A DNA stretch of 64,000 nt from a virus, in the IMG/VR virus record IMGVR_UViG_3300017613_002395; one strand, written 5' to 3'. The position numbers and the translations under genes were made by a program. The notes beneath the pieces are model-generated. The model searched no databases, was not told where the DNA came from, and worked only from the letters and a program-made list of their open reading frames with translations. Positions 1-64,000 of this stretch are shown in pieces (within the stretch, counting starts at the first letter, position 1; each line of letters starts with the position of its first letter).

Positions 1-143
1 AGCGGTTACGAAAAGAGCCGCTGGTTATCACAGATAAAAAGAACAGGAAGATCACACCAGCAGGCTTTTTTGGGAAAGATGAGATTGTGCGGAAGAAACA
101 ATCACGGAAAAAAGCCAGAGCGAAACGAGAGGACACGGAATGA
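1..143 (+). CDS. 3' end of an upstream gene (partial, Lys/Arg-rich tail)
   Basis: Frame 3 is open from the window edge. The TGA at 141-143 overlaps the ATG at 140 (ATGA junction). No function can be assigned. Confidence 0.35.
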   Translation, partial: RLRKEPLVITDKKNRKITPAGFFGKDEIVRKKQSRKKARAKREDTE

Positions 144-913
144 GCTATCACGAAAACCCGAAGACTAGGGGATCAGGTATTTTGTGTGCAATACCACAAG
201 ATACCCGCTGCCCATACGAATGTGAGGATTGCTTTTTCCAGTCCGGTCGCAGCTATTTAGAGCCACTAGATAAGAATCTGCCAAACATCCCACCCGATCA
301 ATGGCGTGATTTTGTGGTTCGTGTCAATGATGGGAATGATAGTTCTGTTGATTTCCCAACAGTGATGATGAGAACAATCCGTTTTGCAAATAAGTTCTAC
401 AACACATCAAACCCTGCACGGCTGTTAGATTATGATGCTCCCGTTGTGTTGACAATAAACCCAAGGGAGATGACAGATACGGATTTCTACAAATTAGAAA
501 TGACCCCCCTGAATCTGATGTTTGTCCGATTCCGAACAAACACATGGAATCAAGATCTGCTGAGAAAAGCTGTAGAGTATTATGCGCCATTAGCTGTCCC
601 GATTGTGCTGACTTTTATGGCATATCACGGGACGGCCGATCGGATACCACCAGATCACAGACACCACTATATGAGAAGGATCAGGACAAAAAACCAGTAC
701 ATGGCCATTACGACAGATGCCTGGCGAAGTGTAATGGAGCCATGGATAGAAAATAATTGGGTCTATTCATGTGGAAAGGTGGAAGGAGAACGTGGTAATA
801 CACATTGTGACCGCTGTGGTAATTGCCTGCGAGAGTACTACGTGACGATGGATAGAATCACCCGATTAGAACGTGGTGATCCTGATAAGCCTTACAATAC
901 AAATAGTAGCTGA
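140..913 (+). CDS. Cys-rich protein with a radical-SAM-like CxxxCxxC motif
   Basis: 257-aa ORF. N-terminal CPYECEDC fits CxxxCxxC, and a second cluster CDRCGNC lies near the C-terminus. Family not recognised. Confidence 0.4.
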   Translation: MSYHENPKTRGSGILCAIPQDTRCPYECEDCFFQSGRSYLEPLDKNLPNIPPDQWRDFVVRVNDGNDSSVDFPTVMMRTIRFANKFYNTSNPARLLDYDAPVVLTINPREMTDTDFYKLEMTPLNLMFVRFRTNTWNQDLLRKAVEYYAPLAVPIVLTFMAYHGTADRIPPDHRHHYMRRIRTKNQYMAITTDAWRSVMEPWIENNWVYSCGKVEGERGNTHCDRCGNCLREYYVTMDRITRLERGDPDKPYNTNSS

Positions 914-935
914 TGCAAAAAGAGTGGTAAATAAA

Positions 936-1376
936 ATGCAACCACCCAGCGAATTTCGCACGATCAAGCAGCCAAACGGCTCCCGTTTATGTGGGGTTGC
1001 TGTAGCTGCGATGGCTGTTGGCAAGGGTCTTCGTTATGTGTTAAATCGGATCAACACTGTAAGCTGGCCCGATGGGCTCCAGTATGCACGGACCTGCGAT
1101 GTCCTGGAGTTTCTCGGATCGCACGGGATTTTTTGTGGCCTGATTTGCGAGCCCCAACGCCGATTGCGGTCTGGCGATGGTATGCTGTTTGAGATGACGC
1201 TAGACAGCCGCCCCTGTATTTTCACTGTGCCTAGTGAGACATTTGAAGGTCGTTTTCATTATGTGTTTTGGGATGGCCAGCGAGTTCGTGATCCAAATCC
1301 CACGAAGCCCGAGACAACACGAATTGAGGATTATGATGTTGTTTCTGAGATCATACCCCTCACGTACATAGTCTAA
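936..1376 (+). CDS. papain-fold (C39-like) cysteine peptidase
   Basis: In-frame ATG within ORF 873..1376. QPNGSRLCGVAVAAMA gives a Cys nucleophile context, followed by HYVFWDG...RDPN (His/Asp). Confidence 0.4.
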   Translation: MQPPSEFRTIKQPNGSRLCGVAVAAMAVGKGLRYVLNRINTVSWPDGLQYARTCDVLEFLGSHGIFCGLICEPQRRLRSGDGMLFEMTLDSRPCIFTVPSETFEGRFHYVFWDGQRVRDPNPTKPETTRIEDYDVVSEIIPLTYIV

Positions 1377-1402
1377 GCTGAGCTGATTTTTAACTGAAAG
1401 GT

Positions 1403-1687
1403 ATGACGATGAAAACTCCTCCTTGGATTGGCAAGGCACAACGCTGGTTGGATGAAAATGCCAAACGGATTTTTGCGGTATGGCTTGACACCAAGAATGG
1501 CCAGCAGTGGAAAAGGAAACAAAACAGACGACGCATCAGATATCTGGGTGGACCAGCCCCAAACTCGCCTTATGCTTTCGGTTTTGCTCTGCCTGATTAT
1601 CACTACGATCTGATCGAGGCAGTGGGTAGGGGGGACGAAGAAACAGCCAAGGCAATCATGTTGTACGAAGGATCAGAATACAAATAG
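1403..1687 (+). CDS. hypothetical protein
   Basis: 94-aa ORF that fits the plus-strand gene series. No recognisable motif. Confidence 0.45.
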   Translation: MTMKTPPWIGKAQRWLDENAKRIFAVWLDTKNGQQWKRKQNRRRIRYLGGPAPNSPYAFGFALPDYHYDLIEAVGRGDEETAKAIMLYEGSEYK

Positions 1688-1755
1688 CAGCTGATGCAAA
1701 AAGCTGAGCTGAGCTTTGTTTGTGATACGCATTGAATAGCTTAGGGGTTTTTGAG

Positions 1756-2448
1756 ATGGCTGGAAGTGGCAGACGTAGAAACCCGAAGATCAGAAGAACG
1801 TCGATAATGGTATTGGAGCGACGAAAGCGGGTAAGGCGTGATTGGCTGAATGGGGTGGTGATTCAGGAAGAATTAGCAGCCCGGCATAATGTAAGCCAGC
1901 CGACAATACACCGGGACCTGTGCATGATACTGGAGCAGATGCGGGCGGAAGATAGCCAGCTTGCCCTGGTGGAAAAGAGGACACAGCAACAGCGATTGAT
2001 GCGAGTGGTGATGAAGGCCGCTGATGGGTATGAGAGATCACGACTGGATTCGGAGGAGGTGACGGAGACGGTAACACCTGAGATATGCCCTGATTGCAAA
2101 GGATCAGGTTGGCAGGATGCGGATGAGAGGACGGGGGAATGGTGCGAGCTATGTGGAGGTAGTGGTAGGATAGAGGTGAGGGTAGTGCAGCGACGGGTCA
2201 AGGGGAAGGCCGGCGACCCATCATTTCTGAAAACACAGCTTGAGACACTGAAGGAGATAAACAGGATTTCGGGACTACATCCGCAAAAGACAAAGCAGGG
2301 CGATCATCATGACCACAGCCATGTCCACAACCAGATTGATTTGACAAACGCGACGACGGAGGATTTGCTGCAATTGAAAAAGCTGGCATCCCGCATGAAT
2401 CAGAAAACAATAGATGTAGAAGTGGTTGATGTGGAAGGGTCGGGATGA
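1756..2448 (+). CDS. candidate small terminase: HTH plus DnaJ-type zinc finger
   Basis: HTH (HNVSQPTIHRDL), a coiled-coil stretch, and CPDCKGSGW...CELCGGSG (CxxCxGxG twice). Lies upstream of terL. First ATG of ORF 1732..2448. Confidence 0.4.
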   Translation: MAGSGRRRNPKIRRTSIMVLERRKRVRRDWLNGVVIQEELAARHNVSQPTIHRDLCMILEQMRAEDSQLALVEKRTQQQRLMRVVMKAADGYERSRLDSEEVTETVTPEICPDCKGSGWQDADERTGEWCELCGGSGRIEVRVVQRRVKGKAGDPSFLKTQLETLKEINRISGLHPQKTKQGDHHDHSHVHNQIDLTNATTEDLLQLKKLASRMNQKTIDVEVVDVEGSG

Positions 2449-2633
2449 GCAATAGAACTTATGTGGGCGAAATGGAGCTGGCCTTGGAGGAGGCCAACAT
2501 GGCAAACAATGACCGCAACCCAAATCAGCATGCCCAGGTGTATGGTTGGTTGGAGTATGCCTTGGATGTTGTTATTGCAAAGAGGAGCAGGGAGAAGATG
2601 CCGGAGAGGCCCAATAAAGAAAGCATGATTTGA
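2445..2633 (+). CDS. hypothetical protein
   Basis: 62-aa ORF whose start overlaps the previous stop (ATGA). Confidence 0.4.
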   Translation: MSNRTYVGEMELALEEANMANNDRNPNQHAQVYGWLEYALDVVIAKRSREKMPERPNKESMI

Positions 2634-2647
2634 CGAGGAGAACGAGA

Positions 2648-2986
2648 ATGCCTGTCGAAATCACACGAGTTGCTGAGGTAGGGTGGACTAACATCACCGG
2701 GATAAAATGCGGTGTGCCATTTGTTTGTGTTCAGTTAGGCATCGCCCCAGATAGATTTCCTGTAACACCTGGTGATATTGTGGTTTTTCTGAAACCATGG
2801 TTTGAAATTGGGGATAAATATCACGACAGGCTTGTTTGGATTGTTGAGTTGGATATTGTGTTTCGTGTGAAGAAAACAGATGTGTTTGAAGTGCGGAAAG
2901 CAAGACCGGAAGAATGTCAGAGTGTGAATGTGTTTTGGGGTCCAGATGACCTTGATTGCAAAGAGGGTGTTTTGAAGGGCAGTTAG
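2648..2986 (+). CDS. hypothetical protein
   Basis: ATG preceded by GAGGAGAACGAGA, inside ORF 2630..2986. Confidence 0.45.
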   Translation: MPVEITRVAEVGWTNITGIKCGVPFVCVQLGIAPDRFPVTPGDIVVFLKPWFEIGDKYHDRLVWIVELDIVFRVKKTDVFEVRKARPEECQSVNVFWGPDDLDCKEGVLKGS

Positions 2987-2992
2987 TCCCTG

Positions 2993-3550
2993 GTGGGATC
3001 TGCAGTAGTTTTACTCAGTATACGAGCACGAATGATGCACTTTGACATGAAGCATTTTGGTCGTCGGTACATGGATCAGATTATTGATCTTGAGCGGAAG
3101 GTCCAGAATGAGTGCTACGACGAAAACGATATCCGCCGTTTGTTGACTCCCCACAATGCAGCGTCAGCAGTTTTGTTGCACGGTGATCTGTTGTGTGGTT
3201 TTTGTCTCTACAGCTATAGAGCTGAGAAACAAGCGGGACACAGACGCCGGAATGTTGGGATCGATGTGAATCGGCTGACCACACAGACAATCGATCAAGT
3301 TGGAATCGATAATTTTGTCCGCATAGTCTACGTTATGACGGCTTGGATGTGCAAAAAGCTGATTGATGGTGATTACAGAAAGCTCACAATAGAAGTGCCC
3401 GATCAGCACATCGAGACGATTGGGTGTGTTCTTGGGGAGCTGGGGCTTGTGGCTCGACCTGCATGGGATGGGTCGAGTGTTTTTGTGTTCCTGTCGGATT
3501 GGGAACTAAACAGAATTCCGGTGATTGATAATGCTGAGATTGTCATTTAG
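2993..3550 (+). CDS. hypothetical protein
   Basis: 185-aa ORF with a GTG start (alternative ATG at 3032). No confident motif. Confidence 0.4.
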   Translation: MGSAVVLLSIRARMMHFDMKHFGRRYMDQIIDLERKVQNECYDENDIRRLLTPHNAASAVLLHGDLLCGFCLYSYRAEKQAGHRRRNVGIDVNRLTTQTIDQVGIDNFVRIVYVMTAWMCKKLIDGDYRKLTIEVPDQHIETIGCVLGELGLVARPAWDGSSVFVFLSDWELNRIPVIDNAEIVI

Positions 3551-3570
3551 CCGGGGGGTCGAATGGATGC

Positions 3571-5118
3571 ATGGAGTTAAAACCGGAACTGGTAGATGCA
3601 GCAGAGAAAGAGATTCGACGACGTTCTGAAAATGATCCCCTGCTGTTTCTGCGTAATCTAAGAATAGCATCGGCCCAGGGGCCACAGTTGTTTGATTCGT
3701 GCATTGCGGATTTTCAACTGAAGACCTTCGAGAAGCTGATGCCGTCTCTGGCAGCCGTCCGTCTCGGGAGGATGCCGCCGATCCGTCGATTTTGGATTGA
3801 GCGGACAAAAAAGGCATCTAAAGACGCAGATATTGCGGCTGCCCTTTTGTGGCTGACCGCTTTTCCTACCCGACCTCTTCTGGTCCAGGTCTGCGCAGCC
3901 AACCAAAAGCAGGCTGGCATTATCAAGCGACGAGCCGCCAATTTGCTGCATTACAATGAGTGGTTGATGGGCCACGTTTTCATCCAGCAGAATCGGATTC
4001 TTAGCGCCGATCGAATGGCCGAGGTGGTCATCGAATCCACCGACGCAACAGGAGGCGGGTCACATGGGGACACCCCGGATGTGCTGATTCTCAATGAGCT
4101 GGTCCATGTTGCCCGTTGGCCGGCAATGGAGACGCACATGGCCAACGCTGACGGCGTCCCGAGGGGTGTGGTGGTTGTTTGTACCAATGCTGGCATCAAG
4201 GGCACCAGGGCCCACGTCTGGCGACGGAACGCGATAGCAAACCCGAAGCGGTGGGCTGTGTACACATTTAGTAAAAAGGCCCCCTGGCTGGCTGATGCTG
4301 ATGTTGAGGAGGCTCGGGTCCGTGATCCGGTGGGGGCCGAATTTGCCAGGTTGTGGAAGGGAATATGGGTTAGTGGTACAGGTGGGGCACTGAACGATGC
4401 CGCAATTGATGCTTGTTTTAGGATGCAGGGCTGTTTGAACGGCCCGGAGCAGGGGTGGCATTATGTAGCTGGTCTTGATCTGGGCGTATCACATGACCAT
4501 TCAGGGGTTGTTGTTTTGGGCGTGAACGTAGACGCGCAGATAATCAGAACCGCTCGATTCAAGGCGTGGATGCCGACCGTCCCGAATGACACCGGACAGC
4601 TTGAAGTTGATCTGATAGATGTAGAAAATGCATGCGAAGAGCTGAGCAGTCTTTTTCACATCGAGTGGTTTGGATATGATCCGGCGGCCGGTGGATCATT
4701 TATGGCCCAGCGTTTGAGGAAGAGAAATGTCCCGATGCGGGAGATGGCATTCTCAAAGCCGTCGAATCTGACCGAGATGGCTAAGGCCCTGGTATCATCG
4801 GTGTCGGATGGAAAGTTGGAGTGTTATGACGATTCAGACGGGCGGCTGAGGCGGGACTTTGGGAAGTTTTCTATCACACACAGACCACCGAGCAATTACA
4901 AGCTCGAAGCCGTTTCTGATGAGTTTGGTCATGCTGATGTGGGCACAGCATTGGTGATAGCTTTACCGGAGGCGATCCGCATGATGGGTGGCTGGGCCAG
5001 ATTTGGGGAGGGTGATGTCATAGCTAACAACGATGATGCTCCATTGAGCGATGCCGAGGTAGCAGCCATGCCACAGGAGCTGGCTGATATCTACAATTCG
5101 GGGGACGGCGGTTGCTGA
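3571..5118 (+). CDS. terL: terminase large subunit
   Basis: 515 aa. Walker-A-like WIERTKKASKD, Walker-B-like DVLILNE, RNaseH-like nuclease half (AGLDLGVSHDHSGVVVLG ... DEFGHADVGTALVIAL). Confidence 0.8.
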   Translation: MELKPELVDAAEKEIRRRSENDPLLFLRNLRIASAQGPQLFDSCIADFQLKTFEKLMPSLAAVRLGRMPPIRRFWIERTKKASKDADIAAALLWLTAFPTRPLLVQVCAANQKQAGIIKRRAANLLHYNEWLMGHVFIQQNRILSADRMAEVVIESTDATGGGSHGDTPDVLILNELVHVARWPAMETHMANADGVPRGVVVVCTNAGIKGTRAHVWRRNAIANPKRWAVYTFSKKAPWLADADVEEARVRDPVGAEFARLWKGIWVSGTGGALNDAAIDACFRMQGCLNGPEQGWHYVAGLDLGVSHDHSGVVVLGVNVDAQIIRTARFKAWMPTVPNDTGQLEVDLIDVENACEELSSLFHIEWFGYDPAAGGSFMAQRLRKRNVPMREMAFSKPSNLTEMAKALVSSVSDGKLECYDDSDGRLRRDFGKFSITHRPPSNYKLEAVSDEFGHADVGTALVIALPEAIRMMGGWARFGEGDVIANNDDAPLSDAEVAAMPQELADIYNSGDGGC

Positions 5119-5176
5119 ATGCTGCAGAAGTGACCTATGGATATGCAAACAAATTGGTTATACTTAGGAGCAAGCC

Positions 5177-5455
5177 GTGACCAGAACGAAAGTGATGCAC
5201 GATGCCCTTGAGCAGCAAGAAGATCTTCACAAGTTGGTACCGCCGGATGGGGCATTTAATATCTTCCCGGAAGATTTTCTCGTTGGTCTTCGGTCAGCCC
5301 TTGATGCCGGTCTTAGCTGTGAGCAGATCACGTCGATTCTGATGTTGTCGACTGCGTTGTATTCGATGGGAGATTGTTTTGACAATGACTCACTGTTGGA
5401 GAGAACCAGTCGATTGGTTTCTGTGATGAGGGGATGTAAAACCCGCCGTTTTTAG
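5177..5455 (+). CDS. hypothetical protein
   Basis: GTG start 6 nt after TAGGAG. 92 aa. Confidence 0.45.
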   Translation: MTRTKVMHDALEQQEDLHKLVPPDGAFNIFPEDFLVGLRSALDAGLSCEQITSILMLSTALYSMGDCFDNDSLLERTSRLVSVMRGCKTRRF

Positions 5456-5467
5456 AGGAGAAGTGAG

Positions 5468-5866
5468 ATGGCAGATCGAGAGAAGGTTGAGGGGCTGATT
5501 CAGAATTGGATTCAGAATTGGATTCTGGACAACATGCATGTGATCAAGGACATCTTGATCGAGAAGCTCCGCGATGAGGCTTTCTTCCGTCAGGTGGTGA
5601 CAAGCGTTGTCAACTTCCTGAAAGAGAAAAGCATTCAGACGGAGAACATCATCGACGATGCCTGGATTGCTCTCTGGGAAGAGGCCGTCGAGGACGATGA
5701 CGTGATGAGTGCCCTGCATTCGGCAGTTCTGACAACGATCCTTGGACAGGTGGCTGCTCGTCCCACAAAGATCGATTGGGAGAAGTGGGGAACGATCGTC
5801 AACATCGTCAAGGAGGTCATCGCGTTTGTGGTTGAAGCTGTCAAGAAGTTGCTGGAGAAGGAATAA
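5468..5866 (+). CDS. hypothetical helical/acidic protein
   Basis: ATG preceded by GAGGAG. 132 aa. Confidence 0.5.
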   Translation: MADREKVEGLIQNWIQNWILDNMHVIKDILIEKLRDEAFFRQVVTSVVNFLKEKSIQTENIIDDAWIALWEEAVEDDDVMSALHSAVLTTILGQVAARPTKIDWEKWGTIVNIVKEVIAFVVEAVKKLLEKE

Positions 5867-5903
5867 CGGACCTGGACAGATAACCTCATTTGGAGATACT
5901 GCG

Positions 5904-6962
5904 ATGAGGGAAAGAGCCAGGCGTTCCGTCTACTTTCTGGTGATTGTTGCTGTGGTGGCAGCGCCGTCTGTATCCTCTGGTCAACTGACGATTGAGCCCG
6001 TCCATGGTGACGAGAACCCGGTTGCTGTTGGCCAGAGGATACGTCTTTCAATCACAGGGCTCGAAGACCCATCAATGGGTCGAGTCACAGTTTGGCCCCC
6101 GGCATCCATTCTGCCAATTCTGACAGAAGGCATCAGAGCCAATTCCTGGTATGGGTGGGGCAATGTGCCAGAGATCATTTTCTATGCCGATGCCCCAGGC
6201 AGATATCGGGTCGGTGTGCTGGAAGAGGCATCGGGTGCAGATCAATGGGCTGAGTACATTGTCGAAGTGGGGGACGGACCAGGTCCCAACCCTACAATTC
6301 TGATCAGCCCAGTTGAGCCCTTTTCGTCGGCTGGTGAGATTGGAGGTCCATTTTCACCACGAATCAAAACCTATTCGGTCGCAGCACCCAATCCGGGATG
6401 GGAGGTTACAGCCGATGTGGGTTGGGTCTCGGTTACACCTCACACCGGACAGGATGCCAAGGGCAGTGTGGATGTGATCATAAACCCGGAAGCTGAGAAA
6501 CTGTTGGAGGGCACCCACAAAGGATCTCTTGTTTTTACGTCTGGGACTGCGAGGGGTGTGCGAGAGGTCTATCTGACTGTGGGCAACGATCCTGGGCCCA
6601 ACCCAAACCCCGACCCGCCAACGCCTGGCAAGCTGCACGTTTTGATTGTGTATGAGAGTGATCAAAACGAGGAGACCCAGCCAGATTATCTCACGAGCCT
6701 GATACTTCGGAGGTATCTGGATACCCATTGTGATACTGAATCGCTGATGGGCGGACAGGTGCCTACTTATCGGATGTGGGATATCGACAGTGACGTCTCC
6801 GGACAGCCGGCTGATTGGAGAACAGCATTCAACCGGGCAAGGGATGGGCACACGAGCCTGCCTTGGATCACGGTGAGCAATGGAGTTGATTCGTTTGATG
6901 GGCCCTTGCCGGATGATGTTACTGGTGTGGTTGAACTGCTGCAGAAGTACGGAGGAAAGTGA
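5904..6962 (+). CDS. secreted protein with signal peptide, BACON/Ig-like middle domain and thioredoxin-like C-terminal region
   Basis: In-frame ATG after GGAGA. MRERARRSVYFLVIVAVVAAPSVSSGQ looks like a signal peptide. PGPNP linkers are present. GWEVTADVGWVSVTP...GSVDVIINP is BACON-like. Confidence 0.5.
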   Translation: MRERARRSVYFLVIVAVVAAPSVSSGQLTIEPVHGDENPVAVGQRIRLSITGLEDPSMGRVTVWPPASILPILTEGIRANSWYGWGNVPEIIFYADAPGRYRVGVLEEASGADQWAEYIVEVGDGPGPNPTILISPVEPFSSAGEIGGPFSPRIKTYSVAAPNPGWEVTADVGWVSVTPHTGQDAKGSVDVIINPEAEKLLEGTHKGSLVFTSGTARGVREVYLTVGNDPGPNPNPDPPTPGKLHVLIVYESDQNEETQPDYLTSLILRRYLDTHCDTESLMGGQVPTYRMWDIDSDVSGQPADWRTAFNRARDGHTSLPWITVSNGVDSFDGPLPDDVTGVVELLQKYGGK

Positions 6963-7771
6963 TGACCGAATTGATAATCAACGACGACAATTTCCAGGAT
7001 TTTATCGGGGACGGGCACGTTGTTGATTTCGATGGGCCACGTCTATTGAATGCAATGCCCAGGCGTACTCAGTATGGGCAGTATGTGGGAGCGACCGATT
7101 TCACACCTGACAGGTTGATCCCCCGAGACGAATGGCCTGATTTGATTGCCAAGAAGGACGAGGAGGAAAGCTGGCCCGAGGATCTGATGCGAAATTGCAA
7201 CATCGAGGTTATGGACCAGAATGGGCTCGGCTATTGTCATGCCTATTCTTGCGTCATGGCAATGATGGCTCAGCGGGCAATACAGAACGATCCTTTTGTT
7301 TTGCTGTCGGCAGAATCGATTGGCGGGCCAATCACAAATTGGCAGAATGAGGGGGCTTACCCAGAAGACGATTTGGATCAGGCCATTGAGCAAGGAGCGT
7401 GCCCGGCATCTATGATGGACCGGCCATTGTCTCTGCTGCCCAGTAACTGGCAACAGGGATGGCAAGAGGAGGCGAAGAAGTACCGTGTGGTCGAGTGGTA
7501 CGATGGTGATATCAGGGGGAAGACCTTTGATGTTGCAATGACCTATGCACTGTGCAACATACCTGCTTTTGCCGGTTTTGATTGGTGGGGACACGCAGTG
7601 GCGTATTGCTTGAAGGCCAAACACCTGGGCAGAAACCGATATGCCGTTGGAGGACGCAATAGCTGGGGACCGACTTATGGAGATGACGGCTACTTCTTTT
7701 TGGAGGAAGGAAAGGGCACACCAAGCATCGGCATCTTGGGAATCAGAGCAATGACTGTCACATCAGCATAA
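6962..7771 (+). CDS. papain-like (C1 family) cysteine protease
   Basis: QNGLGYCHAYSC (compare QGxCGSCWAFS), GHAVAY, and NSWGPTYGDDGYFFL (compare NSWGxxWGxxGY). RBS GGAGGA. Confidence 0.65.
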   Translation: MTELIINDDNFQDFIGDGHVVDFDGPRLLNAMPRRTQYGQYVGATDFTPDRLIPRDEWPDLIAKKDEEESWPEDLMRNCNIEVMDQNGLGYCHAYSCVMAMMAQRAIQNDPFVLLSAESIGGPITNWQNEGAYPEDDLDQAIEQGACPASMMDRPLSLLPSNWQQGWQEEAKKYRVVEWYDGDIRGKTFDVAMTYALCNIPAFAGFDWWGHAVAYCLKAKHLGRNRYAVGGRNSWGPTYGDDGYFFLEEGKGTPSIGILGIRAMTVTSA

Positions 7772-7782
7772 AGGAGTGCTCG

Positions 7783-8670
7783 ATGAATATATTGATCGTA
7801 GCTTTGGTGGCTTTGGGGATCTGGCCCGATTTGCCACCCGTAGAGACCGACAACCTGCCGGCCGAGGCGGTTGATAGCTATCAGGGCGTCCGCATTCGCA
7901 AGCTGTTTTGGGGGGTGCCCCACACTGAGGTTTTGTCATCTCCTGCTCTGGGCAAGGCCGGGTGTAATTGTGAGATGTGTATGGGAAATCATCTCATGCA
8001 GGAACATGGCCAGAGTTGGGAATTTCTGAAAGAGCTTGGCTCCAGTCACTGGGCTCAGCTTCACTACAAGCTCCACAACGAGCCTGGGTACAGGGGCAAG
8101 CAGGGGGCTGGGCGACAGCATTTTATCTCTCACGGTGAGTATGTGTCAGACACGGGCTCCATCGACTTCTATAATTCGACGCCGATGCGGGGTGTTGTGC
8201 TGATGCTCAATAAGGCGTACCTGAGAAAGACAGATGTTGTCTGCGATTTGGGGTGTGGTGATGGACGGATTCCCATTATGGCAGCAAAGCTGTATGGGGT
8301 AAAAGCATTGGGTATGGACATCAACCCCAAATGCATCGAGGTTTGTGATTTTAATGCCAGGCTGAATGGGGTCGAGAAAAGCGTGGGTTTTGGTGTTAGG
8401 GACATAACAAAAACAACGATGAAGGATGTTAATGTCTATACGATGTACCTGACACCGGCATTGATGAGCAGTGTCAGAGATAGGTTGTTGAATACAGCAA
8501 CCGGAACACGAATAGTCTCGTTCATGCATCCGATGCCTGGCTGGAGTGCGCAGGGACAGGGGCCCGTTTATGCCTGGGTGATCAAAACACACAATCACCA
8601 GAAAAAGGTTTGTGGGTCAGGTGGGTGTCGGATTGTAAATGAAGTGCGGAAGGTGGCTGTGCCATACTAA
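7783..8670 (+). CDS. class I SAM-dependent methyltransferase with hydrophobic N-terminus
   Basis: Motif I VVCDLGCGDGRI. N-terminal MNILIVALVALGIW looks like a signal or anchor. RBS AAGGAG. Confidence 0.6.
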   Translation: MNILIVALVALGIWPDLPPVETDNLPAEAVDSYQGVRIRKLFWGVPHTEVLSSPALGKAGCNCEMCMGNHLMQEHGQSWEFLKELGSSHWAQLHYKLHNEPGYRGKQGAGRQHFISHGEYVSDTGSIDFYNSTPMRGVVLMLNKAYLRKTDVVCDLGCGDGRIPIMAAKLYGVKALGMDINPKCIEVCDFNARLNGVEKSVGFGVRDITKTTMKDVNVYTMYLTPALMSSVRDRLLNTATGTRIVSFMHPMPGWSAQGQGPVYAWVIKTHNHQKKVCGSGGCRIVNEVRKVAVPY

Positions 8671-8680
8671 GGAGAACAAG

Positions 8681-8983
8681 ATGAGCATTGAATGTTACAA
8701 TGATGTAGTTGTTACTGACAAGGATGTGGCTGACGCCAAACAGTTACTGCGGAAGACGAGCCGGGAGCGTCGTCGACGGGCTCGGTCCATATTCCTGCAG
8801 ACGGCCGATTCGTTAGGAGTTAGGCCAAGACACCTGGCGGCTGCTTTGGCGAGAGAGGATGAGGGTGCATTAGAGGCCGTTCATCTTGTCAAGGAGGTGG
8901 AGTTTCCGGATTGGGACATGGATTGGGGTGAGCTACTGCGGATTATCTTGGCCATTGTCTCGATCTTGTTGAGTTTTCTTTAG
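8681..8983 (+). CDS. tail-anchored membrane protein
   Basis: ATG after GGAGAACAAG. C-terminal LLRIILAIVSILLSFL is a likely TM segment. Confidence 0.45.
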   Translation: MSIECYNDVVVTDKDVADAKQLLRKTSRERRRRARSIFLQTADSLGVRPRHLAAALAREDEGALEAVHLVKEVEFPDWDMDWGELLRIILAIVSILLSFL

Positions 8984-9014
8984 ACGTCCAAATGACAGCA
9001 GCTGTTTTGAAAAC

Positions 9015-9206
9015 ATGATCTGGGTTTTGCTGATACCAACGATTTTCTACTTGATGGGAGCTGTTATCTCATTTGTGGTCTTGTCGTTGCAGGTTGGCAG
9101 ATTGGGGTGGACATGGGGCACTGTTTTCAGAGCCTCATTGATTTGGCCGATCATGTGGCTGGCTGTTATCGTTGTGTACAGAGAGAGGGGCAGCTGGTGG
9201 TGGTAA
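9015..9206 (+). CDS. small two-TM membrane protein (holin-like size)
   Basis: 63 aa, with two hydrophobic segments. Confidence 0.4.
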   Translation: MIWVLLIPTIFYLMGAVISFVVLSLQVGRLGWTWGTVFRASLIWPIMWLAVIVVYRERGSWWW

Positions 9207-9259
9207 ACCCATACAGTTCCGAACCAGTCGAGTACTCATTTCCATTGGAGGACGTAAGA

Positions 9260-9535
9260 ATGTTTCGACGCAAACCATCACCTGCTTGTCGGATCGCCGG
9301 TACTGCGATGAAAGCATTTGCTGGCCATAAGTTCAAGCTGTCGAAGGATGGAAGTACAGCAGTGTTTGGGTTGTTGATTTGGTACAGATCAAGCAGGATT
9401 CTGAGTGTGAAAACGGAGAATGGTCGATATTGGCAGGTGCCACTTGGCTGGGGAAAGCGGAGGATGATTGCCAGAGCCTGTAACAAATGGCTTTTGCAGA
9501 AAACCGCTGATCTGTTGGTGCCGCCAAGTTCCTGA
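9260..9535 (+). CDS. hypothetical protein
   Basis: Internal ATG of ORF 9107..9535, preceded by GGAGGA. Confidence 0.4.
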   Translation: MFRRKPSPACRIAGTAMKAFAGHKFKLSKDGSTAVFGLLIWYRSSRILSVKTENGRYWQVPLGWGKRRMIARACNKWLLQKTADLLVPPSS

Positions 9536-9563
9536 TCAAGACAAACAACTTCCGGGAGGTAGC

Positions 9564-10025
9564 ATGGACCCCAGTGCAGGAACAGATAAGACAACGAGCC
9601 TGGTGCGTTTGCTGGAGGCCCATGGCGTCCCGCTGGTGATTGTGGCAATGCTCTTATTGGGCATTGTTTGGATCACATGGCGCACATTCTGCAACAATGG
9701 CTGGTTGCGCTATTTGATAGATAGTGTAAAGGAGCTTGTCAATCGTTTGATCACGATGCTGCAAGATAACCTCCAGGCACAGAACGAGCAGTTGTGCAAA
9801 TTGGAGGAGTTGGAAAACAAGGCGTTGGAGCGATGTAAAGCACATGCCGAGAGCAGCGTTGAGTTTTTCAGTCATCACGAGATCATTATGGGGCAGAATG
9901 ATCAACTGATAAAAGCAGCTTTGAAAAGCTGTGATATGATGGATCAATTCTTCAGGGACATGGACCGACCGGAGTTGATTGGGAAGATGTCCGAAATTCG
10001 TGATATACTAAAACAGGAGGCTTAG
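9564..10025 (+). CDS. membrane-anchored coiled-coil protein
   Basis: ATG after GGGAGG. One TM segment (VPLVIVAMLLLGIVWITW) followed by coiled-coil. Confidence 0.45.
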   Translation: MDPSAGTDKTTSLVRLLEAHGVPLVIVAMLLLGIVWITWRTFCNNGWLRYLIDSVKELVNRLITMLQDNLQAQNEQLCKLEELENKALERCKAHAESSVEFFSHHEIIMGQNDQLIKAALKSCDMMDQFFRDMDRPELIGKMSEIRDILKQEA

Positions 10026-10075
10026 TCATGAAGGTTGTGATGGCAAAACACTTACTTTGTAAGGAGGAAGAATAG

Positions 10076-10384
10076 ATGGGTTACACGGACATTTACGCGG
10101 CGGCCACGACCGAGGAATCGACCCTGCGGCAGCAAGTCGCGGTGGCAATCCACAAGGCGGCGGTCGACGTGGTGAACGAATCGGCCAGCACGGAAAACCA
10201 CTCCGATCGCCTTTCCTGGGCCCGCAAGGTGTTGAGATCGGTCGAGGGCCCGATAACCGAGAGCGGCGCGTGGGTCTGGAAGGTGCTCGAAAACGCAACC
10301 ATCCAGGCGGCTCCGACAGCGGCCTCGGATAACGACGTGCAGTTCGTCATCAACAGTTTGGTCAACACCATGGCGGAGAAATAA
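10076..10384 (+). CDS. hypothetical protein (in GC-rich block)
   Basis: RBS AAGGAGG. 102 aa. Visibly higher GC than the flanks. Confidence 0.55.
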   Translation: MGYTDIYAAATTEESTLRQQVAVAIHKAAVDVVNESASTENHSDRLSWARKVLRSVEGPITESGAWVWKVLENATIQAAPTAASDNDVQFVINSLVNTMAEK

Positions 10385-10387
10385 GTA

Positions 10388-10963
10388 ATGGCAACCACCG
10401 ACATTTTACTTGCCGTTGGTACGCAGATCCGCTGCTGTGTGGCGGGGAGCCTTTCTCCGGCGGACGACGGCACGAACTTGACGATCGGCACCCCCGATGA
10501 TTACGCGTTGACTTTGGCGGGTGTTGCGGACACAGAGGCGAGGCAGAGTGCCAAGATCGACCTGGGGGAAACCCGCGCAGCGCAGTATGAAGTGCTGGGT
10601 TGCGTGGATTTCACCGGGGAGACTCCCGACGCTGTTGGCCAGATCGACTATTACTGGGCACCGTCGACGCACGCAACGGCAGCTAACGGCAACGTGGCGG
10701 GCAACTCAGGCGGTGATGCGGACTGTCCTGATGGGGCGCTCGGAACTATCACGCTTGCCGAGTTCCTGAAGCTGTGCATCCCGATCGGGTGCCTGTTGAC
10801 CCACGACGGGGCCTGCGTGCAGAACGGCTACGTCGGCCGGTTCAGCCCGCCGGGTCGCTATGGGCAGTTGATCGTCGTCAATAACAGCGGCGATGCGTTC
10901 GAGGATGACGACGTCGAGATGCACCAAGTCCTGAATCCGATTATCGACCAGTTCCAGGCATGA
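10388..10963 (+). CDS. hypothetical virion-type protein (in GC-rich block)
   Basis: 191 aa. Its stop overlaps the next start (ATGA). Confidence 0.55.
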   Translation: MATTDILLAVGTQIRCCVAGSLSPADDGTNLTIGTPDDYALTLAGVADTEARQSAKIDLGETRAAQYEVLGCVDFTGETPDAVGQIDYYWAPSTHATAANGNVAGNSGGDADCPDGALGTITLAEFLKLCIPIGCLLTHDGACVQNGYVGRFSPPGRYGQLIVVNNSGDAFEDDDVEMHQVLNPIIDQFQA

Positions 10964-13098
10964 GCGATCTGATCGTTCCACCTTTTGAAGGCGCGTTCGA
11001 TTACAACCCCGGCTGGGGCGGGCCTGCGCCCGTGCTCTGGCTGCACGCGGGGCATCAGGCGAACGTGGGCAACACGACGGCATTTGACCTGTCACCGCAG
11101 AAGCACCGCCTGACGTGGGCCGGCTCGACGACGGAGCGAAATGTCGTGACGGATCGGGGGCGGACGTACACGTTCGGCGGAACGGGCGTCCAGGACACGC
11201 TGGCCGCCGGCAACATCGGGGTCACGTTTGCAGGCGCGTCGCCCTTCGCGGCGCTCGCGTGGGTGACTACTGCCTCGGCGGACGACGCGAGAATCATCTG
11301 TGGGACGGGCTACGACGACGGCTGGTATTTGCGAATGGAGTCCGACGGCAAGCTCCGCGCGAAACTCGACGACGGCACGAACGACGCCCACGAAGTCACA
11401 AGCGAAACGATCGACGACGGCGAGCCGCATCAAGTGGGACTCGTACTGACCACCACGCGATTGTGGACCATTCTCGATGGGCAGGTGATCAAAGACATCA
11501 GCCGAGGCACGGTCGGCGCGATGGTGAGTGATGTTTCGATCGGATTTTGCAGCGGCGCGAATAGATTTCATAACTATTGGGATGGACAGATTGCGAGCCT
11601 GGCCATCTTTCCCGGTGCGATCACGCCCGCACAGATTTGGCAGCACTACACCTCCAGTCTCGACGGCAGCCCCGGCTGCCTGGCCGCGCCGATTGCGCGG
11701 AGGGTGTTTGCATCGGCTGTGGTGGAGGAGGAGAGTTCCAGTTCGATTAGCACGAGTATCTCATCCCAAAGTAGTCATTCTAGCTTTTCATCATATTCGG
11801 TTACATCTAGTACAAGCTCTATCAGTGGGTACAGCAGCGAGTCATCATCCCCCAGCAGCACATCATCTCCCAGTAGTGCATCGTCACAATCGTCGTTGAG
11901 CAGTTTGTCCAGTCCGTCCTCTTCGTCCATCAGCACAAGTAGCCCATCGTCGAGTAGCTCATCAATTTCGTCCACATCATCCTCTTCGTCAATAAGTACA
12001 AGCAGTGTTTCCAGTACCAGCTCGATTAGTACAAGCAGTGTGTCGTCGGTCAGCAGTCCATCATCCAAAAGCAGTGTTTCCAGTTCCAGTTCTAGTTCGA
12101 TCAGCACAAGCAGTCCATCGTCAACAAGCAGTTCGGTCAGTTCCAGTTCCAGTTCGATTAGTACAAGCAGTCCATCATCTCCAAGCAGCCAATCGTCCCA
12201 AAGCAGTGTTTCCAGTACCAGTTCTAGTTCAATCAGCACAAGCAGCCCATCGTCAACAAGCAGTTCGGTCAGTTCCAGTTCCAGCTCGATTAGTACAAGC
12301 AGCCCATCATCTCTAAGCAGTCCATCATCTCTAAGCAGTCCATCATCCAAAAGCAGTGTTTCCAGTTCCAGTTCGATCAGTACGAGTAGTGTTTCCAGCA
12401 GCCAATCGGCATCATCACAGTCGTCGAGTTCGATAAGCACAAGCAGTTCATCGCAGAGCAGCTTATCCTCAGCGTCATCAACATCTTCTTCGTCAATAAG
12501 CACAAGCAGTGTTTCCAGTTCTAGTTCGATCAGCACAAGCTCAAGCAGCCCATCATCTTTAAGCAGCCCGTCATCACAATCGTCGTTGAGCAGTTTGTCC
12601 AGTACGTCAAGCAGTTTATCATCTTCAAGCAGCCCGTCATCACTATCGTCGTTGAGCAGTTTGTCCAGTACGTCAAGCAGTTTATCATCTTCAAGCAGCC
12701 CATCATCTTCAAGCAGTCAATCAAGCAGTTCATCCAGCCAATCATTATCGCCAAGTAGCACGTCGTCGGTCAGCAGCCTATCGTCTTCAAGCAGCCCGTC
12801 ATCCCAAAGCAGTCAATCAAGTAGCCCATCGTCGTTGAGCAGCTCTATCAGTAGCTTGTCTTCGATGAGCAGTTCCTCCAGCAGCCAACCATCGTCGAGC
12901 AGTTCGGGGGGAACGTCATCATCATCGAGTAGTGAATCATCTAGTTCTAGTTCCAGTCCTGGTGTTGTGGACTGGCCTGATTCTAAATCGGTGACGAAGA
13001 TGGGGCCTTGTTCTGTGGTGGTTGATGGTATGGGGCCATTCAGCAAAACGATATCGGGTTTGGGGCCCGCTTCGGCTACAATATCTAAGGGAGTATGA
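10960..13098 (+). CDS. LamG (concanavalin-A-like lectin) domain protein with a ~400-aa Ser-rich tract; fibre or decoration candidate
   Basis: LamG_3-like pattern (ALAWVTTASADDARIICG...DDGEPHQVGLVL...DGQIASLAIFPGAITPAQIWQHY), followed by SSSISTSS repeats. Confidence 0.7.
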   Translation: MSDLIVPPFEGAFDYNPGWGGPAPVLWLHAGHQANVGNTTAFDLSPQKHRLTWAGSTTERNVVTDRGRTYTFGGTGVQDTLAAGNIGVTFAGASPFAALAWVTTASADDARIICGTGYDDGWYLRMESDGKLRAKLDDGTNDAHEVTSETIDDGEPHQVGLVLTTTRLWTILDGQVIKDISRGTVGAMVSDVSIGFCSGANRFHNYWDGQIASLAIFPGAITPAQIWQHYTSSLDGSPGCLAAPIARRVFASAVVEEESSSSISTSISSQSSHSSFSSYSVTSSTSSISGYSSESSSPSSTSSPSSASSQSSLSSLSSPSSSSISTSSPSSSSSSISSTSSSSSISTSSVSSTSSISTSSVSSVSSPSSKSSVSSSSSSSISTSSPSSTSSSVSSSSSSISTSSPSSPSSQSSQSSVSSTSSSSISTSSPSSTSSSVSSSSSSISTSSPSSLSSPSSLSSPSSKSSVSSSSSISTSSVSSSQSASSQSSSSISTSSSSQSSLSSASSTSSSSISTSSVSSSSSISTSSSSPSSLSSPSSQSSLSSLSSTSSSLSSSSSPSSLSSLSSLSSTSSSLSSSSSPSSSSSQSSSSSSQSLSPSSTSSVSSLSSSSSPSSQSSQSSSPSSLSSSISSLSSMSSSSSSQPSSSSSGGTSSSSSSESSSSSSSPGVVDWPDSKSVTKMGPCSVVVDGMGPFSKTISGLGPASATISKGV
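11734..12957 (+). repeat. Ser-rich tract S1 with higher-order tandem repeats (~126-nt and 66-nt units)
   Basis: Near-pure Ser with a recurring SSISTSS motif. The core agttcgatcagcacaagc is shared with S2 and S3. Confidence 0.9.
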
Positions 13099-13099
13099 T

Positions 13100-13435
13100 A
13101 TGTCCTTGATCTATGCATACAAAGCCAGGGGGATGAAGCGGGCCCTTGCCATCAAGAATGCCGATGGTGAAACCATTACACCGGGATCAAATGACCTGGT
13201 CCGGATTACCATAGGGAGAGAGGGCGAGACGGCTAAGCTCACGGTGACTTCGGGGACGCCCACGTCCAATGGCAGTAGCGTGACAAAGGGGGCGAGCAAC
13301 GTGCTGAGGCTGGATGGTGGAGACCTTGACTTTGATCCGGGCACGTACACGCTCAAGGTTGATTATTTTGACAATGCCGATAGTCAGGAATGGAAAAACG
13401 TAGACCGACAGGTTTTTGTTTTGGAAGGGGAATGA
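13100..13435 (+). CDS. small Ig-like/beta-rich virion protein
   Basis: ATG after AAGGGAG, inside ORF 13022..13435. 111 aa. Confidence 0.5.
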   Translation: MSLIYAYKARGMKRALAIKNADGETITPGSNDLVRITIGREGETAKLTVTSGTPTSNGSSVTKGASNVLRLDGGDLDFDPGTYTLKVDYFDNADSQEWKNVDRQVFVLEGE

Positions 13436-13436
13436 G

Positions 13437-14051
13437 ATGATCACCGAGTTTATGATGGTGGGTGGTTTGTTGTTTTGGGGGTTTTTGTTCCTCATAAGTT
13501 TGACGCTCATTGCTTGTGTGGAATCAGAACAGAGTTGGGGTTGGGGGCTGTTCCTGTTAGTTGTTGTGGGTGCTGTTTTGATGTTGTTTAGTGATGCTTG
13601 GGTATGGGTGAAAGAGAATCCATTGCTTGTTGTGGGGTTGATTGTGGGGTACATGCTGGTTGGGGTTGCGTGGACAATCCCTCGTTGGATCATTTTCCTG
13701 CGACGTGTGCGGACCAAGTTGAAACAAGCCAGAGTGCGTTTCTGTGACAAGAATGGATTAGATTGTGGGCCAGGGGAGCGGTTGCCACAGGAGCACTGGA
13801 AGGCGTGGTCCGATGAGGTGTGTTGGCGTTTTGTGCGGTATGGCATATCGTTCGATGCTGATAAGGGCGAACTGAATCCACCCTCCTTCTCGGTCAACCG
13901 GGATATGATCATTGTCTGGGCACAGCTCTGGCCCTGGAGTGTTTTCTGGACAATCTTCCGTGAGATTGTCATGGAGTTCATTGAGACCGTGGTGGATTGG
14001 TGGGGCCAGTTATACGGCCGACTGTCTGAATGGTTCTTCAAAGACATTTGA
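13437..14051 (+). CDS. multi-pass membrane protein
   Basis: ATG after GGAAGGGG. At least three hydrophobic segments at the N-terminus. Confidence 0.5.
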   Translation: MITEFMMVGGLLFWGFLFLISLTLIACVESEQSWGWGLFLLVVVGAVLMLFSDAWVWVKENPLLVVGLIVGYMLVGVAWTIPRWIIFLRRVRTKLKQARVRFCDKNGLDCGPGERLPQEHWKAWSDEVCWRFVRYGISFDADKGELNPPSFSVNRDMIIVWAQLWPWSVFWTIFREIVMEFIETVVDWWGQLYGRLSEWFFKDI

Positions 14052-14060
14052 GGTTGTGAC

Positions 14061-14861
14061 ATGGGACAGATTGTAGATATCAGCGAAGTGCTACTCCGCC
14101 TCGGTTTATCATCTTCGGTGACTGAAGAGGAGAGGGCCATTGTAGGAGCAGCACTGCAGGAGGCCGAAGGTGAGGTGAAGCGGCATCTGCGATACGATCC
14201 GGCCCAGGCGTCCCGAACCGAATTCTACCCGCAGCAGATGATCGGGGCATCTTCACGAGAGGGTGCGTGGGAATCGACAAACACAGAGGCATACATACGC
14301 CGTGTGAGTGAATCGGCTACAAGTGAGTTGTTTGTGCGTCACCTGCCAATTCGGAGTAGTCCAGCCATTGACCTCCGGATTGATTACGATGGCAAGGCAG
14401 GGGCCAAGACAGGGGCCTTTGCTGTCACCACGAAGAAAGTTGAGGGCACTGATTTTTGGCCCAATTACGACATGCTGGATTCGGATGGGCATGGGGTTTG
14501 TCGTGATGGAATAGTAAGATCCATTGGTTTGTGGCCAACCGAGGCAGGGTCGGTGAAGATTGCCTACACGGCTGGGTACACGGATTCCGAGTTGCATGGA
14601 CAGGATACAATGATAGATGCTTCACCCATCATGGGGGCAATAATTGGAGAAGCCATCCGCCGGGCGAAGATCATATTCACAAACATGAAGACATCTCGTG
14701 GGTGGGCAGCCGGCAATTTGAATAGTGAGAGCTTGGGTGATTACAGCTATTCGACCGATGGTTCTGGGGCCGGTGTCACTCTGAGCAACGCTACGCTGCT
14801 TGGAACCACAAAAGAGAAGCTGGCTGATTTTGTTAATTGGGGGTTTTCCTTGGGAGGCTAA
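14061..14861 (+). CDS. head-tail connector (gp6-like N-terminus) protein
   Basis: N-terminus ISEVLLRLGLSSSVTEEERAIVGAALQEAEGEVKRHL resembles the gp6/QLRG connector family. Confidence 0.4.
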   Translation: MGQIVDISEVLLRLGLSSSVTEEERAIVGAALQEAEGEVKRHLRYDPAQASRTEFYPQQMIGASSREGAWESTNTEAYIRRVSESATSELFVRHLPIRSSPAIDLRIDYDGKAGAKTGAFAVTTKKVEGTDFWPNYDMLDSDGHGVCRDGIVRSIGLWPTEAGSVKIAYTAGYTDSELHGQDTMIDASPIMGAIIGEAIRRAKIIFTNMKTSRGWAAGNLNSESLGDYSYSTDGSGAGVTLSNATLLGTTKEKLADFVNWGFSLGG

Positions 14862-14872
14862 TTGGGAGTTGA

Positions 14873-15235
14873 TTGGTGAGTTTGTTAGACAACCTACCGC
14901 ATCGTTGTACTATAAGACGACGGACCCGTGCAAAGGGCTCGTTGGGTGGCTCCAAGGATTCGTATACGATTGAGCAGACCAGTGTGGAGTGTTGGCAGCA
15001 GCCGGCTGGTGATAGTGAGATTGCTGAATTCCAGAAGGATGGTGTCAGCATTTCGCACAAGGTCTACTTTGTTGCTAACCCTTCGGTTACCAGCAGGCAT
15101 CAGTTGCTGATAACTTATTGGGATGGGGCTGTGGTCAGCACCCCCGTTCCTCTGGATGTGGTAAGTCATTCGGTGCCCGATGCATCTGCTGGGATGGGCG
15201 TCGTTTGGCGGGTTTTTTGCAATGAGGTGAGATGA
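14873..15235 (+). CDS. head closure / head-tail adaptor protein
   Basis: 120 aa. The pattern CTIRRRTR...YTIEQTSVECWQQP...ISHKVYF resembles SPP1 gp16-type head closure proteins. Confidence 0.4.
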   Translation: MVSLLDNLPHRCTIRRRTRAKGSLGGSKDSYTIEQTSVECWQQPAGDSEIAEFQKDGVSISHKVYFVANPSVTSRHQLLITYWDGAVVSTPVPLDVVSHSVPDASAGMGVVWRVFCNEVR

Positions 15236-15594
15236 TGCGTGTTGTGTGTGAGTCATTTGAGGATTTCCTTGCTGATGTTCAATTTCAGATTAAGGAGAAC
15301 GGGCCAAAGGCAGTTGCCGACAAGACAATTCGGTTATCTACGACAAAGCACCCAGTTGGTGAGGGCGAAGGAAAAGAAGCAGTTCGTCTTATGGTTACGA
15401 TGCACTGTTCTGCTATTATTGTGTCGGGAGAGGTGGGATACCTGCTGGAAGCAGGTGAGGAGTGTGGCATTGATTACAATGATGCTACGCAAGAGAAGAA
15501 TGGATCAAAAGCAATGGGTGTTAAAGTTGCTGCCCTGGGCGACTTTTGTGATTCTGCTGGGCTGGTTATTAGACCTGGTGTTATTGAAATGTAG
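15232..15594 (+). CDS. hypothetical protein
   Basis: ATGA junction with the previous gene. 120 aa. Confidence 0.5.
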   Translation: MMRVVCESFEDFLADVQFQIKENGPKAVADKTIRLSTTKHPVGEGEGKEAVRLMVTMHCSAIIVSGEVGYLLEAGEECGIDYNDATQEKNGSKAMGVKVAALGDFCDSAGLVIRPGVIEM

Positions 15595-15605
15595 AGGAGA
15601 ACGCG

Positions 15606-15992
15606 ATGCCGGATGAGACCTACCATGATTCAAATGTTGATGCCAAGAATCATTTCATGGAGAGCTTTGAGAAGGCCACATTGGAGGATGATGGTCGATG
15701 GATGGGGGCTTTGTGGCGAGTGAAGGATGGGAAGATTCAGCTCATTCAGCTCACTACCCACAAATTTCCCAAGGGTGATTTTCTGGCTGCCGTTGCTCAT
15801 TTAAGCAATTCGCTGTTTGAGCGGATTAAGGAAGTTGGATTGACACTGCCCACCAATCCCCTGCCACCCCCGCCCCAGTTCAATTTGGTGGATGGAGATG
15901 GTGAGGATCGGAAACCGACAGTGGCATTGAATCCCTATGAAGAAAAGGACCCGGAGGATGGGGCCGAGGGGCGTGGACCCGATGGTGAATAA
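15606..15992 (+). CDS. hypothetical protein
   Basis: RBS GAGGAGA. 128 aa. Confidence 0.45.
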   Translation: MPDETYHDSNVDAKNHFMESFEKATLEDDGRWMGALWRVKDGKIQLIQLTTHKFPKGDFLAAVAHLSNSLFERIKEVGLTLPTNPLPPPPQFNLVDGDGEDRKPTVALNPYEEKDPEDGAEGRGPDGE

Positions 15993-16368
15993 GCTGCGAT
16001 ACTGGTGGCGGTTTCGTCGGGAGTCACGTCGATTTGCAGCCGATTTTGAGCAGGCCACCAGATGGAAACGAGAAGCGCTTCGATGCTTGCAGGATCTGAG
16101 TCGCAGCACAAAGCGACTGGAGCAGTTGTTGGCACGGGTGCAGGAAGAAGCCGAAGACGTTGCTGAGAAGTTAGCCGACACGGATAAGCTGGTGAAGAGC
16201 TATGATTACGCCGAGGAGGCGTTGAATAACAAGCTCTTGGTGATGGAAGAGGCCCTCAAAGACATGACGTTGCTGAGGGAAATGACCCGAGAGCAGGTCA
16301 AGGCTGATATAGCTGTACATGCAGCTAGACAAGAGGCCCTGGCGCACACTGAGAGGAGGGACGAATGA
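15982..16368 (+). CDS. coiled-coil protein
   Basis: Internal ATG of ORF 15937..16368, chosen to minimise overlap. Start uncertain. Confidence 0.35.
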   Translation: MVNKLRYWWRFRRESRRFAADFEQATRWKREALRCLQDLSRSTKRLEQLLARVQEEAEDVAEKLADTDKLVKSYDYAEEALNNKLLVMEEALKDMTLLREMTREQVKADIAVHAARQEALAHTERRDE

Positions 16369-17966
16369 GTGTTTTGAAAAAGGCTTTTGGCTCAAGTCGG
16401 GCTTTGTCAGTTGTGGCACATGATCGATCCTACCGAATCAAGGCCGGCGGTGTGGGCAGCACATTGACCGCACCCACAAACTTCGGTGGGATGACTGATT
16501 GGGCTAATCAGCGTGGGTATTCGGAGAAGTACGGCCTATTTCATTCGTGGTTGTACTCGGCAATCAATGCTGTTGCTTCCGAAGCGGCTGGCCAGCCCGT
16601 CTGTGTTGGTCAGATGAAGGGCAAGGAGACAAAAAAGAAGGAACAGCAGGAGAAGTTGGTCATTGTGAAATCGAAGATGACCACCACGGCAAGGAGTAAG
16701 ACCGCCAACCAGGAGTTGGAGGTGCTTGGGGATTCGCCCCTCCGGGGTGTCTTGGAGAATCCCAATCCCATTCAGGGCAGATGGCAGTTTGTTTATGCAG
16801 CTGTTACTAATCTGTGTTTGACGGGATGGTCATACATTGTCTATGGCAAGACCAAGGAGGGGTTGGAGTTGTATGCTCTGCCAACGACCTGGGTGACCCC
16901 ATGCCACGAAAAGGGCGCCTTTGCCCAATTCAAAGTATCTAATCCCAAGCGACGAGCAGTGGGGGCTGAACCCGTTGTGTTGGGCAGGGACAACGTGGGG
17001 TTCATGCACTTGCCCAATCCCAGCGATCCGCTGAGTGCCATGGCCCCGGCATCGGCTGAGATGATGGCCATTCGGATCAATGATCATATCTGGACTAGCC
17101 GTGAACAGTTTTTCAGCAACGGGATTTTCCCTTCGGTGATCGTGACCATTGGCAAAGAGCCACACCCCGAAGTCGCAGGGGGTATCCGGCCCAGGCTGAC
17201 GGGTTCGCAGCGGAGGCAGGTAAAAGGGGCCATCAGCAAGGTGATGGGAGGTGTGGCCAACTATGGCAACCCAGCGATCGTGGATGGTTTGATCGAGAAG
17301 ATTGAACGGCTGAGCATGACGCAGAATGAGATGGGATGGGACAAGTCTGAGGAGTCAGTCAAACGGTCGATCCTCTCTGCCTATGGTGTTCATCCCTACA
17401 TTTTGAATGAGGCGCTGAACGTTGGTGGATATGCACAGGCCACAAACATTGAGAAGCGTTTTCACAAACGGGTCAACACGTATTTGGACATGCTTGGCAA
17501 CGTAGTGACAAATTTGGTGGGCAATGCTGAGGAGGACGAGGAAAGCAGTCTGTTGGTTTGGTGGGAGAAGTGTGAGAGTCAAGATCCTCAACAGCGAAAC
17601 TCGATGCTTCGATTTGCCAGGCAGAACAATGACATCAGCCAGAACGAATTTCGGGCTGAGTTGGGGTTTGCTCCTGATGAAGATTGCAACGAGTCGGTAA
17701 TTGACAAATCATCCATTCCTGGCATTGTTAATCTGCTTGGCCAGGTGGGGCAGGGGAGCATCACGCCGGAGCAGGCAAGAGCCGTAATGGAGGGCCTTGG
17801 CATTCCGTCCGATATGGCCAAGAAGATTGCGGGCAAGGCTAAGGAGGTAGCAGCCGTGCAGCAGGCGACTGGTGCATTGCAGGAGGCGACCGAGGAGCTT
17901 CGGCAGACACCGGAGGAGGAAGTTGAGAAGTTGGCGAATCTGATATTGAAGGCCGCCCAAAGCTGA
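16365..17966 (+). CDS. portal protein
   Basis: 533 aa. Size and position fit (upstream of MuF, protease and capsid), with an HK97-type portal-like central region. Confidence 0.7.
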   Translation: MSVLKKAFGSSRALSVVAHDRSYRIKAGGVGSTLTAPTNFGGMTDWANQRGYSEKYGLFHSWLYSAINAVASEAAGQPVCVGQMKGKETKKKEQQEKLVIVKSKMTTTARSKTANQELEVLGDSPLRGVLENPNPIQGRWQFVYAAVTNLCLTGWSYIVYGKTKEGLELYALPTTWVTPCHEKGAFAQFKVSNPKRRAVGAEPVVLGRDNVGFMHLPNPSDPLSAMAPASAEMMAIRINDHIWTSREQFFSNGIFPSVIVTIGKEPHPEVAGGIRPRLTGSQRRQVKGAISKVMGGVANYGNPAIVDGLIEKIERLSMTQNEMGWDKSEESVKRSILSAYGVHPYILNEALNVGGYAQATNIEKRFHKRVNTYLDMLGNVVTNLVGNAEEDEESSLLVWWEKCESQDPQQRNSMLRFARQNNDISQNEFRAELGFAPDEDCNESVIDKSSIPGIVNLLGQVGQGSITPEQARAVMEGLGIPSDMAKKIAGKAKEVAAVQQATGALQEATEELRQTPEEEVEKLANLILKAAQS

Positions 17967-17978
17967 TAAGGATTTGAT

Positions 17979-19061
17979 ATGCCCGTGATCGAAGACAACA
18001 AGCTGGAAGTCACTTGTGGCCTGGTTACGGTTGCAAAAGATCTGGTGAAGATGAAGCGGGATGTGATGCTGGTCCAGATGCGACGAGCCGTTGCCCGGAG
18101 TGTGCATTTGAAGCAGGTCAACAAGTTGGAGGGGAATTTGGTTGATGTGATTGCCCCAGTGATTGAGCAGCAGGTAAAAACGATAGCAAGCGGGTTGGCT
18201 GAATTGGATGGGCCAGAATCCAAATCTGTGACATTGGAAAAGTCACACGCCGATACGGCTCATGCCCTGGTCCAGCACTCGTTTGATGCTAAGGGGGAGA
18301 AGGACAAGCTGGTGGATGAGATGCTGCCCGTCTTGGCGGCACAGATGGCTGAGTCGGCCATTGCCCATTTTTTGCAGATGGGTGTTGTTATTCGGAGGAA
18401 GAAATCAGTATCGGAGAAGTTCAATCCACATCATGGACCAGACGGACGGTTTTCATCGGGATCGGGTAGTGGGGGTGGTCATTATGCTGATACATCTCAG
18501 GGCGTTGATACACAAACTGCTAGTGCGTTTGCGGCAGCTACTGCAAAGACAGGTGAGGCGTTCGAGGCCACTTGTTACAGAGGCACGGGTTTGTCCGGAG
18601 CAGAAGCTGCTCGGACCCGCATCCCAAGTCAGTATGCACAGGGGGAGTACTGGTCGCCATTTCCGGAGGTGGCATCAACGTATGGCCCTGACGTTTTGTC
18701 GCAGAAGGTGACGCTTCAGAATCCAAGGGTGTTTAGATTGCCAGGTAAGAGACCCTATTTTGCTGAATTGCAGAGAGAGTTCGGGACAAAAAACCCAGTG
18801 GAGATTACACAGAAGCTGAAGAGTGATGGTCATGATGGTTTGATTGTGCAGAATGTTCCGGTTAATAGACGCTCTCCTGATGGGGAGGGCGTTTCCATGG
18901 GGGATTCGGTTGAAGTTATTTTGTTCAACAAGACAAAGAGCTTTGAGAAGTTCAATCCATATCACGGACCAGATGGACGGTTTTCATCGGGATCAGGTTC
19001 TGGTGCTCACATGGCCCCAGATACAGGTGGTGGAGCAGGTGGCGGTTCTGGGGGAGCATAA
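17979..19061 (+). CDS. polyvalent virion protein: N-terminal helical domain, linker, ~150-aa possible ART-like effector domain, linker
   Basis: Two copies of the EKFNP(H/Y)HGPDGRFSSGSGSG linker. The middle domain has CYRGTG ... ASTYG ... SVEVILF, a weak R-S-E pattern. Confidence 0.55.
   Translation: MPVIEDNKLEVTCGLVTVAKDLVKMKRDVMLVQMRRAVARSVHLKQVNKLEGNLVDVIAPVIEQQVKTIASGLAELDGPESKSVTLEKSHADTAHALVQHSFDAKGEKDKLVDEMLPVLAAQMAESAIAHFLQMGVVIRRKKSVSEKFNPHHGPDGRFSSGSGSGGGHYADTSQGVDTQTASAFAAATAKTGEAFEATCYRGTGLSGAEAARTRIPSQYAQGEYWSPFPEVASTYGPDVLSQKVTLQNPRVFRLPGKRPYFAELQREFGTKNPVEITQKLKSDGHDGLIVQNVPVNRRSPDGEGVSMGDSVEVILFNKTKSFEKFNPYHGPDGRFSSGSGSGAHMAPDTGGGAGGGSGGA
18405..18479 (+). repeat. linker repeat L1 (SVSEKFNPHHGPDGRFSSGSGSGGG)
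   Basis: DNA- and protein-level repeat shared with L2-L5. Confidence 0.85.
18939..19058 (+). repeat. linker repeat L2 (SFEKFNPYHGPDGRFSSGSGSGAHMAPDTGGGAGGGSGGA)
   Basis: Forms the last 40 codons of the ORF, immediately before the TAA stop. Confidence 0.85.
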
Positions 19062-19082
19062 ACACCACATCCAGGATGGAGG

Positions 19083-19250
19083 ATGGTTGGTGTCTTTGCA
19101 AATTTGGTTGATGAGCTTATGGATATTGAGCTGATGGCCCAACAGGATGATGTGAGTCAGGAAGATTGGGGATGGCAGGTGGATGCACTGTTTCAAAAAT
19201 ACGCTCTATTGTTGGTTGGGGTAGATCCCCCAGCCCAATCATTGATGTGA
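19083..19250 (+). CDS. small acidic ORF (55 aa) between the two polyvalent genes
   Basis: Same frame as 17979..19061, after its TAA. The peptide MVGVFANLVDELMDIELMAQQDDVSQEDWGWQVDALFQKY... looks protein-like. Below the ORF-track length cut-off. Confidence 0.3.
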   Translation: MVGVFANLVDELMDIELMAQQDDVSQEDWGWQVDALFQKYALLLVGVDPPAQSLM

Positions 19251-19258
19251 GACTGCCT

Positions 19259-22009
19259 ATGCCCACTACAGCGTCAGAATGGCTGGCTGAGCATCCGGAG
19301 GATGTTGGAGCCCTAACGGAGATGCTCGCAGGGCTGGATGGCTTTCCCATTCAGGTGTGGACGGAGATGCCTGAAGACATGAAGCGGATCATAGCTGAGC
19401 AATTAGTGGAATCGTTCGCTCAGCCGTACTGGGATGATATCTCTGCTGTGACTGCTGGTCATGCGGAAGAATATTTGGTGAAGGGACTTCAAGAAGGGTG
19501 GTCCATCCGCAGGATTGCCAGCACGATGGCTGAGAGCTTTCAGGGTGGGACGAGCAAATATGCAATGATGCGAGCCACCAGAATAGCCCGCACAGAAAGC
19601 GGACATGCGCTGAATGCAGCCCGCAAGGCTCCCATAGACCAATTGATGGCTGAATTGGGCCCACAGGTGCCCATGCAGCCCGTGTGGCTGAGTGTGTTGG
19701 GGAACACGACGAGGGATTCCCATGCCAACCTGGATGGTGTGCCGGCCGACGAAAATGGTGAGTGGGAATTGGGTGGTGTTAAGATCCCATGGCCAGGACA
19801 CATCAGTTTACCAGCTTCAGAGCGGTGCAATTGTTTTCCAGCCGGAACTTTAGTTGAAGGCGACTTTGTCGGGTCGCAGCGTGCGTGGTACGAGGGGGAG
19901 TTTGCCAAAATCGTGACCGCGTCTGGAAGACGTCTCACCGTGACCAAAAATCACCCAATAGTAACCTCTAAGGGACTTGTTGCTGCAAGCATGTTGCAGC
20001 CAGGTGATAAGGTCCTTGCCTACAATTCCAAGATCAATAGCAGGCATTGTTCCCCCGTTGGTGTGGACAAATTTGCCATTGATACATTTGCGAGTCACCT
20101 TCTTTCGAGCGGCAATCAAAAACAGGACAAACCAGCCCCTATCGAGCAAGTATGCCAAGCGTTCTTTTCCGGGTTTATTTCCAGTTTGGGGACGGGGTTG
20201 GTTGAAATCCGCGACACTCAGATGGACGATTTCTATGGCGACGGAAAATTCATCAAGGGCAAGATCGAGATTGTAAGGGCCAACTGGAAATTGCTGCAAG
20301 ACGGGAAATTTGGCCAATTTGAGAAATGTGGCGATTCGATCTTCGTCCTTGAACCTGCCGAGTTGTCGGTGAAATTTGGTGATGGCTCTAGCAGATTTTG
20401 TGGCGTCGGAGTCTCGGGAGCCGCGACGTGCTTTCCATGCTGCACCGAGAGTCTTTTGGATGTACGAGGGCGATTTGAAATTACGCCATCGGGCTCGTTG
20501 GCTGTCGGAGTAGCTGCGGATTTTAATACCAGCCTCAAGGAATCGGCGGCGAAGGAGGGGGCGGGAGTGTCCAGTTTCCTTCGAGATTCGCTGCAGCGAT
20601 ACCCCGGAGTTGTATTGTTCGATGAGATCACCGAGGTTCAAAATTTCTATGCGTCTCATTATGTGTATGATCTCCAATCGAGTTATGGGTTAATTGTTGC
20701 GTTTGATCCTGATTCTACAGGGTTGGGGGGCATTGTCAATAGTAACTGCCAATGCACCATTGTTACCCAGTTTGGTATGCAGGAGGGTGATGCCCAGCAG
20801 TTGATCCAGCAGTACTTCGACCGCAAGCTGGATTATGAAGGGGGCAAATCCGTATCGGAGAAGTTCAATCCCTACCACGGACCAGACGGACGGTTTTCGT
20901 CAGGATCAGGTGGTGGAGCCCACATGGCTCCAGATACAGGAGGTGGAGCAGGTGGGGGTGGGGGTGCTGGGATTGGTTCTTTCAAAGTGGGCACGAAAAA
21001 CAGCAAGAGCGAGCGGAGGCTGCATAAGACGTGTGCTAAGTTTTCAAGAGATGATCAGATGCTTGATGAGGACTTTAACACACCAGCTAGAAGGATAAAC
21101 GAGCAGGCTGCTCAGGCTAATGGCGTACGTGAACGGTTTAAGAAGCCGAAGGCTGATTTTGAGATTCGGGTAGTAAGAACAAAGGATGTTACACCGAGCC
21201 AGGATTACGATGATTGGATGGATGATCACGCTAAAAATATGGCTGGTTTGTTGAGAAAATTCAACGGCCCACAGGCTACCGACATGATGGAGGGAGAGGT
21301 TATTAATGTGGTCACGCCCATAGCAATCGAGAAGGGCGGAAAGCTCATCGATGGGAACCATAGGCACGCAGCACACGTCATCAATGGGGAAGATCATATT
21401 GTGGCTATTGTTGCTTTGGAAAGGCCCCAAGCTACTGGAAAAGTGGTAAATATGACGGAGGCTCTGCAGGCTTTGAGGCATATGAAGTCGGCTGAGTTAC
21501 TGGAGAAGTTCAATCCACATCATGGATCAGATGGACGGTTTTCGTCAGGATCAGGTGGTGGCGCTCACATGGCCCCAGATACAGGAGGTGGAGCAGGTGG
21601 GTCAGCGGCTGGTGGGGGGAGCACACGCAGTTCCAGAGCCAAGCGAACACACAAACCAAGCACAAAAGAAAAGCAGCAGAGAGCGGAATCTGAGCAGGCC
21701 CGATTGGCAAAACTGATTAGGGGCACAAATACCGACGACAATGATGCTTTCGATGTGTTGGGATCGGGTTGGGCCGTCGAGGTCAAAACCATAATGGACA
21801 ATAACAACAACAAGATAACGATGCACCCGAAAAGTCGACGGAGGAAGGAATCTTATGCAGAGGAGCATGGGGTAACAAAACACACGGTTGTGATTGATGT
21901 GAGGGGCAGCAAGCGTAGTTATTACCACAAGGCAGGAGTCGGGGCTTATCGTTTGTCGTCTATGAGCAGGATTTCTGTTTCTGAAATCAGAGAAAGGCTG
22001 GGGGCATGA
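19259..22009 (+). CDS. MuF/SPP1-gp7-family head morphogenesis protein (intein-containing) fused to a ParB-like nuclease domain and a PD-(D/E)XK domain
   Basis: MuF-like RTESGHALNAAR...TTRDSHANLDGV...ERCN|intein|CQCT. ParB-like KLIDGNHRHAAHVINGEDHIVAIV. REase-like DAFDVLGSGWAVEVKT. ATG at 19259 is preferred over the TTG at 19166. Confidence 0.8.
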   Translation: MPTTASEWLAEHPEDVGALTEMLAGLDGFPIQVWTEMPEDMKRIIAEQLVESFAQPYWDDISAVTAGHAEEYLVKGLQEGWSIRRIASTMAESFQGGTSKYAMMRATRIARTESGHALNAARKAPIDQLMAELGPQVPMQPVWLSVLGNTTRDSHANLDGVPADENGEWELGGVKIPWPGHISLPASERCNCFPAGTLVEGDFVGSQRAWYEGEFAKIVTASGRRLTVTKNHPIVTSKGLVAASMLQPGDKVLAYNSKINSRHCSPVGVDKFAIDTFASHLLSSGNQKQDKPAPIEQVCQAFFSGFISSLGTGLVEIRDTQMDDFYGDGKFIKGKIEIVRANWKLLQDGKFGQFEKCGDSIFVLEPAELSVKFGDGSSRFCGVGVSGAATCFPCCTESLLDVRGRFEITPSGSLAVGVAADFNTSLKESAAKEGAGVSSFLRDSLQRYPGVVLFDEITEVQNFYASHYVYDLQSSYGLIVAFDPDSTGLGGIVNSNCQCTIVTQFGMQEGDAQQLIQQYFDRKLDYEGGKSVSEKFNPYHGPDGRFSSGSGGGAHMAPDTGGGAGGGGGAGIGSFKVGTKNSKSERRLHKTCAKFSRDDQMLDEDFNTPARRINEQAAQANGVRERFKKPKADFEIRVVRTKDVTPSQDYDDWMDDHAKNMAGLLRKFNGPQATDMMEGEVINVVTPIAIEKGGKLIDGNHRHAAHVINGEDHIVAIVALERPQATGKVVNMTEALQALRHMKSAELLEKFNPHHGSDGRFSSGSGGGAHMAPDTGGGAGGSAAGGGSTRSSRAKRTHKPSTKEKQQRAESEQARLAKLIRGTNTDDNDAFDVLGSGWAVEVKTIMDNNNNKITMHPKSRRRKESYAEEHGVTKHTVVIDVRGSKRSYYHKAGVGAYRLSSMSRISVSEIRERLGA
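19832..20746 (+). mobile_element. intein (305 codons) inserted in the NC(R/Q)CT motif of MuF
   Basis: Cys1 in CFPAGTLVEGD, block B TVTKNHPIVT, blocks F/G HYVYDLQSSYGLIVA...GGIVNSN, and a +1 Cys. Excision gives ERCN-CQCT. Confidence 0.75.
19850..20659 (-). CDS. HTH plus Vsr/DUF559-type PD-(D/E)XK endonuclease (homing endonuclease candidate), antisense within the intein
   Basis: Minus-strand ORF open from 19850 to 20677 (TTG). ATG at 20659 lies 11 nt after GGAGA. Motifs: GVSLQRISKETGHSRPLLRRRF, PVGPYNLDLALDEFSVAIEIVH, ERLAYLLDRGWFVLF. Confidence 0.7.
   Translation of the reverse strand: MRRIEILNLGDLIEQYNSGVSLQRISKETGHSRPLLRRRFLEAGIKIRSYSDSQRARWRNFKSPSYIQKTLGAAWKARRGSRDSDATKSARAITKFHRQLGRFKDEDRIATFLKLAKFPVLQQFPVGPYNLDLALDEFSVAIEIVHLSVADFNQPRPQTGNKPGKERLAYLLDRGWFVLFLIAARKKVTRKCINGKFVHTNGGTMPAIDLGIVGKDLITWLQHACSNKSLRGYYWVIFGHGETSSRRGHDFGKLPLVPRTLRPDKVAFN
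20849..20971 (+). repeat. linker repeat L3 (SVSEKFNPYHGPDGRFSSGSGGGAHMAPDTGGGAGGGGGAG)
   Basis: Separates the MuF domain from the ParB-like domain. Confidence 0.85.
21497..21619 (+). repeat. linker repeat L4 (LLEKFNPHHGSDGRFSSGSGGGAHMAPDTGGGAGGSAAGGG)
   Basis: Separates the ParB-like domain from the PD-(D/E)XK domain. Confidence 0.85.
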
Positions 22010-22278
22010 GTTACTGGCTCGAAGACGAATCTGGTGATTTCCTTGGTGATTTTGCTACAAATCATGGAATCATCACAATGCGGGAGAGAGCTGGCCCATT
22101 GCTGATGGAGTTGCTTGATAATGGGGAATTGCCTGCAAACAAGCTAAGGGGCTTGGGGGATGAGGTGAAGGAATCACCCGAGCTTGTCTACATTTCAGAT
22201 CTTGTCGTGGGAGCTGAAGGATCAGTTTTTATTACGGATGGTTGTGGTAGTGCAGATATGGGAGAACAAGATGTCTAA
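22006..22278 (+). CDS. hypothetical acidic protein
   Basis: ATGA junction. 90 aa. Confidence 0.45.
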   Translation: MSYWLEDESGDFLGDFATNHGIITMRERAGPLLMELLDNGELPANKLRGLGDEVKESPELVYISDLVVGAEGSVFITDGCGSADMGEQDV

Positions 22279-22612
22279 TCGGAATGGTAGGGTTCGGAGA
22301 TCGTCACCAGATCGGCTAACCATAAGCGATGCTGATACAATTGCCCTTAGTGATGCCGTCCACGATCGGTTTGTGCGGGTGGCTGATGAGTGGTTGCGAT
22401 CATGCAAGGAGCAGCTCCCAATACCGAAGGAGATCGACCAGGATCTTCTTCGATGGAGAACAATGGTTGTTCGATTCAAAAGTGGTGATTTCCGCAACAC
22501 AGAGAGTGAATTGATGGCTTTAAAAACCATCGCCCAATGGACCGTTGATGTGAATAACCAGTTGAGGAATCAGCCGGATAAAAGGGTCAAGTGGAAGGAG
22601 GGCTCGGGATGA
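22271..22612 (+). CDS. hypothetical protein
   Basis: ATG after GGAGAACAAG, inside ORF 22184..22612. Confidence 0.45.
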   Translation: MSNRNGRVRRSSPDRLTISDADTIALSDAVHDRFVRVADEWLRSCKEQLPIPKEIDQDLLRWRTMVVRFKSGDFRNTESELMALKTIAQWTVDVNNQLRNQPDKRVKWKEGSG

Positions 22613-22821
22613 GTGTGCTTTATTTGTTGCTGGGTATGGTGTTGGGTTTTCTGTTGGGAATGGCGCTGGGAGCAGCATCAATCAAGGCCAATTTATCAGA
22701 CACCGTTTTAGCTCGGTTGGGGGAGCGGCTTGGAGAGGGACGTGAATTTACTCTGACAGTTACCAAGCCCCAACAGAACAAAAAACAGGAACGAAAAAAC
22801 CAGTTAGCGGAGCTCAATTGA
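22609..22821 (+). CDS. small membrane protein
   Basis: ATGA junction. MSVLYLLLGMVLGFLLGMALGAA is a likely TM segment. Confidence 0.4.
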   Translation: MSVLYLLLGMVLGFLLGMALGAASIKANLSDTVLARLGERLGEGREFTLTVTKPQQNKKQERKNQLAELN

Positions 22822-23045
22822 TGGCCCATCTTTTGAGGCATCCCAGGCCCAGGATTGCCGACGTCCAGTGCTCCCGTCTCCAATTCCAGCCGGGTGATCG
22901 TGTGCTTGTTCGGGTGTTTGGCAAGTTGGAAAAGGCTGCCAAAAAGAAGCTGAGCAAATCCATTCAGAAATGGGCTGGGTGTGATGTGGAGGTCTTGATC
23001 ATAAACAATTTAGAGATGGAGCTTACTGTTGACCAATCGCACTAA
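22821..23045 (+). CDS. hypothetical protein
   Basis: ATG overlapping the previous stop. 74 aa. Confidence 0.4.
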   Translation: MAHLLRHPRPRIADVQCSRLQFQPGDRVLVRVFGKLEKAAKKKLSKSIQKWAGCDVEVLIINNLEMELTVDQSH

Positions 23046-23301
23046 CGGCAATGGCTATGCGGAAATACTCAAGGATGAGGAATCGTTGGGCATCTTTCTG
23101 AAAAACCTGGCAAAGTTTGATCAGTTGTTTTGTGCGGAGATGATGTCGGGGCGTGAATTCTCTCTTAAAATGGAAGTTCATGCCAACAAGGGGGAGTTGA
23201 TTCATTGCAGGGTGGACAGCACATCCTTTGATCGGCCGCATGGCGTGGAAAAAAGGGTTTCCTCTAAACAGAAGCGGCAGATTACCAAAACTAACCTTTG
23301 A
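23029..23301 (+). CDS. hypothetical protein
   Basis: TTG start. 90 aa. Confidence 0.3.
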   Translation: MTNRTNGNGYAEILKDEESLGIFLKNLAKFDQLFCAEMMSGREFSLKMEVHANKGELIHCRVDSTSFDRPHGVEKRVSSKQKRQITKTNL

Positions 23302-23361
23302 GGTAATCTGCAAATAGGTTATATTTGGGATCGTAAGACGTCTAGGCTCTTCGTTGATGCT

Positions 23362-23396
23362 GCGGCGTGTTGTTCCAGGAACACACGTCGCTTTTT
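23362..23396 (+). terminator. intrinsic terminator-like hairpin plus T-run
   Basis: gcggcgtgttgttcc-agg-aacacacgtcgc followed by ttttt. Lies just upstream of RBS GGAG and the ATG at 23411. Confidence 0.5.
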
Positions 23397-23410
23397 ATTG
23401 GAGTCATGAG

Positions 23411-24166
23411 ATGGGAAAGAATGTCACTTTTTACCTGGGACCGGGCGGCACTCACTTGGCGAGTCGTAGCTTGGTGGTCACCCGGATGCGAAGAGCCGGT
23501 GATGATTCAGCTCTGGCGGCTGCATACACAAATGCAGGTATTGTGAACACGACGGAAATACAGACGGTTCCCCTAGCTGATAGCACAATCTATCAGGCTG
23601 TGGGGGTGGATACCTTGGCGGATGGGTCGACGAGTGTGCCCGACGTTTTGAATTTCCACACGGGATCGTTGCAATTTCCTGGTCCCAGATCACAAGACCG
23701 TTTGTCGATCTTGGGCATGGAGGACTTGTCGAGTAGTTCCTCTAGCAGTTCTTCCAGCAGCGTTTCCAGTGGATCTTCCAGTTCCTGGTCGAGCACGAGC
23801 AACAGCTCTAGCCACAGTAGTTCGAGCAGTTCCAGTTCCAGTAGTTCGAGCAGTTCCAGTTCGGTCAGCACGAGTAGCATCAGCACAAGCTCGGTCAGCT
23901 CCAGCTCCAGTTCGATTAGCACAAGCTCGGTCAGCTCCAGTTCGATCAGCACAAGCTCGGTCAGCTCCAGTTCCAGTAGTCCGAGCAGCTCCAGTTCCAG
24001 TAGTTCGAGCAGTGTAAGCTCCAGTAGTTCGAGTAGCTCCAGTTCGATCAGCACAAGCTCGAATAGCTCCAGTTCCAGCAGTGCGAGCAGTTCTAGTTCC
24101 AGCGGCTCAAGCAGCTCCAGTTCCAGCAGTACGAGCAGTGCATCGTCCAGTAGTTGGTCCACCTAA
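23411..24166 (+). CDS. virion-associated protein: ~105-aa N-domain plus ~145-aa Ser-rich tract
   Basis: In-frame ATG after the terminator and GGAG. The C-terminal two thirds are Ser repeats with SSISTSS. Confidence 0.6.
   Translation: MGKNVTFYLGPGGTHLASRSLVVTRMRRAGDDSALAAAYTNAGIVNTTEIQTVPLADSTIYQAVGVDTLADGSTSVPDVLNFHTGSLQFPGPRSQDRLSILGMEDLSSSSSSSSSSSVSSGSSSSWSSTSNSSSHSSSSSSSSSSSSSSSSVSTSSISTSSVSSSSSSISTSSVSSSSISTSSVSSSSSSPSSSSSSSSSSVSSSSSSSSSSISTSSNSSSSSSASSSSSSGSSSSSSSSTSSASSSSWST
23729..24157 (+). repeat. Ser-rich tract S2
   Basis: Shares ~48 nt of near-identity (atcagcacaagctcggtcagctccag...ttcgat.agcacaagc) with S3. Confidence 0.9.
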
Positions 24167-24173
24167 GATCAAA

Positions 24174-24632
24174 ATGAACGCCATCGTCCAATCATGGAAC
24201 AAGCACCTTGCCAAACCTCGATATGCAGGGGCTGACACTGTTGATGTTGGCGATGGGGTGGTTGTTTTGCAGAATGAGGTTCTAAAACCAGAGGTAAAGA
24301 AAATGGGTCATCCCGACAGAAAAGTTGTGATCAATGAGGGTGCGGTCAAGGAGCTTGCTATGCATGGTCCCCAGGACCGAGCTGAGGCCCTCTACCGCGA
24401 GACAGCCCGCACGTTGGATCGTTTGGGGCTGAAGGTGGGGAAAAAGCAAGCCGGATTCACACGGGTAGGACGGTTCGAGGGTGGTCGTCCTTGCTTGCAT
24501 GATGTGGTTCTCTGGCTCAATGATCTGGAGGTCACACCCAAATACAAGAAGGATCTTGTTTTTCTGAAGAAGCTCCATGCTACTGTTCGTGGTAGGGCTT
24601 ACGAAGAGACAATCGCCGAAGTTGAGGGCTGA
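24174..24632 (+). CDS. hypothetical protein
   Basis: Internal ATG of ORF 24081..24632, placed after the Ser-tract gene's stop. Confidence 0.5.
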   Translation: MNAIVQSWNKHLAKPRYAGADTVDVGDGVVVLQNEVLKPEVKKMGHPDRKVVINEGAVKELAMHGPQDRAEALYRETARTLDRLGLKVGKKQAGFTRVGRFEGGRPCLHDVVLWLNDLEVTPKYKKDLVFLKKLHATVRGRAYEETIAEVEG

Positions 24633-24634
24633 TC

Positions 24635-24922
24635 ATGTTTCTCAGTTACGAGCGGGTGCGTGCAATAGCAACAGTCAGGACCGCTGCTCATTTGACCATC
24701 CCTGCAAATGCTACGTTTGTAGAATTGCAAGCAACCGAGCAAAATGTCCGGTACACGATGGACAATACCACCAACCCTTCCCAAGTAGTGGGCATGGTGC
24801 TTTTGACAACGGAACCACCTCGTCGCTTTGTGATCAGTGACCTGAAACGAATCAGATTCATTCGGGGTGCTGCTGCAGATGCTAGATTGAATCTGCACTA
24901 TGGTTCGATGAGGGATGTGTAG
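24635..24922 (+). CDS. hypothetical protein
   Basis: 95 aa, directly abutting the protease gene. Confidence 0.5.
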   Translation: MFLSYERVRAIATVRTAAHLTIPANATFVELQATEQNVRYTMDNTTNPSQVVGMVLLTTEPPRRFVISDLKRIRFIRGAAADARLNLHYGSMRDV

Positions 24923-26614
24923 ATGCCATTGCCATTGCCAAAACAAGGGGAGGCCAAGGATGCTTTTGTGGCCCGTTGTGTGGCAAGTGATGCAATGGTC
25001 GATGAGTATGGTGACGACAAACAGAGGCTCGCAGTGTGTTTCTCTCAGTGGGAGAGGGCCCAGGAGCAAAAAGATATGTCCGTGAATGATAAGCTGCTCA
25101 AGGTGATTCGGTCTCGGCAGCAGAAGCAAACCGAGTTTGCCTACGGCATTCTGACGGCTGATCGGTACGTCCAGACACTGAGCGACGTTGCTGGTTTTGA
25201 GGTTTGCTATCGTTATGGTTGTCAGGGGCATGTCAGCTTCAATGATGCATTGGAGAAGGCTGCCAAGACCCTGGTCTACAGCAATCCCGACATGGTCTTG
25301 CTTGATAAGGCCAGGGATCAGTACAGCCGACTGTCGGGGGAAAGGGATCTGCCGAAGAACACGTTGATGGTTTTTCGGCATGTGCTTACTACCAGCAGGA
25401 AAGACCGCGATGGGGATGTTCTTCATGCAGATGGCATGGAAACCGACCCGAAGATGCTCCTGCTTTGGCAGCACGTTCACACAATGCCAATCGGTAAAAT
25501 GCTGGCCGAGGTGGATCGGACCAAAGACAAACTGATCCTCGATTCATGCATCATTGACATCAATGATTTGTCCCACGATGCTGCCGTCATGATTGACAAT
25601 GACATGGGCCGCTTTTCGCATGGGTTCCGTGCTTTGGAATTCCAGAAAATCAAAGCCGAGGATGGATCGGATAGTGGCTTTGACATAACGAAGGGCGAGA
25701 TCATGGAGGAGAGCCTGGTATCGGTGCCGGCAAATCCGGATTCTGAAACCGAGCAGGTTCTGCTGTCATTGGTCGAAGGCAAGAAGCTCACAAGCCCGTT
25801 GATGAAAGAAGTAGGGAAAGGTATCCGCGAGAGGTTGCCGGTGACGGTGCCCGTTAAGCTGGATGTCAAGATGACCATCAATGGTCAGGAGGTGGAAGAT
25901 GAGAACAAGTCCGGAGATCGAAAAGAAGAGGGAGGAGGAGAAACAGGCACATCAGAAAAAGCCGATGAGGGTGGTGGAAAAGAAGGCAAGCAAAAGCCAA
26001 AGCCCGAAGACAAGGAAGTGAAATGCCCGAAGTGCGGCAGCACAGACATTGAGGATGGTGTGTGCCAGGACTGTGGTTACAAGATGCCCCCTTCCATTGA
26101 TTCTGGAAAAGATGCCGATGGGCAGGAGAAGGAATCATTTGATTGTGAGTGCCTGGATTGTGGCCATCAGGTGACTTCATCGAAGCACTGCGATGAGTTG
26201 GAGTGCCCTGAATGTGGTGGGGAGATGCGGAGAGCTGAAAGACCCGGTCCTGGCAAAGCCGGCAGGGTCATTTCGGGCACAAACGAGTCGAAGATTCGGG
26301 ATGCCAAAGCTGATATTGATGAGGTGCTGAAGTCGGATCAGCTTGATCGGACGTTGAAGGCCACACTTCGCCAAGCCAGCAGGACACTCGACGCTGTGCT
26401 TGCTTCGTTAGGCACACCAACGCAGAAGGATGAGGGATTGGATGTTGCTGATGTGGCAAACATTGTGTTGCAGAAATTCACAGCTGTTCAAAGGCAGATT
26501 TTGGCCGATGCAATTGGAACCATCCGTGAGGTGGATAAGCAGGAGGCAGAGGCTGCTGCTGTTAATGCATTGATGGGAATCAAATTCAATCCGAATCATG
26601 GGGAAGGCCATTGA
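24923..26614 (+). CDS. prohead protease (HK97 family) fused to a charged region, two zinc ribbons and a scaffold-like C-terminal part
   Basis: VLTTSRKDRDGDVLHADGME...LLWQHVHTMPIGKM (protease core). KCPKCGS...CQDCGY and CECLDCGH...CPECGG (zinc ribbons). Ends in GIKFNPNHGEGH. Confidence 0.7.
   Translation: MPLPLPKQGEAKDAFVARCVASDAMVDEYGDDKQRLAVCFSQWERAQEQKDMSVNDKLLKVIRSRQQKQTEFAYGILTADRYVQTLSDVAGFEVCYRYGCQGHVSFNDALEKAAKTLVYSNPDMVLLDKARDQYSRLSGERDLPKNTLMVFRHVLTTSRKDRDGDVLHADGMETDPKMLLLWQHVHTMPIGKMLAEVDRTKDKLILDSCIIDINDLSHDAAVMIDNDMGRFSHGFRALEFQKIKAEDGSDSGFDITKGEIMEESLVSVPANPDSETEQVLLSLVEGKKLTSPLMKEVGKGIRERLPVTVPVKLDVKMTINGQEVEDENKSGDRKEEGGGETGTSEKADEGGGKEGKQKPKPEDKEVKCPKCGSTDIEDGVCQDCGYKMPPSIDSGKDADGQEKESFDCECLDCGHQVTSSKHCDELECPECGGEMRRAERPGPGKAGRVISGTNESKIRDAKADIDEVLKSDQLDRTLKATLRQASRTLDAVLASLGTPTQKDEGLDVADVANIVLQKFTAVQRQILADAIGTIREVDKQEAEAAAVNALMGIKFNPNHGEGH
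26576..26611 (+). repeat. truncated linker motif L5 (GIKFNPNHGEGH) at the protease C-terminus
   Basis: Same KFNPxHG core as L1-L4. Confidence 0.6.
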
Positions 26615-26711
26615 GATTAGATCTCCCAATCCATTCCCCATCAGGAAAGCGACACGTCGCGGTTTGGTCCGTGATGGTCACAGCGATCGGTCTTAGTTGA
26701 AAGGTTCAAAA

Positions 26712-28352
26712 ATGAAAATGACCGGAGCTCTTAAGAAGTGGCTCGTCGAGAACTGCGACGTGAAGACGGACGCCAGTGATGACGAGTTCAAGAAGGCCGC
26801 CAGCGAGGCACTGATGGACGGCAAGTTGTCGACCGAAAAGTTCGCTGAGTTGTCCAAGGATGAGGCGACTGAGAAGGCAAACGAATTTGCCAAGAAGTTT
26901 GATGTCATTGCCGACAACCTGACCAAGGTTGTTGGTCTCCTGACTCCGAATGAGGAAGAGGAAAAGATCAAGGACGGCGAGAAGAAAACCGAGGAGTCCA
27001 AGGAGAAAAAGATCAAGGACGGCGAGAAGAAAACCGAGGAGTCCAAGGAGAAAAAGACCCCCAGCCGGTTGGCCAAGATGGTTGCCGAGCTTGGTGGCAC
27101 CCCGGTCGAGGTCGACGGCAAGGATATTGATGCAAGGGTCAAGGATGCTTCCGAATCCTACGCCACGACGAAGTCGGCCCTCACCTATCCCGATCGGACC
27201 AAGGGCGGAGGCAGACACCCCCTTGCTGGTCAGCGGGTCCAGGTGCAAGGTGTGGGCATCGACAACTCCAGCGAATTGGACAAGGCCCTGAGTGGTGTAT
27301 GGTCCAAATTCCAAATCCTGTCCATTACACCCCGTATTGCCGGCTCGAAGCGGCGGGCGTGGGAGATGATGACAGACCATGAGAAGGGACTGCTTTGTCA
27401 CTTGGTGGAGAATTGTGACTGGGATGCCAGCACCGATGAGCATGTGAAAACGGTCAGGGGTTATGGTGGTGGAATCAAAGCCCTGATCGATGACTCCACC
27501 TCGGGCGGTCTGGAAGCAGCTCCGATTGTGTTTGACAACGAGGTCATCCAGGCTCCGTTGCTCAATGGTGAGTTGTACCCATTGGTGGATGAGAAGCCCC
27601 TGGACCGTGGCCGACGAATCGAGGGCGTCTCGACAGGCACGGTGACCGGGTCTTGGGGCGGCGTAGACGCATCGGCCATTTCGCTGTTCAATACGGCGTC
27701 CTATGTGGCGGCATTCGACACGACGGTCTACCGTTGGGAAGGTGCTGTGCAGGTGGGCCTGGACTTCCTCAGCGATACGCCCATCGATTTCAACTCTCAC
27801 ATCACGTCCCAATACGGACAGCGGTTGCTGGAGGATCTGGACGACGTGATCGCGGTTGGCAACGGAACAACGCAGCCGCAGGGAGTGATGAATGCTTCCG
27901 GTACAACCAGTGTTGCATTCGGTGGCGCAACGAGTATTGGTGCCTACGAGAGCTTGAGGTTCTCGGTTCACAAGCGGGAGCATACCGCAGGTGTGAAGAA
28001 CACGGCCGTCTTCTGCGGCACGGAGACGTCTTATCAGCGGGCAATTGGGCTGCCCGTTGGTGCGGCGGACAACCGCCGTCTGTTCGACACACAGACTGGA
28101 GCCAATTACGATGGCTACAGCTTTATGCAGCGATCGTACAAGATCAACGAGAGCCTGACAAACTCTCAGATCTTCTACGCAATCCTCGGCCGCTATCGGA
28201 TGTACCGACGCAAGGGCTTCACAGTCCGAACGTCGACCGAGGGCGATACGTTGATGCGTAACAACGAGATGCTGATCGTTGTGATGGCTCGGTATGGTGG
28301 ACAGATGGAGCGTGGTGCCTGTGCAGGAGTGACGACAACGGCTCCTGCCTGA
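26712..28352 (+). CDS. major capsid protein (HK97 fold) with N-terminal delta/scaffold-like domain
   Basis: ~546 aa. Charged coiled-coil N-terminus, then an HK97-like body. Follows the protease and is followed by a strong terminator. Confidence 0.8.
   Translation: MKMTGALKKWLVENCDVKTDASDDEFKKAASEALMDGKLSTEKFAELSKDEATEKANEFAKKFDVIADNLTKVVGLLTPNEEEEKIKDGEKKTEESKEKKIKDGEKKTEESKEKKTPSRLAKMVAELGGTPVEVDGKDIDARVKDASESYATTKSALTYPDRTKGGGRHPLAGQRVQVQGVGIDNSSELDKALSGVWSKFQILSITPRIAGSKRRAWEMMTDHEKGLLCHLVENCDWDASTDEHVKTVRGYGGGIKALIDDSTSGGLEAAPIVFDNEVIQAPLLNGELYPLVDEKPLDRGRRIEGVSTGTVTGSWGGVDASAISLFNTASYVAAFDTTVYRWEGAVQVGLDFLSDTPIDFNSHITSQYGQRLLEDLDDVIAVGNGTTQPQGVMNASGTTSVAFGGATSIGAYESLRFSVHKREHTAGVKNTAVFCGTETSYQRAIGLPVGAADNRRLFDTQTGANYDGYSFMQRSYKINESLTNSQIFYAILGRYRMYRRKGFTVRTSTEGDTLMRNNEMLIVVMARYGGQMERGACAGVTTTAPA
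26964..27053 (+). repeat. perfect 45-nt tandem duplication (KIKDGEKKTEESKEK x2)
   Basis: Units 26964-27008 and 27009-27053 are identical and in frame. Confidence 0.95.
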
Positions 28353-28369
28353 TGTAGTTTCCCAGCAGG

Positions 28370-28416
28370 GCCCGGAGTCAGTTTTGTTCTCCGGCTGGCT
28401 CCGGGCTGATTTTTTA
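28370..28416 (+). terminator. intrinsic terminator after the capsid gene
   Basis: gcccggag...ctccgggc stem (with an inner ccggag/ctccgg alternative), followed by tgatttttt. Confidence 0.6.
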
Positions 28417-28441
28417 TGGAGAACATTTCAAGGAGAACGTG

Positions 28442-29047
28442 ATGCCTGTGACTGAAAAGAAAAAACTAGCAGCCGTGAGTCCCTTCGGGATCGAGGCCGA
28501 TCACCCCCGCAATTGTGATCTGCTTCTGGGATCGTTGGCCAACACCCGTCTTCGCAGCACAATCAAGCCGACGAAGATGGTGTTTGACCGAGAAGATGGA
28601 GAGATGATTGAACGGCCGGCTGCTGCTGGGATGATCGATGGACTGCCGGCTGTCATTCCTGGGATGCAGCTACATGTCAATCCAGGGGATTGTACATGCA
28701 CCGTCATCGATCCGCTCTATGAAGATGAAGACACGCTGGAGAAGATCCGCAAAGCCATGAAGCGGAGTGGTGTTTTCATTTCGGTAGCCGATAAGATTCG
28801 GGGGCTGCCAACCAAAAAACACACGTTGAAACAGGACGAGATGAAGACGTTGGTGCGGGAGCTGTTTAATCTGATCGAGGCTCAGGAGGCACGGGTGGTG
28901 CGGGGCACAGCCCCCGCCATGGAAGACATCGAGGATCTGCCCGGTCATTTTCTGACCATCCCGGTCAATTCAGGGGGATGGAAAGTGCCCAGGTATGAGA
29001 AGGACATGGATGCCTGGGTTGACAGTTTGAATCGAATAGGGGGCTAA
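28442..29047 (+). CDS. hypothetical head-associated protein
   Basis: RBS AAGGAGA. 201 aa. Confidence 0.5.
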   Translation: MPVTEKKKLAAVSPFGIEADHPRNCDLLLGSLANTRLRSTIKPTKMVFDREDGEMIERPAAAGMIDGLPAVIPGMQLHVNPGDCTCTVIDPLYEDEDTLEKIRKAMKRSGVFISVADKIRGLPTKKHTLKQDEMKTLVRELFNLIEAQEARVVRGTAPAMEDIEDLPGHFLTIPVNSGGWKVPRYEKDMDAWVDSLNRIGG

Positions 29048-29052
29048 TCGTC

Positions 29053-29523
29053 GTGGCTACGTTCAGAAACCCATCAAAGGCTACACAAAATGCACGCAGC
29101 CGTCGCATTGCGCAGGCTGGGGAGAAAGCCGCCCGTTTTGAATGGTTTCTGAAAGAGGTGAGTGACACGGTGGAGTTGAGCCTTTTGCAGAGGATGAAAG
29201 TAGCCACCGAGTACCTCAAGAGCAAAGTGGTGGTGAACATATCGAGACCCGTGATTAAGGGCAAGGGTCCCCGTGGCGGGAATGTGGTTATTGGCAGAAG
29301 CAAACCGGGCGAATTTCCAAAGGCCGAAACCACCCAATTGATGAAGACCATTTTTCATAAGGTGGTTCGCCCACCTGGGAGTGGTTTTATCGATGGCATT
29401 GTGGGAACACCATTGGATTATGGTGTGATTTTGGAGACAAGAATGTTCCGGTCGTTTCTGGTTCGTACATTGAATGAGGAAAGGATGAACATAACCCGCA
29501 TTTTGACAGGGCCCATTCGATGA
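29053..29523 (+). CDS. HK97 gp10-like head-tail joining protein
   Basis: 156 aa. Position fits, and the GEFPKAETTQLMKTIF pattern matches. Confidence 0.45.
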   Translation: MATFRNPSKATQNARSRRIAQAGEKAARFEWFLKEVSDTVELSLLQRMKVATEYLKSKVVVNISRPVIKGKGPRGGNVVIGRSKPGEFPKAETTQLMKTIFHKVVRPPGSGFIDGIVGTPLDYGVILETRMFRSFLVRTLNEERMNITRILTGPIR

Positions 29524-30020
29524 GTGTGTCCACAGCCGCATTCTATAAGGCCATTGTTACTGCTTGGAAGAACAGCGGCCTGGACGATTTGTTCAAGGCT
29601 TTGTGGAGCGATCCGACCAGTACCGAGTATTTGGTACTGAATGATCAGTTGGCTTTGGGGGGTCAGCCTTTTCCCTTTTGCGTGATGGAGGTTGTTTCCC
29701 CCACTACCACGGACAGAATGTCCGGTGGTGTGCATGCCCTGAGAGAGATTCGGGACATCACTGTCAACTTCAACCTGCATGCCAGGGATGTCGATGGTGA
29801 TACAAGGACAAACAAAGAGATAGCAGCTTACCTGGCTGAAGAGGTGATGAAGGTGTTCGGAGGACATCCTACACAATCGCCTTCTGCAGTGATCCAATTG
29901 GAGAATGGAAATCACCTGATCACGCGCTACGACAACGACTACAGCATTCGCACGGGTGACGAAGAGACGCAATGGGTATTGGTGTTTACTTTTCGTATTG
30001 ATACGCCCGTAGCAGTTTAG
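29520..30020 (+). CDS. tail terminator / tail completion-like protein
   Basis: 166 aa. ATGA junction. Sits before the tail tube. Confidence 0.4.
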   Translation: MSVSTAAFYKAIVTAWKNSGLDDLFKALWSDPTSTEYLVLNDQLALGGQPFPFCVMEVVSPTTTDRMSGGVHALREIRDITVNFNLHARDVDGDTRTNKEIAAYLAEEVMKVFGGHPTQSPSAVIQLENGNHLITRYDNDYSIRTGDEETQWVLVFTFRIDTPVAV

Positions 30021-30029
30021 GAGTAAGCC

Positions 30030-30797
30030 ATGACTCGAAGCATCAGCAGCCCGAAAGTTAATTTCAAGATGTCGGGCAGTCTGCGAAACACTCTGACCGA
30101 CGATTCCAGTGTGAGTGTTGCTCAGCCAAATTTCAACTACTCCCCAACACTGACTAACGGGGTGAGTGCAAATCAAGTCAATCGGGCATGGCAATCTGAG
30201 GGACGCTCCATTGTTGAAGGTGCGCAGGAAACAATCAACGTCAGTACATTCGACGGACTGGATATTGGGGCTGGCGATGGCATGGATGCGTTGGGTCAGG
30301 CGCTAGATCTCGAAGAGATCGTTGCGATTGTGATTCAAAACGACGGGGCCGTAACTGCTGCCGGCCGGCTGGAAATCATCCCGGCAAACTCCCATGGATG
30401 GGACCCGATTGGCAGCCACACAGTGGCAAACGGTGGGGCCCTCCGGGGCCAGGGTGTGTTGATCAAGGCCCAAGTAGCCGAGGCCGGTTTTGACGTTGCA
30501 CCAGGCACCACCGATCGAATCACAATGAGGGCTGTCGGGGGAGCCGTCACATACTCGATTTACATCTTGGGACGTCATGATGATGGTGAATCGAGCAGCT
30601 CTAGTCAGTCCAGTAGTTCGAGCAGCGAATCGTCCAGTAGTTCGAGCAGTGCCAGCAGTTCGGTCAGCACAAGTAGTATCAGCACAAGCTCGGTCAGCTC
30701 CAGTTCCAGTTCGATCAGCACAAGCAGTTCGTCGAGCAGTCAGAGTGATTTGTCTAGCTCTTCGAGTTCTAGCGAGAGTTCCAGCAGCCTGTCGTAA
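30030..30797 (+). CDS. virion protein with C-terminal Ser-rich tract
   Basis: RBS TAGGAG. ~185-aa beta-rich domain followed by SSSSQSSSSSSESS...SISTSS. Confidence 0.55.
   Translation: MTRSISSPKVNFKMSGSLRNTLTDDSSVSVAQPNFNYSPTLTNGVSANQVNRAWQSEGRSIVEGAQETINVSTFDGLDIGAGDGMDALGQALDLEEIVAIVIQNDGAVTAAGRLEIIPANSHGWDPIGSHTVANGGALRGQGVLIKAQVAEAGFDVAPGTTDRITMRAVGGAVTYSIYILGRHDDGESSSSSQSSSSSSESSSSSSSASSSVSTSSISTSSVSSSSSSISTSSSSSSQSDLSSSSSSSESSSSLS
30591..30794 (+). repeat. Ser-rich tract S3
   Basis: Contains the shared agttcgatcagcacaagc core. Confidence 0.9.
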
Positions 30798-30815
30798 GGC
30801 GAGGAGGTTTTACAG

Positions 30816-31247
30816 ATGTCGAGCCTAAACACGCTCACCGGAAGAAATGGGAAGTTCGTCGTTGGCACAACCCGTGTGACACGGACGACCCAATGGGGCG
30901 TTAGTCCTACTTTGGCAACCAAGTCTGAATGGGGTGATTCTGACAGCTCAGGATTTACAAACAGAGCTGCTGGTCGAAAGGACGCAACATTCAACGCCGA
31001 GGGCAAGTACGAGACCTCGACCGAGGTGTTCGATCTGTTTCAACCAGAGGACATCGCAATAGCAGTGCTCTGGATGAATGCTTCTGATCTCTACTGGGAT
31101 TTTCCCAGGGCATTGTGCATGGATTTTGGTCTGACGGTCAACGTCGATACCGAAGAGGTTATTGGCTGGACCAGTTCTTGGGGTGCCGATGGTGTGTTCT
31201 ATCGTCCTGGCGAGGCTGGGGCTACCAACCGGACCCTGCCCTCCTGA
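30816..31247 (+). CDS. major tail tube protein
   Basis: 143 aa. RBS GAGGAGG. GRNGKFVVGTTRVTRTTQWGVSP... pattern. Sits upstream of the chaperone and tape measure genes. Confidence 0.6.
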   Translation: MSSLNTLTGRNGKFVVGTTRVTRTTQWGVSPTLATKSEWGDSDSSGFTNRAAGRKDATFNAEGKYETSTEVFDLFQPEDIAIAVLWMNASDLYWDFPRALCMDFGLTVNVDTEEVIGWTSSWGADGVFYRPGEAGATNRTLPS

Positions 31248-31521
31248 TGCCTGGTGGCAACATGATGCTGGACGACCTGCATAGAGTTGTCAGAGTTGAG
31301 TACCATTACCTACCAACATGCCCCTGTTCAGAGTGCGTCTCAGAACGCGCTCGCAGGGGCATTGACGTCCCTCCTCACCAATCCCACCATGTCCACGTCT
31401 CCCCCGAAGCAGCTTTTCTTTTCCGACTGATTCCAACTCGAAGTCCCTGCGGATCGTTGGCCAGGCAACTGGCCCAGCAGGAAGATTGACATCCCGAACG
31501 TCCCAATTTAGGAGAACTACC

Positions 31522-32166
31522 ATGGGAACCGATCGAGAGGCCCGTGCTATGGCAGCAGGGCAACTGTTTACAGTTGATGGGGTTGAATACCGTCTGCGGC
31601 CCGTCGTCATCCAGAATCTGTGTGATTTGGAGATGGATGCCCTTGACCATTACAAGCGACAGTATTTGAAGACGTTCCGGGACAACACCGATCTGCTGGG
31701 TGATGGCGAAGGAACAAAATTGCTGGTCGAGAAGATGCAAGAAGCAGCCGGCTGGACCATTCAGGATCTGCCGCAGAAGGCTGCTTACGATGTGAGTCGC
31801 ATACCAATCACCGATAAGGTGAAAAAGTGGGCCTTGGCCGAATATGGGATTGAAGAAACAGAGGACGAAGAATCGAGTGAGAGGATGGTCAGGGCTTTGT
31901 TGGCGGCATCTCTGGACATGAGGAAAATCACACCGGAGAAAGTGAAGGCCATCAGCGGCAAGCGTCCCCTGGAGGGACGAGTCCGTTACGACCAATGGTG
32001 GGTGACATCATCGACGGCCGGTATGATTTCCTTCATCCACAATTCTGTGAGAATGGGACATCCAAATGTCACAAAAGAGACCATTGGATCGTGGCCTTAT
32101 GTGAAAATACTGGAGGCAGTCCGTGTGGTAGAGAGTCTCACTTCGGCGTCGTTGGGAAATGGATAG
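31522..32166 (+). CDS. tail assembly chaperone (gpG-like)
   Basis: ATG after AGGAGA. Directly upstream of the tape measure gene. A slippery heptamer sits two codons before its stop. Confidence 0.65.
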   Translation: MGTDREARAMAAGQLFTVDGVEYRLRPVVIQNLCDLEMDALDHYKRQYLKTFRDNTDLLGDGEGTKLLVEKMQEAAGWTIQDLPQKAAYDVSRIPITDKVKKWALAEYGIEETEDEESSERMVRALLAASLDMRKITPEKVKAISGKRPLEGRVRYDQWWVTSSTAGMISFIHNSVRMGHPNVTKETIGSWPYVKILEAVRVVESLTSASLGNG

Positions 32167-32609
32167 GGCTCGCTGCATTGGACCGAGCCTCCGAGGATGA
32201 GGAGGTGATTGAGGACAGCAGCGGGCTAACAGGAGGATTGACAGCCTATCATTTTCGGGTGCTATGTGAATCAGAATGGAATGGAGGGGGTGGTTACACG
32301 CTGCCTGAAGTTGGCCAGATGACGCTGGACCAGGTGTGGTGCCGGCTCTGCGACATGGACATGCTGAGGCGTTCGACAGGAAGATCAAAAAGTATGAGTT
32401 CTCTGGAGGCTCTGCATGCGGTGCCGGTTGGTGATGATGGCAAGGTCGCTGGACGGACAGCAGATGGGCAGCCGTTCCGGGCTCGGATTGGTGGCAAATC
32501 AATGGCGAGGCAGTTGATGGAAGCACAACAGGCAAAGGAAGCCAAAGCTGAAACGAAAACCAAACTCCGGAAACGGAGGAGAAAGAATCGTGGGACTTCA
32601 GCTAGCTAA
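31522..32609 (+). CDS. tail assembly chaperone frameshift product (gpGT-like; -1 shift at 32154-32160)
   Basis: The -1 frame (ORF 31995..32609) is open across the overlap and continues ...GKWIGLAAL... to just inside the tape measure start. Confidence 0.55.
32154..32160 (+). promoter_or_regulatory. -1 programmed frameshift slippery heptamer G GGA AAT
   Basis: X XXY YYZ in the zero frame (codons GGA AAT at 32155-32160), 3 nt before the TAG at 32164. Confidence 0.6.
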
Positions 32610-34746
32610 AGCTTTCGTTTTGATTCGAGCTGACAAGAGTAAATTGGCATCCGATCTCAAGGGTGTGCAAAAGGAAACCGAGTCAGCAATGACGTCCATT
32701 GGCAGCGGGGTGGGTGCCCGCATGACTGCCATGATTGGTGGTCTTGCTGCTGGGTTTGGTGTTCTGAAATCAATGAATCTTGCCGGGCAGTTTGAACAGA
32801 CAACCATTGCCTTCGAGACCATGATCGGGTCCGCCGAAGAAACGAAGAAGACATTGGCTGATCTGTCTGAGTTCGCTGCTTTGACACCATTTGAGATGCC
32901 CGAGATCCTGCAAGCTGCAAGGGGGCTGATTCAGTTTGGTGAGCTCGGCGATGAGATGATGGAGACGCTAGAGATGCTTGGCAATGCCGCCGCAGGCACG
33001 TCGATACCGTTTGGATTTTTGGCATTGGTGTTCAACCAGGTGCGTGGTGTTGGCAAATTACTTACTCAGGACTTCCGCCAGTTGTCTATCCGTGGCATCC
33101 TGTCGCTTCAGGATATAGCCGATCATTTTGATGTGACAAGGGAAGCGGCCCAGAAGATGATTAGTACTGGTAAAATCAGCTTTGAAGATGTGCGGGCAAT
33201 TTTCAAGGGCTTGAGCGAGGAGGGTGGTCGGTTTCACAACTTGATGGAGAGGCAGTCCAGATCGTTGCTCGGTAAGTGGAGTACACTGAAGGACACATTA
33301 AACATAATCTCCCGTACATTGGGAGAGGTGTTGGCTCCTGTAGCGAAGGATTTCTTGACTGGTGTTATTACAATAGCAGAAAACATCAGAGTGTGGGTGG
33401 ATGAAAACGGGAATCTTTTGAAGTCGTTTGGAAAACAAATAGAAACCATGATCAAAGTAGCTGCTGCTATTACGGCTGTGACAGTTGCCCTCAAACTATA
33501 TCGTTTGGGTGTGCAAGCTGCTGCTAGGGCTCAGGCTATTTTCATGGCTCTATCTGGACCGAAGGGGTGGGCCCAGTTGGTTGCTGGATTTACAATTGCT
33601 GCATTTGCTGTTGCTGGAGTTGAGAAGGTTTTCAATACCGCTATGAAGGGTGTGGAAGACGATACGGATGGTGCTAAGAAAAAGACAGATGAGCTGAAGG
33701 ATGCCCTTGATGAAGTGATCGAAACCAAAACGGGCATCGAATCATTGTCGTCGGCTTTTCAGAGTTTGGGCACGTCTGTTGAGAATATACCGTTTGATTC
33801 CCTCAAATCCATGGACCAGATGAGTGCCCGGTTTGGTGAATTAGAAAAGAGAATGTTTGTGCTGAAGGAGCAACTCAAAGCGGAGGACCTTATCGAGTCA
33901 GGCACATTTCGTCCCAGCCTTGAGAACAAGACGTCTATGGCTGTAAAAAGCAAGATGTGGGCCATGCAACCGGAGTTCAAAGAGCTGAAGGGCATCTCTG
34001 ACCTGTTTGGTGGGTTTGAAAACATGGCCAGGGATTTGTCAGATATGTTTGGATCTATCAAATCCCCTATGGAGGATTGGGAGGAATTTGAAAGAAAGGT
34101 CAATGTTTTTCGGGAGCGGGGCATGCTTACAGACGAGCAAGCCAAGAATATTTTGGGTTTGCATTGGGATAAGACAGAGATGGGTCAAATTGGAATACAA
34201 CTTTCGGAGATGGAACAAGAGGCTGATTTGTTATCTGGTAAATTGACCGAGGCCAAAGTCAAGCTGATGGAGTTCAGTAACATTCCCAGTGTGACCGATG
34301 TTCAGATCAGTGCATTCAAGGACCTGCAGAATCATATAGCTGATTTGAAGAAGACGGCCGAATTGAAAGAGTTGGGAAACCAGATCACTGAGTCCCTGGC
34401 AACGCCGGCTGAGAAAGCCCGGAAGGAAGCCAGGGAGCTGTGGGATCTGTACGATGAGGGTTTTATCACACCCGAGAATGCCCTGCGGGGTTTGGATCGC
34501 CTGGAGAAGCAGATGGGTGGGCTGCTGGAGAAAGAATGGGTCATCCAGGGGCGGGTGGGCTTTTCCGAGTTTGGTCAACGAATTCAGGAAGCGTTCCTTC
34601 GACCAGACGATCCGGCCAAGGTCTCGGCTGAAGAATCCAAGAAGCAGACTACACTCTTGGATCAGTTGAACAAGGCTGCTGATAAAATCCAGGAAAAGAT
34701 GGACGAGAACAAAGACAACGACGTCGTTTTGGCCCCGCCTGAATAG
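32590..34746 (+). CDS. tail tape measure protein
   Basis: 718 aa, GTG start after GGAGGAGAAAG. TP901-type N-terminal tape-measure pattern (QFEQTTIAFETMIGSAEETKKTLADLSEFAALTPFE), then a long helical region. Confidence 0.8.
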   Translation: MGLQLAKAFVLIRADKSKLASDLKGVQKETESAMTSIGSGVGARMTAMIGGLAAGFGVLKSMNLAGQFEQTTIAFETMIGSAEETKKTLADLSEFAALTPFEMPEILQAARGLIQFGELGDEMMETLEMLGNAAAGTSIPFGFLALVFNQVRGVGKLLTQDFRQLSIRGILSLQDIADHFDVTREAAQKMISTGKISFEDVRAIFKGLSEEGGRFHNLMERQSRSLLGKWSTLKDTLNIISRTLGEVLAPVAKDFLTGVITIAENIRVWVDENGNLLKSFGKQIETMIKVAAAITAVTVALKLYRLGVQAAARAQAIFMALSGPKGWAQLVAGFTIAAFAVAGVEKVFNTAMKGVEDDTDGAKKKTDELKDALDEVIETKTGIESLSSAFQSLGTSVENIPFDSLKSMDQMSARFGELEKRMFVLKEQLKAEDLIESGTFRPSLENKTSMAVKSKMWAMQPEFKELKGISDLFGGFENMARDLSDMFGSIKSPMEDWEEFERKVNVFRERGMLTDEQAKNILGLHWDKTEMGQIGIQLSEMEQEADLLSGKLTEAKVKLMEFSNIPSVTDVQISAFKDLQNHIADLKKTAELKELGNQITESLATPAEKARKEARELWDLYDEGFITPENALRGLDRLEKQMGGLLEKEWVIQGRVGFSEFGQRIQEAFLRPDDPAKVSAEESKKQTTLLDQLNKAADKIQEKMDENKDNDVVLAPPE

Positions 34747-34755
34747 GAGTGGGTG

Positions 34756-35667
34756 ATGAATGATCCTAGTGAATGGCGGCTGTCCACACCGTGGAACAAC
34801 ATACCATTTCGGGTGGTTTCACGTCAGGGCGTCTTCTCGCCTGAAGAGGCGTCCGCAACTGAGCGGTATATCATTCCAGCCAACAGGCTGCTTGATTTTG
34901 TTCTTGAGGGATTCCCCCTGCCCCTGCAGTTTGGCAATTCGCTGATTTATCCCCAGCCCCACACCTTGCCTGGGCTGGGCACCATGAGACCAATGCGAAT
35001 CAAGTGGAAGGCCCAGGTGGATGGCAAGCCGGTAGATCCGTTTGGCTCTGATCCTGATGCCCCTGATGGCACTTACGGGGAAAATGTGATAGTAGATGTT
35101 GAATTCGCAACGTCACCGGAAAATGATGAGGAACAAGATCCCAATGACCCTTTCACATTTCTAGAAGCATCGATCAATGCATCTGGGGTGTTTCTGGCGG
35201 CACCAATAGGAAACACAGCTAAGTGGGTTGATCCCGATTCGGGTGATAAGGTAAATATCCAGCAGATGAACATACCTTACGCTGTGCCGGAATACATGGT
35301 TGAGTGGAGTGTGAAGTGGCCCCGGATTCCGTTTTCGTTCTGGTCTGATGAGATCATGGATCGTTTGCGGGACAAGCTGGGCCATGTGAACGACGACAGC
35401 ATGTCGTTCTTTCACGATGCACCTGCTAATACCGTTCTGTTTTTGGGATTTTCAGCTAATCAAAGCTTCACCTGGCGACCGGGCAAGTCGGGTCAGCCAC
35501 CGATGAATTTGAGCATGAGTTTTCAGGAGAAAAACTTCAAGGATAAGGATGGTGTTCAGGTCACCCACCAGCATTTTTACAAGCCCGGCATCGGTTGGCG
35601 GGAGCTTCTGATTGATGATGAGAACGTATACCCGTCTGCAGATCTGGGTGGCATTTGGGAAGCGTGA
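34756..35667 (+). CDS. distal tail / minor tail protein
   Basis: 303 aa, immediately after the tape measure gene. Call based on position only. Confidence 0.4.
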   Translation: MNDPSEWRLSTPWNNIPFRVVSRQGVFSPEEASATERYIIPANRLLDFVLEGFPLPLQFGNSLIYPQPHTLPGLGTMRPMRIKWKAQVDGKPVDPFGSDPDAPDGTYGENVIVDVEFATSPENDEEQDPNDPFTFLEASINASGVFLAAPIGNTAKWVDPDSGDKVNIQQMNIPYAVPEYMVEWSVKWPRIPFSFWSDEIMDRLRDKLGHVNDDSMSFFHDAPANTVLFLGFSANQSFTWRPGKSGQPPMNLSMSFQEKNFKDKDGVQVTHQHFYKPGIGWRELLIDDENVYPSADLGGIWEA

Positions 35668-37388
35668 TGAGAGAGAAGATCCCACACAAACGAGCCGGCG
35701 ATAAGTTATCAGCCCGAGGCATGAACAATCGGGCTGATGTGCTAAATCGGTTGTCTGGCTTGAGTATGGGATCTTTTGCCAATCTGCACCATGGCCACTC
35801 AAGTATCTCAGTGTCGGGCATTCCGCCTGGGCATATTTACCCGATGGAGATTACGGATGTAGAGATTAATAGTTCGGATTCGACAGGATCTGGATTGTAC
35901 CTGGCCAGGATTCGGTGTTACGATCCTACGACCGATTCATGGGTTCTGTTGGGTGAAGCCGGGGAAGGTGGAGATGTTCTGGATGATGACTGGGAATTAG
36001 ATTCTCGGGCACTGGGGGATAGGAGTGGCCTTGAGACGGGTGATTTGGTGGCGTGTTTCTGGGATGGCCAACGGGAGATGTTCATCCCCATCCTTGCCGA
36101 CTTTGGCCCGCCTCTGATTGATGTCTCTGCCAGGGAAACTACTATTCAGGGCGTCTCTACTGGCACTGCTGCTATCTGGTTTGCGCTTGAGTTGACGTTA
36201 GATAATGGAAACACCTGGCACATCGTCAACGACCGTACTTATAAGATAAACACAGAGAAGGACTTTGAGGAGTTTGACACCACGGCTGAATGCTCGGCTT
36301 CCGGTTGTGGCATTTACACGTTCCGAGTGCGGAATGATGATAATAACAATCCAAGCATGGTGCGGGTGGTTGTTAGTAACCACATGCTAGATTGTTTTGA
36401 GATAACAGATTGTCGGGTTGGGCTGAGAATGGAGGCGAAGGATCGGGGCGGCATTGCCCATACACAGGGCCGGTTTATGCCCTCTGCTGAAAGTACAATC
36501 ATCGGAACGTCAGCGGGTTGGGATTACGAGGCTAAGATCAACAATGGAGATGGCGGCAAAGTCAAATTCCAATGCAATGATGACTATGGCGAATACATAG
36601 AAATCATCACACCCGACAAGACTGACTGGTGTACGATTGAAGCCGAATTGGTTGTGGTGGCCAGTTATGTCGAGTCCGAATCATCGTCGTCCATTTCAAC
36701 ATCATCCCAGGGCGAATCCTCCATCTCAACATCGTCGCCCTCGTCTATGAGTAGTGCATCCAGTGCATCCAGTGCGTCCAGTGCATCGTCGACTTCTTCA
36801 ACATCGTTGACTTCAGCGTCTTCCATTTCCACGTCTTCCATTTCCACATCCAGCTCTTCCATCTCAACATCCAGCTCGTCCATTTCAACATCGTCCATTT
36901 CCACTTCGAGCAGTGGTGATTGTGTTGATAAAACTTATGGACCCGATACCAATTTGGGGAGTTGGGTCTCCCAGGGCGAGTTTTGCCATGGACCAGCCGG
37001 CTGTTCCGGCAGCATAAGTGGTGGTGTTGCTCGACTAGATACAGTTGATGCAGGCGATTATTCGTTCAGCAAGACATTGGCCGGGCTGCAGGCCGATCGA
37101 TCTTACTACGTGCGTATATCGGCAAAAACTGATGAGGAGGCTGATGCCCCACAAAACTCATTAACAGCATCGATTACAGATGCAGAGTCCACTGTGCTGT
37201 CAATTTCAGTGGATCAGACAGCAGATGGTCCAATGACGCTGCCTACGGTGAAGACGGCAGAGGGCTGGCTCAAAACGGATAACCTTGGCAATTTCACTCT
37301 GCAGGGATCGGCCAATGCTGCTGAGGATTCTCTTGCCAGTCAGCATTGCTTAGTGTACAAAATTGAGGCGTTTTGTGAACAACAGTAG
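35667..37388 (+). CDS. tail tip/fibre-like protein with internal Ser-rich tract and C-terminal CBM-like domain
   Basis: 573 aa. Its ATG overlaps the previous stop. The Ser tract separates two beta-rich domains. Confidence 0.5.
   Translation: MREKIPHKRAGDKLSARGMNNRADVLNRLSGLSMGSFANLHHGHSSISVSGIPPGHIYPMEITDVEINSSDSTGSGLYLARIRCYDPTTDSWVLLGEAGEGGDVLDDDWELDSRALGDRSGLETGDLVACFWDGQREMFIPILADFGPPLIDVSARETTIQGVSTGTAAIWFALELTLDNGNTWHIVNDRTYKINTEKDFEEFDTTAECSASGCGIYTFRVRNDDNNNPSMVRVVVSNHMLDCFEITDCRVGLRMEAKDRGGIAHTQGRFMPSAESTIIGTSAGWDYEAKINNGDGGKVKFQCNDDYGEYIEIITPDKTDWCTIEAELVVVASYVESESSSSISTSSQGESSISTSSPSSMSSASSASSASSASSTSSTSLTSASSISTSSISTSSSSISTSSSSISTSSISTSSSGDCVDKTYGPDTNLGSWVSQGEFCHGPAGCSGSISGGVARLDTVDAGDYSFSKTLAGLQADRSYYVRISAKTDEEADAPQNSLTASITDAESTVLSISVDQTADGPMTLPTVKTAEGWLKTDNLGNFTLQGSANAAEDSLASQHCLVYKIEAFCEQQ
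36672..36914 (+). repeat. Ser-rich tract S4
   Basis: SSSSISTSS...SSISTSSISTSSSSISTSS. Same peptide motif as S1-S3, but different codons (tccatttcaaca). Confidence 0.9.
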
Positions 37389-37407
37389 ATGAAGGGGAAC
37401 ACTTCTA

Positions 37408-38496
37408 ATGGATTGTGTTTATCTCGGATCAAACATATCTGGCACTATTCACAAATGCCTGTTGTACGAGACCTGTGATGTGGAAAAAACAACCCCTGAC
37501 CATGCTTCCTGTGTGGCGTGCCAAGACAAGTTGGGTATTGATGACAAAGACTTTGCAGCCAAGTGGGTTGATCCCCTTGAGGTTTGTGATCGATCAAAAC
37601 TGAAGACCGATAGCCTGCGGAATGTGCTGGTTGGTGGGGACGCGTTTTTGGTTTGTGGTGGCCCTTCCATCAACGATATGCCCCTCCATCTATTGAAGCA
37701 GCGGGGCGTGTGGATCATGGCTGTGAACAATGTAGCAGCCCATCATAGAATCAGGCCACAAGCATTTGTGTGTTCTGATCCCCCCATGAAGTTCTCAAAT
37801 ACTATCTGGGATGATCCTGGTGTCATGAAGTTCGTCCCCACACCCAAGATGTCGGGCCGGCGAGCCAAGTTGCGTCGGAAGATTGGTAAGGTGTTCAAGG
37901 AATCCGACCGTCGTGTTTGTGATTGCCCCAATGTTTGGGGATTCAAGCGGGAGTCATATCTGGTGCCGAATGACGAATTCTTCATGGCTGCAGGGGCTAT
38001 GTGGGGCAATCAGGATGCAGGTGTGGATCGGACGCATGAGAAGAAAACCGTCTGTACTTTCCTGTTGGGGTTGCGGTTGTTGTATTATATGGGTGCAAGA
38101 AGAATCTTTTTGTTGGGGGTGGATTTTCGGATGACCCCAAATTATGGATATGGGTTTGGGCAAAAGAGAACGCCTGGAGCTTCGACTTCCAACAACAGAC
38201 ATTTCGTCGTGGTGAACGATTGGCTTTGTCGATTACAGCAAGGAGGCACATTTGATCGGTTTGGTTTGGAGATATTCAACTGCTTTGAGCGGAGCAGTTT
38301 AAGGGCATTTCCCTATGTGCCCCTCGGCTTTGCTGTGGAGGGTGCTTGCAACCGTGTTGAGCAAAGGCCCGATTTAGAGGGCTGGTACGAAAAGGCAAAT
38401 TGCCCTGAGTGCAATTCATGGAACGTGAGATTTGGGGATGAATGTGAATGCTTGAAGTGCCATCACAAATGGAACCCATACGATACTGACGATTAA
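37408..38496 (+). CDS. Maf/DUF115 (MptE-like) family glycosyltransferase candidate with C-terminal zinc ribbon
   Basis: GGDAFLVCGGPSINDMPLHLLKQRGVWIMAVNNVAAHHRIRPQAFVCSDP matches the DUF115 signature. C-terminal CPECNS...CLKCHH. Confidence 0.5.
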   Translation: MDCVYLGSNISGTIHKCLLYETCDVEKTTPDHASCVACQDKLGIDDKDFAAKWVDPLEVCDRSKLKTDSLRNVLVGGDAFLVCGGPSINDMPLHLLKQRGVWIMAVNNVAAHHRIRPQAFVCSDPPMKFSNTIWDDPGVMKFVPTPKMSGRRAKLRRKIGKVFKESDRRVCDCPNVWGFKRESYLVPNDEFFMAAGAMWGNQDAGVDRTHEKKTVCTFLLGLRLLYYMGARRIFLLGVDFRMTPNYGYGFGQKRTPGASTSNNRHFVVVNDWLCRLQQGGTFDRFGLEIFNCFERSSLRAFPYVPLGFAVEGACNRVEQRPDLEGWYEKANCPECNSWNVRFGDECECLKCHHKWNPYDTDD

Positions 38497-38505
38497 GGAG
38501 ATGTC

Positions 38506-38922
38506 ATGTCGTTTCACCCGTACTGGGAGGACAAATGCTGGGGGCGTGTTCATCATGTGTTTGCCTCCCGCCATGCAGCCGTCAGTCATTTGAAGCTCGA
38601 CGAGGGGTTTCGGTGCAGTATGCATCGTCACGATGAACGAGCTAATCAATTCTGTGTACATGAGGGAGCTGTTGTAATTGAGGTGTGGGATTCCGTTACT
38701 GCTGCGAAGACGATGCACCTGCTCCATCCTGGCGACGTGTTTGTGGTTCCCAGTGGGATTTGGCATCGATTCCGTGTGCTTCAAAATGGCACGATGACGG
38801 AGGTCTATTGGCCCGACCAGGGAGGAGTCGTTCGCATCGCAGATATTGAGCGTGAGGATAATGGTGGGGAGGACAATCTCCAAGAATTGAAGCAAGAGCT
38901 GTCCGATGTTGGTTTGCTTTGA
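38506..38922 (+). CDS. cupin-domain protein (sugar isomerase/epimerase-like)
   Basis: WGRVHHV...LKLDEGFRCSMHRHDERANQFCVHEGAVVIEVWD...PGDVFVVPSGIWHRF. Confidence 0.55.
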   Translation: MSFHPYWEDKCWGRVHHVFASRHAAVSHLKLDEGFRCSMHRHDERANQFCVHEGAVVIEVWDSVTAAKTMHLLHPGDVFVVPSGIWHRFRVLQNGTMTEVYWPDQGGVVRIADIEREDNGGEDNLQELKQELSDVGLL

Positions 38923-38930
38923 GGAGAACA

Positions 38931-39740
38931 ATGGGCATACCTGATTACACGTTGGTCTGTGGCGTTGATGCTTATCATCTGCGGCAGTTGCTGTGGGTGA
39001 TTGCTACCTGGAAAAAGCACAAACCGAGCATGCTGGAAAGGCCTGCTATTGTCTTTTTTGACAGGGATGATTTGGAGTGCCGGGAAGTCAGTCGCCTGCT
39101 CAGACCTTATATGTCTGATTTGTTGTGCGTAGCTTGGCCATTAGATGGTGTGACTTATTCGGGAGGAAACGATAAATGGACAAACCCGCAGCGGTATAAG
39201 ATGCTTGCTGGTTTTGTCCATGTGGCTGCTTCGTTGGTGAGCACCAAGTATTGGCTCAAGATGGATACCGATGTGGTGGCAAAAGACCGCGATGATTGGA
39301 TAGACCCCAATTGGTTCGTCGATGATCCAGCAATCGTTTCGCACCGCTGGACTTTTACGAGACCGGCCAACCAACTAGAAGTACTGGACCAGTGGGTCGA
39401 GGACAACAAGAAGCATCTGCCAGAGTTTGATGGGCACCCACCCCTCGATATGCATCCCAAGCCTGGTGCAGATCGGATTGGGCACAGGAGAATTATTTCT
39501 TGGTGTGCGTTCTTCCGTCAGGATTACACGGCAGAGTGCGCTGCTATGGCAAATCGTGTTTGTGGCTGTGCTCAGCTTCCGGTCCCCAGCCAGGATGGCT
39601 ATATGTGGTATGTTGCTAAGCGGAGGCGGGAGGACATCCGCCTGACCAACATGAAGAGTCGGGGATGGCAGCAGTGGCACACCAACAAGAATATTCGCAA
39701 GTCTGTACTTGAATCGTTAGGAGAACCTGCTGATGGCTAG
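38931..39740 (+). CDS. GT-A-type glycosyltransferase candidate
   Basis: ATG after GAGGAGAACA. DxD-like KYWLKMDTDVVAKD. Confidence 0.35.
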   Translation: MGIPDYTLVCGVDAYHLRQLLWVIATWKKHKPSMLERPAIVFFDRDDLECREVSRLLRPYMSDLLCVAWPLDGVTYSGGNDKWTNPQRYKMLAGFVHVAASLVSTKYWLKMDTDVVAKDRDDWIDPNWFVDDPAIVSHRWTFTRPANQLEVLDQWVEDNKKHLPEFDGHPPLDMHPKPGADRIGHRRIISWCAFFRQDYTAECAAMANRVCGCAQLPVPSQDGYMWYVAKRRREDIRLTNMKSRGWQQWHTNKNIRKSVLESLGEPADG

Positions 39741-40458
39741 TCTATTGCTGAGAAGGAGCGGTGTGGCCGTTGGGCAAATAGCTGAGAGGCTCAATAATTG
39801 GCAAGCCGATCTGATGGTGCAAGTGGGTGTTGGCCTGCATCACGAAGAGATGGAGGTATTGAAGCACGAGTGGCCCGACATGCTCGTCCATGGTTTTGAG
39901 GCACACCCGGATATTGCTAAGTCAGTCCGCAAAACATATCCGGGCACCATTCATTCTGTTGCATTGAGAGATTCCGTAGGAAGTGCCCCCTTGTTTGTCA
40001 AACGCAGGCACAAGGATGGATCGTCCCTGTTTCCGCATCACATCCGAGGCGACGAGAAGTACCGCAGTTTCATGGTGGATTGCTCAACTCTGGATAGTTA
40101 CCAGCAAGAGGTCTACTACGATTACGATCCATTGCCCAAGCGGGTGCTGCTTTGGTTGGATTGTGAGGGCAGTGAACTGAATGTTTTGCGGGGTGGCTGG
40201 AATTTCTTATCCCATGTGGATGTGGTTAATGTTGAGATGACCGCAAAGCCACCAGGGGATGGGTGGTGTGATCCTGTCGAGGTTCACGATTTGTTGAGGA
40301 AGCGTGGGTTTTGGTTGCAGTGGATACATACACAACGAAATGTCAACGGGCAGTCTGATCTGGTCTACGTGCAAAGCCAGTTGTTCAACCCCGACTATTG
40401 TTGTTGCCCTGTGTCGATAAAGGAGTGGAGAAGGTCAACATGTCCGGAACCCAAGTAA
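39733..40458 (+). CDS. FkbM-family methyltransferase
   Basis: VQVGVGLHHEEMEVL...HGFEAHPD...LLWLDCEGSELNVLRGG. Confidence 0.55.
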   Translation: MASLLLRRSGVAVGQIAERLNNWQADLMVQVGVGLHHEEMEVLKHEWPDMLVHGFEAHPDIAKSVRKTYPGTIHSVALRDSVGSAPLFVKRRHKDGSSLFPHHIRGDEKYRSFMVDCSTLDSYQQEVYYDYDPLPKRVLLWLDCEGSELNVLRGGWNFLSHVDVVNVEMTAKPPGDGWCDPVEVHDLLRKRGFWLQWIHTQRNVNGQSDLVYVQSQLFNPDYCCCPVSIKEWRRSTCPEPK

Positions 40459-41333
40459 CATATCTGATTTCTGGTCCAGCCCATCTGCCTTATCTTGTAT
40501 GCTCACTGCACACATTGAGGCAGCACTATTTTGGCAATGTAGAGGTCTTTTCCTGGCCTGAATCAGTCCAATACGTGGAGAGGATTGCTAAAGACCCCAG
40601 ATTGGGTGTTGTTTGCCATGAGAGAGAACCCGTCTTGCGAAAAAGAGATGGAGTTGGGGGTAACAGCCAATTCATTGACAAGATCCGGACGACGATGGGA
40701 TTGGCCGGCAGTATTGGGAAAGATGGCGTGTCGCTTTATCTCGATGCTGACACGACAATTCATGGCAATTTAATGCCGCTGATCAATACGGCATCCAACC
40801 GGGGATTTGTGGCAACACAGTGGAACGATTGGAGCACGGCCGGCTGCAAAGTGAGACGTCGCATCAAGGCATTGCTCGATGTGGAAGGGGTGCCATCCTT
40901 TGAGGTTGCCAGTGCTCTGTCGTATGCGTGGCCTAGTGTGAATGGGGGAGTGTGGGCAGCAAAGCCAGGCTCCCCTGTGCTGCCCCTATGGCTGGAGTGG
41001 ACGCTGGCGTGTGGCTCGATGTTTATCTCTGATGAGCGTGTGCTTCATTTGATGGCCCCTCATTTCCCAGAAGATGTCGGGATTATTGGATCAAATGGAA
41101 TCTACAATTCCAGTCCCATCTACAGATCGAAATTGATCGATGACGACGACGTGGTTGTCTGGCATTACCACGGGGACTGCAACGTGAGGCCGAAAAAGTC
41201 TATGAGGGCTGTTGAGCTGTGGTGGCCCATTTACCAAGAGTGCCTGGAGTCGAATGTTGGTGGATTGGCTGAATGGCGGGGCGAGATTCACAATCGCCAC
41301 CTTGATAAGCTGGAGAAAGAGTTGGCAGCATGA
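40440..41333 (+). CDS. GT8-like nucleotide-sugar glycosyltransferase
   Basis: VSLYLDADTTIHGNLMPL (DxD). Internal ATG of ORF 40398..41333. Confidence 0.5.
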   Translation: MSGTQVTYLISGPAHLPYLVCSLHTLRQHYFGNVEVFSWPESVQYVERIAKDPRLGVVCHEREPVLRKRDGVGGNSQFIDKIRTTMGLAGSIGKDGVSLYLDADTTIHGNLMPLINTASNRGFVATQWNDWSTAGCKVRRRIKALLDVEGVPSFEVASALSYAWPSVNGGVWAAKPGSPVLPLWLEWTLACGSMFISDERVLHLMAPHFPEDVGIIGSNGIYNSSPIYRSKLIDDDDVVVWHYHGDCNVRPKKSMRAVELWWPIYQECLESNVGGLAEWRGEIHNRHLDKLEKELAA

Positions 41334-42079
41334 AATACATTCGTGTGCTATACAACGAGTGTTTGGCCGAGGGGAGACCAAAACTACTCCGAGAAATCAA
41401 GCGGAATTTTCAGAGTCCCAAGACCAAAAGATGGCGGGGCTTCCATCAGCGTAGAATCCATTATTACACGATGGGCAGAGAAGCCACCAATCTGCTTCGT
41501 GATAATGGAGCACAGCACATCACCCAGGTCTGTGATGAGCCCATGTTGAAAAGATCAGGTGGGGTATTTTCCTGGAACAAACTATACCTGATCCGCGAGG
41601 CCGTGAGGGAGCATGGGGAAGTCATCTACACAGACCTTGATATCTTGCCAAGACCCGGATTTGATCCCGATAGGTTGTGGGATGAGGTTCGGTCCCATCC
41701 AGGGATGGGGCGGGTTCTTCAGATGCCCATCATCTCATACAGGAGACACAGTGGGTATTTTTGGTTTCGCCCCCGCCTGGGTAGTGGATGGGATGCTGTG
41801 ACCCCCTGTGTTGGGTTCTATGGCTGCTTCATCTATGTGACGAGTGAGAAGCTGCTGGATTGCTTCTTCGATGATTACGAGGAAATGATGGATCGTTTCA
41901 ATGGGAGAAGAACGGGGGACGAGCAGCTCATCACCTACAGCTTAGATAAGCGGTTCGGTCCTTTGACCATTCGTCAGATGCACGAGAACTTCAGCCCGAC
42001 GTGTGTATCGCCCAGATACTCGTTTTTGAGACGGAATGCAAACATGGACACATCAAAGTTTGTATTGAGGCACAAATGA
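41330..42079 (+). CDS. glycosyltransferase candidate (DxD)
   Basis: GEVIYTDLDILPRPGF. ATGA junctions on both sides. Confidence 0.35.
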   Translation: MKYIRVLYNECLAEGRPKLLREIKRNFQSPKTKRWRGFHQRRIHYYTMGREATNLLRDNGAQHITQVCDEPMLKRSGGVFSWNKLYLIREAVREHGEVIYTDLDILPRPGFDPDRLWDEVRSHPGMGRVLQMPIISYRRHSGYFWFRPRLGSGWDAVTPCVGFYGCFIYVTSEKLLDCFFDDYEEMMDRFNGRRTGDEQLITYSLDKRFGPLTIRQMHENFSPTCVSPRYSFLRRNANMDTSKFVLRHK

Positions 42080-42759
42080 GCAAAAAAGAACGGATCAAAC
42101 CTTGGGCATGCGATTATCACCGTGGCAAAATAGACGGATCATTTCGGTGCAAGTACTTCGAGATTGGTTTGGGTCGGTCAGGTACTCGAAGTGTTTTTCG
42201 GGCTGTCAAGTTGTTGGGCTTGTCAGCTATGCATGGTACTGGGGGGTGTTTGCAGTGTCTTGACGATTTGGTTTTCAAGATGAAGGTGGACTGTTGGGAC
42301 CTTGATATATACCGAGGCTACGAGTATTCAGGCCACGTTGCATCGGTCCATTGGCAGCAGTTGGCAGAGGCTCGTCCCGATGCAAAATTCATCTTGCCAA
42401 CAAGGGAATTATCTGGTTGGAGCCGTTCTGCCAGAAAGCATCTTCGGACTGTGAGATCTCTTCCACAACGAGCCGAGTTGCTTCACACCAAGCTGTACGG
42501 ATCTCCCTATCCGAAGAAGGTCGATCTGATTGATGGCTACAATCGGCACATCCAGACTGCAATAAAGGAGTTGACACCAACGGGGCGTCTACTTGTGCTA
42601 GATGTATTTTCAATGTCCGATGATTATCTGTGGGGAGAGCTTGCTGGTTTTGTGGGCAGAAAAGCACCACAAGGGGGAACCAAGTTTCCGTGGAAGCAGA
42701 CGGTGGTGAGGGTATATCAACCGAAGAATAGGGTACAGCAGGAGCGTGGACATGAGTAA
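42076..42759 (+). CDS. sulfotransferase (Sulfotransfer_4-like)
   Basis: FEIGLGRSGTRSVFRAVKLLGLSAMHG is a PAPS 5'-phosphosulfate-binding loop context. Confidence 0.55.
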   Translation: MSKKERIKPWACDYHRGKIDGSFRCKYFEIGLGRSGTRSVFRAVKLLGLSAMHGTGGCLQCLDDLVFKMKVDCWDLDIYRGYEYSGHVASVHWQQLAEARPDAKFILPTRELSGWSRSARKHLRTVRSLPQRAELLHTKLYGSPYPKKVDLIDGYNRHIQTAIKELTPTGRLLVLDVFSMSDDYLWGELAGFVGRKAPQGGTKFPWKQTVVRVYQPKNRVQQERGHE

Positions 42760-43315
42760 GGCCATAGGTGGCTTCGACGCCGAAACTGTGAGCAGGCGAG
42801 TGAAAAAGAGGAAAATAAACAAATCTCTTTTGGTTGCTCTAATCAAAACGATTCCCAGTAATGAAACCATCATTGATATGGGGGCTGGGGTAGGTACTTG
42901 TCAGGACGCACTAACGGCTCTTGGATACACGGTCAAATCGGTTGATGGTGGGGAAAACATAGAGGAATTGACTGGTGGCAAAGTGGAGTGGGCGGATCTC
43001 ACCCGTGACTGCAGTCATCTGTACGGCAAATGGGATTGGGGGCTTTTCATTGATGTGGGTGAGCACATACCAGCCGAGTTGGAAGGAAGGCTGTTTGCGG
43101 AAATCTGCCAGATTCCGAAGAAGGGCTTGATCGTATCATGGGGATCACCAGGTCAGCGGGGCAATGGTCATGTCAATTGCAAGACCACCGTCTACATAGC
43201 AAATATGTTTGCTCGTTTTGGATGGGATATTGATGATCTGCTGTCAAAGCGGATTCAGTCCAGGGCCGGCTCCTTTTTCAAACGACGCATCATGGTTTTA
43301 AGGCGTGTTTCATGA
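42752..43315 (+). CDS. class I SAM-dependent methyltransferase
   Basis: Motif I IIDMGAGVGTCQDAL. Confidence 0.6.
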   Translation: MSKAIGGFDAETVSRRVKKRKINKSLLVALIKTIPSNETIIDMGAGVGTCQDALTALGYTVKSVDGGENIEELTGGKVEWADLTRDCSHLYGKWDWGLFIDVGEHIPAELEGRLFAEICQIPKKGLIVSWGSPGQRGNGHVNCKTTVYIANMFARFGWDIDDLLSKRIQSRAGSFFKRRIMVLRRVS

Positions 43316-43974
43316 GTATTGATTTTGATAATCCAAGACAGGTGATTTTTATACACATTCCCCGAACGGCTGGGACATCTATTGAGTTGTGGTTCCAATG
43401 CCACTATCCAACCACACAAAGGTCGGGCCCTCGCAGGTGGAAAAGGGATAGTGCATTCACTACCACACGACACATGTCAACAGTTTCCCTGCTGCGAAGC
43501 AAATGCATCACGAGGGAATGGTGGGACAGCAGTTTCAAGTTTGCTATAGTCCGTAATCCATGGGATAGACTTGTTTCTCTGTACGAGTACCTTCGTGGTT
43601 TCCGGTTGCGGCGTGCAAATAGAAGATCAAACAAGGTGTTACATCGGTTTAAGGACTTCGCAAGCAATATATCGTCTGGGAGTTCCAGTTTTGTAAAACC
43701 TCTGGGGCTTCGGAATGTGCGTGTGTTTTCCCAGGTGCAGCCTCAAGTTGAATGGCTTCGGGAGGAACTGGATTTTATCGGTCGGTATGAGCAGTTGGAT
43801 AAAAGCTGGGATAAAGTACTGGAGCAAATCGGCTCTGTGCCTTGTCCAATACCACACAAGCACAACAACAAACGTCGCCGGAAAGATTACCGTACCTATT
43901 ACACGGATGATCTGGCTGAGAAGGTGGGTGAGTACTATTCGGAGGACATCGAGCGGTTTGGTTACAAATTCTGA
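43312..43974 (+). CDS. sulfotransferase family 2 (carbohydrate sulfotransferase-like)
   Basis: FIHIPRTAGTSI (5'-PSB), VRNPWDRLVSLYEY (3'-PB), and a C-terminal YYSEDIERFGYKF. Confidence 0.75.
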   Translation: MSIDFDNPRQVIFIHIPRTAGTSIELWFQCHYPTTQRSGPRRWKRDSAFTTTRHMSTVSLLRSKCITREWWDSSFKFAIVRNPWDRLVSLYEYLRGFRLRRANRRSNKVLHRFKDFASNISSGSSSFVKPLGLRNVRVFSQVQPQVEWLREELDFIGRYEQLDKSWDKVLEQIGSVPCPIPHKHNNKRRRKDYRTYYTDDLAEKVGEYYSEDIERFGYKF

Positions 43975-43982
43975 GGTGGAAC

Positions 43983-44534
43983 ATGCCCAATTACATACCC
44001 AAGCGACTGTTTAGAATCATTGATAGTGTTCTCGGGGACGATTTTGTTGTTGGTGCAGAGGTGGGTGTGGAGAGGGGACGAACTAGTCGACGGCTACTGT
44101 TGAGGTATCCGAAGCTGCACATGGTGCTTGTTGATTTGTGGGAGCAGGGTGATGGGGGAGGCACCACGAGCAAATCTAAGAAGCAGCTGATGGCTTGTCA
44201 TCAGGAAGCCCTGGACAACATGCGGGGATTCGAGCCCAGCCGTTGGTCCGTACTGCAGGGCGTGAGCTGGGAGATGGCAAACCAGATCAAGGACGGGTCG
44301 CTGGATTTGGTGTTTATCGATGCATCCCATACCTACGAAGATGTCACGAGGGATCTTCGTGCCTGGTACAATAAGGTCAGGAGTGGGGGTGTTGTGTCTG
44401 GGCATGATTATTTGGGTCGCTGGGAGCCCGTGCCTGGACTGGTCAAGAAGGCCGTTGATGAGTTTGCTGTTGAGTACGGCTATCAGGTGGAATACAAGCA
44501 TCGTGCAGACATTTGGTGGTTTCAGAAGCACTGA
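43983..44534 (+). CDS. class I SAM-dependent methyltransferase (Methyltransf_24/CmcI-like)
   Basis: VVGAEVGVERGRTS...LDLVFIDASHTYEDVTRDLRAWYNKVRSGGVVSGHDY. Confidence 0.6.
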   Translation: MPNYIPKRLFRIIDSVLGDDFVVGAEVGVERGRTSRRLLLRYPKLHMVLVDLWEQGDGGGTTSKSKKQLMACHQEALDNMRGFEPSRWSVLQGVSWEMANQIKDGSLDLVFIDASHTYEDVTRDLRAWYNKVRSGGVVSGHDYLGRWEPVPGLVKKAVDEFAVEYGYQVEYKHRADIWWFQKH

Positions 44535-44558
44535 TTGTTGGGGAACAGGAGAACAACA

Positions 44559-45101
44559 GTGATCGATTATGGTCATTTTCAATTTGCATGTCCCCCTTGT
44601 GTAGGAGGCCGCTGGTTCCAGGGGGTGATGGCAGATTATGCAGAGAGATTTCACTTCGGGTTCAATAGCCGGCGACAGGCTCGTCCCGTGTTCCCAGACC
44701 GAAAAGGCCCCAACACCTTGCGGGTCTCATTGGTTAGCCATCCCGTTGATTGGCTTCTGAGATACCATGCTGCTGCCTCGTCAGGATTGCCGTTTGATGA
44801 CGTTTTTGGTGAACCCGTTCCCAAGGAATTCAACACATTTGCCTGCGAGTTCCTTTTTGAAAAAGCAGGTAGAATTGGTCGGATGTTTGCTGAATACGAT
44901 GCCGATGTTGTGTGGCGGTTGGAAGATTTGCCCCATGCCCTGTTTGAATTTATGAGGACGTTGGGGATGGAGCCTCCCCCAAGAGTTGCTGACAGCCCAG
45001 GGTTTATTGAAGCTGCCTCACCTGCGTTGCACAACCATCAGACCCGACGCATGCTGATGAAAGCCGAAGAGGGGTTTTGTGAACGGTACGAGTACTATTG
45101 A
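44559..45101 (+). CDS. hypothetical protein (possibly a degenerate sulfotransferase)
   Basis: GTG after AGGAGAACAACA. LVSHPVDWLLRYH weakly resembles a 3'-PB motif. Confidence 0.25.
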   Translation: MIDYGHFQFACPPCVGGRWFQGVMADYAERFHFGFNSRRQARPVFPDRKGPNTLRVSLVSHPVDWLLRYHAAASSGLPFDDVFGEPVPKEFNTFACEFLFEKAGRIGRMFAEYDADVVWRLEDLPHALFEFMRTLGMEPPPRVADSPGFIEAASPALHNHQTRRMLMKAEEGFCERYEYY

Positions 45102-45113
45102 GGAGAACAAGTC

Positions 45114-45848
45114 ATGAGCAAAACAATCGCAATCATACCTGCCAGGTTGGGCAGCAGCCGTCTGAGAAATAAGCCCCTGCTCATGTTTGGTGGACGCACT
45201 CTACTTGAATGGACCTACATTCAGGCTCGTGCGGCTGAAGTTGATAATGTGCTGGTCACGTCCCCTGATAAAGCCGTGTGTGAGAAATGCCGAGATTTGG
45301 GCATTCCTTGGTTTCCGTCTAGCATTGATTGCCAATCTGGAACACACAGATGCCTCGAAGTCTATGATCGGATGAGGGGCACTAGTAAGGATGATATAGT
45401 GATCAACTGGCAGTGTGATGAGCCACTACTTCATTCCACCTATGTTGATCAAGCCATCAAACGCATCAAATCGGATTACGATAAGAGCATTCACACATTC
45501 GTGAGCAATTTGACTGGGGATGGACTTGATAATCCGGACGTTGTCAAAGTGGCTGTGCGAATGCGTGATTCATGGACGGCATCTTGTTTTTGGTTCACCA
45601 GAGCCCCCATAGCTCGACCATTGGTCCATTGTGGTGTTTACGTGTTCCCTGCAAAGGAGCTGTATAAATACGGATCAGAGGATCTTAGTGACAATGCAAG
45701 GGCCGAATCGTTGGAGCAATTGACCTGGATTGAAAACGGAGCAGTCATTCGGGCGCTGCTTTTGCCCATGCCCCCACTATCAATCAATTCCCCAGAAGAT
45801 GCCATCAATTTTGTTTGTGTGTTACAAGGGGCCCCCGATGCAAATTGA
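45114..45848 (+). CDS. KdsB/NeuA-type acylneuraminate/KDO cytidylyltransferase (CMP-sugar synthetase)
   Basis: KTIAIIPARLGSSRLRNKPLLMFGGRTLLEWTY...VDNVLVTSPD. Confidence 0.75.
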   Translation: MSKTIAIIPARLGSSRLRNKPLLMFGGRTLLEWTYIQARAAEVDNVLVTSPDKAVCEKCRDLGIPWFPSSIDCQSGTHRCLEVYDRMRGTSKDDIVINWQCDEPLLHSTYVDQAIKRIKSDYDKSIHTFVSNLTGDGLDNPDVVKVAVRMRDSWTASCFWFTRAPIARPLVHCGVYVFPAKELYKYGSEDLSDNARAESLEQLTWIENGAVIRALLLPMPPLSINSPEDAINFVCVLQGAPDAN

Positions 45849-46557
45849 GATCATTAGTCACTGCTTGGCAAATGAGAGGCCCCATTATGCAGGGGCTTTG
45901 TGCTATCAGCTGAGTTCCCTGCTGCTCGATACCCCGAAGATGTGTACGGTAAAGGCAACAATCATTACCACATGGGATGATGAGTTGACACAAAACACCT
46001 TCACCTGGTTTATCAAGCACACACCGATTCGGGCCCGGTTAATAGTGCTCCACAAAACTCAATGCACCCGCAGGTCGATCGGCCGGAATAATGCAGCCCT
46101 ATCGTCGACTGGTGATATCGTTTGGTTTGCTGATGTTGATCAAGTCTATCGGGACCGGATATTGGATCGTTTGGCTGATACACCATGGCCACCTGATTCT
46201 GTAATGCTTTTTCCGAAGCAGATCATGATTCATAAGGACCACACAACTGGTCAGGCAGCTACTGACAAGGTCAACCACCAGCCGGCTGTAGTGGATATTG
46301 ATCCAGGTGATTTCAAACCGAAGATTTATCATCGGGCTATTGGCGGAGTGCAAATCGTGCAGGGGGATTTTACCCGTCGCTACGGGTATTTGAACAATCA
46401 TTCTGTCTGGCAGAAGCCCCACGAAAGCGGAAAGCAACTGAAGAATTTTCATGATGATAGACAATACAGGGGCTTTTGTGAGAAGCATGGCATGATCAAG
46501 GGTATTGATCTGCCAGGCATGTATCGGATTCGACACACTTCGAGCAGTTACAAATGA
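45838..46557 (+). CDS. GT2-like glycosyltransferase
   Basis: RRSIGRNNAALSSTGDIVWFADVDQVY. Internal ATG of ORF 45730..46557, overlapping the previous stop. Confidence 0.5.
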   Translation: MQIEIISHCLANERPHYAGALCYQLSSLLLDTPKMCTVKATIITTWDDELTQNTFTWFIKHTPIRARLIVLHKTQCTRRSIGRNNAALSSTGDIVWFADVDQVYRDRILDRLADTPWPPDSVMLFPKQIMIHKDHTTGQAATDKVNHQPAVVDIDPGDFKPKIYHRAIGGVQIVQGDFTRRYGYLNNHSVWQKPHESGKQLKNFHDDRQYRGFCEKHGMIKGIDLPGMYRIRHTSSSYK

Positions 46558-46566
46558 GGTTGTGGT

Positions 46567-47130
46567 ATGACAATTGGCACCAAAACCATCCTGTTTGGCG
46601 TTCATCAATTTGCAATCCATCCGTGGTTTGTGGCCTGGGGGTGGTGGAAATTATATGGCATACCGTGGGACATTCGTCTGTGGATAGCTTTTTTCCTCCA
46701 TGATTTGGGATACATTGGCAAACCAAATCTTGACGGGCCAGAAGGAGAGGAGCATCCTGAATGGGCTGCGGGGGTGATGGGATGGTTTTTCGGCGAGAAG
46801 TGGGGTTTCTTTTGTCGATATCATTCCCGCTTTCTGGCTAAGCGGGATGGTCAATCGTTTTCTCGCCTGTGCGTTGCTGACAAGCTTGCTATTGGTCTTT
46901 ATCCAAGTTGGTTATACCTACCGTTAGCCCGTTTAAGTGGCGAATTAAATGAGTATATGCAAGGTCAGGGAGCCCGCACACCGGCAGGTGAAAGGGGCCC
47001 TGGCTTGTGGTTTCGGGATGTGCAACGGTACTGTACCGAGTGGGCATTTGAGCATGCTGATGGTCGACAAGATACATGGACTGGAACAAAAAGGGATTTG
47101 GCTGAATGTTTGGACAAGGATGTTTTGTAA
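46567..47130 (+). CDS. HD-like phosphohydrolase candidate
   Basis: FFLHDLGYIGKPN...EEHPEWAA...RYHSRF. Confidence 0.3.
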   Translation: MTIGTKTILFGVHQFAIHPWFVAWGWWKLYGIPWDIRLWIAFFLHDLGYIGKPNLDGPEGEEHPEWAAGVMGWFFGEKWGFFCRYHSRFLAKRDGQSFSRLCVADKLAIGLYPSWLYLPLARLSGELNEYMQGQGARTPAGERGPGLWFRDVQRYCTEWAFEHADGRQDTWTGTKRDLAECLDKDVL

Positions 47131-47144
47131 AGCAAAGGAGAGCC

Positions 47145-47834
47145 ATGACCTTGCCCGACTTCTTGATAATTGGAGTGCAGAAAGCCGGCACAGTTGCGGC
47201 AGCGAAGAACCTTTCATTGCACCCCGACATTTACTGTGATTCAAAGGAGCTGCATTTCTTCGACGAGCATTGGAAGCAGCTGGGTTGGTACAAACGCCAA
47301 ATCCAGAGGAGGGCAAAGAGAAGGCCCAGGGCTGAGTTGATTGGTGAAAAGACCCCATCCTACATAATGTATCCAGACAGAATGGCGGAGGTGGTGCCAA
47401 ACGCCCGTCTGGTCTTGCTCTTGCGAAATCCGGTGGAACGTGCAATTTCCCGATGGTGTTCAGCCAGATCGGATCGTATCAACAGACCTGATGCACTTGA
47501 TTTGATGCACCGAGATATGGTGGGGGATTGGGATAAGCTGCTGACCCGTGGGATCTACTACAAGCAGGTGCGGAGGTTGTTTCATTTTTTCGATCGTCAG
47601 CGGGTGTGTATTTGCATCTCCGAGAGGGTGCAGGAAAACATGGCCGGCGAGTACGGTAGGATCATGGGGTTTTTGGGCGTTGATCCCGTACAGGCTGAAT
47701 TCATGCCCCATCATGAGACAAGCGCCAAGATAAGACCACGGCAGGAGACCGTGGATTTTTTGAAGGATTGGTTTTGGCAAAGCAACTATGCACTTTTTGA
47801 AATGCTCGGTTGGGAAGTGCCAGAGTGGGAGTGA
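47145..47834 (+). CDS. sulfotransferase (Sulfotransfer_1/3-like)
   Basis: PDFLIIGVQKAGTVAAAKNLSLHPDI...ELHFFD and LLLRNPVERAISRW. RBS AAGGAGA. Confidence 0.8.
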   Translation: MTLPDFLIIGVQKAGTVAAAKNLSLHPDIYCDSKELHFFDEHWKQLGWYKRQIQRRAKRRPRAELIGEKTPSYIMYPDRMAEVVPNARLVLLLRNPVERAISRWCSARSDRINRPDALDLMHRDMVGDWDKLLTRGIYYKQVRRLFHFFDRQRVCICISERVQENMAGEYGRIMGFLGVDPVQAEFMPHHETSAKIRPRQETVDFLKDWFWQSNYALFEMLGWEVPEWE

Positions 47835-47836
47835 TC

Positions 47837-48571
47837 ATGGCTCGTCTACTTACAGCGAAGAACCTGTTTTTCCTGCACATGCCTCGGACAGGAGGAACCT
47901 GGATCGAGAAGGCTATCACACTCAGTGGTTTTAGATCTATGAGGTGGCTGCAGAAAAAACAGCCAAAATGGATCTGCCTCAAACATGCATTGCTTGCACA
48001 TGCCAATAAGTTTGAGCGGCTGCATATCAACAACATCTTTTCGGTTGTGCGGCATCCCATCCCCTACTACGAATCGACGTGGAAATGGATCAAGGGCGGA
48101 GGGTGTGTGGAAAAGAGGTGGTCGTGGCATCCGACTGCTGTTCCATGGCAGGAGTTTTGCCGATCCGATGATCTAACATTTAACGATTGGGTGTTTTTGA
48201 TGTTGGAGCATCATCCATTGTGGTACACCCGATTAGTTGAGCAGTACATGGGACCGGCCGGCGGTGAGTTTGTTGATTACATCGGCCGAACAGAAACAGT
48301 CTGCGACGATTTTCTCGATGTTGTTCGGTTGTATGGATACGAGGTGGATGAAAAACTGGAGCAGCAGATCCGGGGCATGGGCAAACAGAATGCAAAAGAC
48401 CTGTCGATTGAATGGTCTGCCGATTTGAAAGCCCGTGTATTGTCCTCCGAGAGATTGATGATCGATCGGTTTTATGGTCCCGAGACAATTGGGAGGCGGC
48501 ATTATGCTCAATTGGCTGCGGAGAATGCTTCGGACCTGGCTGCTGGGCCCGAACAACAGCACGAGACTTGA
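47837..48571 (+). CDS. sulfotransferase family 2-like
   Basis: FFLHMPRTGGTWIEKAI and SVVRHPIPYYES. Confidence 0.65.
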   Translation: MARLLTAKNLFFLHMPRTGGTWIEKAITLSGFRSMRWLQKKQPKWICLKHALLAHANKFERLHINNIFSVVRHPIPYYESTWKWIKGGGCVEKRWSWHPTAVPWQEFCRSDDLTFNDWVFLMLEHHPLWYTRLVEQYMGPAGGEFVDYIGRTETVCDDFLDVVRLYGYEVDEKLEQQIRGMGKQNAKDLSIEWSADLKARVLSSERLMIDRFYGPETIGRRHYAQLAAENASDLAAGPEQQHET

Positions 48572-48794
48572 TGTTGTCCTCCGAGACGGCAACGGGGGAT
48601 CATCTGTGGCGACTGTTGTGGTCGAGGGCACCATGGGCCTGCACCTGATTGGGCAGCCGGCAGGCCAGCAGGTGGGTATGCGAATGTTTGCCGAACGGGA
48701 CGCAATCGATAAAAATGACTTCTGGAGGATTTGGCGGCTGTATAATAGGGATGCGGAGTTCAAATGGGCCGATGAGCCAGATAGTAGGTGTTAA
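48504..48794 (+). CDS. hypothetical protein
   Basis: ATG after GGGAGG, inside ORF 48474..48794. Overlaps the previous gene by 68 nt. Confidence 0.4.
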   Translation: MLNWLRRMLRTWLLGPNNSTRLDVVLRDGNGGSSVATVVVEGTMGLHLIGQPAGQQVGMRMFAERDAIDKNDFWRIWRLYNRDAEFKWADEPDSRC

Positions 48795-49028
48795 ATGCTG
48801 CAATTAGCTACAGAAAACGAATTGAGGGACATCATAGGGGGCCGCATCAGGGAACACAGGGCCCGGCTGGGGTGGACGCAGACCGATCTTGCTGGTGCTG
48901 TGGGGGTGCATCAGGTTACGGTTGCCCTATGGGAGGGGGGCCGACAGCTCCCTACTCGTGTAAATGTCGAGTTACTAGCTGAGGCTTTGGGGATTACAAC
49001 CATCAAACTAATCAGCAAATCTGCCTGA
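48795..49028 (+). CDS. XRE/Cro-CI family HTH transcriptional regulator
   Basis: RARLGWTQTDLAGAVGVHQVTVALWEGGRQLP. Confidence 0.8.
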   Translation: MLQLATENELRDIIGGRIREHRARLGWTQTDLAGAVGVHQVTVALWEGGRQLPTRVNVELLAEALGITTIKLISKSA

Positions 49029-49034
49029 TAAATA

Positions 49035-49061
49035 CCCCGAATCCTGGAATTCGGGGTTTTT
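49035..49061 (+). terminator. intrinsic terminator
   Basis: ccccgaat-cctgga-attcgggg followed by ttttt. Confidence 0.7.
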
Positions 49062-49065
49062 CGTG

Positions 49066-49142
49066 TTGACTTTATAGTGCCAGACGCTATAATAGTAGTA
49101 GATGAGGGAGAGGAAAGGGAACCACGAAAGGAGAACAGCACG
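49066..49142 (+). promoter_or_regulatory. early promoter-operator-leader cassette P1
   Basis: TTGACT (49066-71), TATAAT (49088-93), imperfect palindrome at 49072-49092, AUG at 49102, purine-rich leader ending AAAGGAGAA. Confidence 0.7.
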
Positions 49143-49241
49143 ATGCTCAGTATGGTTTGGATTGTGGTTTTTGCCAGCGTGACCTACGGCTGCTATCGAA
49201 GCCTTTGGGAGATCGGGAGGCTGGAGGGGCATGTGAGATGA
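49143..49241 (+). CDS. 32-aa hydrophobic peptide (MLSMVWIVVFASVTYGCYRSLWEIGRLEGHVR)
   Basis: First SD-led ATG downstream of P1. Below the ORF-track cut-off. Confidence 0.4.
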   Translation: MLSMVWIVVFASVTYGCYRSLWEIGRLEGHVR

Positions 49242-49377
49242 GAATGGGGCCTACGCACCCAACCACGGAATTGCCAACCACCGGAACCCCCAGGTGGGGG
49301 ACAGAAAATACCGACGTGGCAAGACTCCGGGTGGGGACGGGTCATCCAGAAAAGATCAGAATATGGGCCCAGTACCC

Positions 49378-49444
49378 TTGACATTATAGTGCCAGACGCT
49401 ATAATAGTAGTAGATGAGGAAAGGGAACCACGAAAGGAGAAACG
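49378..49444 (+). promoter_or_regulatory. early promoter-operator-leader cassette P2
   Basis: TTGACA (49378-83), TATAAT (49400-05), palindrome at 49384-49404, AUG at 49414. Shares the upstream element catccagaaaagatcagaatatgggccc with P3. Confidence 0.7.
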
Positions 49445-49717
49445 ATGAAGGCCAAAACCCGCAAGCCGAGTGACCACGACATCCGAGTCCGGTTCAATGA
49501 TGGCTACCACGACGCCGCTTGGGAGGTGAAAAACAACCGCCTGAGAAAGCGCGTGATGGACGGACCCCACACCACGACGCAGGTGAGCCACGAGCATTCG
49601 GAAGCCTACTTCTTCGGCCACCAGTTGGGCCAGATGGACACCGAAGCTGGCCGATACAATGGCAGTAGCGAGACCGCCTGGAGGATGGTTGCAGCAAAGG
49701 CCAAATTCGATAACTAA
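49445..49717 (+). CDS. hypothetical early protein
   Basis: 90 aa, downstream of P2. Confidence 0.55.
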   Translation: MKAKTRKPSDHDIRVRFNDGYHDAAWEVKNNRLRKRVMDGPHTTTQVSHEHSEAYFFGHQLGQMDTEAGRYNGSSETAWRMVAAKAKFDN

Positions 49718-49775
49718 CCACCACCACCCACCCCGGGCCCCACGCGGGGCCCGGGGGTTGCAGGAGGCCGAAACG

Positions 49776-49985
49776 ATGCGATTCACCGCAACCCACCACC
49801 CCGGCGGATTCGAGGCACTGCAACACCTGGAGTGCTCGGGCGACGGTGTGGCCGTGATTGTCGACGGTGATCACTACACGATGAAGCAGGCCGAGGCCGA
49901 TCGGATGCAGGCCGCCGGCATCAAGATGGCATACCTGTGCCGCAGGGACAACAAGACCTACACCGTGCCCGTGAACGAGGGCTAG
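49776..49985 (+). CDS. hypothetical early protein
   Basis: ATG after CAGGAGG, inside ORF 49659..49985. Confidence 0.45.
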   Translation: MRFTATHHPGGFEALQHLECSGDGVAVIVDGDHYTMKQAEADRMQAAGIKMAYLCRRDNKTYTVPVNEG

Positions 49986-49988
49986 ACG

Positions 49989-50246
49989 ATGACCAACCTG
50001 GAGGGAGAGACGATGCAGACTTTAGAAGAGCGGATTCAGGGCCACATCACCGGCGCCACAGTGACCGAGGCCCGCCACCTGGGCATCTTCGACCTGATTG
50101 GCGAGGGGGAGGCGCAGGTACATGTCTTCGCCTATCGCACCGATGCCTGCGATTACGAGATGCGGGGCGCGTTCACCAATGGCGATCCCGTGTGGGAAGA
50201 AGATGATCCCGAGGCGTTCGCCCGAATGATCGGCGAGGCTGACTGA
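49989..50246 (+). CDS. hypothetical early protein
   Basis: 85 aa, acidic. Confidence 0.5.
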   Translation: MTNLEGETMQTLEERIQGHITGATVTEARHLGIFDLIGEGEAQVHVFAYRTDACDYEMRGAFTNGDPVWEEDDPEAFARMIGEAD

Positions 50247-50434
50247 TCACCCCAACCACTTCAAGGAGATTGGACAAAGAGCCAAAACGGCATCCCAGGG
50301 GCCACCTGGCGGCCCCTGTCGCCGTTCTGGGGGGTGGGTTGGTATCCTTTGCCTAGTAGGTTAGATGGGCGTCAGACGGCCAACCAACGCCCCAAAGTCC
50401 ATCCAGAAAAGATCAGAATATGGGCCCCGTACCC

Positions 50435-50507
50435 TTGACTTTATAGCGTCAGACGCTATAATAGTAGTAGATGAGGGAGAGGAAAGGGAACCACGAAAGG
50501 AGAAACG
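50435..50507 (+). promoter_or_regulatory. early promoter-operator-leader cassette P3
   Basis: TTGACT (50435-40), TATAAT (50457-62), perfect 21-bp palindrome ttatagcgtcagacgctataa (50441-61), AUG at 50471. Confidence 0.75.
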
Positions 50508-50735
50508 ATGAGAAACGGCACACTGACCGCAGTAGGGGTAGCCAGGACGATTCAAAGGGGAGCAGAGGATGCCTTGACCCCCCAGGGCCAGATGAAGTTT
50601 CTCGAAGATTTGGGCGGCATGCTGCAGGAGATGGCCATGCAAAGAGCCTACACAGGCGGCTATGTGGATGTTCAGAGGGAGAAGGACAGCGACTTCCTCC
50701 AGCGGATGGCCGACGCCTTGCGAGATCGGACATAG
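50508..50735 (+). CDS. hypothetical early protein
   Basis: 75 aa, downstream of P3. Confidence 0.55.
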   Translation: MRNGTLTAVGVARTIQRGAEDALTPQGQMKFLEDLGGMLQEMAMQRAYTGGYVDVQREKDSDFLQRMADALRDRT

Positions 50736-50773
50736 CCCCCCATTTCCCACCAACGGCAACCAAGGAGCTTGGC

Positions 50774-51055
50774 ATGAGACAGACAGTAAAAATCAGGGAT
50801 CTGATCGAACGGGTCAACAGCCGGAACAGGAACAGCACCTGCGAAGCTGACTGCCGTTGGGGGTGGAATAGCCTGCTGGAAGAGGTGCTGATGGCAAACA
50901 ATACCTACGCTGGTTTTCGCTATCTCGAAAAACGTGAGGTTCCAGCCGGGTTCGATCCTGGCCTTTCGGATGTTGGCGACAGGCGGAGGTTCCCTGATCC
51001 TTCACGGGTGGAGTACCTGGTCCACAGCAAACTCAAGACGGCGAAAGGAGCTTGA
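50774..51055 (+). CDS. hypothetical early protein
   Basis: ATG within the junction motif caaggagcttggcATG. Ends ...KGA*. Confidence 0.45.
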   Translation: MRQTVKIRDLIERVNSRNRNSTCEADCRWGWNSLLEEVLMANNTYAGFRYLEKREVPAGFDPGLSDVGDRRRFPDPSRVEYLVHSKLKTAKGA

Positions 51056-51056
51056 C

Positions 51057-51332
51057 ATGACGACTACGATCGAAACAACCAGAGAACAGAGAAAGCGGGC
51101 CCGAATTGCGGCTGGGCTCAACCCCAGGAACACAAGGCCAGTGGAGGTCATTCCCTCCAGCAACCAGACCCCGGAGTTGGTTGGCCGTGGCTACTACCAC
51201 ACGACCCTCAGCGGGCGGACCATAGTTCGGCATCCCAACGCATGCGGCTGGCCGACTTGGTATCATCACAGCACACTCCGAGTGGTTGTGGGCGAGGAGT
51301 GGCTGCGGGATTGTAGCAGCAAAGGAGCTTGA
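51057..51332 (+). CDS. hypothetical early protein
   Basis: Junction aaaggagcttgacATG. Ends ...KGA*. Confidence 0.45.
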   Translation: MTTTIETTREQRKRARIAAGLNPRNTRPVEVIPSSNQTPELVGRGYYHTTLSGRTIVRHPNACGWPTWYHHSTLRVVVGEEWLRDCSSKGA

Positions 51333-51333
51333 C

Positions 51334-51876
51334 ATGGCTAGGGATTCCCAACGCCAAGCCGTTTACAATTGGGGAGTCAGAGTGCGCAGCAAGTTTGGAG
51401 CCCTTACCCTGACCCTGGAGGAGTGTCAGGAGTTGATCAACAAGGTCTACGACGATTACAAGCCTGGTGCAAAACCCCCCAAAGCCGTAAGAAAACAGCA
51501 GCGGCGGGGGCCTGCGAGTTACTACCCCTATGAACACAAAATCGTTCTTCCCCAATGGGCACGAAACGAGCTGACCGTATTGCATGAGGTGGCTCATGCA
51601 ATAGCAGGCCCAAACGACGGCGCTTGGCATGGGCCCGTCTTCGCTGCTTTGCTGATTCAGTTGTGGGTGGAGTATTTGGATTTGCCACGGCCCATATTAG
51701 CTAGATTGGCAATCCCCAATGGGGACAGACAACGCAGAGTCTATTTTGCCGAGGCCGCATCCACCCCACGCAAACCAAGAGCTGCATGGAGGAGATGGAG
51801 ATTCGCCCGAGATAACTTGCGAAGGGAACTGCGGGAGCACGAGAAAGCGGAACCCGATAAGTATGATGCTGGTTGA
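51334..51876 (+). CDS. SprT-like zinc metalloprotease-fold protein
   Basis: Junction aaaggagcttgacATG. LTVLHEVAHAI (HExxH) followed by WHGPVF. Confidence 0.5.
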   Translation: MARDSQRQAVYNWGVRVRSKFGALTLTLEECQELINKVYDDYKPGAKPPKAVRKQQRRGPASYYPYEHKIVLPQWARNELTVLHEVAHAIAGPNDGAWHGPVFAALLIQLWVEYLDLPRPILARLAIPNGDRQRRVYFAEAASTPRKPRAAWRRWRFARDNLRRELREHEKAEPDKYDAG

Positions 51877-51909
51877 TTGTTTTGTCCCCATTACACAAGG
51901 AGAATTGAT

Positions 51910-52254
51910 ATGACACGCAACATGCTAGACCGAGGCGCATGCCGCAAGTTGGAGGATTTGGTGCTGGAGCACAAGGCGGAGTTTGCGGCTGGGAAATGGA
52001 CCGACAAGGCTTTCGCCGAGTTTGCCGGTCGGAGGATCGGGCGGCCGGTGACGGCGGCAAACATTCTTGGGGCCCGCAAAACGATGGACGTTGCCACGAC
52101 GAAGGGCGGCAGCAATGGCCATGGCCCAGCGAGTCTGGTCCAGATGCGAGCGGCCCTGAAGATCGTCACCAACGAGCTGATTCGGCTTGAGGGGGAAATG
52201 GGGCTGACCGCCACCCCAGCCCTGGAGATGCTGAATGATTCTTTCGAGAATTAG
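51910..52254 (+). CDS. hypothetical early protein
   Basis: ATG after AAGGAGA, inside ORF 51877..52254. Confidence 0.5.
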   Translation: MTRNMLDRGACRKLEDLVLEHKAEFAAGKWTDKAFAEFAGRRIGRPVTAANILGARKTMDVATTKGGSNGHGPASLVQMRAALKIVTNELIRLEGEMGLTATPALEMLNDSFEN

Positions 52255-52279
52255 TTTTGCAAGGAGCAGAGAAGGGGCC

Positions 52280-52353
52280 TTGACAATTGTAGTGCCAGAC
52301 ACTATAGTTCAACCATGGAAGCTGAAGCAACCACCACGCAGGAGGATTGAACG
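52280..52353 (+). promoter_or_regulatory. divergent promoter cassette P5
   Basis: TTGACA (52280-85), 17-nt spacer containing agtgccagacac, TATAGT (52303-08), AUG at 52315, SD AGGAGG. Confidence 0.55.
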
Positions 52354-53403
52354 ATGCGACAGGGTTTACAAATCCAGGGGTTGGCCGAGGAGTTGGAACG
52401 GCAAAGGAAGTCCAAACGGGACTACCTGATCGACACCCGGTCGATGCAGTTTGCCCTGGCGAATGACAGCGTCGTGCTGGCCGTCGATCTGCCGGGGGAT
52501 GGTGCCACCGAGATGCCGCTGCGCAAGACGGCGCATCGGCAATTTGGGTTGGCATTGGACATCCCAAAGAAGTACTACGATCGGATGGCAGATCAAGCCC
52601 CCGATCTGCTCGCCCTGAATCTCAACCATTGGCTGCGAGCGGCGCCGAAACGAAAGCTGCTACGGACAATGGATGGGGATGTGCGAGCACTTCTCAGTGA
52701 TCGATACCGCCCCCTCGACAACTACGATCTGGCGGCTGCCGTGCTGCCAAAGCTGGGCGAATTGGATGCCGAGGTGGTGAGCAGCGACATCACGGAGGAT
52801 TGGTTTTACCTGAAGGCGACAACGCCGAAGATCATCGGTGATGTGCAGGAGGGGGACACAATCCAGGCTGGGATTGTGGTGGCAAACAGCGAGGTGGGTG
52901 CCGGGGCCCTCAAGATCGAGGAGATGGATTATCGCCTGGTGTGTATCAATGGAATGATCCGGAGTGTGGCCGTCCGCAAAACCCACCTGGGCAGGGGAAA
53001 CGACCCCATGGACGGGGCCCGTGAGTTTTTCCGCGACGAGACCAGGCGGCTGGAAGACGCGGCATTCTGGAACAAGGTGGTCGACACGACGACATCCTTG
53101 TTTGATCAGGAGCGATTCGACCGGAGATTGCTGGAGTACAAGGATTCGATGGGCCGGGATTTGAGCAACCCCATCAAGGCGGTCGAGGCCGTGGCATCCA
53201 AGCTCGATTTCTCCGAGGGCGAGCAGGACAATGTCCTGAGCCACCTGATCCGAGGCGGTGACCTGACACAGTGGGGCCTGGCCAACGCAGTCACGCGAGC
53301 CTCGCAGGATGTCGAGGATTACAACCGGGCGACGGAAATGGAATCGGCCGGCGGGCAGATCATCGAGCTGCCCCCCGAGGATTGGGCTGGCGTATCCGCT
53401 TAA
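52354..53403 (+). CDS. DUF932-family protein
   Basis: AHRQFGLALDIPKKYYDRM...LNLNHWL...LLRTMDGDVRALLSDRYRPLDNYD...VVANSEVGAGALKIE. Confidence 0.7.
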   Translation: MRQGLQIQGLAEELERQRKSKRDYLIDTRSMQFALANDSVVLAVDLPGDGATEMPLRKTAHRQFGLALDIPKKYYDRMADQAPDLLALNLNHWLRAAPKRKLLRTMDGDVRALLSDRYRPLDNYDLAAAVLPKLGELDAEVVSSDITEDWFYLKATTPKIIGDVQEGDTIQAGIVVANSEVGAGALKIEEMDYRLVCINGMIRSVAVRKTHLGRGNDPMDGAREFFRDETRRLEDAAFWNKVVDTTTSLFDQERFDRRLLEYKDSMGRDLSNPIKAVEAVASKLDFSEGEQDNVLSHLIRGGDLTQWGLANAVTRASQDVEDYNRATEMESAGGQIIELPPEDWAGVSA

Positions 53404-53412
53404 GTTTTGGGG

Positions 53413-53446
53413 ATGGGGGTGGCCCTTTGGGGCTGCCCCCATTTTT
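53413..53446 (+). terminator. intrinsic terminator
   Basis: 13-bp stem atgggggtggccc/gggctgcccccat (two G-U pairs), 4-nt loop, then ttttt. Confidence 0.7.
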
Positions 53447-53457
53447 AGGAGAACGCA

Positions 53458-53988
53458 ATGATCACAAAAGCAGCCGAGCACGATACCGAGCATGACGCTG
53501 TCCTGGAAACATATCGTGATGTGGAAAACATGCTGCGGAAGATTTGCTGGAAGTACATGCGATGCCGCTACGAGGGTGGTGGCAGTTGCGAATTCCTCGA
53601 TCGCATGGGCACAGCCACCGAGATTTTTCTAAGGGCTTATTTGCGATGGGACCCGAAGCAGGGGAGTAGTTTCACCACCTACTTATATCGAGCCGTAGCA
53701 AATGGCCTGCAGAATGAATGCAAGAAGTGCTCCAAAAATAGGTGGATCTACCGAGACCCGAGCAAGTTGGAATGGGTCGCTGATTACCGGGGCCAGGATC
53801 GCTATGAGAATTTGTCGGATGATGCAAGAGCCGTGGTTTCGACGATCTTGGAATCTGGGGAGGAGTTGCGAGCCCTACTGGAAACGACAACCGACAAGCG
53901 TGGTATCATAAGAGCGTATCTGGCAGGGCAGGGCTGGATGATGGGCCGCATCACAGACGCCTTTGTGGAATTGCAGGCCGAGTTATGA
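53458..53988 (+). CDS. sigma-70/ECF-like sigma factor
   Basis: Region-2-like TEIFLRAYLRWDPKQGSSFTTYLYRAVANGLQNECKK, plus a C-terminal region-4-like helix. Confidence 0.55.
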   Translation: MITKAAEHDTEHDAVLETYRDVENMLRKICWKYMRCRYEGGGSCEFLDRMGTATEIFLRAYLRWDPKQGSSFTTYLYRAVANGLQNECKKCSKNRWIYRDPSKLEWVADYRGQDRYENLSDDARAVVSTILESGEELRALLETTTDKRGIIRAYLAGQGWMMGRITDAFVELQAEL

Positions 53989-54173
53989 TGGGAGTCAAGC
54001 TGGTTGTACGGCGGTTGGGCCGGTACTGGTGGATAACAGGAGATGAGGAGGATGGGCCCTACGGACCATTTGAGACGAAGAAAGAGGCCCTCGAAAGTAG
54101 GCGGGATCTGAATCGAACCATGAAGGATGTTGATTTCTCAGATTGTCATTGGCCTTGGGAGGATGAAAAATGA
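53985..54173 (+). CDS. hypothetical protein
   Basis: 62 aa. ATGA junction. Confidence 0.45.
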   Translation: MMGVKLVVRRLGRYWWITGDEEDGPYGPFETKKEALESRRDLNRTMKDVDFSDCHWPWEDEK

Positions 54174-54616
54174 TGTTGAGTAAAGTGTCCCAACAATCGA
54201 AACCATGTCCACGAGGGCAGCTGAACGCAACGTTTGAGCAGCTGTTTCATGCTGGGTGCATCCAAACGGGGGCGGACATACACAACGATTTTCAGATAGC
54301 TCATCATCAGTTTGCAGTGATGTTCGCCGGTTTGCTGGAGGTTACGGGGGGCAACATTTGCGATGGATGTCCGGCATATAGCCAAGGGAAGTGCAGGGCC
54401 TTCCAGCAGTACCACACAGGTGCGCCAAGATACAAAATCAGGACTGATGGCATTACTGGCGACTTGAAAGCCACGAGGCGAAAGCCTGCCCCATCGGATG
54501 CCTGTGTGGCACCTGGAACATCCACGCATCCCGGAATGTCGATCAAACAGATTGCTGAGGAGCTGGGCATTTCCAAGAACGAGGTTCGCAGACGGAAGTT
54601 GCGAGGGGAAATTTGA
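54170..54616 (+). CDS. Cys-rich protein with C-terminal HTH
   Basis: MSIKQIAEELGISKNEVRRRKL. Confidence 0.5.
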   Translation: MMLSKVSQQSKPCPRGQLNATFEQLFHAGCIQTGADIHNDFQIAHHQFAVMFAGLLEVTGGNICDGCPAYSQGKCRAFQQYHTGAPRYKIRTDGITGDLKATRRKPAPSDACVAPGTSTHPGMSIKQIAEELGISKNEVRRRKLRGEI

Positions 54617-54685
54617 ATGACCGAGTTGTTGATTTTGATCTTGGCGGTTTACATTGTTTCGTTGATGGATGACCTTCCCGTATAA
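54617..54685 (+). CDS. 22-aa hydrophobic peptide (MTELLILILAVYIVSLMDDLPV)
   Basis: Its ATG abuts the previous TGA. Very short, so speculative. Confidence 0.25.
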   Translation: MTELLILILAVYIVSLMDDLPV

Positions 54686-54699
54686 GAGAAGTGGAGGTT

Positions 54700-54953
54700 C
54701 TTTAAGAAAGGTGGTGACGCCTATGATTGTGTTGTAAGAGCTACTTGCTCAGAAGACCTCGATTTAATTACCTCTTGGTGCGTAGGAAGCACGGATAAGA
54801 CACAAACGGCGAAGAGCTGAAAGGAAGTGTAAAATGAATCGAGGCGGATGATGAAAGTCCGCCAAAACTCAGCTATCGACACGAGGTAGGAGGGGGCAGT
54901 GGCTGCGACGACAGGCTCACCAACACCTGGGGTTGCTGCCCTCTCCCCTTTTT
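54700..54953 (+). ncRNA. candidate structured non-coding RNA ending in a terminator
   Basis: ~290-nt gap with no credible ORF. Hairpins at 54843-48/54858-63 and 54889-99/54936-46 (11 bp), followed by a T5 run at 54949-53. Confidence 0.25.
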
Positions 54954-54971
54954 CAATCAGGAGATTTCCAG

Positions 54972-55382
54972 ATGAGTATTTACGCCCTACCATTCCCGAC
55001 CCGTGGCATCGACAAGATCAGCCGGAAGGAGATTGTAGAGATCTTCATGTTAGCTGCGAAGTCACAGCCTGGGTTCTACGATGAGCACGATGTGCCCATT
55101 GATCTTCGCTGGCCATACAAGCGGAGCAACAAAACGCCGATGGATGAAGCACGTTGCCTGTTTCTTCGATTGTGGCCCACTATTCCTAATGGTGTGAAGC
55201 TGTCCTTCTTACAAGTGCAGATGCAGCGGGGCATGGATTACATGTGGAAGTGCTTTGATGCTTTTGGAAGTGCTGGTTTTCCATTGGCATTTGACGAAGA
55301 GGACGATCCGTACTTGACAGTGGTTGACGCTGTGGCAGCAGTGCAAGATGCTATAAAAAGGCTGCAGGAGAGTGGATTGTGA
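54972..55382 (+). CDS. hypothetical protein
   Basis: ATG after CAGGAGA, inside ORF 54933..55382. Confidence 0.5.
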   Translation: MSIYALPFPTRGIDKISRKEIVEIFMLAAKSQPGFYDEHDVPIDLRWPYKRSNKTPMDEARCLFLRLWPTIPNGVKLSFLQVQMQRGMDYMWKCFDAFGSAGFPLAFDEEDDPYLTVVDAVAAVQDAIKRLQESGL

Positions 55383-55633
55383 AAGTACCACCAGTGACAT
55401 GGGCTGGCGTCAACATCTTGTTCCTGAAACGCAGCCGGGCTCTGCGGGAAGCCGATGGGTATGGTGAACTGGCTGCTTTGTACCCACCCGATCATCCACA
55501 CCACAAAGCCATGATCCGGAAGGTGCGGGATGTTCTTTTCGAATTCAATAGGTGGAGTCATCCGGAGTGGCCAGCCGATAGGTGTGTCCCGATCATCGTT
55601 GATGGCGGCAAGTCCAATCACTCAGGAGATTAG
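55379..55633 (+). CDS. hypothetical protein
   Basis: GTG start overlapping the previous stop. Confidence 0.4.
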   Translation: MKVPPVTWAGVNILFLKRSRALREADGYGELAALYPPDHPHHKAMIRKVRDVLFEFNRWSHPEWPADRCVPIIVDGGKSNHSGD

Positions 55634-55635
55634 TC

Positions 55636-55827
55636 ATGACAAAGTTAATGGGTCTTTTGCCCACACAAGATCACTGCTGCCGGGAGGTGGGGCTGGATGC
55701 AGCCGGCAAGCCCGTCCGATGCAATGGTCGGGGCTACGTCAGAATGGACGGCAAGCCGTTCTGCCGTCGTCATTTCGGGGAGATGCAGAAGGTGGTTGAG
55801 GTGCTTGTTAGAGGCAAAGGCAAATGA
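55636..55827 (+). CDS. small Cys/His-containing protein
   Basis: RBS AGGAGA. 63 aa. Confidence 0.45.
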   Translation: MTKLMGLLPTQDHCCREVGLDAAGKPVRCNGRGYVRMDGKPFCRRHFGEMQKVVEVLVRGKGK

Positions 55828-57230
55828 GGCCATTCTCATACCAGGATGAGTGCGTGTGTGAGGTCGAGCAATTTGGTGGCCGTGCTTTGCTGGCATGTGA
55901 TCCTGGGTTGGGCAAGACGGCCATGACTCTCTGGTGGTTGCTGAGGAACAACCAGGCATCATTTCCGGCTGTGGTTGTCTGTCCAGCATCGGTCAAATAC
56001 CATTGGGAAGAGCAGGTACGCAGGATATTGGAAATAGAGGCAACAACGGCTGAGGGCCGCATGCCATCAAGGAAGGTCCGTTTTGACATTCTGATAATCA
56101 ATTATGACATCTTATCCGGTTGGGTGGATTACATCCGAGAGGCCGGTGTTCAAACTGTTGTTCTTGATGAGATTCAGTACGTTGCCAACCGCACAAAACG
56201 GACAAAGGCTGCCCAGGCAATTGTGAAGGGAACACCCCATGTCATCGGTCTAAGTGGGACGCCCCTTGTCAACAGGCCTATTGAGTTGTTTAACGGCCTG
56301 CAAATGATCCGACCATCCATATTCCGCAGTCGGCTAAAATACGCCGAGAGGTATTGTGGGCCGAGGTGGACGCCTTGGGGTGTAAAGTATTCGGGGGCTA
56401 CCCATACCGAAGAGCTGCACCGATTGCTGCTTGATAGCTGTATGGTGAGGAGACGCAAGACCGAGGTGCTGCCAGATCTACCTGACAAAATTCGACGGGT
56501 GATAACTCTTCCGATGGATCATGCTGCCGAATACGATCGGGCAAACGAAGACTTTCTGAATTGGTTGGCAGAGAAGGATGTCAAGAAGGCCAACAAAGCT
56601 GCCAGAGCTGAGGGCCTGACAAAAACGGGGTATCTGCTGCGGTTGGCTGCCCGTCTCAAGCTGCGAAATGCCGTGGAATGGATCAATACCTTTCTCCAGG
56701 ACACAGACGAGCAATTGGTGGTCTATTGTGTGCACCGGGCGGCAGCTCGGGCATTGGAGCGGAGGTGCAAGGCCACCTCGGTCGTGGTTGATGGCTCGCT
56801 GACCGGCCGGCGGAGACAGCATGCTGTGGATAGTTTCCAAGGGGGCGCATTGCGGCTGCTGATTGGGAATATCAGAGCTGCGGGGGTGGGCATAACGCTA
56901 ACAGCCAGCTCAAATGTAGTGTTTGTCGAGTTGCCATGGCAGCCGGGGGTGGTGGTGCAGGCTGAGGATCGCATTCACCGGATTGGCACCAAGCAGGAGG
57001 CATGGTGCTGGTATTTGGTGGCCGGGGGATCAATAGAGGAGAAGCTGTGTGGCATTTTGCAATCGAAACAGCAAGTGCTTTCCTCGGTGTTGGATGGGCA
57101 CCCCCTACAGGGTGATCTAGATATCTACAACCAATTGATGCGATCCATGGCTGTTCACACACCCAAAACGGGCCGTCTGGGGCCACAGGAGGGCACAGGG
57201 CAGTCTTTCAGGCAGGGCTTGGTGTCCTAA
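55824..57230 (+). CDS. SNF2-family helicase/ATPase
   Basis: DPGLGKT (motif I), LDEIQY (DExx), GTPLVNRP, QAEDRIHRIGTKQ (motif VI). Confidence 0.85.
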   Translation: MRPFSYQDECVCEVEQFGGRALLACDPGLGKTAMTLWWLLRNNQASFPAVVVCPASVKYHWEEQVRRILEIEATTAEGRMPSRKVRFDILIINYDILSGWVDYIREAGVQTVVLDEIQYVANRTKRTKAAQAIVKGTPHVIGLSGTPLVNRPIELFNGLQMIRPSIFRSRLKYAERYCGPRWTPWGVKYSGATHTEELHRLLLDSCMVRRRKTEVLPDLPDKIRRVITLPMDHAAEYDRANEDFLNWLAEKDVKKANKAARAEGLTKTGYLLRLAARLKLRNAVEWINTFLQDTDEQLVVYCVHRAAARALERRCKATSVVVDGSLTGRRRQHAVDSFQGGALRLLIGNIRAAGVGITLTASSNVVFVELPWQPGVVVQAEDRIHRIGTKQEAWCWYLVAGGSIEEKLCGILQSKQQVLSSVLDGHPLQGDLDIYNQLMRSMAVHTPKTGRLGPQEGTGQSFRQGLVS

Positions 57231-57324
57231 GCCCCTGGGGCATGCGGGGGCTCATACGCGATTTGCGGGGCCCAGGGGGATGGCAAAATTACCAGATTCC
57301 AGTCGGTTTTTGGCCTTTATGCTG

Positions 57325-57392
57325 TTGACTTTATAGCGTCAGACGCTATAATAGTAGTAGATGAAGAAAGGGAACCACGAAAGGAGAAAAAG
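57325..57392 (+). promoter_or_regulatory. early promoter-operator-leader cassette P4
   Basis: TTGACT (57325-30), TATAAT (57347-52), perfect 21-bp palindrome at 57331-51, AUG at 57361. Confidence 0.75.
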
Positions 57393-57650
57393 ATGGACGC
57401 CCGCGAATTGGTAGCCTTCATGGAAAAAGCCACCTCCGACCTGGAGGAATTGGTAGGCTTCCTCAAGGATGAGGTAGAAGGAACGGCCCAGCAGGTCGGG
57501 ACCGCCAGGAAGTTCGGGCTGGGCCCAAACATTCTGGCCCCCGAATTGGCAGAGAAAAACGTGCTTCCCAGGATCGAAGCACTTCGCCGGCTGGTGAATA
57601 GGTACAAAAGCAGCCTGGAGAACGGGATCAAGAAGGGAAGGGAGAGCTGA
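57393..57650 (+). CDS. hypothetical helical protein
   Basis: 85 aa, downstream of P4. Confidence 0.55.
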   Translation: MDARELVAFMEKATSDLEELVGFLKDEVEGTAQQVGTARKFGLGPNILAPELAEKNVLPRIEALRRLVNRYKSSLENGIKKGRES

Positions 57651-57651
57651 A

Positions 57652-57975
57652 ATGACAAATACAGATGTGAAGATTGGCGACTTCGAGATTGTTGACCACG
57701 GAATCATGTATTCCGACTACTTCCAGGGCTGCGGGGTAGCATATACCGACTTCAGCCAGGTGGTAACCGGGATCGGCAACAGCCCGGCTGAGGCTGGCCA
57801 GGATTGCCTGGAGCAGATCGCCTCGATGGGCTACGATGCCGACGATTTGGAGGCCCAGATCGTGGCCGATCGGGGTGGGCATTGGCTGCCGACCGAGCCC
57901 AGTGTTTTGGGGGTTGTTGGCGAGGACGCTCACGATTGTTACTACTACGTTAGCATTCGATTTCGGGAGGGGTGA
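57652..57975 (+). CDS. hypothetical protein
   Basis: 107 aa. Confidence 0.5.
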   Translation: MTNTDVKIGDFEIVDHGIMYSDYFQGCGVAYTDFSQVVTGIGNSPAEAGQDCLEQIASMGYDADDLEAQIVADRGGHWLPTEPSVLGVVGEDAHDCYYYVSIRFREG

Positions 57976-57978
57976 ATA

Positions 57979-58290
57979 ATGGGGACTGAGCAATCAGGGA
58001 ATATTGAAAAGCCTTTTGACCTCGACTCAGAAATTGGCGTAATGATTGGCTGTGCCATGGGCCACGGTTGCATCGGCACCAGGATACTTTGGGGCCGCGT
58101 TGAGCAGCTCACAACCAAGGCCGTTCGGTTGTCGACCGACTATGGTCCAATATGGTTCCCCTGCAAGTCACTACGGCCGATGCAAACTAACGGCATTTAC
58201 CTGCTAGCCCGATGGTTCCGGCCGAACGACTACCAATCACGAATCTTCGATCGGGTTGATGGCAACGTGGTATCAGCCAAACAAGACTAG
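57979..58290 (+). CDS. hypothetical protein
   Basis: 103 aa. Confidence 0.5.
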   Translation: MGTEQSGNIEKPFDLDSEIGVMIGCAMGHGCIGTRILWGRVEQLTTKAVRLSTDYGPIWFPCKSLRPMQTNGIYLLARWFRPNDYQSRIFDRVDGNVVSAKQD

Positions 58291-58353
58291 TTTTGGAACA
58301 GCTGGGCCTTATTGTTGGGGTGTGAATGCCCCACCCACCAAAGGAGAACCCAG

Positions 58354-59052
58354 ATGAAAACCCTACACCACAATCTCGGACAGGATCAGGTCTGCAAGTG
58401 GACCAAGGATGAGCTTCTGGAGGGGCTCGCAAACACGAAACACGGGGGATATGCCCGCAAACAGATGTCGAAACAGGCATTGCTGGACATGGCTATGGAT
58501 GTGCTGGCTGAGAGGAAGAAGAGACACGAGGCCGAGGAAAAGGCCAAGGCGGATCAACGCATGGTCGAATTGGCTCGGGAGTGGGCTGACAAGAGGGTGC
58601 AGCAACTGGTCCGTGAGACCTATATTGCCGTGCTAAGGCATTACAGATCGCGCCGAGCCGTCATCCGCAAGTTCAGGAAGGAGTTGAGCAGCTGTCACAT
58701 CATGGGCTGTGGTCATGTCATGGCCTGGAGCGGTGAGGGGTTGTTTGATGCGGTTGAGGTTGGTCGTGAGATTCGAGTGATGCTCAAGTATGTTTTCAAG
58801 CAGGCCATACACCAGACCGACACCACGGCCGAAATGATCGGGCTGATTGAGGAGAGCACCCTTTCGTTTCTGCGTGACATCACAGAGTACGACGACTACA
58901 GACACAACAGCACCTCGACCATGCACAATATCGAAAACACCAGTCGGTTTCGTGCAAAGCAGTATATGTACAGATTGGGAAACGAATTGGTCAAAGCCAT
59001 GAAACGGTCGCTGGCTAAGGATGAGCCTTTGTACCTGGGAACTTGCATGTGA
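58354..59052 (+). CDS. hypothetical protein
   Basis: ATG after AAGGAGAACCCAG, inside ORF 58312..59052. Confidence 0.5.
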   Translation: MKTLHHNLGQDQVCKWTKDELLEGLANTKHGGYARKQMSKQALLDMAMDVLAERKKRHEAEEKAKADQRMVELAREWADKRVQQLVRETYIAVLRHYRSRRAVIRKFRKELSSCHIMGCGHVMAWSGEGLFDAVEVGREIRVMLKYVFKQAIHQTDTTAEMIGLIEESTLSFLRDITEYDDYRHNSTSTMHNIENTSRFRAKQYMYRLGNELVKAMKRSLAKDEPLYLGTCM

Positions 59053-59101
59053 ATAGTGGAAACCCATTTCCGTTTATGACTACGATTAGGAGCTTGATCC
59101 G

Positions 59102-59458
59102 ATGAAATTTGAAACGCCTGTCTTGACGTTGGGTGGGGGTATTTACGAGGGGAGGGGTGGAGTGGCCCCTGTGTGTGGGGACTTCATTATTGATTTCTTC
59201 GAGCAATGCCCGGAGAGGATCGTGTTGGTGTTCTCGAACCGTCCCAGTAAGGATGCCTTGGAAATCAGCATCCGACCCTTCCAGGGAATAAACCAAACCA
59301 CTTATTTTGAATGGAGGCCGGAAGAGCTGTTAGCATATAGGGGTGCTTGGGATGGCACATACATAGATTTTGACGATTGGCTTCGTAAACAACCCGTTGA
59401 CTGGAAACCAGACAAGATCAGAACATTCCATGTGTCCGTCTACGAGGTCGTACAATGA
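59102..59458 (+). CDS. hypothetical protein
   Basis: 118 aa. Confidence 0.5.
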   Translation: MKFETPVLTLGGGIYEGRGGVAPVCGDFIIDFFEQCPERIVLVFSNRPSKDALEISIRPFQGINQTTYFEWRPEELLAYRGAWDGTYIDFDDWLRKQPVDWKPDKIRTFHVSVYEVVQ

Positions 59459-59925
59459 GTGTGGATTACAGAGATCTCCGAAAAGCTGCCCGTTTGGTGT
59501 TTGTGCTGGAGGGTGGAGATCATGGGCCGAAGCACTGGCATCGGGTGGAACGAAACGGAGTTAGGATTGCCAAAATGGACGGCCGTGTGGATGTGGTTGT
59601 CGTGCGGTTGTTTGCGATTCTGCACGACTGCAAGCGTCAGGGTGAACTGTCTGATCCAGACCACGGCCGGCGGGCCGCCGATTTCGCTTGCGAGTTGTTC
59701 CAATTCATGCACTTACCAATCGATGAGCTTCGATTTCAGAAACTCCACTACGCGCTCGCCATGCACAACGAGGCTCTGGTAACAGAAGACCCTACAATAG
59801 GGGCCTGTTGGGATGCCGACCGACTTGATCTGCCTCGGGTCGGCATCGTGCCAGATCCTGAATTGCTGTCCACCGATGCAGCCAAACGGTTATTACAGCA
59901 GGTTGTTGAGGGCAGAGAACCATGA
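59455..59925 (+). CDS. HD-domain phosphohydrolase-like protein
   Basis: HWHRVERNG...LFAILHDCKR...DPDHGRRAA. Confidence 0.5.
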   Translation: MSVDYRDLRKAARLVFVLEGGDHGPKHWHRVERNGVRIAKMDGRVDVVVVRLFAILHDCKRQGELSDPDHGRRAADFACELFQFMHLPIDELRFQKLHYALAMHNEALVTEDPTIGACWDADRLDLPRVGIVPDPELLSTDAAKRLLQQVVEGREP

Positions 59926-60272
59926 GGGTGCAAAACATGACAGAACGGGATCAAATGGGTCCGCCAGAATCAGGTTGTATTGATCTCAGACCTGATGGCT
60001 GGCCAAAGCCACAAGGCCAACGACGCCTGGGATTGCAGCCACCAAGCTGGGTATGTCCAAGGTGTGGATGCACAGATGTGAGAAAGAGACGCCGCCGGAA
60101 TGGGTGCTTGTGCATTGACTGTATAAGCAGAGTAGCTGAAAGGATGCAGATCGGTGATTGGATCGACCAGGTTTTGCTGGCAGAAGAGGGCCGGCGGGTT
60201 GAATGCGTCGTCCATCGGCCCAATCTTCGCCCACCTACATTTTGCGTGGATAATCAAAGAGGTGGGCAATGA
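59922..60272 (+). CDS. zinc-ribbon protein
   Basis: CPRCGCTD...CLCIDC. Confidence 0.4.
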   Translation: MRVQNMTERDQMGPPESGCIDLRPDGWPKPQGQRRLGLQPPSWVCPRCGCTDVRKRRRRNGCLCIDCISRVAERMQIGDWIDQVLLAEEGRRVECVVHRPNLRPPTFCVDNQRGGQ

Positions 60273-61171
60273 CAATTGAAGAGCTGCTCAAGGAACTGAA
60301 CATCCCCTGCCGAGAAGGCGGGACACATCGGCACGTCCGCCATGGGTGGGTCGGTTTGCAGTGCCCCTGGTGTGGGACGTCGAGTTGGCATCTCGGCATC
60401 CGCCTCAGCGACGGGTTCTGCACCTGCTGGAGATGTGGCAGCCACCGATTGGGTGATGTGGTGATGGAGATCACGGGAAGGGGGTGGCCTGATGTCAAGA
60501 AGCTGATACAAAGCGTGGAATCAGGCCATCTGGGGCCACAGGATGGCCCACGTCGGGACCAATCAGCCGGCAGGATAACCTTGCCCAGTGGCCTGATGCA
60601 GGGCTTAGGGGGGCCACACAGGCGGTATTTGGCCGCCAGGGGGTTTGATCCGAATGAAATAGCATCTGTATGGGGGGTGCGGGGCATTGGATTGGCAGCC
60701 CGGATGGCCTGGCGGTTGTGGATTCCGATAACGGTTCGGGGCAGCGTTGTGAGCTGGACCACAAGAACAATAGGCAGTGCCCAACCCCGGTACATTTCAG
60801 CCAGCCCCGAGCAGGAGGCACTGTCGCACCGAGATGTTTTGTATGGCGCTGACTTGGCATACCATACGGCTGTGGTCTGTGAGGGGCCAATTGATGCATG
60901 GGCAATCGGTCCTGGGGGTGTGGCCGTGTTTGGTCTGATGTACAGCAGGGCCCAGGTGCTCGAAATTGCGTCGTACCCACGGCGGATTGTCTGCCTGGAC
61001 GCTACAGAGGATGGACAAGCACGAGCCGCTAAGTTGGTGGGGGATTTGCGTGGATTCGATGGTGAGACTTTCAACCTGTGCTTGGAGACCGGGAAAGATC
61101 CGGCCGAGGCTGATGCAGAGGAAATCAACCAGTTGAGAAACGACTTTTTGTGTGAAGGGAGAAAGACATGA
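60269..61171 (+). CDS. DNA primase (zinc finger plus Toprim)
   Basis: CPWCGTSSWHLG...CTCWRCG. Toprim motifs VVCEGPIDAWAI and IVCLDATEDGQ. Confidence 0.6.
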   Translation: MTIEELLKELNIPCREGGTHRHVRHGWVGLQCPWCGTSSWHLGIRLSDGFCTCWRCGSHRLGDVVMEITGRGWPDVKKLIQSVESGHLGPQDGPRRDQSAGRITLPSGLMQGLGGPHRRYLAARGFDPNEIASVWGVRGIGLAARMAWRLWIPITVRGSVVSWTTRTIGSAQPRYISASPEQEALSHRDVLYGADLAYHTAVVCEGPIDAWAIGPGGVAVFGLMYSRAQVLEIASYPRRIVCLDATEDGQARAAKLVGDLRGFDGETFNLCLETGKDPAEADAEEINQLRNDFLCEGRKT

Positions 61172-61554
61172 ATACGGCAGCAGCACGACCCAACGTATCC
61201 TTGGGGCGGGTGGGAGTAACAGGCAAGGAGAGCAAGCTGCTTAATGCAGCAGAGCACCTGAAACTCATGGTTTTGATTTTGAGTGGCTTACTGGCATGTG
61301 ATGTTTTTTGGGGATTTCTAATCACCTTCGGACCTGCGGATTTGTTTCAACCGCAAACAACCCTGGTGCTGATGTCCGTTGTTTGGGGGGTGAATGCTTT
61401 AGCTGGCAGCATCACGACCTTGTTTATTTTGATGCTGTTGGCCCATGCAGCCGGGGTGGTTGTGCAGATTGCAACCACGCTGAGAAAGGCCGAAATGGAG
61501 AACCAAAAGTTGCGGCTGCATAACACCCTGTCAGAAAACCGAAAACTGGCCTAG
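61168..61554 (+). CDS. membrane protein
   Basis: Three hydrophobic segments. ATGA junction. Confidence 0.45.
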   Translation: MNTAAARPNVSLGRVGVTGKESKLLNAAEHLKLMVLILSGLLACDVFWGFLITFGPADLFQPQTTLVLMSVVWGVNALAGSITTLFILMLLAHAAGVVVQIATTLRKAEMENQKLRLHNTLSENRKLA

Positions 61555-61676
61555 CTTGCTAGTTGGAAAGTTGGTATCATAAGGCGGAATACCAAACACA
61601 AAACAAAGGGCCGAGGGCATTCGGTTGATGGGCATAGCATATGATACAATCACGACTTTGTGTGTTGTGCCTAAAG

Positions 61677-61710
61677 ACCGGCCCCAAATGCCAAACAGGG
61701 CCGGTTTTTT
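61677..61710 (+). terminator. intrinsic terminator
   Basis: accggccc-(13-nt loop)-gggccggt followed by tttttt. Confidence 0.6.
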
Positions 61711-61733
61711 AATGGCCTTGTCCTGGTGAGAAC

Positions 61734-62024
61734 ATGCACAAGTCGGCAAAAGTCCGTGGGCGAGTCAAGTACACCCATGTCCAATATGGTCGGGGGGCCA
61801 ATAACGCCGTCGAAGTTGCTTTGCAAACAATCGACATGCTGCAGTTGCCACCAGAAACTTCGATGGACTTGATCCGCTTGTTTGGGCGCGTCATGAAGGA
61901 ACGGTTGGCCCTGGAAACTGGCATCAACAAGCTCCGGGAGGATTGGGTCACCCGTGCCATAAACGAGGCTCTCATAGAATTGAACAAGGGCAAACAGAAT
62001 GGACGGCCGGAAATGGTCGGATGA
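61734..62024 (+). CDS. hypothetical protein
   Basis: 96 aa. Overlaps the next ORF by 26 nt. Confidence 0.4.
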   Translation: MHKSAKVRGRVKYTHVQYGRGANNAVEVALQTIDMLQLPPETSMDLIRLFGRVMKERLALETGINKLREDWVTRAINEALIELNKGKQNGRPEMVG

Positions 62025-63051
62025 TCGATTCGACGCTCTGATTACAAATCTGATCAGCCATGCAGGGTGGTTCCCGGTGCATCGAGCACTTGTCGAGCAG
62101 GTTGGTATGGAAGCAGCCTGCATTCTCCACTATCTGATCAACTATTACAGTCGGATCAGGGGATCAATAAGTAGCAAAGCGGATGAGGGCTGGTTCTTTT
62201 GTACTGCTCAGAAAATGGAGCAGGAGCTGTCTATTACGGGCAAGATGCAAACCCGATTGCTCAATCATTTAGCTGATGAGGATTGTCCCCTTATCAGATT
62301 TCGGCGAATGAAAATGCCAGCTCGACGTTATGTGCAGATCAACACAGAATTGGTAGCTCAGATCATTGCGGATTGGGACAAGAAGAACCCCGGTGGCGCC
62401 CGAAAGGGGTCGACCGGTGACGCCCGAAAGGGGTCGACCGGTGACGCCCGAAACGGCGCGACCGGTGACGCCCGAAACGGCGCGACCGGTGGCGCCCGAA
62501 AGGGGTCGATATATAGTAAGAAGAAACAGAGTAAGAAGAAAACTGCAGAGCAGCGGGGCCGAAAACGGCCCCGACCTGCCGGTTTGATTTGTGATGAGTG
62601 GGACGAACAAGCAGGGGGACATCTTCGAGAGGCTTTGGTACTCCTCGATTCGGATCTGATGCATGGAACGAAAGGGAAAAATCCTGTCTCAATTCAATCC
62701 CTCGCAAAGAGCATCTGCCGCATTCGCACAGAGCGAAAGGTTGAAAAATCAGAAATCAAAACAATCATCGTTTGGCTGAAGGCCCACGGCAATGATCAGT
62801 ATGTTCCAAGAATCAGGCGCAGTGATGATCTGTTTTTGAAGTGGACAGCAATCCGAGATGCTAAACTGAATTGGGATCGTGAGCACGAATCTGGCAACGG
62901 TGCTCATGTGAGAAGCGGGGTTGATATTGATGAGCTGAGGTCCAGGTATTTTAACAAGCATGGGCCTGGAGCCGTGCTGCAGAGCCGGGTGGATGCTATT
63001 TTGGTATCGATGGGCTTGGAGCCCGGAACAGTTGATCGGGGGATTCTGTGA
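61999..63051 (+). CDS. replication initiator-like protein (winged-helix N-domain) containing octapeptide/24-bp repeats
   Basis: N-terminal GWFPVHRALVEQVGMEAACILHYLINYY...TAQKMEQELSITGKMQTRLLNHLADE. Sits directly upstream of the DnaB-like helicase. Confidence 0.45.
   Translation: MDGRKWSDDRFDALITNLISHAGWFPVHRALVEQVGMEAACILHYLINYYSRIRGSISSKADEGWFFCTAQKMEQELSITGKMQTRLLNHLADEDCPLIRFRRMKMPARRYVQINTELVAQIIADWDKKNPGGARKGSTGDARKGSTGDARNGATGDARNGATGGARKGSIYSKKKQSKKKTAEQRGRKRPRPAGLICDEWDEQAGGHLREALVLLDSDLMHGTKGKNPVSIQSLAKSICRIRTERKVEKSEIKTIIVWLKAHGNDQYVPRIRRSDDLFLKWTAIRDAKLNWDREHESGNGAHVRSGVDIDELRSRYFNKHGPGAVLQSRVDAILVSMGLEPGTVDRGIL
62391..62510 (+). repeat. five tandem 24-bp iteron-like repeats (candidate origin)
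   Basis: cggtgRcgcccgaaa(ggggt/cggcg)cgaY x5, contiguous, followed by the AT-rich atatatagtaagaagaaacagagtaagaagaaaa. Confidence 0.6.
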
Positions 63052-64000
63052 AGGTTAAGAAGGCCACGGAAGGATCTGATATCAGGCGGGTGCTTGGTTC
63101 GATGGTAGCAGATCCGGTTGTATGTGCCCGTGTGTCTTCGCATTGGGACGTCGGGGGGCTGTTTTCAGGGTCGTGTGAGAATCGACTGGCATCTTGGTGT
63201 GTGCAGCACTTCCGCTCGTATGATAATCCAATAGGAGCTGATCTGGAGTCCCGGTTCGACGAATGGGCAGTCACCAGAAATGGGGATGGTGAGGTCCAGT
63301 TGATGGAAAAGCTGATTCGACATGTGATGTCGGATTATGAAAAGTTGGGGGATGGGGGATCACAGGAATATGTGCTGGACATAGCAGGCCGGCTGTTCAA
63401 TCAGGTCCGCATGGAGAAGCTCATCCGTCAGGTTGAGGCCGATCTGGACAGAAGGCATGTGGTGGATGCTCATGATAAGCTGGCCAGGTATTCTAGGTTG
63501 GAATTGGGTACAGGGAGCATCATCAGGCCAGGATCTGATTTTGAGTGCTGGCAGGATTCGTTTGATCATTCCGATAACAACGTCTTGATCCGGTATCCGG
63601 GGGCCCTTGGCCAATTCGTGGAGGATGAGCTGTCACGGGATTCGTTCGTTGCATTCCTTGGCACAGCGAAGGTGGGGAAAACCTGGTGGCTGATTGATCT
63701 GGCTTATCGAGCTGTGAGACGCCGCAAGCGGGTGGTGTATTGCGAGGCCGGCGACCTGAGCAAGCGGCAGATACTTCGACGGTTGGGGCAGAGATGTCTG
63801 CGTCGTCCTACTAGGGGTGGGGTGTATGTGCGCCCCGTGAGCTTCGGGACAAGAGATGATTTGGTAACCGAAGAGGTTAGTTACCAGGCAATCACAGCAC
63901 AAGACTGCTTCCATGGTTGGCGCAAGGTCACGGCAGGAAAAGATCGTTTCCGGCTGTTGTGCTTCCCGAACAGTAGCCTGACTGTGGACATGATAAGCAG
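63048..64000 (+). CDS. DnaB-like replicative helicase (partial, runs off the window)
   Basis: GTGA junction (alternative ATG at 63102). Walker A FLGTAKVGKTWWLIDLA. Open to the window end. Confidence 0.55.
   Translation, partial: MKVKKATEGSDIRRVLGSMVADPVVCARVSSHWDVGGLFSGSCENRLASWCVQHFRSYDNPIGADLESRFDEWAVTRNGDGEVQLMEKLIRHVMSDYEKLGDGGSQEYVLDIAGRLFNQVRMEKLIRQVEADLDRRHVVDAHDKLARYSRLELGTGSIIRPGSDFECWQDSFDHSDNNVLIRYPGALGQFVEDELSRDSFVAFLGTAKVGKTWWLIDLAYRAVRRRKRVVYCEAGDLSKRQILRRLGQRCLRRPTRGGVYVRPVSFGTRDDLVTEEVSYQAITAQDCFHGWRKVTAGKDRFRLLCFPNSSLTVDMIS

Follow-up and report, generated by a model that had tools for sequence, protein, structure and literature searches.

The window analysed here is a 64-kb (64,000-nucleotide) stretch of viral DNA with a G+C content of 52%, close to the value of about 50% given in the original prediction, and nothing in about 50,000 phage records matches it at the nucleotide level. 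An ORF on its plus strand (19166..22009, 947 aa) encodes a MuF-family head morphogenesis or minor capsid protein, which matches Phage_Mu_F as well as PHROG head morphogenesis families (best 1e-20). The true start of this ORF is probably the ATG at 19259 (MPTTASEWL...), since its homologues begin there (MPTTA). A portal gene (16365..17966) lies upstream. The MuF ORF is interrupted by a 305-codon intein (19832..20746, plus strand), after which it has a long C-terminal extension. The intein in turn harbors, on the minus strand, a homing-endonuclease gene of 269 aa (19850..20659), whose codons coincide exactly, in antisense, with those of the intein frame.

Intein and insertion site

The intein is of class 1, with Cys1, a block B TKNH, a block F VYDLQ and a terminal Ser-Asn. 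In the plus ORF, ISLPASERCN is followed by CFPAGTLVEGD...TVTKNHPIVT, then by SHYVYDLQSSYGLIVA and GGIVNSN, and the MuF frame resumes with CQCTIV. The nucleophile pair consists of the Cys at 19832-19834 (position 1), which is kept in 10 of 11 aligned relatives, and the +1 Cys at 20747-20749. The end of block G (...IVNSN) is atypical in having Ser, instead of the usual His, as the penultimate residue.

The Pfam domain Intein_splicing is detected in the plus ORF of the window (E 1e-5) and in all but one of 11 family members. When the plus-frame ends (the N-terminal 72 and C-terminal 48 residues) are made into a profile, it matches more than 30 solved inteins over both halves. The Hint matches include Pho RadA (3.2e-9), MJ0781 (5.1e-9) and Mtu RecA (about 1e-6), as well as DnaB, NrdJ-1 and the hedgehog Hint domain. 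The AF2 model of the intein, built from a three-sequence alignment, is uninformative (pLDDT 30), and the Hint fold is therefore assigned from the profile matches only. The sequence features on which the intein had been predicted all hold. Profile matches support an N-terminal Hint subdomain with blocks A and B (19832..20047, plus strand, intein codons 1-72) and a C-terminal one with blocks F and G (20636..20746, plus strand). The central plus-frame linker between them (20048..20635, intein codons 73-268) has about 200 residues and sits where canonical inteins hold the endonuclease domain.

Removal of the insert in silico rejoins ERCN-CQCT, the insertion being at a conserved N-CxC site, and it restores the MuF domain as had been claimed. 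The spliced protein scores 36.8 bits on Phage_Mu_F (PF04233; profile positions 5-111 of 112), against 28.0 bits (positions 5-87) for the unspliced one; the curated cut-off of this family is 29.6 bits. The lengths of 79 MuF homologues are nearly all those of intein-less proteins (197-387 aa), and all 11 intein-less homologues that were aligned read ...ERCNCQC(T/S)... without a break, which is the predicted empty site. The window extein is 59-63% identical to many intein-less alleles, compared to 53% and 47% for the two intein-bearing ones. Judged by sequence identity, the closest relatives of intein-containing exteins are not each other, and the presence of the intein is patchy among closely related exteins.

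The endonuclease gene on the opposite strand

The minus-strand ORF, delimited mechanically (19850..20677), has its 5' end at a TTG at 20677 and spans intein codons 7-276, block B included. It is open for 275 codons and shares its codon boundaries with the intein (plus codon 20675-20677 is minus codon 20677-20675), as originally described. The frame is indeed open to 20677, but the gene likely starts further in, at the ATG at 20659-20657. This ATG lies opposite the His codon that precedes VYDL and is preferred to the TTG because all endonuclease homologues begin there. The stop codon lies at 19852-19850. Intein codons 8-72 double as the last 65 or so sense codons of the endonuclease, codon 7 being its stop, so that the predicted overlap between the endonuclease tail and the N-terminal Hint half is present. 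The other predicted overlap, of the helix-turn-helix with block F, is not: the helix-turn-helix lies just inside, and block F instead overlaps the start codon of the endonuclease and a Shine-Dalgarno-like sequence. Past 20659 the C-terminal Hint subdomain is ordinary single-strand coding sequence.

The endonuclease has six homologues at 28-62% identity to the window protein. Residues E106, Q123, G127, N130, D132, A141 and E143 are invariant across the family alignment; the window gene is intact and keeps every one of them. A predicted DNA-binding module, an N-terminal helix-turn-helix (HTH; residues 9-42, 20534..20635, minus strand), is indicated by profile matches to 2lvs (5.8e-5) and to the Sleeping Beauty PAI subdomain (0.0026), and by the Pfam domains HTH_58 (in six family members) and HTH_7 (in five). 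In the AF2 model of the protein (pLDDT 76) this region forms three helices with a pLDDT of 85-88.

The nuclease core is Vsr-like, of the DUF559/MTES_1575 type (residues 104-240 approximately, 19940..20350, minus strand), and contains the motifs QQFPVGPYNLD and AIEIV. Of 11 endonuclease family members, eight match Pfam MTES_1575 (best 2e-7) and one matches DUF559 (3e-6), and the profile matches to PDB entries are weak (3hrl, 0.024; 3r3p, 0.22). The top four Foldseek matches in the PDB are 3r3p_B and 3r3p_A (I-Bth0305I, probability 1.0), 1vsr and 1cw0, with E-values of only 0.012-0.18. The assignment of the minus-strand protein as an HTH joined to a Vsr-like nuclease is supported by these results; the profile searches placed the Hint halves on the plus strand and the nuclease with its HTH on the minus strand, as anticipated. 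Of the EDxHD positions, read from the alignment and not from structural superposition, E106, D132 and E143 are invariant and D173 is present in most members. The family alignment has no conserved His at the position equivalent to H213, the catalytic His of EDxHD enzymes.

Strand-specific selection and putative expression signals

In an in-register antisense pair, a stop on one strand is TTA, CTA or TCA on the other, and synonymous choices of Leu and Ser codons therefore keep both frames open. The endonuclease gene has none of these three codons, which would make plus-frame stops, where about five are expected. Given its Leu and Ser content and the codon usage of the window, the probability of this is about 0.003. 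The dual openness seen in the original prediction is present, but it is not exceptional in itself. The major capsid gene (26697..28352) has an in-register antisense open run of 547 codons, longer than that of the endonuclease, and openness on both strands is therefore weak evidence alone.

The same observations would fit a minus ORF that is a chance antisense frame produced by codon bias, with only the plus strand coding. Of the antisense frames, the in-register one is open most often, and the long run opposite the capsid gene gave nothing significant in a Pfam search, its sole match being at chance level (E 0.008, below threshold). This explanation is hardly credible, however, for the endonuclease ORF. 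The minus-strand protein is conserved down to 25-30% identity, its family counts 590 cluster representatives at E<=1e-30, and it resembles Vsr-like nucleases in both family profile and fold. A promoter-like site also lies upstream of its gene. Substitutions in the centre of the linker also track the codon positions of the minus frame. Among close relatives, variability there peaks at plus position 1 (minus position 3; 0.50 versus 0.37), 600 codon changes are synonymous only in the minus frame versus 210 only in the plus frame, and amino-acid identity is 0.59 in the minus and 0.44 in the plus frame. The asymmetry of 600 to 210 argues against the minus protein being the mirror image of a conserved plus-frame protein. 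Codon bias alone is countered by the conservation of the minus-strand protein, and on the sequence comparisons it is this conservation, the strand-specific substitutions and the recurrence of dual openness in every relative examined that go beyond chance.

The pattern is different at the Hint ends. In the N-terminal Hint region 185 changes are synonymous only in the plus frame and 133 only in the minus frame, both frames being constrained, while in intein codons 277-305 the counts are 128 and 8. The substitution counts place purifying selection on the minus frame in the centre, on the plus frame in the C-terminal Hint subdomain past the gene, and on both in the N-terminal Hint subdomain. Since the minus frame is the one selected in the centre, the intein linker is an antisense read-through of the minus-strand gene, kept stop-free, as had been proposed.

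A disrupted MuF gene would be another way to arrive at this layout. The two halves could be made apart and either trans-spliced or left unjoined, the endonuclease then being a free-standing insert; it was in fact between the halves of split inteins that homing endonuclease genes of the Vsr-like type were first found (PMC2677866). Plus-frame stops, which would indicate a pseudogene, were not found across the insert in the window or in about 100 relatives examined. The missing TTA, CTA and TCA codons also argue against such a disruption, as does the antisense endonuclease, since fractured genes have theirs on the sense strand. The disruption is highly improbable. A fractured gene with a split intein was accordingly rejected, the plus frame being continuous and the endonuclease antisense.

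The minus-strand gene may have its own expression signals. A putative Shine-Dalgarno-like GGAG (20672..20675, minus strand), antisense of the Leu-Gln codons of block F, lies 12 nt upstream of the endonuclease ATG in the window, which is long for a Shine-Dalgarno spacing. A purine-rich element of this kind is present in close relatives, and a crude pattern finds one in 32 of 80 loci sampled more widely. In 76 of 80 loci the endonuclease start codon lies opposite a His codon. A putative sigma-70-like promoter (TTGACA-16-TAGAAT, 11/12 matches; 20712..20739, minus strand) lies inside the block G coding sequence, about 50 nt upstream of the ATG. It is the sole minus-strand match of at least 11/12 in the 64 kb, where about one is expected on both strands together. 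Upstream of the endonucleases of relatives, promoter-like sites of at least 10/12 occur in 17% of the regions scanned versus 1% of controls (66 non-redundant loci, p = 1e-12).

The reading that we favor, and regard as quite probable, is that of a mobile intein in a phage MuF protein whose homing endonuclease has a gene of its own, lying antisense within the intein and sharing its codon boundaries. The plus strand encodes one continuous precursor made up of the MuF N-extein, the N-terminal Hint half, the linker, the C-terminal Hint half, the +1 Cys and the rest of MuF, and splicing would restore ...ERCN-CQCT... in MuF. Transcription of the minus-strand gene probably starts at the sigma-70-like promoter that it has within block G, and translation probably makes use of the Shine-Dalgarno-like site and the ATG, antisense of the (Asp-)Leu-Gln and His codons of block F. 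The endonuclease may then cut intein-less MuF alleles of co-infecting phages near the insertion site, and repair would copy the whole unit of intein and endonuclease into the cut allele. We infer splicing, endonuclease expression and cleavage from sequence, for this element and for its relatives alike.

It is also possible, though unlikely, that the element is a fixed relic, in which the intein still splices, the endonuclease is silent or inactive and the insert is now inherited only vertically. MuF is needed, hence splicing would be kept. Decay does occur in the family, 7 of 89 related loci having a stop within the endonuclease with the intein frame still open, and inheritance is reported to look vertical for some VSR-type groups (bioRxiv 10.1101/2025.01.02.630785). 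Against a relic are the intact gene with all its family-invariant residues, the purifying selection on the minus frame among close relatives, the near-consensus promoter that is still present, and the patchy occurrence of the intein among closely related exteins.

Distribution and relation to known systems

All 89 related loci surveyed (80 from IMG/VR and nine from GTDB genomes) are nested in the same way, with zero in-register antisense stops, and in 81 an N-terminal Hint match adjoins the endonuclease. Metagenome relatives are nested likewise and in the same register, and so are cultured phages of Gordonia, Pseudomonas, Cronobacter and Escherichia. The window, Vivi2, vB_Pae_BR313c, ES2 and KMB36 have one and the same register. 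That synonymous Leu and Ser choices are enough to keep both strands open in this register explains why every relative is found in it. In tblastn searches the window minus-strand protein matches the antisense of the MuF genes of Vivi2, Fosterous, Affeca and Angelicage (31-34%, E 1e-15 to 1e-18), with weaker matches to Sejanus and Sampson. The survey shows that the layout of an antisense Vsr-like gene in a MuF intein is widespread.

The HTH and Vsr-like endonucleases may form a large, old lineage that is obligately antisense-nested in the intein and has co-evolved with it as one overlapping unit, a proposal to which we give an even chance. Essentially every detectable member is in the same register (the 89 surveyed and about 15 others), and hosts of the nested family include Actinobacteria, Proteobacteria, Bacteroidota, Acidobacteriota and further groups. 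The endonuclease gene starts opposite the His codon that precedes block F, the ribosome-binding site and promoter apparently lie inside blocks F and G, and the folded C-terminal 65 or so residues of the endonuclease are written in the same codons as the folded N-terminal Hint subdomain. Should the proposal be true, few natural families in which long genes overlap in antisense, both coding for folded proteins, would be larger; in the searchable literature the nested family is described only for a handful of actinophages.

The predicted nuclease core is closest in structure to I-Bth0305I, the prototype of the EDxHD homing endonucleases (PDB 3R3P; Taylor et al. 2011, PMC3239194), which has a composite catalytic motif of E170, D196, N208, H213 and D222. 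Both proteins are bipartite, a DNA-binding region at the N-terminus being followed by a Vsr-like domain at the C-terminus, and E170, D196 and D222 correspond to E106, D132 and D173 of the window protein as read from the alignment. The profile similarity is marginal (E 0.22), and the His of the motif has no conserved counterpart in the window family. I-Bth0305I is group I intron-encoded and carries NUMOD motifs, whereas the window protein is associated with an intein and has HTH_58- or HTH_7-like modules.

Dassa et al. (2009, PMC2677866) described fractured genes, in which the halves of a split intein flank an endonuclease gene that stands by itself and is of the Vsr-like or GIY-YIG type. The window element shares with them a phage host gene and an intein-associated Vsr-like endonuclease that is a separate ORF with its own control elements (putative in the window). 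However, fractured genes have host gene and intein divided between two ORFs, with the endonuclease on their strand, whereas the window has a contiguous intein and an antisense endonuclease.

The original prediction had considered an antisense endonuclease gene to be new for inteins, which it is not, with LAGLIDADG cases dating from 1998 and Vsr-like ones in MuF inteins from 2025. The former are the inteins of Synechocystis DnaX and a Chloroflexus SpoVR-like protein (Gorbalenya 1998 and Gogarten 2002, as cited in bioRxiv 10.1101/2025.01.02.630785). As far as they are described there, they have, like the window, a contiguous intein with the endonuclease on the complementary strand, and differ in that the window endonuclease is Vsr-like. 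Seven actinophage MuF inteins also carry antisense LAGLIDADG genes (same preprint).

The closest known systems are the antisense 'VSR -1 ORF' inteins in MuF-like minor capsid proteins of actinobacteriophages described by Gosselin, Arsenault and Gogarten (bioRxiv 10.1101/2025.01.02.630785, v2 October 2025). The phages concerned include Vivi2, Angelicage, Affeca, Fosterous, Sampson and Sejanus, the first four of which are listed under this type in Supplemental Table 1. The survey in the preprint is of PhagesDB only, and its main text appears not to discuss expression signals, strand-specific substitutions or occurrence outside actinophages. The window phage is of a different lineage, with 52% G+C and, as said above, no match at the nucleotide level among the phage records. 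The element itself is like those of the actinophages in its MuF host protein (IPR006528) and insertion site (...N-C(R/Q)CT), in being a full, non-split class-1 intein, and in its antisense Vsr-like endonuclease in the -1 (in-register) frame, which is homologous to theirs by tblastn. The arrangement is not new, and the window adds another case of it.

The MuF locus and its intein

The window (52% G+C) is a structural module of a tailed phage or prophage, with a portal gene at 16365..17966, a protease/scaffold-like gene at 24923..26614, the major head protein gene at 26697..28352 (plus strand) and a tape measure gene at 32590..34746. No nucleotide match to 16365..24166 was found among the ~50,000 phage records searched. 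The plus-strand MuF ORF (19166..22009, 947 aa), a head morphogenesis or minor capsid gene, reads ...ISLPASERCN, continues as CFPAGTLVEGD...TVTKNHPIVT and, 305 codons on, closes the insert with ...SHYVYDLQSSYGLIVAFDPDSTGLGGIVNSN before resuming as CQCTIV. The minus-strand ORF at 19850..20677 has 275 open codons, and its codon boundaries are common to the plus frame. Re-reading the sequence bore out the coordinates and reading frames in the original prediction, both for the MuF insert (19832..20746) and for the minus ORF.

The insert had been predicted to be a Hint-fold intein, and profile searches support this. A Hint profile made from the plus-frame ends of 11 relatives (first 72 and last 48 residues) matches more than 30 solved inteins in both halves, including Pho RadA (3.2e-9), MJ0781 (5.1e-9) and Mtu RecA (~1e-6), and also matches DnaB, NrdJ-1 and the hedgehog Hint domain. 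Intein_splicing is present in 10 of the 11 members. The window intein has the splicing residues Cys1, TKNH, VYD and a terminal Asn, as well as the +1 Cys that follows it; the penultimate residue is an atypical Ser. The AF2 intein model (pLDDT 30) is uninformative on the Hint fold and on linker disorder because its 3-sequence alignment is too shallow.

Removal of 19832..20746 in silico raises the Phage_Mu_F match from 28.0 bits (below cut-off, positions 5-87) to 36.8 bits (above cut-off, positions 5-111 of 112). Searching with the spliced protein gives 79 homologues, and almost all of them have the length expected without an intein (197-387 aa). Alignment of MuF homologues lacking the insert, proposed as a check, confirms the empty site: 11 aligned homologues of the spliced protein (44-62% identical) read unbroken through ...SLPPxERCNCQC(T/S)I.... 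By these sequence comparisons the plus-strand insert is an intein, at a position verified by the empty site. For an intein-less MuF allele, the synthetic sequence around the insertion point is ...GAGCGGTGCAAT|TGCCAATGCACC....

Two related loci carry altered intein ends. L002 (JGI Ga0490019_096070) is without the Cys at aligned intein position 1, having LRVGGVLV instead of CFPAGTLV, and its upstream sequence is not MuF-like. In L011 (ENA k141_766778, encoding P0008) the block B His is replaced by Gln (TPNQP). Both inteins may be splicing-impaired or variant.

The MuF C-terminal extension (20750-22009, plus strand) has domains without annotation, among them a ...KLIDGNHRHAAHV... motif resembling ParB/Srx by eye and ...GWAVEVKT..., which has a PD-(D/E)xK look by eye. 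Pfam gives no significant match for the C-terminal domains of MuF or of ORF 17979..19061, and the phrog_5931 match in MuF is confined to residues 704-738. A ~115-nt direct repeat is present in four copies (18413-18527, 18944-19058, 20857-20971 and 21502-21616) that are 62-87% identical and encode the module EKFNP(Y/H)HG(P/S)DGRFSSGSG..AHMAPDTGGGAGG. ORF 17979..19061 contains one pair of copies and the MuF extension the other, and the repeats look like separators between domains. The intein-less MuF homologue P0010 has a C-terminal end similar to this module, EKFNPYHDPATDRF; the module may be a linker or a processing site.

The antisense endonuclease and strand-specific selection

A stop in the in-register antisense frame is possible only opposite TTA, CTA or TCA, which together make up 2.1% of codons in the window. 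Given the 29 Leu and 18 Ser of the minus protein, the probability that none of the three occurs is ~0.003. Dual openness was rejected as evidence for a minus gene after a control, the capsid gene 26697..28352 (plus strand), which has a 547-codon in-register antisense open run. That run includes a 425-aa minus ORF (26706-27983, minus strand), for which Pfam gives nothing significant (SARS_3b, E 0.008, is below threshold and chance-level); this ORF is treated as a chance product of codon bias. Since openness alone is weak, the case for the minus gene rests on independent evidence.

The minus protein has six homologues at 28-62% identity in a search of 5.8 billion proteins, conservation that argues against codon bias as the sole source of the open frame. 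Two are annotated by JGI as very-short-patch-repair endonucleases and one has DUF559 and MTES_1575. The tblastn matches in phage genomes lie opposite annotated MuF or head morphogenesis genes in Gordonia, Pseudomonas, Cronobacter and Escherichia phages, where the annotation was read directly; Mycobacterium and Vibrio phages also appear in the hit table. By these comparisons the minus ORF codes for a genuine protein that has been conserved.

Searched as a single sequence, the minus ORF yields very little (only HTH_58 at E 0.026 in Pfam, no meaningful match in PDB), so family profiles are needed. With these, the predicted HTH and Vsr/DUF559-type endonuclease are both recovered: Pfam places HTH_58, HTH_7 or HTH_23 at the N-terminus and finds MTES_1575 in 8 of the 11 family members. 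Against PDB, the family profile matches the HTH protein 2lvs (5.8e-5), the DUF559-type endonuclease-like 3hrl (0.024) and I-Bth0305I, 3r3p (0.22). An AF2 model (pLDDT 76) has as its best four PDB matches two 3r3p chains, 1vsr and 1cw0, with weak E-values (0.012-0.18); as a ranking of model matches, this fits the expected family. Alignment of 11 sequences shows E106, Q123, G127, N130, D132, A141 and E143 to be invariant, within the motifs QQFPVGPYNLD and AIEIV. Because the His of the I-Bth0305I EDxHD motif is not conserved across the family, the protein is named Vsr-like and not a proven EDxHD member.

The substitution pattern by codon position, proposed as a way to tell the strands apart, shows that the selected frame changes along the element. 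Codon alignments of the window with five relatives (L010, L001, L004, L011 and L002) gave the same result whether aligned on plus or minus proteins. In the centre (intein codons 73-268) the most variable position is plus position 1, which is minus position 3 (0.50 vs 0.37), synonymous changes number 210 plus-only and 600 minus-only, and amino-acid identity is higher in the minus frame (0.59) than in the plus (0.44); the selected frame is that of the endonuclease. Over the last 29 intein codons, past the endonuclease gene, plus position 3 is most variable (0.53 vs 0.28) with 128 plus-only and 8 minus-only changes, as in ordinary plus-strand coding. The N-terminal Hint subdomain (codons 1-72) has intermediate variability and 185 plus-only and 133 minus-only changes, with both frames selected. 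The prediction that the linker is antisense read-through of the endonuclease gene agrees with the excess of minus-only changes in the centre. The plus-frame linker is passenger read-through, and its sole requirement is staying open.

Endonuclease residues 205-269 overlap the N-terminal Hint subdomain and in the AF2 model include a confident helix and strand (pLDDT ~90). The overlap therefore codes in both frames for a folded segment: block B TPNHPV, for instance, is the mirror of Y(W/G)(V/M)I(W/R)G in the endonuclease. The element is a natural case of ~800 nt coding on both strands, and its shifting selection pattern makes it a useful model for overlapping-gene evolution and for endonuclease acquisition by inteins.

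Putative expression signals, spread and decay

In all relatives the endonuclease starts at a Met or Val codon complementary to the His codon that immediately precedes block F VYDL. In the window it is the ATG at 20659, and in a wider set the relation holds for 76 of 80 loci. A purine-rich GGAG-like element is the antisense of Leu-Gln/Glu codons, and a sigma-70-like promoter, TTGACA-16-TAGAAT at 20739..20712 (minus strand), lies within the block G codons. No other minus-strand site in the 64 kb reaches 11/12, with ~1 expected by chance on both strands together. Among 66 non-redundant loci, sites of at least 10/12 occur in 17% of the 115-nt stretches that precede the endonuclease start, vs 1% of control windows (Mann-Whitney p = 1e-12), and two loci have a perfect consensus. 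These start, GGAG-like and promoter elements are putative expression signals for the endonuclease. Five other sigma-70-like sites in the window, TTGAC(T/A)-16/17-TATAAT with 11-12 of 12 matches, are all on the plus strand (49066, 49378, 50435, 52280 and 57325) and probably serve the phage as early or host-RNAP promoters.

The same nesting is found in metagenome contigs L001, L002, L004, L005, L010 and L011, which carry homologues of either product, intein-MuF or endonuclease. Four more family representatives, sampled over the best 150 of the 590 with E<=1e-30, each show the nested layout at an N|CRC site. A larger set of 89 loci comprises 80 from IMG/VR (of 246 found) and nine from GTDB genomes (L017-L025). 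In the latter the element sits in prophage-like regions or on MAG contigs from very diverse bacteria, namely Gemmatimonadaceae, Atlantibacter subterraneus, Bacteroidales, Terracidiphilus, Phaeospirillum, Frankiales, Micromonospora, Streptomyces synnematoformans and Omnitrophota. None of the 89 has an in-register antisense stop anywhere along the endonuclease domain, and their antisense ORFs span 277-1226 codons. HMM searches, which replaced a too strict regular-expression screen for intein motifs (26 of 75 found, core motif missed in 14), place an N-terminal Hint match next to the endonuclease in 81 of 89 loci. The short C-terminal Hint HMM matches in only 40, so that Hint halves bracketing the endonuclease are shown for only 36 of 89.

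Seven of the 89 loci (L033, L050, L058, L084, L086, L093 and L100) have a stop inside the endonuclease while the antisense intein/extein frame is open, a pattern consistent with endonuclease decay after fixation. L003 (Logan SRR15221276_614577, gene 115-972), whose protein P0004 is 34% identical, is the only relative with a broken antisense frame (11 stops). Block B-like and pre-block F-like peptides are still mirrored there, and a same-strand gene overlaps the 3' end; on this short contig, a free-standing copy and a decayed intein are both possible readings.

Exteins with and without an intein are intermingled. The window extein is 59-63% identical to many empty alleles vs 53% and 47% to two intein-bearing ones, and the P0007 extein is 77% identical to empty alleles. 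This scatter fits horizontal mobility or repeated loss.

L009 (Escherichia phage vB-Eco-KMB36, OR525703.1, locus 1778-3748) carries an endonuclease of the same family, again antisense within an intein, and here the intein occupies another MuF site (...SRTSTT|CFTAETEL...AIVKN|CRARDG); TTGACT-16-TATAAT lies 56 nt upstream of the endonuclease ATG. Its record reads 'minor head protein with inserted intein', and the endonuclease is not annotated. In related metagenome contigs and phage records, gene callers give just one of the pair, either the MuF-intein ORF or the endonuclease opposite it, and E. coli phage records annotate the 'inserted intein' with the endonuclease absent. The element is therefore systematically half-annotated.

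Comparison with known inteins

The antisense-endonuclease MuF intein is real, and its structural interpretation in the original prediction is correct. Splicing, antisense expression, cleavage and homing by the window element are what we infer from its sequence. The arrangement, of which the prediction was unaware in inteins, is not new: Gosselin, Arsenault and Gogarten (bioRxiv 10.1101/2025.01.02.630785) describe full inteins with anti-sense VSR-like endonucleases. In Supplemental Table 1 of that preprint the entry 'minor capsid, MuF-like ... VSR -1 ORF' is given for Vivi2 gp14, Angelicage, Affeca, Fosterous, Sampson, Sejanus and others, and tblastn with the window endonuclease recovered the same phages. 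By the same preprint's account, inteins with antisense LAGLIDADG genes have been known since Gorbalenya 1998 and Gogarten 2002. Vsr-like homing endonucleases were defined by Dassa et al. 2009 (PMC2677866), on the same strand in split-intein 'fractured genes', and also by Taylor et al. 2011 (PMC3239194).

The architecture is already in the preprint, and the additions here are breadth beyond actinophages, putative expression signals within Hint blocks and strand-specific selection. A term search in the preprint's main text turned up neither elements outside actinophages nor embedded promoter or start signals, and its covered sections hold no codon-position selection analysis (bioRxiv 10.1101/2025.01.02.630785). 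The window element lacks the defining features of fractured genes (Dassa et al. 2009). It has those of the 'VSR -1 ORF' class of Gosselin et al., with its endonuclease ORF spanning intein codons 7-276, and is a member, from a separate phage lineage, of a kind already described and evidently widespread.

Follow-up and report, generated by a model that had tools for sequence, protein, structure and literature searches.

The virus-derived stretch of DNA analysed here (IMG/VR record IMGVR_UViG_3300017613_002395, 64,000 nt; hereafter the window) carries 17 ORFs, all on the + strand, which fill the span 37408-48794. ORF mapping agrees with the 17 co-oriented genes described in an earlier note on this DNA, and all nine peptide motifs quoted there were found in their places. 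The last gene, g17, is doubtful because it shares 98 nt with g16 and none of the fetched loci contains a homologue of it; it matched no family either. The features of the module are as follows:

37408-38496 (+): g1, MptE/DUF115-superfamily protein, sialyltransferase-like in fold and Cys-rich at both the N and the C terminus (profile and AF2 fold)
38506-38922 (+): g2, small cupin (Cupin_2, 33.7 bits)
38931-39740 (+): g3, glycosyltransferase of the GT-A fold, DxD invariant (D113, D115; predicted fold)
39733-40458 (+): g4, FkbM-family SAM methyltransferase (Methyltransf_21, 45 bits; 30 related loci)
40440-41333 (+): g5, GT8-like GT-A glycosyltransferase with invariant D102xD104 (family profile matches)
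41330-42079 (+): g6, accessory ORF with no family assigned (3 related loci only)
42076-42759 (+): g7, accessory Sulfotransfer_4 sulfotransferase (59 bits; 4 related loci)
42752-43315 (+): g8, probable SAM methyltransferase, accessory (Methyltransf_23, 20.7 bits, below the cut-off; 13 loci)
43312-43974 (+): g9, accessory Sulfotransfer_2 sulfotransferase (53 bits; 7 loci)
43983-44534 (+): g10, core Methyltransf_24 SAM methyltransferase (60.7 bits; 38 loci)
44559-45101 (+): g11, core protein, sulfotransferase-like but degenerate in its PAPS-binding motifs (matches the g16 family by hhalign; 28 loci)
45114-45848 (+): g12, KdsB-type cytidylyltransferase, CMP-Kdo synthetase-like (CTP_transf_3, 103 bits)
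45838-46557 (+): g13, GT2-like GT-A glycosyltransferase with invariant D99xD101 (profile matches)
46567-47130 (+): g14, HD-like pattern of invariant His/Asp in a family without assigned function (family alignment)
47145-47834 (+): g15, accessory carbohydrate-type sulfotransferase (Sulfotransfer_1/3, 52-56 bits)
47837-48571 (+): g16, semi-core Sulfotransfer_2-like sulfotransferase (PHROG 3347; 11 loci)
48474-48794 (+): g17, doubtful ORF
48795-49028 (+): small ORF of 77 aa, the last of the unit
49034-49057 (+): terminator-like hairpin closing the late unit (9-bp stem with 5 GC pairs, T run)

With the starts corrected, the gene junctions range from overlaps of 11-19 nt to a gap of 14 nt. The stop of the last tail gene lies 19 nt before g1, which confirms the location directly after the tail genes, and no strong promoter or terminator was detected between that gene and the hairpin at 49034; the module is therefore probably expressed late. 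Near-consensus σ70 promoters (49066, 49378 and 50435; 11-12 of 12 positions matching) are found 3' of the hairpin. Together with this hairpin, the 77-aa ORF, which is kept in some relatives (36-45% identity in 5 loci by tblastn), lengthens the unit slightly past 48794. The late structural transcription unit has at its 3' end, over 37408-49028, a compact operon whose 16-18 genes share one orientation and encode soluble enzymes. Since the 18 products are free of predicted membrane helices and of 19-mers above a Kyte-Doolittle hydrophobicity of 1.25, the cytoplasm is their probable compartment.

Profile searches bore out most of the enzyme assignments made earlier, those of g6 and g14 and the Maf label of g1 excepted. 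The g1 product, described before as Maf/DUF115-like, does have the MptE/DUF115-superfamily fold, but its match to Pfam MptE-like (23.3 bits) is below the Pfam cut-off of 34.6 and nothing in its context points to flagellin or nonulosonates; it thus belongs to a distant branch of the Maf/MptE superfamily and is not a Maf. The best PDB matches of its AF2 model (pLDDT 91.6) in Foldseek were HPPK-MptE, CstII and GT29 sialyltransferases (probability 0.8-1.0, E 2e-3 to 2e-2); those to solved sialyltransferases are weak fold matches (TM 0.3-0.5, E >1e-3) that would fit a pterin kinase as well as a glycosyltransferase. MptE-like phage proteins were matched in BFVD with E down to 1.6e-9, and the g1 family comprises at least 424 proteins at ~55% identity. 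Judged by its modelled fold, g1 is a candidate CMP-sugar-dependent, protein-directed glycosyltransferase. The proposed KdsB/NeuA cytidylyltransferase, g12, proved to be KdsB-type, scoring 82-154 bits with NCBIfam KdsB models, every one under its cut-off. As all 13 of its PDB matches are CMP-Kdo synthetases (E 1e-21) and the PseF model gave only 25 bits, CMP-Kdo appears a likelier donor than the nonulosonate considered previously. To our knowledge, there is no precedent for protein-linked Kdo.

Three of the four suggested glycosyltransferases, g3, g5 and g13, were supported. No sequence profile matched g3; its AF2 model (pLDDT 96.3) gave 298 PDB fold matches at E<=1e-3, and the top 50 fold matches listed are all GT-A enzymes (Ktr4/Kre2, UGGT, XXYLT1, COLGALT1, XT1 and glycogenin among them). 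Eight of 25 members of the g5 family matched Glyco_transf_8 (PF01501) and no other family, and the g5 profile weakly matched glycogenin and LgtC around their DxD; g3 and g5 homologues are fused in Verrucomicrobiota. The g13 profile hit TarP (6h1j, E 3e-5), chondroitin synthase and heparosan synthase, and weakly Glycos_transf_2; the gene occurs in 39 loci, Verrucomicrobiota included. The fourth candidate, g6, found no support as a glycosyltransferase, having no Pfam, PHROG or NCBIfam match and no significant hhalign match to the g3, g5 and g13 profiles. The cupin assignment of g2 held; g2, found in 44 related loci, weakly matches WbuC and its relatives weakly match MannoseP_isomer, which would suit a possible sugar isomerase or epimerase. 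As regards the three SAM methyltransferases, g4 (the FkbM one) and g10 are firm, g10 homologues of Verrucomicrobiota loci carrying a fused GT9 domain, whereas g8 is weak and shows DMGAGVG as its GxGxG motif. The HD-like character of g14 is reflected in the invariant residues of its family (H13, H18, H45-D46, D56, H63, H86 and D105; 809 representatives at E<=1e-3), but no profile matched it, and among the fetched loci g14 is present in the window alone.

The claim of four PAPS sulfotransferases and a possible degenerate fifth was upheld: g7, g9, g15 and g16 carry intact PAPS motifs and g11 degenerate ones. The nearest solved relatives of g7 are small-molecule or natural-product sulfotransferases (SgdX2, 9kf1, E 1e-6), whereas those of g15 are heparan sulfate 3-O-sulfotransferases (E 2e-22); the nearest database homologue of g15 has 42% identity and no copy was found in related loci. 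The g9 protein carries the motifs HIPRTAGTS and VRNPWDRLVS, and g16, with HMPRTGGTW and VRHPIPYYES, aligned with it by hhalign (95.9% probability, E 6e-9), its only family match being PHROG 3347 (Gal-3-O-sulfotransferase, E 7.5e-6). The start of g11 was reset to GTG 44559, preceded by AGGAG. Its match to the g16 family is strong (hhalign 99% probability, E 7e-18), and PPCVGGRW replaces the PRTGGTW loop of g16 and Ser the 3'-PB Arg, so that g11 may be a sulfotransferase-like partner of doubtful catalytic activity. Sulfotransferases of this kind are indeed unusual in phages: 50,697 GenBank phage records contained no homologue of g15 and one of g9. No PAPS or Kdo synthesis domains were detected in the scanned window ORFs (all but a few small ones; a further ~14 kb of the contig lies outside the window), in agreement with the reported absence of PAPS synthesis genes.

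The four proteins noted earlier for their Ser-rich tracts are real: no other ORF of the window, in any of the six frames, reaches 15 Ser per 30 residues. All four are candidate acceptors:

10960-13098 (+): LamG-domain protein followed by ~400 aa of poly-Ser (44% Ser; Laminin_G_3, 43 bits)
23411-24166 (+): small protein of the head region, its C terminus a poly-Ser tail ~145 aa long (47% Ser)
30030-30797 (+): 185-aa conserved domain with a C-terminal poly-Ser tail, residues 187-255, in the neck/tail-tube region (27% Ser)
35667-37388 (+): last tail gene, internal poly-Ser tract at residues ~341-420 (Ser scan)

They are placed in the virion by gene position and a single PHROG label, the match of the LamG-domain protein to PHROG 8510 ('virion structural protein', E 6e-11). 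The tracts use all six Ser codons. A flexible linker is a possible plain role of poly-Ser stretches; two of the four tracts are terminal tails with nothing linked downstream. The domain encoded at 30030-30797 matched solely PHROG 22694 (function unknown) and nothing in Pfam or the PDB, and the protein has Ser-tailed positional orthologues in 64 clade loci. Those of the small head-region protein occur in 52 loci, with the capsid gene following ~3 kb downstream, and the last tail gene has homologues of 25-37% identity in related loci.

A nine-gene core (g1-g5, g10-g13) is syntenic behind tail genes in ~45 loci of large uncultured phages (contigs of 80-106 kb), a clade absent from GenBank phages; only g6, g7, g8, g9, g14 and g15 are accessory. 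The module is thus not an island private to this phage, its core being common to the clade. The proposed co-occurrence with Ser-rich proteins was borne out, Ser-tailed proteins standing at two fixed positions in 28/28 capsid-anchored loci. The clade as a whole has poly-Ser tails, and two of the four Ser proteins are positional orthologues throughout it; as module and tails are both universal, finding them together within the clade counts as one evolutionary event. A separate set of 28 Verrucomicrobiota/PVC MAG loci (372 kb in total) with g1 homologues at 30-35% identity contained seven ORFs that reach 18 or more Ser per 30 residues, all on the g1 strand and ending 0.3-3.5 kb upstream of the g1 homologue. 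Of the 19 loci whose upstream sequence exceeds 4 kb, only 7 have such an ORF. The neighbours were cellular in the two Ser-tract loci inspected, and g1 was the sole module glycosyltransferase family detected in six of the seven.

The earlier observation is confirmed and its interpretation partly supported. Our best reading, held at a probability of roughly 0.55, is late cytoplasmic O-glycosylation of the phage's own virion poly-Ser tracts with a Kdo-containing, methylated and sulfated glycan. The virion as target is strengthened by the late structural operon, the lack of membrane helices, the clade-wide Ser tails and the adjacency of cellular g1 homologues and poly-Ser ORFs. From the computed family and fold assignments, operon position, clade conservation and poly-Ser co-occurrence, we infer donor, acceptor, order of steps and product. 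Host-made Kdo or a close ulosonic acid would be converted by g12 to a CMP-sugar consumed by g1, the best candidate for Ser-tract recognition. Further sugars may be added from host nucleotide sugars by g3, g5 and g13, with g2 perhaps interconverting sugars; g4, g10 and g8 would O-methylate the glycan, and g16 with the accessory g7, g9 and g15 would O-sulfate it using host PAPS, g11 being a sulfotransferase-like partner. Decoration of the poly-Ser tails and tracts before or during assembly would yield a dense, negatively charged glycan brush on head and tail.

The enzymes might instead remodel the host envelope, altering LPS core, O-antigen or capsule with such sugars during infection, to block superinfection or to keep progeny from sticking to debris, with the Ser tracts as unrelated linkers or spacers. 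Phage-encoded modification of host-surface glycans is well known. LPS and capsule loci are typified by Kdo, GT2/GT8/GT9/GT25-type enzymes, FkbM methyltransferases and WbuC-like cupins, and GT9- and GT25-type genes adjoin the cellular g1 homologues. The module, however, lacks flippases, Gtr-like proteins and anything embedded in the membrane, lies inside the late structural operon rather than forming an independently expressed moron, and is accompanied by no integrase among the ORFs scanned; remodelling would also leave the clade-wide Ser tails and the cellular g1/Ser-tract adjacency unexplained, and we consider it unlikely. Somewhat less likely still is another acceptor (a host Ser-rich surface protein, a soluble metabolite or a lipid), or sulfotransferases acting directly on serine hydroxyls rather than sugars. 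Giant Ser-tract proteins (1138 and 2004 aa) adjoin the g1 family in Verrucomicrobiota, so such host proteins exist, and the relatives of g7 point to small molecules, but g15 resembles carbohydrate 3-O-sulfotransferases and abundant Ser-tract acceptors of the phage's own are encoded in the same operon. We know of no DNA-modification role for CMP-Kdo synthetase or PAPS sulfotransferases, which argues, together with the placement in a structural and not a replication operon and the module's lack of genes for base modification, kinases or nucleotide metabolism, against glycosyl- and methyltransferases acting on phage DNA bases. Such hypermodification is very improbable, although phage glycosyltransferase/methyltransferase clusters can modify DNA (PMC12619734) and a DNA_methylase is inserted within the module of one relative. 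The enzyme set conserved behind the tail genes and the poly-Ser tails of the particle proteins together suggest that the phages of this clade may coat their particles with an acidic sugar layer.

The window is a segment of a tailed-phage genome in which nearly all genes lie on the + strand. The following ORFs were identified by PHROG matches:

3571-5118, large terminase
16365-17966, portal
19166-22009, head-morphogenesis protein
24923-26614, protease/scaffold-like protein
26697-28352, major head protein
32590-34746, tape-measure protein

Helicase and sigma-factor-like ORFs are found further along the window. Sigma70 region 2 and region 4 were matched separately by the small ORFs 53458-53988 and 54170-54616, a pair that could be a split or phage-type sigma factor. 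A PrmA/Methyltransf_31-like methyltransferase is encoded at 7783-8670, in the packaging/head-accessory region upstream of a LamG-domain poly-Ser protein, and its neighbour (ORF 6959-7771) gave a weak papain-like match. The major head protein gene contains a near-perfect 45-nt tandem repeat (26958-27057, 2.2 copies), which encodes a Lys/Glu-rich segment.

Directly behind the tail genes, 17 ORFs (g1 to g17) tile the + strand from 37408 to 48794, just as described in the earlier note, and every peptide quoted there was present in them. With the starts corrected to ATG or GTG codons with ribosome-binding sites, the ORFs of this module overlap by at most 19 nt or are separated by at most 14 nt. The exception is g17 (48474-48794), a doubtful gene in view of its 98-nt overlap with g16 and its lack of homologues. 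It is followed by an ORF of 77 aa (48795-49028), conserved in five relatives, and then by a hairpin (49034-49057), the most terminator-like one of the region. Three near-consensus sigma-70 promoters are located 3' of the hairpin, at 49066, 49378 and 50435 (stretch 49034-50462); they suggest a host with canonical sigma-70 recognition. Hairpin and promoters mark where the late operon gives way to the transcription unit that follows. Since the last tail gene and g1 are separated by a mere 19-nt gap without a strong signal, and the unit is closed by the hairpin and then the promoters, the module makes up the distal end of the late structural operon. In G+C content it does not differ from the rest of the window (0.50 vs 0.52). 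No 19-residue segment of any module product exceeded 1.25 on the Kyte-Doolittle scale, i.e. no membrane helices are predicted. Antisense ORFs of 171-186 aa on the - strand of the module (38416-38931, 44094-44654 and 46099-46620) most probably represent shadow ORFs of the + strand genes.

The label "island" given to this unit was not borne out, as the module is a conserved gene set of an uncultured phage clade. In about 45 viral or MAG loci the shared order is capsid, tape measure, two or three tail genes, g1, cupin (g2), g3, FkbM methyltransferase (g4) and g5, followed by Methyltransf_24 (g10), g11, KdsB-like gene (g12), g13 and often g16. More than 400 homologues of g1 at ~55% identity were found, many of them on contigs of 80-106 kb. 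Searches anchored on the capsid gene yielded 118 IMG/VR relatives, of which 80 were kept, all with a capsid identity of at least 51%. No sequence similar to the module DNA, g1, the capsid protein or the Ser-tail domain was found in 50,697 GenBank phage records, and the portal was matched in GenBank phages only by Gordonia phage portals (26% identical), so the phage represents a lineage that has not been described. Literature searches turned up no account of the clade, of clustered sulfotransferases in phages or of virion proteins with poly-Ser.

The accessory genes g6, g7, g8 and g9 are present in 3-13 of the fetched loci, and g15 was seen among them in this window only. In relatives, other inserted genes include additional methyltransferases, a further Sulfotransfer_4, an RNA ligase and a radical-SAM gene. 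Locus L086 carries, in or next to the module, DNA_methylase and an extra Sulfotransfer_4, and L087 carries RNA_ligase and a Radical_SAM gene; AdoMet_dc and DUF3326 lie immediately upstream of g1 in L088. Only g1, g3, g5 and g13 are retained in the divergent phage loci L074 and L075 and in many Verrucomicrobiota MAG loci; judged by this distribution, the four genes appear to be the ancestral unit. In six Verrucomicrobiota MAG loci (L005, L007, L009, L010, L015 and L030), the counterparts of g3 and g5 form a single ORF of 650-800 aa beside g1 and g13 homologues, a fusion that ties g3 and g5 together functionally.

The first gene, g1, had been described as a Maf/DUF115-like enzyme. It matched Pfam PF01973 (MptE-like, DUF115) over residues 68-127 only, with 23.3 bits (E 6e-5), below the gathering cut-off of 34.6. 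Its AF2 model (pLDDT 91.6) retrieved HPPK-MptE 8sd5 (pterin kinase), CstII and GT29 sialyltransferases in a fold search of the PDB (prob 0.8-1.0, E 2e-3 to 2e-2, TM 0.33-0.52), and many uncultured-phage MptE-like proteins and viral sialyltransferases in BFVD (E down to 1.6e-9). The predicted structure is thus an MptE/sialyltransferase-like Rossmann fold, the likeness being at the superfamily level only. No flagellin and no NeuB/PseI-type gene was matched among the window ORFs scanned. The superfamily fold of the original assignment therefore stands, whereas g1 is not a Maf protein sensu stricto.

The cytidylyltransferase g12 had been described as being of the KdsB/NeuA type. It matched CTP_transf_3 with 103 bits (cut-off 22.6), and all 13 PDB homologues were CMP-Kdo synthetases (E 1e-21 to 4e-14). 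The NCBIfam KdsB models scored 82-154 bits as opposed to 25 bits for the PseF model, so the KdsB half of the description was upheld and the PseF/NeuA half was not. The scores are below the NCBIfam cut-offs (154 vs 193 bits for NF003952, 82 vs 155 for TIGR00466), so g12 is a diverged KdsB member and a putative CMP-Kdo synthetase. As judged from these matches, the donor is more likely to be CMP-Kdo than a nonulosonate. The KdsB-like gene matched seven GenBank phage records. In one fetched locus, L171 (LR756500.1, a 462-kb uncultured megaphage), KdsB-like and Sulfotransfer_2-like ORFs occur 4 kb apart (11238-15687); neither a g1 homologue nor a Ser tract was found within 15 kb of this pair.

Three of the four proposed GT-A glycosyltransferases were supported by a fold or family profile together with a conserved DxD motif. 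The g3 protein had no sequence-profile match; its model (pLDDT 96.3) has an unambiguous GT-A fold with 298 fold matches at E<=1e-3, and D113/D115 are invariant. The g5 family is GT8-like (PF01501 matched by 8 of 25 members, invariant D102/D104) and the g13 family is GT2-like (TarP match with E 3e-5, invariant D99/D101). The fourth candidate, g6, could not be tied to any glycosyltransferase family. Two of the three SAM methyltransferases, g4 (FkbM) and g10 (Methyltransf_24), are firm according to their profile matches, whereas g8 gave a weak methyltransferase match, with a GxGxG motif present. The profiles of g3, g11, g16 and the 185-aa Ser-tail domain matched no PDB sequences.

The four PAPS-type sulfotransferases and the degenerate fifth were all supported. 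Pfam sulfotransferase domains were found above the cut-off in g7 (59 bits), g9 (53 bits) and g15 (52-56 bits). The link of g16 to sulfotransferases is made only via PHROG 3347 and hhalign to g9, and that of g11 only via hhalign to g16 (E 7e-18). The 5'-PSB loop and the 3'-PB motif are intact in g9 (PRTAGTS/RNPWDRLVS), g15 (QKAGT/RNPVERAIS) and g16 (PRTGGTW/RHPIPYYES), and the PAPS motif GRSGTRS is intact in g7. In g11 (PPCVGGRW/SHPVDW) the motifs are not intact; the PAPS loop has lost its basic and Thr residues, and the 3'-PB motif its arginine. Such sulfotransferases are indeed rare in deposited phage genomes: among the 50,697 GenBank phage records, g15 had no match and g9 had one. The nearest solved relatives of g15 are heparan-sulfate 3-O-sulfotransferases (E 2e-22); the closest homologues share no more than 42% identity with it and come from scattered taxa, so that g15 gives no clue to the host. 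Domains for PAPS or Kdo synthesis were not found among the window ORFs scanned; for PAPS, this absence had already been pointed out, and it fits a dependence on a Gram-negative host.

No profile matched g14 (46567-47130), previously labelled HD-like. The label nevertheless has a basis in its family of 809 database representatives, whose invariant residues (H13, H18, H45-D46, D56, H63, H86 and D105) form an HD-phosphohydrolase-like pattern. Among the fetched loci g14 was seen only in this window, which is also the one richest in sulfotransferases. It could serve to remove the by-products PAP or CMP.

The candidate acceptors are Ser-rich proteins. At a threshold of at least 15 Ser in 30 residues, only four ORFs were found across the six frames of the window, the four mentioned in the earlier note:

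10960-13098, LamG-domain protein with ~400 residues of poly-Ser (44% Ser)
23411-24166, small head-region protein with a 145-residue Ser tail
30030-30797, 185-aa domain followed by a Ser tail of 70 residues, encoded between the capsid and tape-measure genes
35667-37388, last tail gene with an internal 80-residue Ser tract

From gene position and one PHROG label we infer that these proteins are part of the virion. Ser/Thr-rich extensions on putative particle proteins occur together with phage-encoded glycosyltransferases, as in phage virion-glycosylation systems. The C-terminal Ser tails run to the end of the protein and so are not inter-domain linkers. The module also co-occurs with Ser-rich proteins in related phages, two of the four proteins being positional orthologues throughout the clade. 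Ser-tailed ORFs ~3 kb upstream and ~2 kb downstream of the capsid gene were present in all 28 capsid-anchored loci with enough flank, and the downstream one was present in 23 of 24 shorter loci. Capsid-related phages lacking the module, sought as a negative control for the Ser tails, were not found among the 80 loci; all of them fall within the clade (capsid identity at least 51%), so that a module-less contrast is not possible.

All six Ser codons are in use in the tracts of the window. The pentamer ISTSS, contained in SSISTSS, occurs there 24 times and is encoded by 18 different 15-mers, which indicates that selection acts on the protein. Among the non-homopolymeric 5-mers in Ser tracts of related loci it also ranks first (54 copies in 13 of the 46 loci, and hardly any of its permutations); L001, L034, L041, L049 and L073 are among the loci with SSISTSS. 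SSISTSS is hence a candidate recognition motif. No association between SSISTSS and accessory genes was detected by the Fisher test in 25 loci (p 0.28-1.0).

Homologues of g1 were also found in bacterial MAGs. A scan of genome collections gave 28 loci with homologues 30-35% identical to g1, nearly all from Verrucomicrobiota MAGs and one from Sedimentisphaerales. In 372 kb of these loci, exactly seven ORFs contain at least 18 Ser in 30 residues, and all seven lie on the strand of g1 and end 0.3-3.5 kb upstream of it. The association is partial, with a Ser-tract ORF in 7 of the 19 loci whose upstream sequence exceeds 4 kb. For six of the Ser-tract loci, g1 is the sole module glycosyltransferase family detected, which points to g1 as the enzyme dealing with the Ser tract. 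Neighbouring genes were examined in two of the seven, both of which proved cellular. In L022 (3205-12326), a gene for a 2004-aa Ser-tract protein is followed by a g1-like gene and then by a GT9+Methyltransf_24 fusion, adjoining cytochrome c peroxidase; in L016 (5326-11789), a gene for a 1138-aa Ser-tract protein is followed by a g1-like gene and then by GT25, adjoining a Ser/Thr kinase. This arrangement may represent an undescribed bacterial system glycosylating Ser-rich proteins.

What is shown are the families and folds of the enzymes, their place in the operon and their co-occurrence with Ser tracts. Together these argue, with a probability of roughly 0.55, for late cytoplasmic glycosylation of the phage's own Ser-tract particle proteins; donor, acceptor, order of steps and product are inferred as follows. 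The module would be expressed late, in the cytoplasm, alongside the particle proteins. An ulosonic acid would be activated with CMP by g12, most likely giving CMP-Kdo from the Kdo of the host, and g1 would transfer it, perhaps straight onto Ser. The glycan would be extended by g3, g5 and g13 from host nucleotide sugars, methylated by g4, g10 and g8, and sulfated by g16 and the accessory g7, g9 and g15 using host PAPS, with g11 as a possibly non-catalytic partner. The earlier observation is thus confirmed and extended and its interpretation partly supported, with three corrections: the module is not an island, Kdo is the likelier sugar, and g1 is not a Maf protein.

The same enzyme repertoire would fit remodelling of the host LPS or capsule, a rather unlikely explanation that leaves the absent membrane components, the late-operon position and the linkage to Ser tracts unaccounted for. 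The features of a Gtr-type seroconversion cassette are missing as well: there is no membrane-embedded transferase or flippase, and in contrast to a lysogenic moron the module lies inside the late operon and has no promoter of its own. That some other acceptor is modified, or that serine is sulfated directly, appears improbable. DNA modification was set aside as having hardly any likelihood. Glycosylation of the Ser-tract particle proteins may be part of a wider picture, which we offer as a tentative possibility: a widespread, as yet undescribed clade of ~90-kb phages, probably infecting Verrucomicrobiota/PVC bacteria, would build a mucin- or proteoglycan-like coat in which poly-Ser tails on the head and tail are O-glycosylated directly with Kdo by a new sialyltransferase-fold enzyme and the glycan is then methylated and sulfated, with a cellular counterpart acting on giant Ser-rich Verrucomicrobiota proteins. 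On this tentative reading, Kdo linked to protein would have no precedent, nor would a sulfated glycan on the virion of a bacterial virus.

The nearest precedent is virion glycosylation in mycobacteriophages; Maf/flagellin and SRRP glycosylation are mechanistic analogues. In the mycobacteriophages Che8, Corndog and Myrna, glycans are described on C-terminal extensions of capsid and tail-tube subunits (Freeman et al. 2023, via PMC12363180 and PMC12619734). As far as these accounts go, both systems share phage-encoded glycosyltransferases and proposed C-terminal acceptors on particle subunits; modification in the cytoplasm and a glycan shield as the outcome would be common to both. Within the same accounts, the module differs in its Gram-negative-like, probably PVC, host lineage and in its size of 10-17 genes, among which are those for a CMP-Kdo synthetase, a sialyltransferase-fold enzyme, methyltransferases and as many as five sulfotransferase-like proteins. 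Its candidate acceptors differ too: they are runs of poly-Ser 70-400 residues long, some of which sit on small dedicated proteins. With Maf O-glycosylation of flagellin from CMP-pseudaminic or CMP-legionaminic acid, the module has in common an MptE/DUF115-superfamily enzyme adjacent to a cytidylyltransferase and, as proposed acceptors, cytoplasmic Ser/Thr residues. In contrast to Maf systems, g1 misses the Pfam threshold, the cytidylyltransferase belongs to the KdsB and not to the PseF/NeuA type, and neither nonulosonate synthesis genes nor flagellin were found among the ORFs scanned.

In the accessory-Sec loci of Gram-positive bacteria, soluble glycosyltransferases including the GT8 type are encoded beside long Ser-rich repeat proteins (SRRP), which are glycosylated stepwise in the cytoplasm. 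Several soluble glycosyltransferases, one of them GT8-like, are likewise encoded with Ser-rich proteins here, whereas the GtfA/GtfB initiator and SecA2/Y2 are lacking, the donors differ, there are enzymes for sulfation and methylation in addition, and the setting is viral. Giant viruses (chloroviruses and mimiviruses, with Kdo genes in CroV) also encode enzymes for virion glycosylation. They resemble the module in having their own sugar-activation and transfer enzymes for particle proteins, and the BFVD matches of g1 include Mimiviridae DUF115 and GT29 proteins; unlike this phage, they infect eukaryotes and use other enzymes and acceptors. Among carbohydrate PAPS sulfotransferases (heparan sulfate 3-OSTs and the rhizobial NodH type), g15 aligns with the 3-OSTs and keeps 5'-PSB and 3'-PB, but is phage-borne and clustered with four other sulfotransferase-like genes.

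To our knowledge, phage virion glycosylation has been shown so far only in mycobacteriophages. What appears new in comparison, going by the genes, is the KdsB-type donor chemistry, a sub-threshold MptE-superfamily first enzyme, methylation together with multiple sulfotransferases, very long poly-Ser candidate acceptors and the uncultured clade itself. If the proposed glycosylation is true, virion glycosylation would be extended to an abundant environmental phage lineage, with two chemistries not known from phage particles, a CMP-ulosonic acid donor and sulfation. Within the MptE/sialyltransferase superfamily, a new branch directed at proteins would be defined, whose acceptor would be a simple one, poly-Ser or perhaps SSISTSS. 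An unrecognised Ser-rich glycoprotein system in Verrucomicrobiota would also be indicated, and the module enzymes would be useful for glyco-engineering. For the phages themselves, a polyanionic glycan brush would alter adsorption, colloidal behaviour, interactions with mucus and polysaccharides, and grazing or immune recognition.
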